Origin: Planifilum fimeticola
Lineage (GTDB): Bacteria > Bacillota > Bacilli > Thermoactinomycetales > DSM-44946
Direction: 5' to 3'
Length of the DNA stretch: 32,000 nucleotides
Assembly (NCBI RefSeq): GCF_003001905.1
Contig: NZ_PVNE01000006.1
Coordinates: 81,407-113,406 of the forward strand
Shown here: one piece after another, positions 1-32,000 of the stretch
Layout: each line of letters begins with the position of its first letter
Numbering within the stretch: position 1 is the stretch's first letter
Made by a program: the position numbers and the translations under genes
The notes under the pieces: model-generated
Seen by the model: the letters and a program-made list of their open reading frames with translations, nothing else
What the model was told of the DNA's origin: nothing
Database searches by the model: none

Positions 1-256
1 CTTTTGATTCCCGGCGGCGGACCGCCGATTCCGCGCGAAAACCGTAAGCCCTTCGCTTTTCGCTGTACGGATCCGATCCGTACAGCTGATACAGCAGCTT
101 TCGGATCCGCCGGGATTGATCGGCGGATTCGCTGGCCAACTGAAGGATCAGTTTTCTTTCTTCCAGCGTGCATTCCTCGGACAGGCATCGGGTGAGGGCG
201 AGCATCGCGGCGTTGACCCGCTGCAGGCAGTGGATCAGGTGTTCAGGAGAAGCCAT
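1..256 (-). CDS. hypothetical protein, 3' end cut by the window edge (first 85 aa visible)
   Basis: Absent from the supplied ORF track because it runs off the edge. Reverse-strand ATG at 256-254 is preceded by GGGGGGGA plus a 6-nt spacer. The frame stays open to position 1. Translation MASPEHLIHCLQRVNAAMLALTRCLSEECTLEERKLILQLASESADQSRRIRKLLYQLYG... looks helical. No family recognised. Confidence 0.4.
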   Translation of the reverse strand, partial: MASPEHLIHCLQRVNAAMLALTRCLSEECTLEERKLILQLASESADQSRRIRKLLYQLYGSDPYSEKRRAYGFRAESAVRRRESK

Positions 257-623
257 AAGTGATCCCCCCCAATGGTGGTCCGCCGGTTCAATCGGAAGGC
301 AGGGGGCCGGCGACCGGATGTTTCCGTCGTCGGTGAGCGGTTCCGACGAAAAATGGGAACGTTTGTTCGATAACCATTTTATCGAATTGCCGGAGCTTTG
401 TCCATCCGATTTTTATGTCGATTATTGGGGATCGTAAAGCCCGATTTCCGGATCGGGGGCCCGACTGGATCTGCCTGCGCCCCGGGGTTTCGAGCCCGCC
501 CGTCCGCCGCCTGTCCGCAGGCTTGTTCCCCCCTCCATCCGGGGCATATCATTGGCGTGGAAAATATGGTATACTTTTTATACCATACCACCGGCCAATC
601 GGCCTGCGCCGAGTGGGGGGAAG

Positions 624-2348
624 ATGAAAAAGTCAGCAAAGAAACAGGCTCGTTCCAATAAGGTGGTCCGTCTTCGGATGGACGCCGGCTTCTTCTTTGA
701 GCGTGCGGTCCGCTCCCTGGACCGCCACAATTACGACAAGGCCTTGAAATATTTTCGGATTGCCGCGGAGAAAGAGCCGGACAATCCGATCAACCTGTGC
801 AATCTGGCGGGGATCCTGTCCGAGATGGGCCGGTTCGAGGAATCGAACGAGGTGCTGGAAAGCGTATTGAACGAAGTGGATCCCCAGCTGTACGAATGCT
901 ATTTTTACATGGCGAACAATGCGGCCAACATGGAGGATTTCGATCTGGCCGAGGAATACCTGCTCCGCTACCTGGAGGAAGATCCGGAAGGGGAGTTTGC
1001 GGAGGAAGCCAACGAGATGCTGCAGATGCTGGCCTATGAATTGGGCCGGGCGCCGCGGCAGCCGGATTACGGGGGCAAATACGCCTGGATGAAAAAACAC
1101 GATGAAGCCCGCTGCCATTTGGAAGAGGGGCGCTTTCTTCAGGCGACCCGCGCCCTGGAGGAACTGGTGGAGGAGTACCCCGATTTTCTGGCCGCCCGCA
1201 ACAATTTGTCCCTGGCTTATTACTACACGGGGCAGCTGAACCGGGCGATCCAGGAAATCCAGAAGGTGCTGGAGGCGGATCCCAACAATCTGCACGCCCT
1301 GTGCAACCAGGCGGTGTTGTACCAGCACATGGGGGAATCCGCCAAGAAGGAGCGCCTCGTGGCCGCCCTGAAGAAATGGGTTCCCATGCATCTGGAGCAC
1401 ATGTACAAGCTGGGAACGACAATGGGCATTCTGGGCGAGCACGAAACGGCCTACCAGATGTTCCGCCGGCTCCTCAAAATGGAATCCCAGCCGGAACCCA
1501 GCCTGTACCACTATGCGGCGGCGGCGGCCTTCAACACGGGTCGGCATGCCGAAGCCGAAAAGTATTGGAAGCGGGCGATGGAAGCGGACCCGGAGTCCGA
1601 GGTGCCGCGCTTCTATCTGAACCAGTGCAGGGAGTGGCTGTCCCGGGGGAACTCTCGGGTGCCCACCATCAGCTACCATTATCAACTTCCCTTTGAGCTG
1701 CAGTTTCGTCAGTTGGCCCCCCAGGGTCAGGCCTCCGCGGAGCAAATCAAGCGAAATCCGTTGATCCGCTCCTCCTTTTTCTGGGCGCTGAATCACGGGG
1801 ACCGGGAGACGAAGCTCCAGGTCATCAAACTGTTCGCCTGGATCGCCGACGAAGAAGTGGAGCAGGTGCTGCGCCAGTTCGTGATGAAGCCGGAGGAAGA
1901 GGATGAGCTGAAGAAGATGGCCCTGCTCGTGCTGAGCCATATGGGGGCCGAGGAGCCCTACCGCGCCTGGATCGGCGGGCGGGAGGTGGAAATCTGCTCC
2001 CCGTCGGGAGACCCGACGCTCTCCGCCTGGATGGAGCAGTGGAAGCGGGTGTTGGAGTGCTGCCTGGACGGGATGCGCGGCCGGTACGACGCCGTCCAGA
2101 TCAAGGATGCCCAGACCTTGTGGGCCCAGTATCTCGCCCACTGCAAAGCCGATCCCCCGACGGTCCGCAAGGTGGAGGGATGGGCCGCCGCCCTGGAGTA
2201 CGTGGTGGCCAAAATGCACGGGCTTGGCTTCACCCAGGCGGATGCGGCCCGGAAGTATCGGGTGGCCGCCGCCACCGTGGGCCGACATGCCCGGGAATTG
2301 GAACGGGTATGCGATCTTTTCCCCAAGGAAACGGAGCTTCGTGAATAA
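624..2348 (+). CDS. TPR repeat protein (YvcD-like position upstream of trxB) with an HTH-like C-terminal segment
   Basis: ORF 552..2348. The internal ATG at 624 is preceded by GAGTGGGGGGAAG. Repeated TPR-like helices are visible (YDKALKYFRIAAEKEPDNP, RAIQEIQKVLEADPNN, AEKYWKRAMEADPES). It sits immediately upstream of trxB, as in Bacillus. Confidence 0.8.
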   Translation: MKKSAKKQARSNKVVRLRMDAGFFFERAVRSLDRHNYDKALKYFRIAAEKEPDNPINLCNLAGILSEMGRFEESNEVLESVLNEVDPQLYECYFYMANNAANMEDFDLAEEYLLRYLEEDPEGEFAEEANEMLQMLAYELGRAPRQPDYGGKYAWMKKHDEARCHLEEGRFLQATRALEELVEEYPDFLAARNNLSLAYYYTGQLNRAIQEIQKVLEADPNNLHALCNQAVLYQHMGESAKKERLVAALKKWVPMHLEHMYKLGTTMGILGEHETAYQMFRRLLKMESQPEPSLYHYAAAAAFNTGRHAEAEKYWKRAMEADPESEVPRFYLNQCREWLSRGNSRVPTISYHYQLPFELQFRQLAPQGQASAEQIKRNPLIRSSFFWALNHGDRETKLQVIKLFAWIADEEVEQVLRQFVMKPEEEDELKKMALLVLSHMGAEEPYRAWIGGREVEICSPSGDPTLSAWMEQWKRVLECCLDGMRGRYDAVQIKDAQTLWAQYLAHCKADPPTVRKVEGWAAALEYVVAKMHGLGFTQADAARKYRVAAATVGRHARELERVCDLFPKETELRE

Positions 2349-2451
2349 CAGAGAGAAACGGAACGCGGTCATCCGTCGCCGGTTGGTGTGTCGTCTGCAA
2401 ACGGGCGGCTCTCTTTTTGCCCGTCGAAGATTTGCCATAGGTCCCGTTTAA

Positions 2452-3648
<1,197 letters not shown>

Positions 3649-3666
3649 TGGTTGCATTGTCGGGAA

Positions 3667-3696
3667 AGCGCCGACCCTCTGGTCGGTGCTTTTTTG
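3667..3696 (+). terminator. rho-independent terminator after trxB
   Basis: Stem AGCGCCGACC / GGTCGGTGCT with loop CTCT, followed by TTTTT. Confidence 0.75.
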
Positions 3697-3770
3697 CGCG
3701 GAAAAGCGCCTGATCAATCATCTTTGCCTGGGGGAGCACGGGAGTCCAGCGACCGGAAAGGGAAGACAGA

Positions 3771-4322
3771 TTGAAACGAATTCGGAATTTGGTTGACTGC
3801 GCCAAGTCTTTCCCCCGCCGCTCCCTATCCGTTTCACGCCTGATCGTCGGGCTCAAAGGCGGAGGATCCGACGGATTTTTTTTGGAATTACCGCCCACTC
3901 TCTGGTCGGACATGACGGGACGACCATTGACGGAGGTTCCGGAAATGTTCGGGGCTAAACGGTGCTGAGGGCAGGGCCGCGGATGGGGGCGTCTTTGAAC
4001 AGCCTGTACGGTTGATCGACGAATTGAAGAATCCATTCTTCGTCATAACCAGCCTGTTTACGAAAATTTTTTTACCGCTTTGACTCCCGCGGGCGGGGGA
4101 ACTTCGTTCGTCGGACCGGTGCCAACGGTAAAAATCGCCACCAATACGACGTTGCATCATCGATTTTGACGCGGGACAACTCACCGAAGGGAAAACGATG
4201 GAGACGCTGGCGGACGATTTGTTCCGGTATGTGATGGAGGTGTCCTCCGGCCGGGGGCGAACAAAGAACGAACAGTGGGGGTATCGGGAGATCGCCGTCT
4301 TTAAAGATAGTGGCAAGTTATG
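3771..4322 (+). pseudogene. decayed UxaA/GarD-family (altronate/galactarate-type) dehydratase relic with frameshifts and internal deletions
   Basis: Three frames carry consecutive UxaA C-terminal-domain motifs. These are LIVGLKGGGSDGF (GLKCGGSD motif) and LTEVPEMFGA in ORF 3771..3968. Then comes RAADGGVFEQPVRLIDELK in another frame. Then GGGTSFVGPVPTVKIATNT ends in a stop. Finally IDFDAGQLTEGKTMETLADDLFRYVMEVSSGRGRTKNEQWGYREIAVFKDSGKL runs to the stop at 4322. The span from the GLKCGGSD motif to the stop is far shorter than I recall for an intact gene. Confidence 0.7.
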
Positions 4323-4498
4323 ATTCGCTGATCTGTCGGAAAAGGCGGTCAAATCGGGTCGAGGGGGAGTCTGCCGGGCCTTTTTCAATTTTATCCGGCG
4401 GATGGGTGGTGTGGGATTTTGTGATAATACAAGCTTCGACAAAAAAGCTTAAATTGTTCCTTCCCGGTAGAGGTGGTATGATAAACAGGGGTGAAAGT

Positions 4499-4981
4499 AT
4501 GCAACGGGTGGTCAACTGCATTCTGCGCGACAAGGATCGCGTCTTGCTCTTAAAAAAACCGCGCCGCGGCTGGTGGGTGGCCCCCGGTGGGAAGATGGAG
4601 CCGGCCGAGTCGATCATGGACACGCTCCTCCGCGAGTATGAGGAGGAAACCGGACTCCGGCTGGAAAATGCCCGCCTGTGCGGCGTGTTCACCATGTGTG
4701 TGGAGGACCGGGGCGGGTTGGCCAAGGAATGGATGATGTTCACTTTTTTCGCCGACCGCTACAGGGGAGTGCCCCTCAAAGAATCGGAAGAGGGAATTCT
4801 GGCATGGCATCCGGTGACGTCGCTGTCCCGACTGCCCGCCGCCTCCGGCGACCGGATCTTCCTGGAGCGGATCGCCCTGCGGCAGGAATTCCTGGTGGGA
4901 CGGTTTGTATACTCGCCGGAGGAGGAATTGTTGCGATACACCTTGAACGGCCTTCCAGGGACAAAAGAGGTCCAACCTTGA
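4499..4981 (+). CDS. Nudix hydrolase (YvcI-like)
   Basis: ORF 4310..4981. ATG at 4499 has the SD AGGGGTGA 5 nt upstream. Nudix box GGKMEPAESIMDTLLREYEEETGL (GX5EX7REUXEEXGU). It occupies the position between trxB and rapZ, as yvcI does in B. subtilis. Confidence 0.85.
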   Translation: MQRVVNCILRDKDRVLLLKKPRRGWWVAPGGKMEPAESIMDTLLREYEEETGLRLENARLCGVFTMCVEDRGGLAKEWMMFTFFADRYRGVPLKESEEGILAWHPVTSLSRLPAASGDRIFLERIALRQEFLVGRFVYSPEEELLRYTLNGLPGTKEVQP

Positions 4982-5042
4982 CCGAAAATGTCCCATAAAG
5001 TATAAAGAGGAAAAAGCCTTTCAATGCGGGGGATCGAGGGGA

Positions 5043-5999
5043 ATGGAGAAACGATATATCGGTGTGGATCTCGGCGGAACCAATATCAAGGTGGGCGTGG
5101 TGGATCCATCGGGGAACCTGTTGTACAAGACGGAGCGGCCCACCCGGGCCGAGGAGGGAACGGACGCGGTGATCGGACGGATCACGTCCTGCGCACGGGA
5201 AGCGGCGGAGGCGTCGGGCGCCTCTTGGGATCAGGTTGCCGGCATCGGGGTGGGCCTGCCCGGCTTTCTGGACATTCCCCGGGGGATTGTGAAACGGTTG
5301 ACCAATTTGCCCTGGGAAAATGTTCCGATCCGGGACCTGTTGGAGAAAGAATGGGAGCGGCCGGTGATGATCGACAACGACGCCAACGTCGCCGCCCTCG
5401 GCGAGGCCTGGAGCGGAGCAGGGGCGGGGGTTTCGGATCTGGTCTGCATCACGCTGGGAACAGGAGTGGGAGGCGGAGTGATCGCCGGCGGCCGTCTGGT
5501 TCACGGCGTCGGCGGCGCGGCCGGGGAGATCGGCCACATCCGGATGGAGGAAGGCGGTGCCCTCTGCGGATGCGGCCAGCGGGGCTGCCTGGAGACCATC
5601 GCTTCCGCCACCGGTATCGTCCGCATGGCGAAGGAAATGGCGGCCTCGGGCCGGAAGACCACCTTGGCCGAAGCGGTGCAAGCGGGCACCCTCTCGTCCC
5701 GTGACGTGTTCCGGGCGATGGAGGCGGGGGATTCCGTCGCACTGGAAGTGGTTGAACGTGCGACCGATGCCCTGGCAAGGGCGATGGCCACCCTTTCCGT
5801 CATCCTGAATCCGGCCCGATTCATCATCGGTGGAGGAGTGGCCCGGGCCGGAGATTCCCTGTTCCGGCCCCTTCGGGAGGCGTACAAGAAGCACGCGCTG
5901 CCGTCCGCGGCGGAGGGAGTGTCCATCGTTCCCGCCCAATTGGGAAACGACGCGGGGGTGATCGGAGCGGCCGGCCTCATTGCTCGCAGGGGGCATTGA
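5043..5999 (+). CDS. glcK: ROK-family glucokinase
   Basis: MEKRYIGVDLGGTNIKVGVVD ATPase N-terminus. ROK signature and zinc motif CGCGQRGCLE. 318 aa. Confidence 0.9.
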   Translation: MEKRYIGVDLGGTNIKVGVVDPSGNLLYKTERPTRAEEGTDAVIGRITSCAREAAEASGASWDQVAGIGVGLPGFLDIPRGIVKRLTNLPWENVPIRDLLEKEWERPVMIDNDANVAALGEAWSGAGAGVSDLVCITLGTGVGGGVIAGGRLVHGVGGAAGEIGHIRMEEGGALCGCGQRGCLETIASATGIVRMAKEMAASGRKTTLAEAVQAGTLSSRDVFRAMEAGDSVALEVVERATDALARAMATLSVILNPARFIIGGGVARAGDSLFRPLREAYKKHALPSAAEGVSIVPAQLGNDAGVIGAAGLIARRGH

Positions 6000-6020
6000 A
6001 ACATATAATAAAGAAAGCGG

Positions 6021-6917
6021 ATGAAAAAAGGGGGTGGTGGAGTGGACGCGGGAAAAGGCATCAACCTGGTGGTGATCACGGGCATGTCGGGCGCGGGCAA
6101 GACCGTGGCCGTGCAAAGCCTGGAGGACCTCGGGTTTTTTTGCATCGACAACCTGCCGCCCATTCTGCTGCCCAAGTTTGCGGAGCTTTTGGAGCAATCG
6201 AAGGGAAAGCTGCGGAAAGCCGCGTTGGTGATCGATCTGCGGGGTCGGGAATTTTTTTCTTCCCTGTTTGAGTCTCTGGACACCCTGGAGAAGCACCACG
6301 GGATTCATTACCAGATTCTTTTCCTGGAAGCCAGCGATCAGACCCTGGTGCGGCGGTACAAGGAGACCCGACGCCGCCACCCCCTGTCCCGGGACGGAAC
6401 GCCCTTGGACGGGATTCTGCAGGAACGGAGATTGCTCGAGGAGATCAAAGGGCGAGCCCATCACATCATCGACACCAGTCACCTGAAACCGAACCAACTG
6501 AAGGAAAAGATCGCCGCCCGATTCGGCCAGTCGGAACGGGAGCGAATGACGGTCACCTTTCTTTCCTTTGGATTCAAGTACGGGGTTCCCATCGACGTGG
6601 ATCTGGTCTTTGACGTCCGCTTTCTGCCCAACCCCCACTATGTGAAATCCCTTCGGCCGCACACCGGAAAGGATTCGGACGTGTACGAATATGTGATGAA
6701 ATGGGAGGAGACCAGGCAGTTCATCGACAAGTTGAAGGATCTTCTGTCTTTTCTCCTTCCCCATTATCATCGGGAAGGGAAGACTCAGCTGGTAGTGGGG
6801 ATCGGATGTACGGGGGGGAAACACCGTTCGGTGGCCATCGCGGAGCATCTTTCCCGGATATTCAACGAAAGGGAAAGCTGTCGGGTCGCGCATCGGGATA
6901 TCGAAAAGGATGCGTAA
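6021..6917 (+). CDS. rapZ: RNase adapter / nucleotide-binding protein RapZ (YvcJ)
   Basis: Walker A motif GMSGAGKT near the N-terminus, plus conserved [22 protein letters not shown] and [10 protein letters not shown] motifs. The start may instead be the GTG at 6042, which has a better SD (AAGGGGGTG). Confidence 0.93.
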
Positions 6918-6931
6918 ATGAGGTGTCAAGG

Positions 6932-7933
6932 ATGAAAGATTACCCCAGGGGGGAATCCCGCCGTCCCCACATCGTGGCGATCGGCGGGGGGACGGGGCTG
7001 CCGGTTTTGCTGCGCGGATTGAAGAAGGCCCACGTCGATATTACCGCCGTCGTGACGGTGGCGGACGATGGAGGGAGTTCCGGACGCCTCCGCGACGATA
7101 TGCAAATGCCTCCTCCCGGTGATGTGCGCAATGTGCTCATCGCCCTGGCCGACACGGAACCCCTGTTGGAACAGGTCCTGCAACACCGGTTCACCAACGG
7201 GGACGGGCTGGCGGGCCATGCGCTGGGCAACCTGATGTTGGCCGCGTTGAAGGAGATTACCGGCGATTTCACCCAGGCCATCGAGGAGATGAGCCGCGTG
7301 CTGGCCGTCCGGGGGCAGGTTCTGCCAGCCAGTTCGCAGGACGTGGTCCTCTTGGCTGAAATGACCGACGGCACCATCATCCGTGGCGAGTCGCAAATCC
7401 CCAAATCGGGGAAGAAAATCCGTCGCGTCTTTCTTCACCCGCCTCAACCCGCTCCCCACGATGATGCCCTCGATGCCATTGCCAGGGCGGATGCCATCGT
7501 CATCGGTCCGGGAAGCCTCTACACCAGCATTTTGCCCAATCTGCTGGTGCGGGGGATGGCCGAGGCGATACGGGCATCTTCCGCCGACAAGTTCTACATC
7601 TGCAACGTGATGACCCAGCCGGGGGAAACCGACGGTTTTACCGCCTCGGATCACGTCCAGGCGATCTACGATCACGTCGGGGACCGCTTTTTTGACACGG
7701 TGATTGTCAACAATGCGGTGCCGCCGCCGTCGATCCGGCGAAAGTACGCGGCGAAAGGGGCGGAAACCGTTCTGCCGGATATCGATCGCCTCAAGGAATT
7801 GGGATGTCACGTCATTGCCGACAACCTTCTGCTGTACGGTTCCGATTCCTACCTGCGCCATGATGCGGACCGCCTTTGCCGCCATATTCTCAATCGGGTG
7901 CGGGAGCGGAAGCGCCGCCGCTGCAGCGGATAG
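6932..7933 (+). CDS. yvcK: YvcK/GlmR-family gluconeogenesis factor (CofD-like)
   Basis: ORF 6701..7933. ATG at 6932 has SD GAGGTG 6 nt upstream. [19 protein letters not shown]-terminus, plus [14 protein letters not shown] and [15 protein letters not shown] motifs typical of the family. Confidence 0.93.
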
Positions 7934-7949
7934 AGAAGAGGTGCCCCCC

Positions 7950-8900
7950 ATGTCTTCTTTTGCCGCCCAAACGAAGAACGAGCTGGCCCGGGTTGAATCC
8001 CCGCCTTGCTGCCAAAGGGCGGAGCTTTCCGCCCTGGTGCGGATCAACGGGACGATTTCGCTCCATCGCCGCTCCATCGCGCTGGATGTATCCACGGAAA
8101 ACGCCGCCATCGCCCGACACATCTTCTCTTTGATCAAGGGATTGTACGGAGTTCATCCTGAAGTTCTCGTCCGAAAAAAGGTCCGCCTGAAAAAGAACAA
8201 TGTGTACTTCAACCGCCTCACCTCGGAGGCGAAGCGGGTGCTTCTCGACCTGAAGATCCTGCAGAACGGGGAGGGACTGACGCAGACCGAGGGCATCGAC
8301 CCCGAACTGATCGCCTCCCCCTGCTGCCGCCGCTCCTATCTTCGCGGGGCGTTCATGGCCAGCGGATCCGTGAACAATCCGGACAGCGGCTCCTACCATC
8401 TGGAGATCGTCACCACTTACCAGGACCACGCCGAGGCCATCTGTCGGCTGATGAACCGGTTTCACCTTCACGCCAAGGTGATTGAACGGAAAAAGGGATA
8501 TGTGGTCTATGTCAAGGAAGGGGACAAGATCGGGGAATTTCTGAGCCTCATCGGGGCGCATCAATCCCTCCTCCAATTTGAGGATGTCCGGATCATGAAG
8601 GACATGCGCAACTCGGTCAACCGGCTCGTCAACTGCGAAACGGCGAACCTGAACAAGACGATCCAGGCGGCGATGCGCCAGATCGAAAATATCCGGTTAA
8701 TTGAACGGGAGCTGGGACTGGAACAGCTGCCCGCCCGGTTGCGGGAAATCGCCGAGGCGCGGCTGAAGTATCCCGATATCACCCTGACGGAATTGGGGCA
8801 GATGCTGCCCGGCGGAAAAGTGAGCAAATCGGCGGTCAATCACCGCCTGCGGAAGCTGGACGAAATCGCCAAGCAACTGCGTCGTCATACGGAGGGTTAA
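7950..8900 (+). CDS. whiA: DNA-binding protein WhiA
   Basis: ORF 7704..8900. ATG at 7950 gives [35 protein letters not shown], the canonical WhiA N-terminus. LAGLIDADG-like core and C-terminal HTH ([12 protein letters not shown]). Confidence 0.95.
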
Positions 8901-8902
8901 TC

Positions 8903-8925
8903 ACCCGGCTATTCCAACCGGGTTT
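8903..8925 (+). terminator. weak stem-loop after whiA (possible attenuator or partial terminator)
   Basis: ACCCGG / CCGGGT arms with a 9-nt loop, then TTT. A TATAAT hexamer lies at 8928-8933 just downstream, ahead of the HPr-like gene. Confidence 0.3.
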
Positions 8926-8965
8926 CATATAATATTTTGTGAGCATCCAAGAGGAGGAAAATAAA

Positions 8966-9226
8966 ATGGTGGAAAAACGCGTTGTCGTCAAATTGCAAAC
9001 CGGTCTTCACGCCCGCCCGGCCGCCCTGTTCGTCCAGGAGGCGAACAAGTACGCTTCCGAAATTTTCGTCCAAAAGGATGACAAGAAAGTCAATGCCAAG
9101 AGCATCATGGGGATTATGAGCCTCGCCGTGGCGAAGGGGACGGAGATCGTCATCTCCGCCGATGGTCCTGATGCCGAAAAAGCGGTTGAAGCCCTCGCGG
9201 AAATGGTCAACAAAGAAGAGGTTTAA
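8966..9226 (+). CDS. HPr-family phosphocarrier protein at the crh locus, retaining both His15 and Ser46
   Basis: ATG at 8966 with SD GAGGAGG (8951-8957). Sequence MVEKRVVVKLQTGLHARPAALFV...KVNAKSIMGIMSLAV. GLHARPA places His at residue 15 and KSIMG places Ser at residue 46. Confidence 0.93.
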   Translation: MVEKRVVVKLQTGLHARPAALFVQEANKYASEIFVQKDDKKVNAKSIMGIMSLAVAKGTEIVISADGPDAEKAVEALAEMVNKEEV

Positions 9227-9246
9227 AGAGCTGGGGGAGAGCCGGA

Positions 9247-9609
9247 GTGGCGAGAAATGCCATCAACTCCTTTTCGGAGATCATGGACTGGATCGAGGAA
9301 CTGGTTTCGATGGAGACCCTCAAGAAGGCGATCCGACATGACATATCGGCCTTGTCCGAAGTGAACCTGCTCATGCGCGAACCCATTCACCTGATGTACC
9401 TGCGCGCTTTGGACAAGGTGAACCAACAGCTGCAGGAAGTCCGGAGCAAGTTGAGTTCCACGGGTGTGAAAATCATCAAGATCGACCAGAAGGAAGACAG
9501 TTGCGAAGTGGTTGTCCGCATCAGCAACAACGATTTTCATTACCCCTTTCTCAACGAACACATCCGGGCCAAGTGCTCGGAGAAATTTCGCCTTTATTGC
9601 CGGATGTAG
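9247..9609 (+). CDS. hypothetical protein (orphan, 120 aa)
   Basis: GTG start at 9247 after GGGGGAGAG. Third codon positions are strongly G/C-biased in this frame although overall GC is below that of the neighbours. The translation is amphipathic-helical, followed by a beta-rich C-terminus. No family recognised. Confidence 0.6.
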   Translation: MARNAINSFSEIMDWIEELVSMETLKKAIRHDISALSEVNLLMREPIHLMYLRALDKVNQQLQEVRSKLSSTGVKIIKIDQKEDSCEVVVRISNNDFHYPFLNEHIRAKCSEKFRLYCRM

Positions 9610-9654
9610 TAGCCCGCGGACAGAGAAGAATATATCGGCGTTTTTCCCGGGATT

Positions 9655-9683
9655 GTGCGCCCTTCGGCGCCAATCTTTTTTTC
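9655..9683 (+). terminator. weak terminator after the orphan ORF
   Basis: GCGCC-CTTC-GGCGC hairpin, followed 5 nt later by TTTTTTT. Confidence 0.35.
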
Positions 9684-9738
9684 TTAAGTTTTTGTGGCTT
9701 TTTTCCCCGGAAGGTTGATCTTTCTTTTCGCAGGGAGC

Positions 9739-10998
9739 ATGATGAAAAAAAGGACGAGGGGAGGAGGGGCGTATCACATGCCGAGGTTTATTGTCCATGT
9801 TTCCTTCCTGTTTTTCTCGCTGGTGGCTTTAACCGGGGTTTGGATGCGCTTTTACCCCTTTGCCACCGGGACCTCCATCCCTTATCCCCACGTGCTTCAC
9901 GCCCACTCCCACTTCGCCCTGCTGGGTTGGGCCTTTTTGGGAGGCTTCGCGGTTTTTCTTCACATCTTCTGGCCGCGCATTCACCGAAAAAAGCAGGCTA
10001 TCCTGGCGGTTTCGGCATTGGCCGGGATTTCCCTGGCGATGTTGGTCGCCTTCTTGTATCAGGGTTACGGGCCGCTGTCCATCGCCGCATCGACCCTGCA
10101 CATTTTCGCGGAGTACTGGATCGCATTCATGATTTACCGGACCGTCCGGCAGAACCCCGCCTTTTCCGGCATGGGAGCGCCATTTATCAAGGGTTCCCTG
10201 ATCGCGCTCATCCTCTCTTCCGTCGGCCCCTTCTCCCTCGCTTTCATCGCCGCCCGGGGAATGAAGGAGACGCCCTGGTATGATATGGCCATCTATTTTT
10301 ATCTGCATTTCCAGTATAACGGGTGGCTCCTGCTGTTTTTGATCGGGTTGTTCATCCTTTTGCTTCGGCGGAAAGGGATTCCCTTCGCCGCCGGGGGGAT
10401 GAAGGCCGCCTTCTGGATGTATTTCATCGCATTGTTTCCGGGCTATTTTCATTCCATCCTGTGGGCGGAGCCGGGGAAATTCGTGAAGGGGCTGGCTGCC
10501 GCCGCGGGCGCGGTCCAGTTTATCGCCGTTCTCCTCCTTTTCCGGTCCTTGAGGGGAAGCCTGCGCCATCTCCGAAGGGAGTGCTCCGGACTGGTCAACA
10601 CCGGTCTCCTGTTGACGCTGCTGGCGCTCTTTGTCAAGAGCTCCCTGGAGCTGGGACTCCTTTGGCCGGACTTGGCCGCCCTCGTCTATGACACCCGGAG
10701 CGTGGTGATCGGTTATCTGCATCTGACTCTGCTGGGCGTCGTCAGCTTGTTCATCCTGGTTCAATACGGCATGGCCGGAATCTGGAAGATGGATAGACTG
10801 GCCCTGTACGGGGGCTCCGCCTTTTATGCCGGCTTTTTGTTGAATGAGCTCCTCCTGTTTTTGCAGGGGCTGGCGGAATGGACCAAGGCGGCGCAAATCC
10901 CTTTCCGCCTCGAAGGGCTTTTCCTGGCCAGTTTGATGCTCCTGGTCGGGATCGTTTTGATGTGGCGAAGCTTTGCCCGTACCGGTTCCGGGGTCTGA
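9739..10998 (+). CDS. 12-TM integral membrane protein with a thrice-repeated His motif (NnrS-like candidate, family uncertain)
   Basis: ORF 9694..10998. Candidate starts are ATG 9739/9742 (MMKKRTRGG) or ATG 9778, which has GGAGGAGG upstream. About 12 hydrophobic segments. Conserved-looking motifs are HAHSHFALLGW, YLHFQYNGW and GYLHLTLLGV at regular intervals. Confidence 0.8.
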   Translation: MMKKRTRGGGAYHMPRFIVHVSFLFFSLVALTGVWMRFYPFATGTSIPYPHVLHAHSHFALLGWAFLGGFAVFLHIFWPRIHRKKQAILAVSALAGISLAMLVAFLYQGYGPLSIAASTLHIFAEYWIAFMIYRTVRQNPAFSGMGAPFIKGSLIALILSSVGPFSLAFIAARGMKETPWYDMAIYFYLHFQYNGWLLLFLIGLFILLLRRKGIPFAAGGMKAAFWMYFIALFPGYFHSILWAEPGKFVKGLAAAAGAVQFIAVLLLFRSLRGSLRHLRRECSGLVNTGLLLTLLALFVKSSLELGLLWPDLAALVYDTRSVVIGYLHLTLLGVVSLFILVQYGMAGIWKMDRLALYGGSAFYAGFLLNELLLFLQGLAEWTKAAQIPFRLEGLFLASLMLLVGIVLMWRSFARTGSGV

Positions 10999-11041
10999 AG
11001 GGGAGCGGGGGAAGGGGATTTTCTTTTTTTATAGGTTTTAC

Positions 11042-11071
11042 TTGTCATTGATCAAGTTTCTTATCTATAAT
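11042..11071 (+). promoter_or_regulatory. sigma-A-type promoter of the TM2-domain gene
   Basis: TTGTCA (11042-11047), an 18-nt spacer, then TATAAT (11066-11071). SD AGGAGG lies before the ATG at 11118. Confidence 0.5.
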
Positions 11072-11117
11072 GAACTGGAAAACCTGCGAATTCATCTTAA
11101 TTTATAGGAGGTTGTAA

Positions 11118-11468
11118 ATGTCTAATCTGTCGCTGAAGCAGCAGTTGAGCCAGCAGCAGTTGACGATGGTGCAGAGCGAGTTGGAACACAAGAAAAAGTC
11201 GGTGGCCGTCGCCTACGTATTGGCCATCCTTCTGGGAAGTTTAGGCGCACACCGGTTTTATGTGAGGAAGACGGGCACGGCCGTCACTCAGCTGGTGCTC
11301 ACTCTCCTCGGGTATCTGACCATGGTCATTTTGATTGGGTTCCTGCTTGTCGGCATCGTCGGGATCTGGGTTCTCGTCGATCTGTTTTTGCTCCATGGTT
11401 ATGTAAAGCGTTTGAACGAGGAAATCGAACGGGATCTCATTCATCAAGTGATGAGCCAAAGCGCGTGA
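11118..11468 (+). CDS. TM2 domain-containing membrane protein
   Basis: Strong SD (TAGGAGGTTGTAA ATG). LGSLGAHRFYVRKTGTAVTQL matches the TM2-domain signature (GxxGxHRFY). Two TM helices. 116 aa. Confidence 0.8.
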   Translation: MSNLSLKQQLSQQQLTMVQSELEHKKKSVAVAYVLAILLGSLGAHRFYVRKTGTAVTQLVLTLLGYLTMVILIGFLLVGIVGIWVLVDLFLLHGYVKRLNEEIERDLIHQVMSQSA

Positions 11469-11483
11469 ACGGGTCGATGAGGA

Positions 11484-11530
11484 AAAAAGATCGGAGGGCG
11501 GAACGATTCCGCCCTCCGCTTTAATTTTCA
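11484..11530. terminator. bidirectional terminator between the convergent TM2 gene and protease A
   Basis: Stem CGGAGGGCGGA / TCCGCCCTCCG, flanked by AAAAAA upstream and CTTTAATTTT downstream. Confidence 0.75.
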
Positions 11531-11537
11531 TCGCATT

Positions 11538-12707
11538 TTAATAGTTGACCGCCCGGTAGGCGTTGATCCGCCCTTTGCTCCAGTAGGTCCCCGTTCCGGA
11601 GATCCGGTCGGCGGTGTTTTCGATGGCCGCCCGGATTTGCGATGCACTGCGTCCCTGAGCATCCAGGAGCCCGGCCAGTCCCGCCACGTGGGGCGTTGCC
11701 ATCGAGGTGCCGGACAGGCTGGCGTAGCTGCTGCCCGTGTAGGTGGAGTAGATGTTCACCCCCGGGGCGGCGACATCCACCCAGCTGCCGTAGTTGGAGA
11801 AGGAGGCCTTGTTGTCGTTGCTGTCGGTGGCGGCGACGGCGATGGCGTTGCTGTAGTATGCCGGATAGGAGGGAAGGGACGTCCCGCTGTTACCGGCGGC
11901 GGCCACCACGACAACTCCCTTGTTCCAGGCGTAGTCCACGGCGTTTTTCAGGGTGGTGGCCCCGACCGAAGCACCCAAGCTGAGGCTGATCACGTCGGCT
12001 CCGCTGTCGGCGGCGTGGATGATCCCGTTGGCCACATCATCCAGGGTTCCGGATCCGCTGTTGTTTAACACCCGGACGGCATAGATGGTGGCGTTGGGAG
12101 CCATCCCGGCAATTCCCTGGGAGTTGTTGGTGACGGCGGCGGCGATTCCGGCACAATGGGTTCCGTGCCCGTTGCCGTCATACGGATCCCAGTCGTCATC
12201 CACAAAGTCGTAGCCCCGGACGACTTTTCCGGACAAGTCGGGATGGTCATATTGCACTCCCGTGTCAACGATGGCGATCCAGGTGTCGCTGCTGCTCCTG
12301 GTGACGTCCCAGGCAGCGGGAGCTTGAACCTTTTGGGGCCCCCACTGCCGGCTGGAGAAATAGGGGTCGTTGGGGGTCCACTGGATGGTGTAGATGTAAT
12401 TGGGCTCCGCATATTCGACGTTGGGATTCTTCTCGTATTCCTTGACCGCTTGCTCCACGGATTTGTCTTCAACCTTTACGACATCAAAGCCCAGCTTCGT
12501 GTTGCGGGAGAGGAGCTTTGCCTGCCCATCCTGGTGGGCGGTTTTCATCGCGCTGGCTGATGTGCCCTTCTTAAATTTGACAATCACCTGGTCGGGGGCG
12601 TAAGCCGGCTTGTCCGCCTGAACGGCTGATTCGGCCCCGGCGGCTTGGGGTTGAATCAGGACGATAGCCAGCACCAGCGAGGCGACGATCGCCAACAATC
12701 GCTTCAT
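11538..12707 (-). CDS. secreted S8 subtilase, thermitase-like (paralog A), with signal peptide and I9 propeptide
   Basis: ORF 11538..12743. ATG at 12707 (MKRLLAIVASLVLAIV signal peptide) with AGGAGG upstream. Catalytic triad contexts IAIVDTGV, HGTHCAGIAAA and GTSMATPHVAG. The mature region closely resembles remembered Thermoactinomyces thermitase (YTPNDPYFSSRQWGPQK...GTYWAKGRVNAY). Confidence 0.93.
   Translation of the reverse strand: MKRLLAIVASLVLAIVLIQPQAAGAESAVQADKPAYAPDQVIVKFKKGTSASAMKTAHQDGQAKLLSRNTKLGFDVVKVEDKSVEQAVKEYEKNPNVEYAEPNYIYTIQWTPNDPYFSSRQWGPQKVQAPAAWDVTRSSSDTWIAIVDTGVQYDHPDLSGKVVRGYDFVDDDWDPYDGNGHGTHCAGIAAAVTNNSQGIAGMAPNATIYAVRVLNNSGSGTLDDVANGIIHAADSGADVISLSLGASVGATTLKNAVDYAWNKGVVVVAAAGNSGTSLPSYPAYYSNAIAVAATDSNDNKASFSNYGSWVDVAAPGVNIYSTYTGSSYASLSGTSMATPHVAGLAGLLDAQGRSASQIRAAIENTADRISGTGTYWSKGRINAYRAVNY
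11662..11801. repeat. 140-nt near-identical tract shared with 13469..13608 (paralog conversion tract, copy 1)
   Basis: Hand alignment at a constant offset of 1807 nt shows one mismatch (11734 C vs 13541 T) in 140 nt. Confidence 0.9.
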
Positions 12708-12990
12708 AGAGGCATGACCTCCTCTGGAAGTGGGTTTTATCATTCACCCCGGAGGGGGAATGAACGGAGCATGAACGGGTTTTCCCGACGGCGGACGAAC
12801 GGGAACTGTCGAAACCGTGTTGTCATTTCTTGAGCAGATCGTGGAAGCGAGCCGGTGGTAGGGAGGGGGTGCTGGTCCATGGAGGCGATGAGGAGAGCAG
12901 CGGAGGTGAACCGATCGTGAGGGTGGTGATGGGATGTGATGATGGACGTCGGGATGGAAATCTTTAAATGCCAATCAAATTCCAACAATT

Positions 12991-13019
12991 ATTTTAATAC
13001 AGACTAAAATAAAAATCAA
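12991..13019 (-). promoter_or_regulatory. candidate sigma-A promoter for protease A
   Basis: On the reverse strand: TTGATT (13019-13014), a 17-nt spacer, then TAAAAT (12996-12991), in an AT-rich patch. This would give a leader of about 275 nt. Confidence 0.4.
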
Positions 13020-13284
13020 CAATTAACAGCGAAATTTATCGATGTTTTGCTGTAAAGCACTAAAATCCGAAAGACATATCTCCCGGCAATTCGATCCTGT
13101 GTGCGACGTGCTCGGAAAGAACGTCCTCTGTAGATTTTAGAAAGATCGGGGATCTTTCGGGAATTGCCGATTCGATTTCTCGGGTGTGAAAAACGGATTT
13201 TTTCCGGGTGTATAGAATTAAGAAAAAAGAAGTAATACCCGGGTGGGGTTTCGCATTCAGGCGAGAGAAGGGCGCGGGAAAGAG

Positions 13285-13330
13285 GGAAGAAAGGAAAACC
13301 GGAGGGAGAAATCTTTCCGTCCTCCGGTTT
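13285..13330 (-). terminator. terminator after protease B
   Basis: Reverse strand: AACCGGAGG...CCTCCGGTT stem (13298-13329) followed by TTTTCCTTTCTT. Confidence 0.65.
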
Positions 13331-13344
13331 GCTTCACGGCGCAT

Positions 13345-14520
13345 TTAATAGTTGACCGCCCGGTAGGCGTTGATCCGCCCTTTGCTCCAGTAGGTGCCCG
13401 TTCCGGAAATCGGGTCGGCGGTGTTTTCGATGGTCGCCCGGATTTCCGAAGCGCTACGACCCTGGGCGTCCAGGAGCCCGGCCAGTCCCGCCACGTGGGG
13501 CGTTGCCATCGAGGTGCCGGACAGGCTGGCGTAGCTGCTGTCCGTGTAGGTGGAGTAGATGTTCACCCCCGGGGCGGCGACATCCACCCAGCTGCCGTAG
13601 TTGGAGAAAGAGGCTTTGCTTTCATCGCTGTCGGTGGCGGCGACGGCGATGGCGTTGCTGTAGTACGCCGGATAGGCCGGTTGAGAGGAGCCGTCGTTAC
13701 CGGCGGCGGCCACCACGACAACCCCCTTGTTCCAGGCATAGTCCACGGCTTCCTTCAGGGTGATGGAATCGTTGGGGCTGCCCAGGCTGAGGCTGATCAC
13801 GTCGGCTCCGTTGTCGGCGGCATGGATGATTCCGTTGGCTACATTTTGCAGCGTGCCGGAGCCGCTGTCGTCCAGTACCCGGACGGCGTAGATTTTGGCA
13901 TCGGGAGCCATCCCGGCAATTCCCCGGGTGTTGTTGGTGATCGCGGCGGCGATTCCGGCACAATGGGTTCCGTGCCCGTTGCCGTCATAGGGGTCCCAGT
14001 CGTTGTCGACGTAATCGTATCCCCGGACGACTTTTCCGGACAAGTCGGGATGGTCGTATTGCACTCCCGTGTCAACGATGGCGATCGAGGTGTTGCTGTC
14101 GCTTTTTGTCACATCCCAGGCGGCGGGAGCCTGGACCTTTTTGGGCCCCCACTGCAGATCGGGGAACAGGGAGTCGTTGGGCGTCCACTGGGTGGTGAAA
14201 ATGTAGTTGGGTTCCGCGTATTCGACGTCGGGGGACTTTTCATACTCCTTAATCGCTTCTTCCACGGACTTGCCCTCGATTTTCACCACGTCAAAACCGA
14301 TCTCTTTGTTGTGGAAGAGAAGATCCGTGTCCAACTCCAGATGGATGTTCAGGGTCAAACGGGGCTCGGCGTTTTCCTTGAATTTGACGATGACTTGATC
14401 AGGTGCGTAGGATAGCTTGTCCGATGAGCCTTCTTTTTCGGCTTCCGCGCCGGCCGATGGCGGATGGATCAAAACGAACGCCATGAATAGGGCGGCGGCC
14501 ATTTTCCACAAGCGTTTCAT
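13345..14520 (-). CDS. secreted S8 subtilase, thermitase-like (paralog B)
   Basis: ORF 13345..14553. ATG at 14520 (MKRLWKMAAALFMAFVL) with AGGAGG 6 nt upstream. Same D/H/S motif contexts as paralog A. The C-terminal residues GTGTYWSKGRINAYRAVNY are identical. Confidence 0.93.
   Translation of the reverse strand: MKRLWKMAAALFMAFVLIHPPSAGAEAEKEGSSDKLSYAPDQVIVKFKENAEPRLTLNIHLELDTDLLFHNKEIGFDVVKIEGKSVEEAIKEYEKSPDVEYAEPNYIFTTQWTPNDSLFPDLQWGPKKVQAPAAWDVTKSDSNTSIAIVDTGVQYDHPDLSGKVVRGYDYVDNDWDPYDGNGHGTHCAGIAAAITNNTRGIAGMAPDAKIYAVRVLDDSGSGTLQNVANGIIHAADNGADVISLSLGSPNDSITLKEAVDYAWNKGVVVVAAAGNDGSSQPAYPAYYSNAIAVAATDSDESKASFSNYGSWVDVAAPGVNIYSTYTDSSYASLSGTSMATPHVAGLAGLLDAQGRSASEIRATIENTADPISGTGTYWSKGRINAYRAVNY
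13469..13608. repeat. 140-nt near-identical tract shared with 11662..11801 (copy 2)
   Basis: See copy 1. The two genes are tandem, with an 1807-nt period measured stop codon to stop codon. Confidence 0.9.
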
Positions 14521-14807
14521 GCGATACCTCCTCCGGGAAACCCTTTCGTTCATCCCTACGCAATGGAATGGGGATTTAAGGACTTGAAAAGAAATAAAAG
14601 ATTTCTATCAAATAGAAAAACGTATGGAAGTACCGGCGGGTTTCGGGATCGATATTGGTATCTTATTCCGTTTTGTCTGAGCGGGGCGCGGAAAGGGGGG
14701 TTGGATGAGGAGGGCGGCGTTTTGGGATTTACAAAAAGGAACCTGATTTTCCAAACGGCGGTGTCGCGCCGGTGGAAAACCGGTTCCCGATCACAAATTC
14801 GGCCATG

Positions 14808-15821
14808 TTATTCGGTCACTTTGAGGAGGGCGACCGCTCCTTTTTGGGCGTGATGGAACTGGTGAGTCACGATGGGATAGATCCCCGCCTCTTTGACGGT
14901 GAACTCCACCACCGCTCCGCCGCTTGCCGGCAGCATGACGGTTTGCATGCCCCTCAAGCGGTTGTCGGGGTTTCCATCCCGGTACACGTCATCAAATACG
15001 GTTCCGACGACGTGGAACGAGCTCACGTGGTTGGGGCCGACGTTGTTTACGTAAATGCGGATTTTTTCCCCGACTTTGGCTTCCAGGGGCTTCTCTTTCA
15101 GGCTGTAGGTGGTGCCGTTGGTATTGGGATCTCCCTTTTTCAGGGCCTTGGTGGAGAAGACCACGTAATCGGGCTGGCCGTCGGTCATGTCATCCAGGTT
15201 GTTGTTGGCGTACCATTCGTTCTGGATCAGGGTGAATTCGCGGTCCACCTGTGGGTCGGTGGGATAGCCGTCCTTCGGCTTCACGATAATCACGCCGTGC
15301 ATGCCGTTGGCGATGTGCTGAAGCACCGGATCCGTTCCGCAATGGTACATGAATACCCCCGGACTGCTGGCCTGATAGGTGAAGGTTTTACTCCGATTGG
15401 GCGCGATGTTGATGAACTTCTTGGATGGAGCCGCGTGGACGGCGTGGAAGTCCATGCTGTGGGGCATCGCGGGGTCAAGGTTTTTCAGGGTGAATTCTAT
15501 CGTGTCTCCTTCCCTGACGACGATGAGGGGGCCGGGAGCTTGCCCGTTGAAGGTCCAGGCCTTGTAGGTCACTCCCTTGTCGATTTCGATGTCGGTCACT
15601 TGGGCGGTCATTTCGACTTTCACCCGATGAGCGCTTGTTCGCTCGATTTTGACGGGGGTGGGTTTCTGGTTGACGTCGCGGTGGGCGGGCATCACTTGAT
15701 TCGCGGCATGGTCCGGAGAGGCGGTTTTTTCGGCGATGTCCGACTCGGAGGGGCTTCTGCAACCGGCCAACATACCGGCGGCGAGGACGACCGACAGAAG
15801 GGCGACGAAGGTTTTGTTCAT
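14808..15821 (-). CDS. nirK: copper-containing nitrite reductase NirK, lipoprotein form
   Basis: Signal peptide plus lipobox (LAGC). Cupredoxin domains with type-1/type-2 Cu ligand contexts HSMDFH, YHCGTDPVLQHIANGMHG and HQFHH. 337 aa. AGGAGG SD at 15836-15831. Confidence 0.9.
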   Translation of the reverse strand: MNKTFVALLSVVLAAGMLAGCRSPSESDIAEKTASPDHAANQVMPAHRDVNQKPTPVKIERTSAHRVKVEMTAQVTDIEIDKGVTYKAWTFNGQAPGPLIVVREGDTIEFTLKNLDPAMPHSMDFHAVHAAPSKKFINIAPNRSKTFTYQASSPGVFMYHCGTDPVLQHIANGMHGVIIVKPKDGYPTDPQVDREFTLIQNEWYANNNLDDMTDGQPDYVVFSTKALKKGDPNTNGTTYSLKEKPLEAKVGEKIRIYVNNVGPNHVSSFHVVGTVFDDVYRDGNPDNRLRGMQTVMLPASGGAVVEFTVKEAGIYPIVTHQFHHAQKGAVALLKVTE

Positions 15822-15837
15822 CGCACACGACCTCCTC

Positions 15838-15855
15838 TTGTGATATTATTCACAA
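15838..15855. promoter_or_regulatory. perfect Fnr/Crp-type palindrome TTGTGATATTATTCACAA in the nirK leader, abutting the SD
   Basis: TGTGA-N6-TCACA with flanking TT/AA symmetry. It ends 2 nt upstream of the nirK SD complement. Confidence 0.6.
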
Positions 15856-15900
15856 TTAGATTCAGGGGATAAAGGTTTATTTATAGCCCCTTTCGCCTTC

Positions 15901-15943
15901 ATCATAATTGAAACAATCAGCCTTATTGTGATACAGGACACAA
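15901..15943 (-). promoter_or_regulatory. nirK class-II-like promoter: box TTGTGATACAGGACACAA plus a -10 TATGAT
   Basis: Box at 15926-15943 (TGTGA-N6-ACACA, centre 15934.5). Reverse-strand TATGAT at 15906-15901, 28.5 nt from the box centre. Confidence 0.55.
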
Positions 15944-15984
15944 ATCCGCTTTTTCGTTACAAATCTTTCGAAGATTGGTCTTGA

Positions 15985-16010
15985 TAAAAAACCCGCGGAC
16001 ATGCCGCGGG
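15985..16010 (-). terminator. rho-independent terminator after the qNor gene
   Basis: Reverse strand: CCCGCGGCATGTCCGCGGG hairpin followed by TTTTTTAT. Confidence 0.8.
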
Positions 16011-16032
16011 AAGAAACGGTGACATCGGTTTT

Positions 16033-18369
16033 TTATTTGATGGAATCTCCGTCCTTCACGGTGGAGGGACGCAGGCGGAAGAGCGATTTGACGGCGAACC
16101 ATGCCAGTGGCAGCACGCCGAAGACGATGAAGATCGTGTCGGGAAGGATGCGCCACCACAGCAGCGTCCGAACGACGGGTTCCTGGTAGAATCCGGGGTC
16201 GCGGGCCGCCCAGAACCCGACCTGATAGGATTCGGCCAGCTGCAGGATTCCGACGGGGAGCAGCGTGATGAGAATCATGCCCGCCAAGCCGATGTTGAGC
16301 CCCCAGCAGGAGATCTTGAGGATGCGGTCGTTCCAGGCTTCCGGCTTGACGATGTTGCGCAGGGTGTAGAGCAAGACGGCGACGGCGAACATGCCGTAGA
16401 CCCCCATCAGCGCTCCATGGCCGTGGGCCGGTGTCAGGAAGGAGCCGTGCTGATAGTACGACACCGCCGGGAGATTGATCAGGAAGCCGAGCACCCCTGC
16501 GCCGACGAGGTTCCATACGGCCGTGGAGATGAGGAACCAGAAGGCCGCCCGGTACGGAAAGGATACGCCGCCCTGTTTCATGATCCGGTAGTGTCCGTAG
16601 GCTTCCAGGATGAGCAGCGTGAGCGGGATCACTTCCAGCGCCGAGAACACCGCGCCGAGGCCGATCCAGATCTCCGGGGCGCCGATCCAGTAATAGTGGT
16701 GACCGGTTCCGATCACCCCGCTGCCGAGCAGGAGGATCAGCTGGAAGTACAAGGCGCGAACCGTCGATTTTTTGGTGACGAGCCCCATCTGCACGAGCAG
16801 GAAGCCGATGACGACGACGGCAAAGACCTCGAAGATGCCCTCCACCCACAGATGGATGATCCACCAGCGCCAGTAATCGGCGTAGGTGATGTTGCTGCCG
16901 GGGTTGAAGAAGAAGGCGAAGACGTAGAAGACCGGCACGGCGACGGCCGAGTAGAACAACAGGTGCACCAGGCCGCCCTTGTCCGTTTCCTCTTTCAACG
17001 TGCGGCGCAATCCGCGGTAGACGATGAACAGCCAGATGAACATGCCGATGGCCAGAATCACTTGCCACAGGCGTCCGAGCTCTAGATACTCCCATCCCTG
17101 ATGGCCAAACAGGAACCACAGGTTGCCCAGGTATCCCTTCACACCCAGCCATTCGCCGATCATGCTGCCGGCGACCAGGATCACGAGGGCCCAAAACAGG
17201 AGGTCCGTCAGGAGACCCTGCCGTTTCGGCTCGCGTCCTCCGACGAGCGGAGAGATGTAAATTCCCATGCCCAACCAGGCTGTCGCGATCCAAAAGATGG
17301 CCAGCTGCAGGTGGTATCCCTTGGCGATGTTGAAGGGGAGGATGTCGGCGATCCAATCCAGGCCGAAGAAGGAATCCGGTTCAATGTAATAGTGGGCGAG
17401 CAGCGCCCCGAACATCACCTGGACGAGGAACAAAACCGCCACGACGGCGAGATATTTGCCGGTTTTGCGCTGGCTCGGGGTGATCGGCAGGGCTTCCAGG
17501 TTGTAGCGTGGGAATCGGCCTTCGGAGTAGGCCTCTTGCATATCCAGCTTGTAGCGATGGTAGAAGTAGAGGATGAGCGCAGTGAAACCGATCAGGAGGG
17601 CCGTGCTGGCTGCGCTCCACCAGATGGATGCGAAGGTCATCGCGTTGCCCGCATCTTCGTCATAGGGCCAATTGTTCGTAAAAGTATGGGTTTCGCCCGG
17701 GCGGTTGACGCTGGAAAGCCATGCGGTCCAGAAGAAAAAGTCGGCGATTTGCGTCAGCTGATCCCCCTCCGCCACCCAGGCGCGGCCGGTATCCGGCATG
17801 TGCTCTTCCCGGATCAGGCCCGGCAGAATCCCGCGTCCATCCCCCTCCGTGAAGACGGTTCGGTAGTGCTTTCGCACCTTCTGAAGGGCGTGTACCTGGG
17901 CGTCGGTGAGAGTGAGGATGTCGGCATCGGGATCGTACCGGTTGACCTTGATTTCTTCTTTCACCTTTTCTCTAATGAGGGATTTTTCCGATTCGTTCAA
18001 CCGGGCGAAGGGCTTTCCAAAATCCTGTTTGGCATGGTAATCCTGCATCTCCGTGACGACGATGTGAAGCGCCTCCGTGGTGTAGTCCGGACCCAGATAG
18101 GAACCGTGACCGAGCACCGATCCGTAGTCCATCAACCCGTATTTCTGGTAAACGGCCTGACCGCCCTTGATCTGCTCGGCGGTGGTGATCACGTCTCCCG
18201 AGGGGCTGATCACCTTCGCAGGGCGGGGGGCCATCGATTCATAAACCCAATATCCCCCGACGAGGAGGACGGTGAAGCTGACGATGAGCGTGACGATCAG
18301 AATCTGCTTCAACAGGTTCCCCTTAACCGTCGAGGTTTTCTGAGGGGATGTTCGAAGCTTCGATTTCAT
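16033..18369 (-). CDS. norZ: quinol-dependent nitric oxide reductase (qNor, single-subunit NorB/NorZ type)
   Basis: 778 aa. An N-terminal TM segment plus a periplasmic extension is fused to a 12-TM heme-copper-oxidase-like core with many conserved His (HGHGALMG, HHYYWIG, IIHLWVEG). The length fits qNor rather than the 450-aa cNor NorB. SD GGGAGGA lies 7 nt before the ATG at 18369. Confidence 0.9.
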   Translation of the reverse strand: MKSKLRTSPQKTSTVKGNLLKQILIVTLIVSFTVLLVGGYWVYESMAPRPAKVISPSGDVITTAEQIKGGQAVYQKYGLMDYGSVLGHGSYLGPDYTTEALHIVVTEMQDYHAKQDFGKPFARLNESEKSLIREKVKEEIKVNRYDPDADILTLTDAQVHALQKVRKHYRTVFTEGDGRGILPGLIREEHMPDTGRAWVAEGDQLTQIADFFFWTAWLSSVNRPGETHTFTNNWPYDEDAGNAMTFASIWWSAASTALLIGFTALILYFYHRYKLDMQEAYSEGRFPRYNLEALPITPSQRKTGKYLAVVAVLFLVQVMFGALLAHYYIEPDSFFGLDWIADILPFNIAKGYHLQLAIFWIATAWLGMGIYISPLVGGREPKRQGLLTDLLFWALVILVAGSMIGEWLGVKGYLGNLWFLFGHQGWEYLELGRLWQVILAIGMFIWLFIVYRGLRRTLKEETDKGGLVHLLFYSAVAVPVFYVFAFFFNPGSNITYADYWRWWIIHLWVEGIFEVFAVVVIGFLLVQMGLVTKKSTVRALYFQLILLLGSGVIGTGHHYYWIGAPEIWIGLGAVFSALEVIPLTLLILEAYGHYRIMKQGGVSFPYRAAFWFLISTAVWNLVGAGVLGFLINLPAVSYYQHGSFLTPAHGHGALMGVYGMFAVAVLLYTLRNIVKPEAWNDRILKISCWGLNIGLAGMILITLLPVGILQLAESYQVGFWAARDPGFYQEPVVRTLLWWRILPDTIFIVFGVLPLAWFAVKSLFRLRPSTVKDGDSIK

Positions 18370-18407
18370 CCCGTCTTCCTCCCATCCTTTGGTTTTAGGG
18401 CGATTCC

Positions 18408-18453
18408 AGTATAGGATGAGACGGAAGGGATACTTGTGACTCCCGTCACAAGT
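18408..18453 (-). promoter_or_regulatory. qNor class-II-like promoter: 22-bp palindrome ACTTGTGACTCCCGTCACAAGT plus a -10 TATACT
   Basis: TGTGA 18435-18439 and TCACA 18446-18450 (centre 18442.5). Reverse-strand TATACT at 18413-18408, 29.5 nt from the centre. Confidence 0.65.
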
Positions 18454-18502
18454 TTTAACGTGTTAACCGATTTGACACTTGTTGTTCAAGGATGACGCCC
18501 CG

Positions 18503-18546
18503 GATTTGACACAATTCACAGTCGGGCTCGCAGGTACGCTTACAAT
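18503..18546 (+). promoter_or_regulatory. promoter of the LpdD-like gene: box TTTGA-N6-TCACA plus a -10 TACAAT
   Basis: GATTTGACACAATTCACAGT (18503-18522, centre 18512.5). TACAAT at 18541-18546, 28.5 nt from the centre. Confidence 0.5.
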
Positions 18547-18630
18547 GGCAGAGGACCCCGGCTGCGCCTTCTTCAGGATGAAGGGGGAACCGACGCCGGA
18601 GTTGCGATTGTCTGTGGAGTAAAGGTCGGG

Positions 18631-19005
18631 ATGGTCGGGAGGTGTTGGTGCTTGGTGACTCGTCCGATCCGCATTCGCCTGCGCACCGTTCCGGTGGGAA
18701 CCGATCTCGCCGTGTTGATCACCGGCGGTCGGGAGCACATCGGGGCGGTGGCCACGGCTTATCGGGAGGGGGACCGGGTCAAGGTGGAAACGCACGTCCT
18801 TCCGGGGCATCGGGAGGGGGATTTGGCGGCGGAGACGGCCCGCATGGCGGCTTTATCCCTGAAATGCACCGTCACCGTTGCCATGGGGATTCACCAGGAC
18901 GAGGCGACGCGGGAGGAAATCGACGAGATCGTCAGGACGGTGCGCCGGTTGATGGAAGAAGAGCTGAGGCGCAGAGCATGTGGAGGGGCGGAGGGGCGTT
19001 CATGA
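18631..19005 (+). CDS. small LpdD-like / PAC2-fold-like protein (family assignment from memory, uncertain)
   Basis: ORF 18631..19005. An alternative TTG start at 18652 lies 7 nt after GGAGGTG. DLAVLITGGREHIGAVATAY and TVAMGIHQDEATREEIDEI resemble the remembered LpdD pattern (DLLIVVTGG..PHIG.V ... GIH...I). Confidence 0.6.
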   Translation: MVGRCWCLVTRPIRIRLRTVPVGTDLAVLITGGREHIGAVATAYREGDRVKVETHVLPGHREGDLAAETARMAALSLKCTVTVAMGIHQDEATREEIDEIVRTVRRLMEEELRRRACGGAEGRS

Positions 19006-19095
19006 CGGGAGAGCAGGAGATATCTTCCGGGAAGGGAGACGGGAGCCGTCGCTTTCGTTTCGCCTGCCTTCCTGTTTTCATCGGGATTCGCGCCG

Positions 19096-19139
19096 GTGTG
19101 ATGTTCGTCACGTTTTTCGTGGCGCCTCCTTCCTAAAAT
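19096..19139 (+). promoter_or_regulatory. hemerythrin-gene class-II-like promoter: box GTGTGATGTTCGTCACGT plus a -10 TAAAAT
   Basis: TGTGA 19097-19101 and TCACG 19108-19112 (centre 19104.5). TAAAAT at 19134-19139, 29.5 nt from the centre. Confidence 0.6.
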
Positions 19140-19169
19140 AAAGGCAAACGAGACAAGGAGGGAAGGGTG

Positions 19170-19715
19170 ATGGATATCGGACCCGGCTGTGGGATGATGG
19201 GTTTCGCTGAAGCCTCCGGTCCCCTCTGCGCAGGCTTGGAACGGTTGAAAAGAGAACACCCGCCGCTTTTGAAGCAGATGGAGGAGTTGGCGGATTCGGC
19301 CCGAGGGTTCGCTGGCGATGCCGGAAGCGGGGGATGGAAGGAAGCCCTGCGCTCCCTGGAGGAACAGGTTCGTTCCTTCACGGCCGAGTTGGATCTCCAC
19401 TCGAAGCGGGAGGAAGATGTCCTGTTTCCGATGATGGCCAAATATATCGGACGGGAGACGGGGCCCATCGCCGTGATGGAATACGAACACGAGCAAGCCA
19501 AGGCGCGCCTGTCCGAGTTCCTCTCCGAAGTGGAGAAGTTCGACGAGTCCGCCGGGGCGGATGCCGCCCGGAGGATCGCCGGTGAGGTGGAGACGGCCGT
19601 GCAGATCTTGACGGACCATTTTATGAAGGAGGAGAACGTGCTCTTTCCGATGGCGGAGCGCATCCTGTCCGATGCGGAAAAGGAAGAGCTTCTGGAGAGG
19701 GTTCAGGCGATTTGA
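19170..19715 (+). CDS. hemerythrin/HHE cation-binding domain protein (DnrN/ScdA/YtfE-like di-iron protein)
   Basis: ATG at 19170 lies 8 nt after AAGGAGG. Repeated H..E motifs (LKREHPPLL, LHSKREEDVLFP, MEYEHEQA, LTDHFMKEENVLFP) are typical of the hemerythrin HHE domain. Such proteins are commonly linked to NO stress and denitrification loci. Confidence 0.8.
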   Translation: MDIGPGCGMMGFAEASGPLCAGLERLKREHPPLLKQMEELADSARGFAGDAGSGGWKEALRSLEEQVRSFTAELDLHSKREEDVLFPMMAKYIGRETGPIAVMEYEHEQAKARLSEFLSEVEKFDESAGADAARRIAGEVETAVQILTDHFMKEENVLFPMAERILSDAEKEELLERVQAI

Positions 19716-19724
19716 CTGCAAGGA

Positions 19725-19766
19725 AAGCGGCGCATGCCGTCGAGGATGCGCCGCTTCAATTTTTTG
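19725..19766. terminator. terminator between the convergent hemerythrin and fnr genes
   Basis: AAGCGGCGCAT / ATGCGCCGCTT stem with a 10-nt loop, then CAATTTTTT. Confidence 0.7.
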
Positions 19767-19784
19767 ACGGGGAATCTCGGAAAT

Positions 19785-20495
19785 TCAGATGATACATACG
19801 TTTCCGGGGCAGCGGCCGTCACAGTGGCACAGCTTTCGGAGGCGGTTCAGATCGTGGATGATCAGCCTGCCGGACCGCATGCTGAGGATGTGTTCCCTTT
19901 TCATCCGGCTCAGCATGCGGTTGACGCTTTCCCGGGTGGCGCCGATGAAGTTGGCCAGATCCTGGTTGGTCAGCCGCATGGGGATCAGGATGCCCTCCTC
20001 CGTCCTTTTGCCGCAGGTGTTGCAGAGGCGGATCAGGGTGGAGGCGAGCGCCCCGGTTTTGCCGTATACCAGGAGATCGCGCATTTTGGTCTCCAAAATC
20101 CGCTGGTTGACGGTGAGCCACTGGATGAACCGGATGGCCAGGTCGGGGTGGCGGAGCAGCAGGGCCTCCAATTCCTCCTTGTGGATGACGCCGAGGAACG
20201 CATCCGTCAAGGTGACGGCGTTGCTCCACTGGAAGGGGGACGGGAGCGTGCAGGGATCACCGACCAGGTCTCCGGCGTACTTGAGGGAGAGCGCGATTTC
20301 CTCCCCGCTTTCGGTGTTGTTGAAGATCTTGACGATCCCCTCATGGATGAAGTAGAGATAATCGGCTTGTTCTTTGTCCTGGAACAAGTTGATGCCGCTG
20401 TTCACCCTTTTGGAGGTCATCAGTGAGCTCAACCGCTTCAGCTGCTCCGGTTGGAAATAGTCGACAAACCGATGGGCGGACACCGCGGAAGTCAT
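19785..20495 (-). CDS. fnr: Crp/Fnr-family regulator, Bacillus-type Fnr with a C-terminal Cys cluster
   Basis: ORF 19785..20633. ATG at 20495 lies 7 nt after AGGAGG. cNMP-binding-like domain, an HTH (TNQDLANFIGATRESVNRMLSRM) and a C-terminal CHCDGRCPGNVC motif. This recalls the C-terminal [4Fe-4S] ligands of B. subtilis Fnr. Confidence 0.85.
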   Translation of the reverse strand: MTSAVSAHRFVDYFQPEQLKRLSSLMTSKRVNSGINLFQDKEQADYLYFIHEGIVKIFNNTESGEEIALSLKYAGDLVGDPCTLPSPFQWSNAVTLTDAFLGVIHKEELEALLLRHPDLAIRFIQWLTVNQRILETKMRDLLVYGKTGALASTLIRLCNTCGKRTEEGILIPMRLTNQDLANFIGATRESVNRMLSRMKREHILSMRSGRLIIHDLNRLRKLCHCDGRCPGNVCII

Positions 20496-20549
20496 GGGGA
20501 ATCCTCCTCTCCGTTTGCGCAGGAAGCGGAATGGTGAAGGTTTTGCGAA

Positions 20550-20594
20550 ACTGTGATATTTGTCACGATGAAGGGGTGAGTCCTGGGTTACGAT
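20550..20594 (+). promoter_or_regulatory. ywiC-like gene promoter: box CTGTGATATTTGTCACGA plus a -10-like TACGAT
   Basis: TGTGA 20552-20556 and TCACG 20563-20567 (centre 20559.5). TACGAT at 20589-20594, 29.5 nt from the centre. The box lies in the divergent fnr/ywiC-like intergenic region. Confidence 0.5.
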
Positions 20595-20656
20595 GAGAAC
20601 AGAACAAACCCCGAGGCACGGCGGGATGCTCATTTTGAAGACTGGAGGAGTCTGCG

Positions 20657-21394
20657 ATGAAACCGATCCTTCCGAGGGAACATGGCGGATGGGCCATGGT
20701 ATCCGTCCCCTTTCTCCTTGGCATGTTCGTGGGTGGGCCCAAATGGTTGCATCTTCCGCTGTTTTTCGGATGGATGCTGTTTTACCTGGCGGCCTATCCC
20801 TTCCGCCTGGCGCTGATGCGGCGGAAAGATCGGCGCAATTTTGTCCGTTGGGCGCTGATTTATTGGGCCCTGGGGATGGTTTTCCTGATCCCCCCGCTCC
20901 TTTGGGAGCCTTCGCTGTTATGGGCGGGCCCCGTGCTGGCCGCGTTGTTCTGCATCAACGGGTGGTACGCGTACCGGCGAAACGAGCGTTCCTTCGTCAA
21001 TGACCTGTGCGCCATTCTCGCCTTTTCGGTCGGCGGTGCGGCCGCCCACATGGTCGGAGCCGGGAGTTGGGACGCCATGGCCCTGTGGGTTGCGGTGCCG
21101 TGTATCCTGTACTTTTTGGGGAGCGTCTTTTTTGTCAAGTCGGTGTTTCGGGAGCGCAAAAACGAAAGATGGCTGATCGCCTCAAAGGGATATCACCTGC
21201 TGCTCCTGATCCTGACGGCTCTCCTGGAGCCCTGGTTCGTCCTGCCCTACGCTTTTTCGGCCTTCAGGGCCTTCTTGTGGGGCGGAAAGACGATCCGTCC
21301 GATGAAGGTGGGAATCATCGAGATCGTCGGATCGTTGCTCTTCCTCGTCCTTTCCATCATCGCTTTTTCCGCCACTCGTCCGCCCACGATTTGA
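20657..21394 (+). CDS. YwiC-like integral membrane protein
   Basis: SD GGAGGAG before the ATG. The N-terminus PREHGGWAMVSVPFLLG matches the remembered YwiC-like signature. About 8 TM segments. In B. subtilis, ywiC lies beside fnr/arfM/nar and is Fnr-controlled. Confidence 0.75.
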   Translation: MKPILPREHGGWAMVSVPFLLGMFVGGPKWLHLPLFFGWMLFYLAAYPFRLALMRRKDRRNFVRWALIYWALGMVFLIPPLLWEPSLLWAGPVLAALFCINGWYAYRRNERSFVNDLCAILAFSVGGAAAHMVGAGSWDAMALWVAVPCILYFLGSVFFVKSVFRERKNERWLIASKGYHLLLLILTALLEPWFVLPYAFSAFRAFLWGGKTIRPMKVGIIEIVGSLLFLVLSIIAFSATRPPTI

Positions 21395-22067
21395 GGGCTT
21401 CCACATCCTTGAGGACGATATGGTTGCGGTTCATTTCCAAAATGCGCTGGCGGCGCAAATCGTTGAGCATGCGGTTGACGCTCTCGCGGGTGGTTCCCGC
21501 CATGCTGGCCAGGTCCTGGTGTGTGACGGGGAGCCGGAGCACCACCGTTCCGTCCTGGGTTGTTCCGTGGGTTTCGGCCAGCCGCAGGAGGATGGCGCAG
21601 ATGCGGTGGCGCACATCCTGGTAGGTGAGTTCCTGCAGCTTTTCTTGCAGCTCGCGGATTTTTGCCCCCAAAACCCGCAGTACCTTCACCGCGATGGTGG
21701 GAGTGGACAGCAAAAGCTGCTCGAAGGATTGGATGGGAATCGCGAAGACGCGGGTGGGCTTGACGGCTTCGGCGTTGGCGGGGTAGGGGCTCTGATCGAA
21801 GAATCCCGTGTGGGGGAACATGTCCCCCTTGGCCAGCAGGGAGACGATCTGCTCATGTCCGTTGGCATCCACCTTAAAGGCTTTGACGAGCCCGTCGACG
21901 ATGAAATAGACGGCTTCGCGCGGGCTTCCCTCCGCGAAGATGAGCGATTTCTTCGGGTAGGAGCGCGGGATCGCGATGGAAGCGATCCGTTCCAGCTCTT
22001 CGTCGGTGAGATCCAGAAACAGCGGCACATTGCGGAGAAGAGGGACCAATTGAGACAAGTCCATCAC
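21357..22067 (-). CDS. Crp/Fnr-family regulator, second paralog without a Cys cluster
   Basis: 236 aa. cNMP-binding-like domain (LFLDLTDEELERIA...YFIVDGLVKAF) and an HTH (THQDLASMAGTTRESVNRMLNDL). It contains a single Cys. The start is ambiguous (GTG 22067, ATG 22064 or TTG 22058 relative to GAGGTG). Confidence 0.85.
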   Translation of the reverse strand: MMDLSQLVPLLRNVPLFLDLTDEELERIASIAIPRSYPKKSLIFAEGSPREAVYFIVDGLVKAFKVDANGHEQIVSLLAKGDMFPHTGFFDQSPYPANAEAVKPTRVFAIPIQSFEQLLLSTPTIAVKVLRVLGAKIRELQEKLQELTYQDVRHRICAILLRLAETHGTTQDGTVVLRLPVTHQDLASMAGTTRESVNRMLNDLRRQRILEMNRNHIVLKDVEALKSWADEWRKKR

Positions 22068-22137
22068 CTCGATGGATCAAAATTGGGACAACCGCCCGAC
22101 CGGGGGCTGTGCCCGGCGATGTCGCAAATCTTCCGCT

Positions 22138-22170
22138 AAGACCTGATGTCCGCAAAGACTTGATGTCCGC
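22138..22170. repeat. tandem 17-bp direct repeat AAGACYTGATGTCCGC x2 in the crp2/radical-SAM intergenic region
   Basis: AAGACCTGATGTCCGC at 22138-22153 and AAGACTTGATGTCCGC at 22155-22170. One mismatch. Confidence 0.7.
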
Positions 22171-22218
22171 TCATGACGGAGTGTTTGGTTTCATTGTACC
22201 CCAACGATTCAGGGGAGA

Positions 22219-22262
22219 GTGTGACGAACTTCATACTGTTTTTCCAAAGACTTTGTTACGTT
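22219..22262 (+). promoter_or_regulatory. weaker Fnr-type box GTGTGACGAACTTCATAC plus a -10-like TACGTT ahead of the radical SAM gene
   Basis: TGTGA 22220-22224 and TCATA 22231-22235 (centre 22227.5). TACGTT at 22257-22262, 29.5 nt from the centre. Confidence 0.35.
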
Positions 22263-22346
22263 GTGAACAAACAGGATTTCCCGTTTCGGTCCCGCCGGGA
22301 CGGGAAAACAGGGCGTCGTTATCCCTTTCATAAGGAGGAATCCCTT

Positions 22347-23447
22347 TTGATTGACTTTCACCAATCTCCCTTTCTGGTCATCTGGGAAGTGACTCGTGCC
22401 TGCGCCCTCAAATGCCTCCATTGCCGGGCCGAGGCGCAGTATCGTCGGGATCCCCGCGAGTTGACGACGGAAGAGGGGAAAGCCTTGATTCGCGAGATTC
22501 GCGATTTGGGCGCCCCCCTGCTGGTCTTCACCGGCGGCGATCCGCTGATGCGGGAGGACCTCTTTGAGCTGGCCGAATACGCCAAAGGGCAGGGGCTGAT
22601 CGTATCGCTCACGCCCAGCGCCACCCCGCGGGTGACGGAGAAAGCGATGCGCCGGGCGATGGAGGTGGGGCTCGACCGATGGGCCTTCAGTCTCGACGGA
22701 TCGACGGCGGAGATCCATGACGCCTTCCGCGGCACGTCCGGATCCTACGACCTGACCATGCGCGCCATCGGCATGCTGCGCAAGCTCGGGATGCCGCTGC
22801 AGATCAACACCACCGTCAGTCGCTACAATCTCGACGATCTGCCCGACATTGCTCGCCTGCTCGAAGAGATGGGCATCGTGCTGTGGAGCGTCTTTTTCCT
22901 CGTGCCCACCGGCCGCGGCAAGGCGGACGACATGATCACCGCGGAGGAGCATGAGCGGGTGTTCCACTGGCTGGCCGATCTCTCCGGGCGCGTCCCCTTT
23001 GACATCAAGACGACGGCGGCGCCTCCCTACCGCCGCGTGATAATGCAGCGGGAGAAAATGAAGAGCGGTCCGGGAGCGGCGGCCGGTGCTCCTCCCTGGG
23101 TGGCCGGGCGCCAACGGCAGTTGCGGGCACCGCGCGCCGTCAACGACGGCAACGGTTTCGCCTTCGTTTCCCACATCGGCGATGTGTATCCCAGCGGCTT
23201 TTTGCCGATCGCCTGCGGGAACGTGCGGGAGCGCTCCCTCACGGAGATCTATCGGACGCACCCGACCTTTGTCTCCCTGCGCGATCCGGAGCGGCTGAAG
23301 GGAAAGTGCGGGGTGTGCGAGTTCCGTTCCGTCTGCGGGGGATCCCGGGCCCGTGCTTACGCCGTGACCGGCGATCCCTTGGAGAGCGATCCGACCTGCG
23401 CCTATGTGCCCCGGGAGTGGTCGAAGCGGGCGGCCAGTTCTTCGTAG
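22347..23447 (+). CDS. radical SAM/SPASM-domain enzyme (NirJ/AhbD-like class, exact function unknown)
   Basis: ORF 22173..23447. TTG start at 22347 lies 7 nt after AAGGAGG. CALKCLHC is a CX3CX2C radical SAM cluster motif. The C-terminal Cys-rich region (CGNVRE..., CGVCEFRSVCGGSRARAY, CAYV) is consistent with a SPASM domain. Confidence 0.85.
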   Translation: MIDFHQSPFLVIWEVTRACALKCLHCRAEAQYRRDPRELTTEEGKALIREIRDLGAPLLVFTGGDPLMREDLFELAEYAKGQGLIVSLTPSATPRVTEKAMRRAMEVGLDRWAFSLDGSTAEIHDAFRGTSGSYDLTMRAIGMLRKLGMPLQINTTVSRYNLDDLPDIARLLEEMGIVLWSVFFLVPTGRGKADDMITAEEHERVFHWLADLSGRVPFDIKTTAAPPYRRVIMQREKMKSGPGAAAGAPPWVAGRQRQLRAPRAVNDGNGFAFVSHIGDVYPSGFLPIACGNVRERSLTEIYRTHPTFVSLRDPERLKGKCGVCEFRSVCGGSRARAYAVTGDPLESDPTCAYVPREWSKRAASSS

Positions 23448-23620
23448 AGGGAGGCAACCGGGCCGATCGCGTCGCTCCGTTCGGGGTTTGACGGGTTTCC
23501 GCCGGAGGAATGGATAAGTGTGACGGTCGAATCCCTTGGTTTTTGCAGCTGTTGTCTCAGGTTTCTTGAACGGAATGGTCGTTTGAGTTCGCCCCACATT
23601 TCCAAAGGGGGGAATCCGGG

Positions 23621-25021
23621 ATGAAATTGCTGGCCGTGACCGCTTGTCCGGTAGGGATCGCGCACACGTACATCGCCGCCGAAAAGCTGAAAAAGGCGGC
23701 GGATGAAGCGGGCCATACCATCAAAGTGGAAACCTGGGGATCCATCGGCGTGGAAAACGCCTTTACACAGGAGGAGATTGAGGAAGCGGACGGGGTGATC
23801 CTGGCGGCGGACAAGGATGTGGACAAAAGCCGCTTCCGGGGAAAGCGGGTGCTGGAATGCTCCGTTCAGGATGCGATCCACCGCCCGGAGGAGTTGATCC
23901 GGCGATTGGTCGACGGAGAAGTTCCCGTCTTCGGGGCCCCGGAACGGGAAGAGCCGAAACGGGAGGAGTCGCCGGTTGAAAAGGCCGAATCCGGTCGTTC
24001 CTTTTACCGCCACCTGATGAACGGCGTTTCTTACATGATCCCCTTTGTGGTGGTGGGCGGTTTGTTGATCGCCCTGTCCCTCGGCTTCGGGGGAAAAGCG
24101 ACGCCGGAAGGGTTTGTGGTGCCCGACGATTCCATCTGGAAGCCGGTTCTGGCAGTGGGCGAAACCGGATTTTTGTTCATGGTGCCCATCCTGGCCGGAT
24201 ATATCGCCTACAGCATTGCCGACCGTCCGGGTTTGGCACCCGGCATGATCGGCGGCTACATTGCGGCCGACGGGAGCTTTTATGGCAGCGAAGCGGGGGC
24301 GGGATTCATCGGGGGGATCATCGCCGGGTTTCTCGCGGGCTATCTGGCCAAAGGCATCCGTTCAATACCGGTGCCCAAGGTGATTCAGCCCATCATGCCC
24401 ATCCTGGTGATTCCGCTGGTCACGTCCCTTCTGACGGCTCTCCTGTTTATCCATGGGATCGGCGCCCCCATTTCCGGGATCATGTCGGCGATGACCGAGT
24501 GGCTCCACGACATGCAGGGGGCCGGCAAAGTGGCGCTGGCTTTGGTCCTGGGAGCGATGATCGCCTTTGATATGGGCGGTCCGATCAACAAGGTGGCCTT
24601 TTTGTTCGGAGCGGCGATGATCGGGGAGGGACAACCCTTCATCATGGGGGCGATCGCTCCGGCGATCTGCACCCCTCCTCTCGGAATGGGGCTGGCCACG
24701 CTGCTGGCCAAGAGGAAATATTATCCCGAGGAATGGGAAGCGGGCAAGGCCGCCCTGGCCATGGGGATGGTCGGCATTACGGAAGGGGCGATCCCCTTTG
24801 CATCCCGCGATCCCCTCCGCGTCATTCCGAGCATCATGATCGGTTCCATGGCGGCGTCAGTCATCGCCATGTTGGGAGGCGTGGCCGATCACGTTCCCCA
24901 CGGGGGGCCGATCGTGGCCTTGTTCCAGGCCGTCGATCATGTCCCGATGTTTTTCGTCGCCATCCTGGCGGGGACCGTCGTGACGGCATTCTTGGTGAAC
25001 GCCTTGAAGAAAAACGTCTAG
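23621..25021 (+). CDS. PTS fructose-family transporter subunit IIBC (no IIA domain)
   Basis: The N-terminus MKLLAVTACPVGIAHTYIAAEKL is a fructose-type EIIB with an active-site Cys. A flexible linker follows, then a roughly 340-aa polytopic EIIC. 466 aa. Confidence 0.9.
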   Translation: MKLLAVTACPVGIAHTYIAAEKLKKAADEAGHTIKVETWGSIGVENAFTQEEIEEADGVILAADKDVDKSRFRGKRVLECSVQDAIHRPEELIRRLVDGEVPVFGAPEREEPKREESPVEKAESGRSFYRHLMNGVSYMIPFVVVGGLLIALSLGFGGKATPEGFVVPDDSIWKPVLAVGETGFLFMVPILAGYIAYSIADRPGLAPGMIGGYIAADGSFYGSEAGAGFIGGIIAGFLAGYLAKGIRSIPVPKVIQPIMPILVIPLVTSLLTALLFIHGIGAPISGIMSAMTEWLHDMQGAGKVALALVLGAMIAFDMGGPINKVAFLFGAAMIGEGQPFIMGAIAPAICTPPLGMGLATLLAKRKYYPEEWEAGKAALAMGMVGITEGAIPFASRDPLRVIPSIMIGSMAASVIAMLGGVADHVPHGGPIVALFQAVDHVPMFFVAILAGTVVTAFLVNALKKNV

Positions 25022-25028
25022 CATCAGA

Positions 25029-25055
25029 AACCCGGCCGAAATACGGCCGGGTTTT
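25029..25055. terminator. bidirectional terminator between the PTS IIBC gene and clpP
   Basis: AACCCGGCCG / CGGCCGGGTT stem with loop AAATA, then TTTT on the + strand and TTTCT on the - strand. Confidence 0.8.
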
Positions 25056-25070
25056 GAATGCCATCCTTGC

Positions 25071-25667
25071 TCACGATTTTTTCGGAGGGTGGTCGAGGAT
25101 CTTGTCGATGATCCCGTATTCCTTGGCTTCCTCCGCGCTCATGAAGTAATCGCGGTCCGTATCCTTCTCGATTTTTTCCAGCGGTTGACCGGTGTGTTCG
25201 GACAGCAGCTTGTTCAGGCGGTCTCTCATGCGCAGGATCCGCTTGGCCCGGATTTCGATGTCCGAAGCCTGTCCTTCCGCTCCGCCCAGGGGCTGGTGAA
25301 TCATCACTTCGCTGTTGGGGAGGGCAAAGCGTTTTCCCCTGGCCCCTGCGGAGAGCAGGAAGGCACCCATGGAAGCGGCCAGTCCGACGCAGATGGTCTG
25401 CACGTCGGGTTTGACGTGTTGCATCGTGTCGTATATGGCCATGCCCGCGCTGATGGATCCGCCGGGGGAATTGATGTACAGGTAAATGTCCTTTTCCGGA
25501 TCTTCGGCGGCCAGGAAGAGGAGCTGGGCAACCACGAGGTTGGCCACCTGATCGTTGATGGGGGTGCCCAAGAGGATGATCCGGTCCTTGAGAAGGCGGG
25601 AGTAGATATCGTAGGATCGTTCGCCGCGACTGGTTTGTTCAATGACGATGGGAATCATTGTGGACAT
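25071..25667 (-). CDS. clpP: ATP-dependent Clp protease proteolytic subunit
   Basis: [34 protein letters not shown] is near-identical to the remembered B. subtilis ClpP N-terminus. Catalytic Ser context [15 protein letters not shown] lies 9 nt upstream. Confidence 0.97.
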
Positions 25668-25804
25668 GGGTTGCTTCCTCCTTGGATGGCAGGGTTGAAT
25701 GAGGCTGTGACAAACCCTGCATGTGAGGGGCCGCCCCTTCGCCCCGTCCGGGGGCGCCGGGCGGGATGTTTCGTTTCACCCCGCTTTGTCATCGCCTCAC
25801 TATC

Positions 25805-25835
25805 ATCATATCCCCAAAGATCAAAAAAGGTCAAG
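25805..25835 (-). promoter_or_regulatory. clpP sigma-A promoter overlapped by a CtsR operator
   Basis: Reverse strand: TTGACC (25834-25829), an 18-nt spacer, then TATGAT (25810-25805). On the + strand, GATCAAA-AAA-GGTCAAG (25819-25835) matches the CtsR heptad direct-repeat consensus (A/G)GTCAAA-NAN-(A/G)GTCAAA with one mismatch per heptad. Confidence 0.65.
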
Positions 25836-25856
25836 ATTCAATTGGAACAAAACGAC

Positions 25857-25886
25857 AAACGGCAGCCGATTCATCGGCTGCCGTTT
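25857..25886 (-). terminator. terminator after tRNA-Arg
   Basis: ACGGCAGCCGA / TCGGCTGCCGT hairpin. The reverse strand continues TTTGTCGTTTTG. Confidence 0.7.
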
Positions 25887-25896
25887 TGCTCCAATG

Positions 25897-25971
25897 TGGT
25901 GCGCCTACCAGGATTCGAACCTGGGCACCTGGTTCCGGAGACCAGCGCTCTATCCCCTGAGCTATAGGCGC
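25897..25971 (-). tRNA. tRNA-Arg (anticodon CCG), CCA encoded
   Basis: The reverse complement is GCGCCTATAGCTCAGGGGATAGAGCGCTGGTCTCCGGAACCAGGTGCCCAGGTTCGAATCCTGGTAGGCGCACCA. It folds as a cloverleaf. The acceptor stem is GCGCCTA/TAGGCGC. The anticodon stem CTGGT/ACCAG closes the loop CTCCGGA. The T arm is CCAGG-TTCGAAT-CCTGG. Confidence 0.95.
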
Positions 25972-25998
25972 ATGCTGTGTTTGCCAGCGACAGAGTAT

Positions 25999-26027
25999 AT
26001 TATAACGGGTTGCGAGAGAAAATGCAA
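25999..26027 (-). promoter_or_regulatory. sigma-A promoter for tRNA-Arg
   Basis: Reverse strand: TTGCAT (26027-26022), a 17-nt spacer, then TATAAT (26004-25999), about 28 nt upstream of the tRNA 5' end. Confidence 0.6.
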
Positions 26028-26371
26028 GGGGAAATTTTGTTCCAGACCGGATCCCCTTTCCACGGATTATTGTAACCAACTCCGCTTTTTTCATCAAGGG
26101 GTGGAGCTTTTGTGAGACCGTCGGTGCCGAAAAAGGCTTTTCCACGGAATTCCGCGAGAGCAGGCAGCGGTTTTTGTGGTAAAATGGATATGAAAGCGCG
26201 ACGCGGACCCACGGTTTTCGACCGGAGGCGTCGAAGGATGTCACCCTTTCGTCGATCGGTTTCATCCCGGGAATGTTCGGCGGGAAGGTTTTTGCTCAAG
26301 TCGAAAAAGAGTGAATAATCAACCCGGCTCGTCGACTGAACGGATGTCGAAATCGCGCGGAGGTGGAAAAG

Positions 26372-27763
26372 ATGGCCTTGCAAATCAGTTACGGTCTGAT
26401 ACAGGAGCAGCGAATGAAACTGGTGATGACGCCGGAATTGCGTCAAGCCATTCAGTTGCTCCAGCTCTCCGCGGCGGATTTGGAGCAGTATATTCATGAA
26501 CAGTTGGCGGAGAATCCGGTGTTGGAAATTGACGAACCGAGCGGGGAAGGGAGAGAAGAGAGCGACGTCCCTCTGCTGGATGCCGATCCGGGGGATTGGA
26601 TGGCGTATGTCCGGCGAAGCGGGAGGGGGGAGCGGGGAGCCCCCAACCGCGATGCGGAGGGGTTTCCCTTCGAAAATCTGGCGGCTCCGTCGGAGTCCCT
26701 GGCGGAGGCGTTGGAGTCCCAGCTGCGCTACCTGCATCTGGATTCCGGCACGAGGGCCCTTTGCCGCTATTTGATCGGAAACCTGGATGACAACGGGTAC
26801 CTGAGAATCGATGACACCTCCGTATGTAAACGCTTTAATGCCGATTCGCAAGCCTTTGAGCGGGCTCTCCAGGTGATTCAATCCCTGGAACCGGCGGGGG
26901 TGGGAGCCCGCTCCCTGTCGGAGTGCCTTCGTCTCCAGCTGTTGCGGGAGGATCCCCCGGACGAAGTGGCTCTCAGGATCGCCGAAAGACACCTTCCCGA
27001 CGTGGCGGGGGGCCGGATCCGCAAGATCGCCCGGCAATTGGGATGTGAAGTCCGGCGCGTGCAGGAGGCGGTCGATCGCCTGAAGAGTTTGAATCCCCGG
27101 CCGGGCATGACCTTCGCTTCCTCCGCTCCCCGCTACGTGTTGCCGGATGTCTGCGTGGAGCGGGTGAACGGAGATTACGTCGTCCTGGTCAATGAGGGAT
27201 TTTTGCCCCGCCTCACCGTGAGCGACCGATACCAGCGGATGATGGTGGACGGCGGGGAGCAGGCCCGGAAGGCGGCGGATTATCTCAGGAATTGGTTTCA
27301 ATCGGCGGTTTGGCTCGTTCGGGGAATCGAACAGCGGCGACAAACCCTGTACCGGGTGACGCGGGTGATCGTCGAGAAGCAGAGGGCCTTTTTGGATCGC
27401 GGCGTGGATTGCTTGAAGCCGCTCACTCTGCGGGAAGTGGCGGAGGAGCTGGGTCTGCACGAGTCCACCGTGAGCCGCGCCACCCAAAACAAGTACGTGC
27501 AAACTCCGCGCGGCCTCTTTTCCTTCCGTTATTTTTTCCCGTCCGGAGTCGATTCCGCTTCGGGAGGCACGGCGGCCAAAAGCGTGAAAAAGCGCATTGC
27601 GGAATTGATTCAGGGGGAGGATAAGCGCAAGCCCTTATCCGATCAGCAGATCGCCGACCGTCTCCGAGCCGGGGGTCTTCGAATCTCTCGGCGGACCGTG
27701 GCCAAATACCGGGAAGAGCTCGGGATTCCCTCCTCGATGGCCCGGCGCAGGTACGACGGCTGA
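26372..27763 (+). CDS. rpoN: RNA polymerase sigma-54 factor
   Basis: ORF 26363..27763. ATG at 26372 lies 6 nt after GGAGGTG. Region I (MTPELRQAIQLLQLSAADLEQYIHEQLAENPVLE). C-terminal RpoN box (ARRTVAKYRE-type: ISRRTVAKYREELGIP) and an HTH (LTLREVAEELGLHESTVSRA). Confidence 0.95.
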   Translation: MALQISYGLIQEQRMKLVMTPELRQAIQLLQLSAADLEQYIHEQLAENPVLEIDEPSGEGREESDVPLLDADPGDWMAYVRRSGRGERGAPNRDAEGFPFENLAAPSESLAEALESQLRYLHLDSGTRALCRYLIGNLDDNGYLRIDDTSVCKRFNADSQAFERALQVIQSLEPAGVGARSLSECLRLQLLREDPPDEVALRIAERHLPDVAGGRIRKIARQLGCEVRRVQEAVDRLKSLNPRPGMTFASSAPRYVLPDVCVERVNGDYVVLVNEGFLPRLTVSDRYQRMMVDGGEQARKAADYLRNWFQSAVWLVRGIEQRRQTLYRVTRVIVEKQRAFLDRGVDCLKPLTLREVAEELGLHESTVSRATQNKYVQTPRGLFSFRYFFPSGVDSASGGTAAKSVKKRIAELIQGEDKRKPLSDQQIADRLRAGGLRISRRTVAKYREELGIPSSMARRRYDG

Positions 27764-27837
27764 TCGCTTCTTTTATCCGAGCCTGTGACAATCAAGGGAA
27801 TCTTTGCAGAGGAGGCGGGAACGGCTTTTCCTGCACC

Positions 27838-27866
27838 TTGTCAGCCTTCGATCCATCGGATACAAT
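27838..27866 (+). promoter_or_regulatory. sigma-A promoter of the cggR-gapA operon
   Basis: TTGTCA (27838-27843), a 17-nt spacer, then TACAAT (27861-27866). Confidence 0.6.
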
Positions 27867-27904
27867 AAGGGTGGAAGCCGTTCCTCCTTTTCTTTTTGCC
27901 GCCT

Positions 27905-27940
27905 TGGGACATATTTTGTTATACAGGGACATTAATTGTC
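27905..27940 (+). promoter_or_regulatory. CggR operator (tandem GGGAC-N6-TGTY repeats)
   Basis: TGGGAC-ATATTT-TGTT-ATAC-AGGGAC-ATTAAT-TGTC fits the B. subtilis operator pattern CGGGAC-N6-TGTC-N4-CGGGAC-N6-TGTC. It lies between the predicted promoter and the cggR start. Confidence 0.7.
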
Positions 27941-27957
27941 CCGATCGAAAAGGTGAG

Positions 27958-28986
27958 ATGATGAAGTCGCTGTTGGAACTGCAAAAGAAATTATTGCCCG
28001 ACATGCTGGAGGTGATGCGCAAGCGTTATGAAACGCTGCGGCACCTGCAGCTGATGCAGCCTGTGGGACGACGGAGTCTGGCGGCGGCCATGGGGACGAC
28101 GGAGCGAATCCTGCGGGCGGAGGTGGATTTCCTGAGGTTGCAGGGTCTGGTGCACGTCGATCCCCTCGGGATGCGCGTCACCCAGCAGGGCGCCGAATTG
28201 CTTGCGGAAATGGAGCCCTTGATCAAGGAGCTTTTCGGTCTGACGGAACTGGAGGAGGCGCTTCGGCGTCATCTGGGGCTCCGGCGCGTGATCATCGTTT
28301 CCGGCGACGCTGATCAGTCCCAATGGGTGAAAAAGGAGATGGGGCGGGCGGGAGCCCGTCTTCTCCGGGAAGAAGCCCGTCCCGGTCAGGTGGTGGCGGT
28401 GGCCGGCGGGACCACCGTCGCGGCGGTCGCCGAGATGATGGCCCCGACGCCGCAGCTGAAGGAGACCACCTTCGTGCCCGCCCGAGGCGGACTGGGAGAG
28501 GCAGTGGAGCTGGAAGCCAACTACATCGCTTCGCTCATGGCCAAGAAGACCGGGGGAAGTTACCGCCTGATGCATGTTCCCGACCAGCTGAGCGAAGAGA
28601 CTTACCGCACGGTGATCCGGGAACCGCACATCCGCGAGGTGTTGGAGCTGTTGAAAACGGCCCGGATCGCGGTGCACGGAATCGGCGGCGCCATGGAAAT
28701 GGCCGTCCGTCGCAAATCTTCTATGGAGTTGCTGCGTCATCTTCGGGAGAAGGAGGCGGTGGGCGAGGCCTTCGGATATTACTTCAACCGCCAAGGGGAG
28801 ATCGTCCACAGGATGAAGACGGTGGGGATCCGGCTGGATGATCTGCAGCGGATGGAGCGGATCATCTCGGTGGCCGGAGGAGCCAGCAAGGCGGATGCCA
28901 TCGCCGCGATTTGTTCGGTCGCCTGCCGGGATACACTGATAACCGATGAAGGGGCGGCCCGGGCCATTCTGGAGAAAGCGCAGTAA
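27958..28986 (+). CDS. cggR: central glycolytic genes regulator (SorC/DeoR-type)
   Basis: ORF 27838..28986. ATG at 27958/27961 follows AGGTGAG. N-terminal winged HTH (RRSLAAAMGTTERILRAEVDFLRLQGLV) plus a SorC sugar-binding domain. Located immediately upstream of gapA. Confidence 0.92.
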   Translation: MMKSLLELQKKLLPDMLEVMRKRYETLRHLQLMQPVGRRSLAAAMGTTERILRAEVDFLRLQGLVHVDPLGMRVTQQGAELLAEMEPLIKELFGLTELEEALRRHLGLRRVIIVSGDADQSQWVKKEMGRAGARLLREEARPGQVVAVAGGTTVAAVAEMMAPTPQLKETTFVPARGGLGEAVELEANYIASLMAKKTGGSYRLMHVPDQLSEETYRTVIREPHIREVLELLKTARIAVHGIGGAMEMAVRRKSSMELLRHLREKEAVGEAFGYYFNRQGEIVHRMKTVGIRLDDLQRMERIISVAGGASKADAIAAICSVACRDTLITDEGAARAILEKAQ

Positions 28987-29006
28987 TGCTTTGACTTTCC
29001 CAATAA

Positions 29007-30050
<1,044 letters not shown>

Positions 30051-30104
30051 AATATGAGAGGAACGGAGGAGAGGCCTTCTCCTCCTTCTCATGTGCGGAG
30101 GGAG

Positions 30105-31298
30105 ATGGACTTCGTGAAAAAGAAAACGATCAGCGATGTGGACGTCCGGGGTCAACGCGTGTTTTGCCGGGTGGACTTCAACGTCCCTCTGGAGGGAGGA
30201 AAAGTGGCCGACGACACGAGGATCCGCGCCGCGCTCCCCACGATCCGTCACCTGGCGGAGAGGGGAGCCAAAGTGATCCTCGCCAGCCATCTGGGCCGTC
30301 CGAAGGGGCAGGTCAAGGAGGAGCTGCGGCTCACCCCCGTGGCCGAGCGGCTGTCGGAACTGCTGGAAAAACCGGTGGAAAAGGCGGACGACGTGATCGG
30401 CCCCTCGGTGGCGGAACGGGTGTCCCGATTGGCGGAGGGGCAGATCCTCCTCCTGGAAAACGTCCGCTTCCACCCCGGTGAGGAGAAAAACGATCCGGAA
30501 CTGGCCAAGGCTTTTGCCGAGCTGGCCGATCTGTACGTCAACGATGCCTTCGGGGCGGCTCACCGGGCCCATGCCTCCACGGAGGGGATCGCCCGTCACC
30601 TGCCTGCGGTGGCCGGTTTTTTGCTGCAGAAGGAGCTCGAAGTGTTGGGCGAGGCCCTGGAGTCGCCGGAGAGACCCTTCACGGCGGTGATCGGCGGGGC
30701 CAAGGTGAAGGACAAGATCGGCGTCATCGAAAACCTGCTGAACAAGGTGGACAATCTGCTGATCGGAGGGGGCTTGTCCAACACCTTCATCAAAGCGCAA
30801 GGGCATGAGGTGGGCAAATCCCTCCTGGAGCAGGACAAAGTGGATCTGGCCCGCCGGCTGATCGAGCTGGCCGGGGAAAAGGGAGTGCACCTGCTGTTGC
30901 CGATCGACGTGGTGGTTGCGGACCGGCTGGAGCAGCCCGAAGACATCGGCGCGGTGGCGGTGGAGGCGATTCCCCCCGACCGGATGGCGCTGGATATAGG
31001 GCCGAGGACGCGCGAGCGGTTTGCCGAAGTGATCCGCCAGTCCAGACTGGTCGTGTGGAACGGGCCGATGGGCGTCTTCGAACAGGAACCCTTCGACGAG
31101 GGGACGAATGCGGTCGCCCGGGCCCTGGCGGATTCAAAAGCCCGGTCCATCGTTGGAGGCGGCGATTCCGCGGCGGCCATCGAAAAGTCGGGTCTGGCGG
31201 ATCGAATCGACCACATCTCCACCGGCGGCGGGGCTTCCCTGGAATTGATGGAGGGGAAAGAGCTCCCGGGTGTGGCCGCGCTGGACGACCGGGACTAA
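30105..31298 (+). CDS. pgk: phosphoglycerate kinase
   Basis: ORF 30054..31298. ATG at 30105 follows GGAGGGAG (alternative GTG at 30114). [25 protein letters not shown] and the conserved motif NGPMGVFE. Confidence 0.96.
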
Positions 31299-31318
31299 TC
31301 ACAGAAAGGGGGACAGCC

Positions 31319-32000
31319 ATGCGCATTCCCGTCATCGCAGGAAACTGGAAGATGCATAAGACCGTCAAAGAAGCGCTGTCCTTTCTCAGCACCCTTCGCT
31401 CGGGATCGTTGCCCGGGAATGTGGAAACGGTGATCTGCGCGCCTTATCCCGCCCTTCCCGCGCTGGTCGAGGCGGCGGAGGAAACCGGCATCGGAATCGG
31501 GGCGCAAAACCTGCACTGGGCCGAAGAGGGGGCGTACACCGGCGAGGTGAGCGCCCGGATGCTGACCGATATCGGCGTTCGCTACACGATTATCGGCCAT
31601 TCCGAGCGGCGGGCCTATTTTGCCGAGACGGACGAGTCGGTCAACCGGAAAGGGAAGACCGCCCTGAAACACGGTCTGGTACCCATCCTCTGCGTCGGCG
31701 AGTCGCTCGAGGAGCGGGAAAGCGGAAAAACGAAGCATGTGGTGCGGGAGCAGATCCTGCGGGCCCTGGACGGGTTCGGATCGGAGGAAGTGAAGCGGCT
31801 GATCGTCGCCTACGAGCCGGTCTGGGCCATCGGGACCGGCCGGGCGTCCACGGCGGAGGATGCCGGCGAGGTGATCGGATTCGTCCGCCGGACGATCGCC
31901 GATCTCTACGATCAGCAGGTGGCAGCTGAAGTGCGCATCCTGTACGGCGGAAGCGTGAAGCCGGACAACATCGGGTCGTTCCTGGCCGAAGCCGACATCG
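31319..32000 (+). CDS. tpiA: triose-phosphate isomerase, 3' end cut by the window edge
   Basis: Absent from the ORF track (no stop within the window). ATG at 31319 follows AAAGGGGGA. MRIPVIAGNWKMHKTV..., IIGHSERR and AYEPVWAIGTG motifs read directly from the sequence. Confidence 0.95.
   Translation, partial: MRIPVIAGNWKMHKTVKEALSFLSTLRSGSLPGNVETVICAPYPALPALVEAAEETGIGIGAQNLHWAEEGAYTGEVSARMLTDIGVRYTIIGHSERRAYFAETDESVNRKGKTALKHGLVPILCVGESLEERESGKTKHVVREQILRALDGFGSEEVKRLIVAYEPVWAIGTGRASTAEDAGEVIGFVRRTIADLYDQQVAAEVRILYGGSVKPDNIGSFLAEADI

Follow-up and report, generated by a model that had tools for sequence, protein, structure and literature searches.

A common predicted regulator site precedes nearly every gene of a nitrite-to-nitrous oxide island in Planifilum fimeticola

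Described Crp/Fnr circuits and how the island compares

How denitrification is regulated has been established in detail for proteobacteria, but hardly at all for Gram-positive bacteria. In the ANR-DNR pair of Pseudomonas, and also in FnrP/NNR of Paracoccus, two Crp/Fnr paralogs use one box type, one being an Fe-S oxygen sensor and the other a cysteine-less factor for nir and nor genes, whose own gene is preceded by a box. The Fnr sites of B. subtilis, where the regulon comprises narK-fnr, narGHJI and arfM, reportedly lie at -41.5, as Reents et al. are said to have described in 2006. RegPrecise gives TGTGA-N6-TCACA as the motif of Fnr in Bacillus and Paenibacillus, and the cluster ligands of B. 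subtilis Fnr are C227, C230, C235 and D141 (bioRxiv 10.1101/2020.01.03.894683). The B. licheniformis group possesses a cluster of nar, radical SAM, arfM, membrane protein, fnr1, narK, fnr2, qnorB and dnrN genes (PMC4719734), a description that covers the genes and not the sites, while HcpR of Desulfovibrio is a Crp/Fnr protein lacking a cysteine cluster that uses wTGTGAnnnnnnTCACAw and governs genes of nitrosative stress (PMC1274295). Finally, the repressor Rex, which governs genes of anaerobic respiration in Firmicutes, has the consensus TTGTGAAW4TTCACAA (PMC2883068), which is also compatible with TGTGA-N6-TCACA. The literature that we searched does not describe any Crp/Fnr-qNor regulon for Bacillales.

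Within a 32-kb stretch of Planifilum fimeticola DNA (the window), an island of about 7 kb predicted to convert nitrite to nitrous oxide has a common 16-base predicted regulator site before nearly every gene (Table 1). As in the B. subtilis Fnr regulon, the motif is TGTGA-N6-TCACA, in the island at a predicted class II position, the regulator carries C-terminal Cys3 + Asp [4Fe-4S] ligands, and ywiC adjoins fnr; in contrast, the predicted island targets are the true denitrification pair nirK and qNor, the window is without nar or narK genes, fnr1 is not downstream of narK, and the circuit would take in a second, cysteine-less paralog whose recognition helix is identical. The B. licheniformis group (L005 and L039 among our related loci) likewise clusters genes for a TIGR04053 radical SAM protein, YwiC, Fnr1-type and Crp2-type (“fnr2”) regulators, qNor and a hemerythrin-domain protein, with boxes before ywiC/arfM, narK, qNor and dnrN, but it is without nirK and the LpdD-like gene, and its hemerythrins are a two-domain ScdA/DnrN and a DUF438-hemerythrin-PAS protein. 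The island parallels ANR-DNR in its two paralogs predicted to share one box type, a probable Fe-S oxygen sensor and a cysteine-less factor whose gene has a box before it, whereas the ANR-DNR box is TTGAT-N4-ATCAA, and Crp2 is not a DNR ortholog and is a putative sensor of NO or haem. HcpR, to which Crp2 is similar in kind, differs from it in targets (hcp, frdX) and lineage. Rex operators share the outer half-sites and spacing of the island boxes, yet they serve a repressor that favours A at inner position 6 and T at 11, and only the nirK-proximal box approaches them.

Table 1. Genes, boxes and predicted promoter elements of the island, in window coordinates
Feature	Position	Strand	Remarks
nirK	14808..15821	-	copper nitrite reductase, lipoprotein signal (…LAGC); Pfam Cu-oxidase_2/_3
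nirK-proximal perfect box TGTGATATTATTCACA	15839..15854		nirK leader
nirK -10-like TATGAT	15901..15906	-	starts 28.5 nt from distal box centre
nirK distal box TGTGATACAGGACACA	15927..15942		predicted class II position
Intrinsic terminator after qNor	15992..16010	-	7 G-C pairs + T run
qNor, quinol-dependent nitric oxide reductase	16033..18369	-	Pfam NorB_cytochrome_c-like + COX1
qNor -10-like TATACT	18408..18413	-	29.5 nt from box centre; conserved in L170
qNor box TGTGACTCCCGTCACA	18435..18450		core of 22-bp palindrome 18432-18453, 9-bp arms
Conserved block GATTTGACACTTGTTGTTCAA	18469..18489		one base different in L170
LpdD-like box TTTGACACAATTCACA	18505..18520		weakest site, matrix 11.9
LpdD-like -10-like TACAAT	18541..18546	+	28.5 nt
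LpdD-like gene (PF21758 LpdD-chaperone-like)	18652..19005	+	117 aa, TTG start
Hemerythrin box TGTGATGTTCGTCACG	19097..19112		predicted class II position
Hemerythrin -10-like TAAAAT	19134..19139	+	29.5 nt
Hemerythrin (HHE), single-domain	19170..19715	+	181 aa; Pfam PF01814
fnr1, Crp/Fnr regulator	19785..20495	-	C-terminal cysteine cluster CHCDGRCPGNVC + RDLL aspartate
fnr1/ywiC intergenic box TGTGATATTTGTCACG	20552..20567		class II geometry toward ywiC only
ywiC -10-like TACGAT	20589..20594	+	29.5 nt
ywiC, YwiC-family membrane protein	20657..21394	+	Pfam PF14256, 141 bits
crp2, Crp/Fnr regulator	21357..22058	-	no cysteine cluster; conserved G-x-M-F-P motif; clade accompanying qNor
crp2-facing -10-like TACAAT	22193..22198	-	29.5 nt; conserved in L170 and in 16 other loci's crp2 promoters
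Bidirectional box TGTGACGAACTTCATA	22220..22235		read toward crp2 = TATGAAGTTCGTCACA
Radical SAM-facing -10-like TACGTT	22257..22262	+	29.5 nt; conserved in L170
Radical SAM/SPASM protein, TIGR04053 family, AhbD-like	22347..23447	+	TIGR04053 507 bits (cut-off 395)

Boxes, promoter geometry and conservation

Seven sites in the window match TGTGA-N6-TCACA with at most one mismatch, against 0.46 expected; dinucleotide shuffles (n=100) gave a mean of 0.46 sites and a maximum of 3, and none reached seven. All seven are intergenic and confined to 6.4 kb (15839-22235). Once two mismatches are allowed the enrichment is lost (11 sites, 7.6 expected), and we found no supporting context in the window for the four additional sites. 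A scoring matrix trained on 82 sites, all from other genomes and none from the window, placed exactly the seven boxes in the top seven ranks, with scores of 11.9-25.5 and a best score of 9.1 elsewhere in the window. Six of these boxes had been listed in a first-pass annotation and lie where it placed them; the list had missed the seventh, the perfect nirK-proximal box, which has the best score of all (25.5). The same annotation stated that the flanks carry no full site, which agrees with the gap between 9.1 and at least 11.9, and the flank genes are indeed of housekeeping type (a TPR protein, a thioredoxin-reductase-like protein, WhiA, two S8 proteases, a PTS-fructose sugar transporter, ClpP, sigma-54, CggR, GAPDH and PGK). 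The two lowest-scoring boxes, 22220 (12.5) and 18505 (11.9), come near the 10.8 that the best site of a shuffled window averages, and their support lies in geometry, with conservation added for 22220. An Rfam scan of 14500-24000 with E up to 1 returned two sub-threshold chance matches and nothing else.

Every -10-like hexamer named in the earlier annotation for its six boxes is present on the correct strand, and its first base is 28.5 or 29.5 nt away from the centre of the box. A TAnnnT sequence starts at one of these two distances on the gene-facing strand in 6/6 cases, and on both strands at box 22220; given a TAnnnT background of 0.0075 per position per strand in island intergenic DNA, six of six would occur by chance with a probability of ~1e-11. 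Across 95 boxes in related Bacillales loci there was a sharp TAnnnT peak at 29.5 nt, with 60 hits compared to roughly 1-11 at each other offset. No sigma-70-type -35/-10 pair was matched at any of these island promoters, an absence that fits dependence on an activator.

The box positions also recur in other genera, as a check of orthologous loci showed for qNor (30 of the 33 related loci), nirK (12/14 nirK loci possess an upstream box with TAnnnT at 28.5/29.5 nt, and L090 and L091 have TATGAT/TAATAT at 28.5 nt), hemerythrin genes of four other lineages (L084, L086, L170 and L173), ywiC (L005, L039, L065 and L170), the radical SAM gene and crp2. When aligned with the ~50%-identical relative L170, boxes and -10 hexamers stand out as conserved islands. 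The first-pass reading of nirK, qNor and their neighbours as co-regulated through class II sites of Crp/Fnr type is therefore supported by the other-genome matrix, the 29.5-nt peak and the cross-genus boxes. Around the conserved block at 18469..18489, L170 DNA is only ~50% identical.

Two of the listed boxes require qualification. The LpdD-like box has the coordinates and hexamer spacing ascribed to it, but it has no counterpart in the nearest relative, L170, where a canonical promoter (TTGACG-17-TATAAT) takes its place. The box assigned to the radical SAM gene does exist with a hexamer at the expected distance, yet it faces both ways: a crp2 promoter box TATGA-N6-TCAC(A/T) is found in 16 of the 19 loci that encode the crp2 homolog and qNor on opposite strands, and because box 22220 matches it, we consider this above all to be crp2's own box.

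The nirK gene has two boxes. An intrinsic terminator separates it from qNor, and nirK thus has its own promoter. The proximal box has its centre 25.5 nt upstream of the ATG, comes within 1 nt of the ribosome-binding site, and has no -10 hexamer at class II distance on either strand; its position is kept in the two diverged relatives L090 and L091 despite differing spacer sequence. The protein scores 215 bits against TIGR02376, under the cut-off of 296, which marks it as a divergent Gram-positive type.

Genes and regulators of the island

The best match of qNor is to Thermoactinomyces intermedius (74%), and that of the LpdD-like protein to Hydrogenibacillus schlegelii (68%). The latter, whose start codon was taken from gene calls on identical contigs, belongs to PF21758 (98.7 bits, cut-off 27), and its relatives are neighboured by nar, nor, nos and hemerythrin genes; UbiD-type decarboxylase partners (lpdB/lpdC) are absent from the called genes of related loci and the identified genes of the window. 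A riboswitch in the LpdD-like leader was considered and rejected, as shuffled versions of the conserved ~100-nt leader fold just as well (z = -0.06). We also regard as probably spurious a 44-aa ORF (19002-19136) that overlaps box 19097 and is called as a gene on identical contigs: it contains a terminator-like hairpin, has tblastn matches only in the window's own contigs, and has no called gene in L170, where the stretch aligns poorly.

The hemerythrin scores 42-54 bits against the YtfE/RIC/DnrN NCBIfam models (cut-offs 205-300) and shows PF01814 alone in Pfam, with no ScdA_N domain, which places it outside RIC/YtfE/DnrN; by sequence it appears distantly RIC/DnrN-like. The radical SAM protein falls below the cut-off of the AhbD model TIGR04545 (365 bits, cut-off 500) and belongs to the sister family TIGR04053 rather than to the AhbD equivalogs, AhbD being the proposed anaerobic haem synthase (PMC13564367). 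The earlier statement that the regulon includes genes with no known role in nitrite or NO metabolism was thus too strong, given these two likenesses and the known clustering in the B. licheniformis group. For ywiC, our literature search found nothing usable that couples it with Fnr.

Both Crp/Fnr paralogs that had been placed in the island were found. Fnr1 has the Crp/Fnr domain architecture (PF00027, PF13545, PF00325), and its CHCDGRCPGNVC cluster, one residue longer, aligns with the C-x2-C-x4-C found in the B. haynesii Fnr that is linked to narK, and the aspartate of RDLL is conserved too; by alignment it therefore has the Bacillus-type ligand set of three C-terminal Cys and one Asp. A longer, 282-aa form of fnr1, which would engulf box 20552, was rejected, since in L170 the reading frame of the extension is not preserved; the alignment of other Fnr proteins begins at the shorter start. 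On the fnr1-facing strand, box 20552 has no class II hexamer for fnr1's own promoter. Crp2, whose homolog adjoins qNor in 25/33 related loci, has the DNR/NNR-type trait of a cysteine-less Crp/Fnr protein genetically linked to nir/nor genes, but not DNR/NNR orthology or the box of those factors, the island boxes being TGTGA-type. Solved structures gave no informative closest relative from which to assign a sensor type: DNR (3dkw) scored 67.8 bits, less than the 99 bits of CRP-like chains, and neither DNR nor CooA is nearer to Crp2 than CRP is. The His beside its G-x-M-F-P motif, a candidate ligand, is not invariant.

Probable regulators at the boxes and the meaning of the locus

Fnr1 and Crp2 both contain R-E-S-V-N-R, of which the R-E-x3-R residues are invariant across 10 aligned homologs and correspond to R180/E181/R185 of CRP, in agreement with the rule for CRP-type (TGTGA) specificity; R180 and E181 track with G3 and A6 of TGTGA-type motifs (PMC1274295). 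Because this helix is common to both regulators, a single regulon, as first proposed, is indistinguishable from a cascade leading from an O2 sensor to a second sensor, and our attempt to sort Fnr1 from Crp2 targets by box sequence was abandoned on account of the identical recognition helices.

We estimate a probability of about 0.8 that the seven boxes are sites for the dimeric Crp/Fnr regulators of the island, with class II activation. Box centres would then lie ~40.5-41.5 nt upstream of the predicted start at six promoters and at the crp2 promoter using box 22220, and the box would replace the -35 element, such that RNA polymerase would need the bound activator. The genes switched on without oxygen during nitrogen-oxide respiration would be nirK, qNor, the hemerythrin gene, ywiC, crp2 and the AhbD-like gene, with the LpdD-like gene included less certainly. 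Fnr1 is most likely the oxygen sensor, through an oxygen-labile [4Fe-4S] cluster predicted from its Cys3 + Asp ligand set, and Crp2, judging by its gene neighbourhood, most likely provides a second, nitrogen-oxide-related input. Expression of crp2 may be induced by Fnr1, by Crp2 itself, or by both (compare ANR/DNR in Pseudomonas). The nirK-proximal box is not in an activating position and would most likely serve as a brake on NO production.

The missing enrichment at two mismatches (11 versus 7.6) speaks for palindromes arisen by chance, or for a dispersed repeat whose copies regulate nothing; yet the count at one mismatch was matched by no shuffle, every site is intergenic with fixed -10 geometry, and box positions are kept across genera though spacers and flanks diverge, so we give this explanation practically no weight. 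Slightly better placed, and still very improbable, is the idea that Rex, a repressor that senses NADH, uses the boxes as operators, or at any rate the one proximal to nirK. That box (TTGTGATATTATTCACAA) departs from the Rex consensus at a single base, no other site of the window is Rex-like, and its place downstream of the predicted start would suit a repressor, whereas the remaining six have 4-7 mismatches, by which Rex is rejected for six of seven. Moreover, the family motif in our matrix favours T at position 6 and A at position 11, which reverses the Rex preference, the orthologous proximal boxes differ from Rex at 2 positions in L090 and 3 in L091 (hand count) and look Fnr-type, the predicted fixed -41.5 geometry lacking a -35 element points to activation, and the window contains no rex gene.

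The least improbable alternative, although we think it unlikely, is that Fnr1 alone binds all boxes as oxygen sensor, with Crp2 having other targets or modulating Fnr1, for example by forming heterodimers. In its favour, the motif is the documented Fnr motif of Bacillales (bioRxiv 10.1101/2020.01.03.894683), a single Fnr suffices in B. subtilis, and B. haynesii has boxes at ywiC, arfM and narK beside an Fnr1-type gene. It would leave aside that the recognition residues are identical in Crp2, that the conserved pairing of Crp2 with qNor extends to loci with no Fnr1-type gene inside 10 kb, and that crp2 has a conserved class II box of its own.

Building on the preferred reading, in which both regulators use the boxes, we can tentatively propose a wider scheme, itself rather doubtful. 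The cysteine-less Crp2 clade might supply the activator responsive to nitrogen oxides that has been missing in Gram-positive denitrifiers; it would have evolved independently as a counterpart of DNR/NNR, would use a CRP-type box, and would amplify itself via the conserved class II promoter with its TATGA-N6-TCAC(A/T) box of low affinity. With Fnr1 as partner it would govern uncharacterised denitrification accessory factors (PF21758 LpdD-like, single-domain hemerythrin and YwiC), with nirK restrained by a second, leader operator that limits NO.

The island findings do not overturn current understanding, and the locus is best seen as a fairly ordinary but real and conserved case of Bacillus-like control of anaerobic respiration genes. 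With the 30-odd related loci it offers a compact, testable circuit scheme in which one motif and one geometry would serve two regulators of the same specificity, the second of which has a box of its own. Through predicted co-regulation and gene neighbourhood, it ties four poorly understood families to anaerobic nitrogen-oxide respiration, namely YwiC, the TIGR04053 AhbD-like radical SAM proteins, the single-domain hemerythrin and the PF21758 LpdD-like proteins, and the radical SAM link bears on oxygen-free haem synthesis in bacteria of the coproporphyrin pathway (PMC10965808, PMC13564367).

Fnr-type boxes and their promoter geometry

A pattern search of the 32-kb window for TGTGA-N6-TCACA with ≤1 mismatch returned 7 sites, all of them intergenic and within 15839-22235, where dinucleotide-preserving shuffles gave a mean of 0.46 and 0 of 100 shuffles attained 7. 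With two mismatches allowed the enrichment was lost (11 sites versus 7.6 expected), and the signal therefore resides in the near-perfect sites. When a position weight matrix was derived from 82 sites of related loci, none from the window, these seven boxes ranked above all else in the window (scores of 25.5, 20.1, 19.5, 17.0, 16.1, 12.5 and 11.9, with the next match at 9.1), the two lowest scores being near the best match of a shuffled window (mean 10.8) and weak alone. Direct reading of the region located all six boxes listed in the first-pass annotation (nirK, qNor, LpdD-like, hemerythrin, ywiC and radical SAM genes), a list that omitted a perfect palindrome at 15839-15854 even though its start coordinate touches it. 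The Fnr-box finding is real, and its initial interpretation was right in essence.

Genes of the island, their box promoters, and PF21758 genes of related loci (L-numbers).
Feature	Coordinates	Strand	-10-like hexamer	Distance from box centre (nt)
NirK, lipoprotein-type copper nitrite reductase	14808-15821	-	TATGAT	28.5
Strong terminator after qNor	15992-16010			
qNor	16033-18369	-	TATACT	29.5
PF21758 "LpdD-chaperone-like" protein	18652-19005	+	TACAAT	28.5
Single-domain hemerythrin	19170-19715	+	TAAAAT	29.5
Fnr1	19785-20495	-		
YwiC-family membrane protein	20657-21394	+	TACGAT	29.5
Crp2	21357-22058	-		
Radical SAM/SPASM protein, family TIGR04053	22347-23447	+	TACGTT	29.5
PF21758 gene, L084	6001-6357			
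PF21758 gene, L172	6733-7062			
PF21758 gene, L086	6001-6327			
PF21758 gene, L170	4244-4555			
PF21758 gene, L175	425-763			

The proposed -10-like spacing was borne out at 6/6 listed boxes, where a TAnnnT on the gene-facing strand starts 28.5 or 29.5 nt from the centre; at a TAnnnT background of 0.0075 per position per strand in island intergenic DNA, this would occur by chance at ~1e-11. If the hexamer spans -12 to -7, a distance of 29.5 nt would put the box centre at -41.5 (class II, in place of -35), and B. subtilis Fnr sites are said (by Reents et al., in 2006) to lie at -41.5/-40.5. A consensus scan detected no sigma-70-type -35/-10 pair at the six box promoters, as would be expected were an activator to take over the -35 contact. 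The box at 20552 has class II geometry toward ywiC only, and not toward fnr1.

The box at 22220, initially described as a weaker radical SAM site, does have the radical SAM hexamer at 29.5 nt. Its opposite strand, on which it reads TATGAAGTTCGTCACA, also carries TACAAT at 29.5 nt, toward crp2, and TATGA-N6-TCAC(A/T) with TACAAT/TAAAAT at exactly 29.5 nt was found upstream of crp2 in 16 of the 19 loci with a crp2 homolog on the strand opposite qNor; it is therefore primarily a promoter box of crp2, and a conserved one. Both flanking hexamers are retained in L170, a relative with the same island architecture, and the box is probably active in both directions.

The LpdD-like box is the weakest site in the window, and in L170 a canonical TTGACG-17-TATAAT promoter takes its place. 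The DNA from the qNor box to the LpdD-like promoter contains a 21-nt block, GATTTGACAYTTGTTGTTCAA (18469-18489), that is conserved nearly perfectly in L170 (about 4006-4026) amid intergenic DNA ~50% identical between the two, and that none of the other fetched loci has; an additional regulator may bind there. The LpdD-like leader of ~100 nt (18553-18651; about 4100-4200 in L170) contains the conserved stretches GCCTTCTYC-GGRTGAA…CCGACGCCGG, matches nothing in Rfam and shows no better folding than shuffled sequences.

The flank genes are housekeeping: TPR protein, thioredoxin-reductase-like, WhiA, two S8 proteases, PTS-fructose, ClpP, sigma-54, CggR, GAPDH and PGK. On the 552-14553 side lie trxB-like/WhiA, on the 23621-31298 side PTS-fructose/ClpP/sigma-54/CggR/GAPDH/PGK, with the island, the S8 proteases and a TM2 protein in between; the island is not distinguished by its GC content (0.54-0.61). 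The convergent ywiC and crp2 overlap at their 3' ends by 38 nt (21357-21394), as they do in L170 (6972-7009). Exact Fnr1 copies were found only in three metagenome contigs of identical gene order. A 44-aa ORF (19002-19136), called on identical metagenome contigs, overlaps the hemerythrin box and contains a terminator-like hairpin (19038-19050). Beyond the contigs of the window itself nothing matches it, L170 has no such gene call, and it is probably spurious.

Conservation of the boxes and the nirK leader

Scanning qNor in one genome per species gave 80 loci, 33 of them from Bacillales or close relatives, and of these 30 possess an upstream box (≤1 mismatch, within ~170 nt), mostly ~40-100 nt from the start codon. 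Among 95 pooled non-redundant boxes TAnnnT forms a single sharp peak at 29.5 nt (n=60), the other offsets from 12.5 to 49.5 having roughly 1-11 each. Among 14 closer NirK relatives from metagenomes (57-98% identity), a box is accompanied by TAnnnT at 28.5/29.5 nt in 12 and at 30.5 in one, the last contig being too short. The hemerythrin gene is boxed in Hydrogenibacillus (L084), Brevibacillus ginsengisoli (L086), L170 and L173, and ywiC in L005 (B. haynesii), L039, L065 and L170. L006 and L039 each have a separate box for the radical SAM gene, which in B. haynesii immediately follows arfM on the same strand, arfM being preceded by a box. Box positions before qNor, nirK, hemerythrin, ywiC and the radical SAM gene are thus retained in orthologous loci. 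In pairwise alignment with L170, where intergenic identity is only ~50%, islands of conservation remain at the boxes and their -10 hexamers upstream of qNor, hemerythrin, ywiC, crp2 and the radical SAM gene. Neobacillus, Mesobacillus and the B. licheniformis group (L010 12558, 17113; L005 3994, 13180) carry extra boxes before genes for DUF2249, a CuA-type NO reductase/oxidase pair (COX2+COX1), ScdA/DnrN and DUF438-hemerythrin-PAS, and the Bacillaceae box regulon is therefore broadly NO-related.

The perfect box at 15839-15854 has a class II hexamer on neither strand. Its centre lies 25.5 nt upstream of the nirK start codon (ATG), at about +47 from the inferred start, and the box is 1 nt from the ribosome-binding site. 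This two-box layout is retained in two other nirK loci, L090 (280-295; NirK 98% identical) and L091 (2143-2158; 77%), with centres 87-88 bp apart and the proximal one again 25.5 nt from ATG, while spacers and flanks differ; more distant nirK genes have the class II box only. No other sequence in the window is Rex-like; this one differs from the Rex consensus TTGTGAAW4TTCACAA (PMC2883068) by a single mismatch. In the orthologous proximal boxes the likeness to Rex sites is lower, and positions 6 and 11 follow the Fnr-type preference (T and A, respectively). The nirK-proximal box is conserved and not in an activating position, and most simply would be an operator limiting nirK expression.

Two regulators and one box

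Fnr1 and Crp2 share only 28% identity, and both have the recognition helix R-E-S-V-N-R, with R, E and R invariant among ten aligned homologs. Crp2 has no cysteine clusters, appears, when read against the E. coli CRP sequence, to lack the cAMP-binding Arg-Ser pair and possesses a conserved G-x-M-F-P motif; among solved structures DNR and CooA are no closer to it than CRP. The invariant residues correspond to CRP R180/E181/R185; throughout the Crp/Fnr family, R180/E181 go together with the G and A in motifs of the TGTGA type (PMC1274295). From these common residues both regulators should read the same box, and assigning boxes to regulators is impossible from sequence alone. Alignment of Fnr1 with the narK-linked Fnr of B. 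haynesii covers the C-terminal cysteine cluster and RDLL aspartate, the [4Fe-4S] ligand positions of B. subtilis Fnr (bioRxiv 10.1101/2020.01.03.894683; PMC8139620).

Crp2 homologs (36-46% identity) directly adjoin qNor in 25/33 loci, and the Fnr1-type/Crp2-type pair also occurs in B. haynesii, B. sonorensis, Brevibacillus ginsengisoli and L170. The simplest model would be a two-sensor circuit in which Fnr1, as oxygen sensor, and Crp2, as a second, putative sensor linked to qNor, use one common box type, with crp2 itself behind a box. The presumed ArfM of B. haynesii (5232-5699 of its locus), a 155-aa ORF without a Pfam match that occupies the place of arfM in the cluster shown in PMC4719734, has weak similarity to the Crp2 sensor domain (23% identical over 134 aa, KGDVFP/KGDMFP included; pairwise E-value 1e-4). 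ArfM may be related to the Crp2 clade but lack the HTH.

Accessory genes and relation to known systems

The first-pass annotation had included genes with no known role in nitrite or NO metabolism; they are indeed without a demonstrated role, but their gene contexts tie them consistently to nitrogen-oxide respiration. The B. licheniformis group clusters ywiC, the radical SAM gene, fnr1, fnr2 and qnorB, an arrangement drawn without sites in PMC4719734. The hemerythrin, with weak, sub-threshold similarity to YtfE/RIC/DnrN, is accompanied in related loci by nar, narK and LpdD-like genes. On TIGR04053 the radical SAM protein reaches 507 bits, and on the AhbD model 365 bits, under that model's cut-off. 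AhbD homologs in coproporphyrin-pathway Gram-positives are proposed oxygen-independent coproheme decarboxylases (PMC13564367), an enzyme still called unknown in Bacillaceae in 2024 (PMC10965808), and an AhbD-like protein makes sense in an anaerobic regulon building haem-b enzymes.

PF21758 relatives are the translationally coupled fifth gene of narGHJI in Hydrogenibacillus and L172-L174; in two lineages the PF21758 gene overlaps narI by 4 nt. The Brevibacillus gene adjoins the boxed hemerythrin gene and regulator pair, that of L170 is divergent from qNor, and that of L175 lies upstream of nosZ-nosD, unrelated contexts being found only for more distant homologs. In the window and related loci a UbiD-type decarboxylase gene was never beside PF21758 genes of this clade. 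These contexts suggest an unrecognised accessory role in denitrification.

The TGTGA-N6-TCACA motif is catalogued for Bacillus and Paenibacillus (RegPrecise; bioRxiv 10.1101/2020.01.03.894683), and the island is this already known Bacillales Fnr-type motif and geometry applied to nirK/qNor genes, working like the B. subtilis Fnr regulon. Its two-regulator layout resembles ANR-DNR of Pseudomonas, but Crp2 is not a DNR family member. In a limited literature search, neither the Crp2-qNor pairing nor the crp2 self-box was found described. Three leads from the analysis are modestly new: the Crp2 clade, the putative operator in the nirK leader and the link of PF21758 to denitrification.

Follow-up and report, generated by a model that had tools for sequence, protein, structure and literature searches.

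An LpdD-like protein encoded in box-marked nitrogen-oxide clusters of Bacillota: a candidate cofactor or metal chaperone of anaerobic respiration

The only role known for the LpdD family of small proteins is to assist a flavin-dependent decarboxylase, which raises the question of what an LpdD-like gene is doing in a nitrogen-oxide gene island of Planifilum fimeticola, where it diverges from the gene for qNor, the quinol-dependent NO reductase, with 282 bp between them (18369 to 18652). Here we address this question with the whole stretch of DNA that was analysed (32,000 nucleotides, hereafter the window) and with homologous loci from other genomes. The protein probably has a job in anaerobic respiration that has not been described before. 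The explanation that we favour, tentatively and at a little under even chances, is that it represents a Bacillota-specific branch of the LpdD family that lies outside the UbiX/UbiD context, in anaerobic gene clusters marked by CRP/FNR-type boxes, and acts as a cofactor or metal chaperone of nitrogen-oxide respiration. The features of the locus are collected in Table 1.

Table 1. Genes and signals around the LpdD-like gene, in window coordinates; the -10-like hexamers, the Shine-Dalgarno sequence and the hairpin terminator were read from the sequence by eye.
Feature	Position	Strand	Evidence and remarks
NirK, copper nitrite reductase, lipoprotein signal	14808..15821	-	Cu-oxidase_2/3 domains; boxes 15839-15854, 15927-15942
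qNor/NorZ, quinol-dependent NO reductase	16033..18369	-	PF22085 + PF00115
-10-like hexamer TATACT, qNor side	18413-18408	-	box centre ~41.5 bp from predicted start
Perfect palindrome TGTGACTCCCGTCACA	18435..18450	.	0 mismatches; serves divergent qNor promoter
CRP/FNR-type box TTTGACACAATTCACA of LpdD-like gene	18505..18520	.	1 mismatch
-10-like hexamer TACAAT	18541..18546	+	predicted start near 18553, ~40.5 bp from box centre
Shine-Dalgarno GGGAGGTG	18637..18644	+	7 nt ahead of TTG 18652
LpdD-like (PF21758) CDS	18652..19005	+	~117 aa; Pfam, PDB, AlphaFold2, Foldseek, dN/dS
Weak terminator-like hairpin, LpdD-like gene/hemerythrin gap	19038..19060	+	5-bp stem GACGG/CCGTC then GCTTTCGTTT; consensus match only
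CRP/FNR-type box TGTGATGTTCGTCACG of hemerythrin gene	19097..19112	.	1 mismatch
-10-like hexamer TAAAAT, hemerythrin gene	19134..19139	+	box centre ~41.5 bp from predicted start
Single-domain HHE hemerythrin (di-iron type), 181 aa	19170..19715 (or from 19167)	+	PF01814 E 1.5e-22, residues 23-163
Hairpin terminator, hemerythrin/fnr gap	19726..19765	.	10-bp stem AGCGGCGCAT/ATGCGCCGCT, loop 10 nt, then TCAATTTTTT; outside automated hairpin scan
Fnr-like regulator, C-terminal Cys cluster CHCDGRCPGNVC	19785..20495	-	cNMP_binding + HTH_Crp_2
YwiC-family membrane protein	20657..21394	+	PF14256 E 2.6e-41; syntenic in L004, L009, L010, L052, L054
Second Crp/Fnr-family regulator, ArfM-like position	21357..22067	-	profile match; syntenic in relatives
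TIGR04053 radical SAM/SPASM protein (AhbD/NirJ-like)	22173..23447	+	NCBIfam 506 bits vs cut-off 395

The open reading frame itself spans 18631..19005 on the plus strand, and its longest version—124 aa from ATG 18631—carries DLAVLITGGREHIGAV, PGHRE, and GIH in that order. The preliminary description had the frame and its motifs right; however, the start it adopted is probably wrong, because the position of the Shine-Dalgarno sequence and the N-termini of close homologues, (L/V)TTRP, point to 18652. TTG 18652 or GTG 18655 is the more likely start, giving a product of ~117 aa, and the first 10 residues of the 124-aa AlphaFold2 model are of low confidence. Comparison with five relatives gives dN/dS values of 0.28-0.48, indicating purifying selection; this result, a strong Pfam match, a confident structure model, and a fitting GC3 pattern rule out a spurious open reading frame.

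Assignment of the protein to the LpdD family, as proposed earlier from its motifs, is borne out by profile, sequence, and structure comparisons alike. Pfam places residues 12-112 in PF21758 (PAC_bac / LpdD_chaperone; E 2.2e-28, with a score of 98.7 bits where the cut-off is 27), NCBIfam has no model for the protein, and a sequence search matches LpdD chains in the PDB (E 4e-4). The AlphaFold2 monomer model (pLDDT 87.5) has the PAC-like fold, in which two helices pack on a sheet of six strands; its top Foldseek match is LpdD 8pzo_A (E 2.9e-8, TM 0.78), and its six best PDB matches are all LpdD entries, with best TM values of 0.78-0.79. LpdD of Lactiplantibacillus plantarum (lp_0272; PDB 8PO5, 8PZO, 8PZH, 8P4W) is the prFMNH2-binding chaperone of a UbiD/UbiX system, and the two proteins share family, fold, and size at ~20% identity over the structural alignment. 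The metal-site residues H35/H61/D63 of LpdD align with H36/H60/E62 (124-aa numbering), with Glu in place of Asp, and the histidine of GIH is also kept; the His, His, and Glu are invariant across 14 family members and across the 14 Bacillota sequences aligned. LpdD binds Mn2+ at this 2-His-1-carboxylate site, but needs no metal to bind prFMNH2 and binds neither FMN nor FMNH2; its dimer interface is the same as that of Pba3-Pba4 (PMC10865409).

The eukaryotic proteasome assembly chaperones PAC3/PAC4 and Pba3/Pba4 also resemble the model in fold (Foldseek E 3.5e-6 to 3.5e-4, TM 0.52-0.68), at ~10% identity and without the His/His/Glu site. To our knowledge there is no 20S proteasome in Bacillota, and the client must therefore be another one. 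Two domain fusions were found among the best 150 of 724 cluster representatives: one to a ThiH/HydG-like radical SAM protein (P0156, confirmed on its contig) and one to an inositol-monophosphatase-family domain (P0122); no second domain was found in the other long proteins of that set. Both fusions are suggestive of small-molecule or cofactor chemistry, though they are not decisive. Some proteins of this kind carry the public names 'gallate decarboxylase subunit D' (JGI) or 'Prenylated flavin ch…' (UniRef).

The surroundings of the gene suggest how it may be controlled. The 32-kb window was scanned for the box TGTGA-N6-TCACA with at most one mismatch, using 100 shuffles as a control—seven boxes were found against 0.46 expected, a number reached in none of the shuffles, and all seven fall in intergenic DNA from 15.8 to 22.3 kb, within the nitrogen-oxide island. 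This is the kind of site bound by Bacillus Fnr. Separate boxes for the LpdD-like and hemerythrin genes had been noted before, and both are present, next to a perfect box that belongs to qNor. In the Bacillus-type Fnr regulon the site lies ~41.5 bp before the transcription start; the LpdD-like gene has its box at about this distance from the predicted start, which suggests the geometry of a class II activator. Comparable boxes precede the LpdD-like gene in L009/L054 and L010. For the hemerythrin gene, an identical or nearly identical box is found ahead of it in L004, L009/L054, L010, and L052, and Hydrogenibacillus also has a box ahead of its hemerythrin gene.

The C-terminal cysteines of the Fnr-like regulator suggest a Bacillus-type Fnr; its open reading frame extends to 20633, and a box at 20552-20567 suggests that translation starts at Met47. 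Another box, at 22220-22235, lies upstream of the likely true start of the radical SAM gene. Neither Pfam, run on all plausible genes, nor tblastn with UbiX and UbiD seeds found UbiX or UbiD in the window, in agreement with the preliminary description.

The hemerythrin shares the HHE four-helix domain and membership of N-oxide-responsive regulons with the di-iron repair proteins RIC, YtfE, ScdA, and DnrN, and resembles the C-terminal domain of RIC; unlike RIC/ScdA it has no ScdA_N domain detectable by Pfam. It scores only 34-54 bits against the NCBIfam RIC/YtfE/ScdA/DnrN models, whose cut-offs are 190-300 (TIGR03652, 48 vs 204.7; YtfE, 54 vs 254; DnrN, 42 vs 300), and belongs to a Bacillales-wide single-domain subfamily: 352 homologues were found at E <= 1e-10, and all with an organism name are from Bacillales. 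JGI labels these homologues 'regulator of cell morphogenesis and NO signaling'. Hemerythrins of the dnrN type belong to the core of N-oxide regulons (PMC1274295).

The link to nitrogen-oxide metabolism, described earlier as an uncharacterised association, recurs in at least nine gene arrangements across Bacillota, and we found no description of it in the literature. The order seen in the window—nirK and norZ diverging from the LpdD-like gene, which is followed by hemerythrin, fnr, ywiC, crp, and the radical SAM gene—is shared by L004, L010, and another Planifilum locus (L009), and in L018 the gene diverges from nirK. Hydrogenibacillus has narGHJI, the LpdD-like gene (overlapping narI by 4 nt), narK, and hemerythrin, an order repeated in L053. 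Elsewhere, a RIC/ScdA gene overlaps the LpdD-like gene (Brevibacillus migulae), hemerythrin precedes it and cytochrome c, nosZ, and nosD follow (L015), or it lies with narK, fnr, a PAS kinase, an FNT transporter, and a truncated haemoglobin (L014). Furthermore, crp overlaps it in L020, it overlaps thiH in L061 with hemerythrin, ywiC, and RIC adjoining, and in B. humidisoli hemerythrin is followed by a frameshifted copy. Four loci (L055, L064, L066, L080) have uninformative neighbours.

A second Bacillota subclade, from Paenibacillus, encodes the protein in an operon of the form pyrK-pyrD-LpdD-like gene-(pspA...)-moeA-mobB; 23 of 28 such operons have a TGTGA-N6-TCACA box 50-120 nt 5' of pyrK, against a background of 0.071 boxes per kb, and no nor or nir gene is found nearby. 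What the loci have in common is membership of a regulon marked by CRP/FNR-type boxes like those of Bacillus Fnr, rather than any single reductase. The neighbours form a mixed set that comprises Mo, Cu, haem/Fe, FMN, Fe-S, and radical-SAM enzymes, and co-regulation under anoxia may be the only theme they share.

The most serious alternative is that the protein is an ordinary prFMNH2 chaperone for a UbiD-family decarboxylase and a UbiX whose genes lie at other places in the genome, under Fnr control since the handling or maturation of reduced prFMN is problematic without oxygen. We weighed it with a set of 92 distinct homologues, sorted into clades from a tree and with flanks of at most 10 kb fetched for each; at some high-GC loci (e.g., L010 and L061), where the crude ORF caller chose the wrong strand, we relied on tblastn seeds. 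In archaeal and deltaproteobacterial clades, namely Methanosarcinales and syntrophic Deltaproteobacteria (L007, L029-L050, L089-L101), UbiX is adjacent in 32 of 35 sequences, with the LpdD gene almost always immediately 5' of ubiX. These homologues are 33-41% identical to the LpdD-like protein, form separate clades, and have a longer Ser-rich loop before PGHRE, but their GGREHIGAV, PGHRE, and GIHQD loops are identical to its own. The alignment has 22 invariant columns, and the binding-surface motifs are unchanged between UbiX-linked and Bacillota members; the simplest reading is that the ligand is the same, prFMNH2, which counts against our favoured explanation.

The prFMNH2 reading also draws on the LpdD matches at every level, on the fact that the UbiX-adjacent members come from strict anaerobes, and on the precedent of L. 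plantarum, where lpdC (the UbiD gene) is itself distant from lpdB/lpdD (PMC10865409); moreover, it is an open problem which oxidant matures prFMN physiologically in anaerobes (PMC13040415). Nonetheless, we consider it unlikely. L. plantarum lpdD shares a transcript with lpdB, the UbiX homologue, whereas neither UbiX nor UbiD was found in the fetched flanks (<=10 kb) of any of the 56 Bacillota-clade relatives, whose genes sit instead in N-oxide or anaerobic clusters with Fnr-type boxes. Translational coupling is repeatedly to narI, RIC, pyrD, moeA, thiH, or crp, and the UbiD accessory described so far in some Bacillaceae is of the YclD/PhdC type, not the LpdD type (PMC13040415). A related alternative is a prFMN-dependent step, or an oxygen-independent route of prFMN maturation, tied to nitrate respiration in bacilli.

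The preliminary description had also suggested a partner of the di-iron protein, and a dedicated partner of hemerythrin/RIC—an Fe2+ shuttle or docking factor moving iron between the hemerythrin and NO-damaged Fe-S or non-haem iron centres—is a further alternative. Six arrangements (the window type, Hydrogenibacillus, B. migulae, L015, L061, and B. humidisoli) have a hemerythrin or full-length RIC gene no more than 3 kb away. The 2-His-1-carboxylate set is classically a site for Fe(II)/Mn(II), and the Mn2+ bound there by LpdD agrees with such a role, as do the RIC proteins, NO-induced iron donors that can also hold Mn (PMC9268430). However, the hemerythrin subfamily is far more widespread than the LpdD-like gene: three of four sampled genomes have it without an LpdD-like gene nearby (adjoining narGHJI in Geobacillus, adjoining RIC in Thermobacillus, and by itself in Laceyella), and as a general rule we reject hemerythrin as an obligate partner. 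Conversely, no hemerythrin lies near the gene in the large Paenibacillus subclade, and the window shows a box of its own for each of the two genes, with a weak hairpin in the gap. A dedicated partnership is accordingly rather improbable.

Assembly of the molybdenum cofactor (Moco) of respiratory nitrate reductase would give the protein another oxygen-labile cargo, as molybdopterin/bis-MGD—to be carried between MoeA/MobB and NarJ/NarG—is a reduced tricyclic pterin phosphate with a loose resemblance to prFMNH2. The position at the end of narGHJI in Hydrogenibacillus and L053 is what such a factor might show, and in many Paenibacillus the gene lies directly 5' of moeA-mobB (overlapping in L017) within the Fnr-boxed operons described above. 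Yet neither the window nor the surroundings of the RIC-, nosZ-, nirK-, and thiH-linked members contain a Mo enzyme or a Moco gene, a pspA cluster separates the gene from moeA in many loci, moeA is absent near it in Saccharibacillus, and the ligand loops are unchanged from prFMN-linked members; we regard this role as quite improbable. Finally, a maturation or repair factor specific to the metal centres of qNor (FeB/haem) or NirK (Cu), the first proposal of the preliminary description, is suggested by the divergent promoters that the gene and norZ share in the window, L004, L009, and L010, by nirK adjoining the gene in L018 and L097, and by a conserved 3-His + Glu set that may superficially resemble FeB ligands, but is highly improbable. 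For most family members the 10 kb around the gene contain neither nor nor nir; members are found after narI, by nosZ, thiH, or RIC, or in pyr-moeA operons. Furthermore, L052 (83% protein identity), where nirK and norZ are decayed to remnants and the qNor box is gone, keeps the LpdD-like gene, its identical box, hemerythrin, and fnr.

A chaperone of cofactors or metals in nitrogen-oxide respiration, the explanation we favour, could work as follows. When oxygen drops, an Fnr/Crp-type regulator encoded nearby would bind the TGTGA-N6-TCACA box ~41 bp upstream of the start and switch the gene on together with nirK, norZ, hemerythrin, fnr/ywiC, and the radical SAM gene. The product, presumably a homodimer by analogy with LpdD, would act through its conserved surface loops (GGREHIGAV, PGHRE, and GIH), which contain the putative 2-His-1-carboxylate divalent-metal site. 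This surface may hold a species that is labile to oxygen or NO, be it Fe2+/Mn2+ as such or a reduced cofactor that bears phosphate and is bridged by the metal, and pass it to enzymes that are made or damaged in nitrogen-oxide respiration. The protein would share this stress setting with the RIC-type di-iron hemerythrin, which supplies iron to damaged Fe-S centres. Since LpdD needs no metal for prFMNH2, a purely metal-carrying role lacks a biochemical precedent.

The proposed role of holding and handing over would be that of NarJ, which serves the Moco of NarG, and SdhE, which serves a flavin; both are dedicated cofactor-insertion chaperones of respiratory enzymes. Like them, the LpdD-like protein is encoded by a small accessory gene in or adjoining a respiratory operon, as after narI in Hydrogenibacillus, though the folds are unrelated. 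It is possible, albeit somewhat doubtful, that LpdD-fold proteins form a wider family of carriers for labile metals or metal-bridged cofactors, with a Bacillota branch that serves Nar/Nir/Nor/Nos and RIC-type repair without UbiX/UbiD.

The gallate decarboxylase and prenylated-flavin labels are probably misleading for the whole Bacillota branch. Assembly and NO-damage repair in Gram-positive denitrification and nitrate respiration are poorly known, and if the ligand or client differs from that of LpdD, the protein would be a new accessory factor for these processes and the LpdD fold would be a general module for handing over cofactors or metals. If prFMNH2 is bound after all, the branch would instead reveal a prFMN-dependent process that is switched on by anoxia, and could bear on how prFMN is matured without oxygen.

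We tentatively read the LpdD-like gene as encoding an LpdD-type chaperone of a box-marked anaerobic regulon, serving nitrogen-oxide respiration independently of UbiD/UbiX—a reading whose chance we put a little short of even. The protein falls into a known family for which a structure has been solved: the ORF matches PF21758 (E 2.2e-28) and, in the PDB, chains of LpdD (E 4e-4), the prFMNH2-binding chaperone of the UbiD/UbiX system. Three residues of LpdD that bind Mn2+, H35, H61, and D63, the first of which is required for prFMNH2 binding in vitro (PMC10865409), align to H36, H60, and E62 in the PDB chain alignment. The AlphaFold2 model, made from a 14-sequence alignment, has a pLDDT of 87.5; LpdD entries take the top six places among its PDB matches (best E 2.9e-8, TM 0.78), and PAC3/PAC4 and Pba3/Pba4 come next. 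Both searches bear out the LpdD-like/PAC-fold assignment of the preliminary description. The gene has a dN/dS of 0.28-0.48 against five relatives, and its translation start is probably TTG 18652, because GGGAGGTG precedes it at 18637-18644, this is where homologues begin, and the longer form is poorly modelled over residues 1-10.

The window has a G+C content of 59% and bacilli-typical housekeeping synteny (rapZ-yvcK-whiA-crh ... clpP, sigL, cggR-gapA-pgk); in the species-genome scan, the nearest loci were those of a Planifilum MAG and of Hydrogenibacillus. The nitrogen-oxide island spans 14.8-23.4 kb. At ≤1 mismatch, TGTGA-N6-TCACA, which we take to be the Bacillus Fnr consensus, occurs seven times in the 32-kb window against 0.46 expected (0/100 shuffles gave seven), and all seven boxes are intergenic and inside the island. 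Hexamers resembling -10 elements, read from the sequence as TATACT (norZ), TACAAT (LpdD-like gene), and TAAAAT (hemerythrin), sit at the distance that a class II activator site with its centre at about -41.5, counted from the predicted starts, would require. There is a weak hairpin between the LpdD-like and hemerythrin genes, and a terminator with a 10-bp stem downstream of the latter.

Features of the window in and beside the nitrogen-oxide island
Feature	Position	Strand	Remark
434-aa ORF	9694-10998		gene-like GC3 (0.75); Pfam match absent
Subtilisin-like protease	11538-12743		tandem paralogue
Subtilisin-like protease	13345-14553		tandem paralogue
nirK	14808-15821	-	
Boxes (two)			upstream of nirK
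qNor (norZ)	16033-18369	-	
Box, perfect	18435-18450		for norZ
Second conserved element	18470-18492		between norZ and LpdD-like boxes
Box	18505-18520		for LpdD-like gene
LpdD-like ORF	18631/18652-19005	+	
Box	19097-19112		for hemerythrin
Hemerythrin	19170-19715	+	
Fnr-like regulator (fnr)	19785-20495	-	C-terminal Cys cluster
Box			between fnr and ywiC
ywiC	20657-21394	+	YwiC-family membrane protein, between both Crp/Fnr regulators
Second Crp/Fnr regulator (crp)	21357-22067	-	
TIGR04053 radical SAM/SPASM gene	22173-23447	+	
Box	22220-22235		the radical SAM gene's own, before its likely true start

Several further features accompany the island. The second conserved element, GATTTGACACTTGTTGTTCAAGG (GATTTGACATTGGTTGTTCAACA at L052, a collected locus), may represent a -35-like TTGACA or the site of another regulator. 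The ywiC gene and the 3' end of the second regulator gene, on opposite strands, share 38 bp; in B. subtilis, too, ywiC lies between fnr and arfM. The TIGR04053 protein is AhbD/NirJ-like, scoring 364 bits against the haem b synthase model, below that model's cut-off, and its gene is syntenic with the crp/ywiC/fnr block at L004, L009, L010, L020, L049, L052, and L107. The proteases just upstream of the island carry Peptidase_S8 and a fervidolysin-type prodomain; L052 has one copy only.

Neighbourhoods were compared across 43 loci from a scan of 185,579 species genomes and 53 from a metagenome scan, annotated with tblastn seeds and Pfam/NCBIfam. The window's subclade shows at least nine different arrangements in nitrogen-oxide or nitrosative-stress settings (X, LpdD-like gene; <>, divergent): nirK-norZ<>X-hemerythrin-fnr-ywiC-crp-rSAM, the window's order, kept in a metagenomic relative; narGHJI-X-narK-hemerythrin in H. 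schlegelii, where X overlaps the narI end by 4 nt; the di-iron repair gene RIC(ScdA) overlapping X (RIC equivalog at 271 bits); hemerythrin-X-cytochrome c-nosZ(clade II)-nosD; narK/fnr/PAS kinase/FNT/truncated haemoglobin/X; X<>nirK; crp overlapping X, with TIGR04053 rSAM; X overlapping thiH (equivalog), with hemerythrin, ywiC, and RIC alongside; and hemerythrin followed by a frameshifted X. Truncated-haemoglobin genes, a further NO-related neighbour, lie beside X at L010:5931-6545 and L014:9129-9497. The second subclade (Paenibacillus, Saccharibacillus) has pyrK-pyrD-X-(pspA-DUF350-DUF4178)-moeA-mobB, with PyrK and PyrD exceeding the DHOD-B equivalog cut-offs; a box, often perfect, lies 50-120 nt upstream of pyrK in 23 of 28 operons (background 0.071 boxes per kb). 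Both subclades having boxes, the common feature is TGTGA-N6-TCACA next to genes used without oxygen, not one enzyme. In Paenibacillus (L012-L028, L056-L088) the boxed pyrK-pyrD is a second-copy or anaerobic DHOD-B operon running into X and moeA-mobB, and these sites suggest that pyrimidine and Moco synthesis may be under Fnr control there.

The family comprises 724 clusters at 50% identity, and UbiD activation is its sole published function (PMC10865409; PMC13040415). Metagenomes and Hydrogenibacillus supplied the closest proteins (62-97% identity); a 41%-identity relative adjoins UbiX. In a neighbour-joining tree of 92 distinct proteins, ubiX is immediately adjacent in 32/35 members of the archaeal/deltaproteobacterial clades, some with ubiD also close; neither gene was found near any of 56 Bacillota-clade members (fetched flanks, up to 10 kb). 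An ordinary prFMNH2 function, with UbiX/UbiD encoded elsewhere in the genome, is unlikely. Two things speak for a different client: this linkage is completely lost, and the gene is time and again translationally coupled to genes of anaerobic respiration.

Still a little less likely is an iron shuttle working with hemerythrin. On the di-iron partner idea of the preliminary description, the two proteins share a regulon and frequently neighbour each other, but the pair is not obligate: in three of the four genomes sampled from the hemerythrin side, no LpdD-like gene was found near the hemerythrin, which lies beside narGHJI in Geobacillus, beside RIC in Thermobacillus, and alone in Laceyella. The fourth, Brevibacillus humidisoli, has a decayed copy after hemerythrin, split over three frames (L107:6727-7079; frameshifted pseudogene or assembly error), and Paenibacillus sp. 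MAHUQ-63 (L049) has the N-terminal half only. All named organisms among the 352 hemerythrin homologues are Bacillales; one fragment at 93% identity is labelled Planifilum fimeticola. A Moco/NarG assembly factor, which the moeA-mobB and narGHJI neighbourhoods might bring to mind, seems quite improbable.

A qNor/NirK-specific role, also proposed earlier, is highly improbable given L052, a relative at 83% protein identity. There nirK survives only in short remnants, as does norZ in its N-terminal part (L052:1943-2815 by tblastn; NirK residues 181-215 and 298-327, qNor residues 2-52), and the norZ box is missing, yet the locus retains intact copies of the LpdD-like gene (with an identical box), hemerythrin, fnr, ywiC, crp, and the rSAM gene; the LpdD-like gene is therefore not tied to qNor or NirK. 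The island appears modular, decaying from the reductase end.

We found neither the tie of this gene to nar/nir/nor/nos, RIC, and a box-marked regulon nor the Bacillota split from UbiX-linked members in the searchable literature. Two fusions turned up in the top 150 of the 724 cluster representatives: P0156 (L104:3975-5414, confirmed on the contig) joins LpdD to a ThiH/HydG-type radical SAM + BATS enzyme, with genes for a beta-eliminating lyase and a second rSAM next to it, and P0122 joins it to an inositol-monophosphatase-family domain; one metagenomic member is flanked by an FMN-type NMO/FabK-like gene and thiG. Every one of these partners works with a small phosphorylated cofactor or a labile metal centre, which fits a hold-and-hand-over role. 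Binding loops are the same in alignments of UbiX-linked and Bacillota members, which favours a shared biochemical core made up of a divalent-metal site and flexible loops. The association of an LpdD-type chaperone with nitrogen-oxide respiration is directly testable; in the Bacillota branch not only the client but possibly also the ligand would differ from that of the prFMN-linked members.
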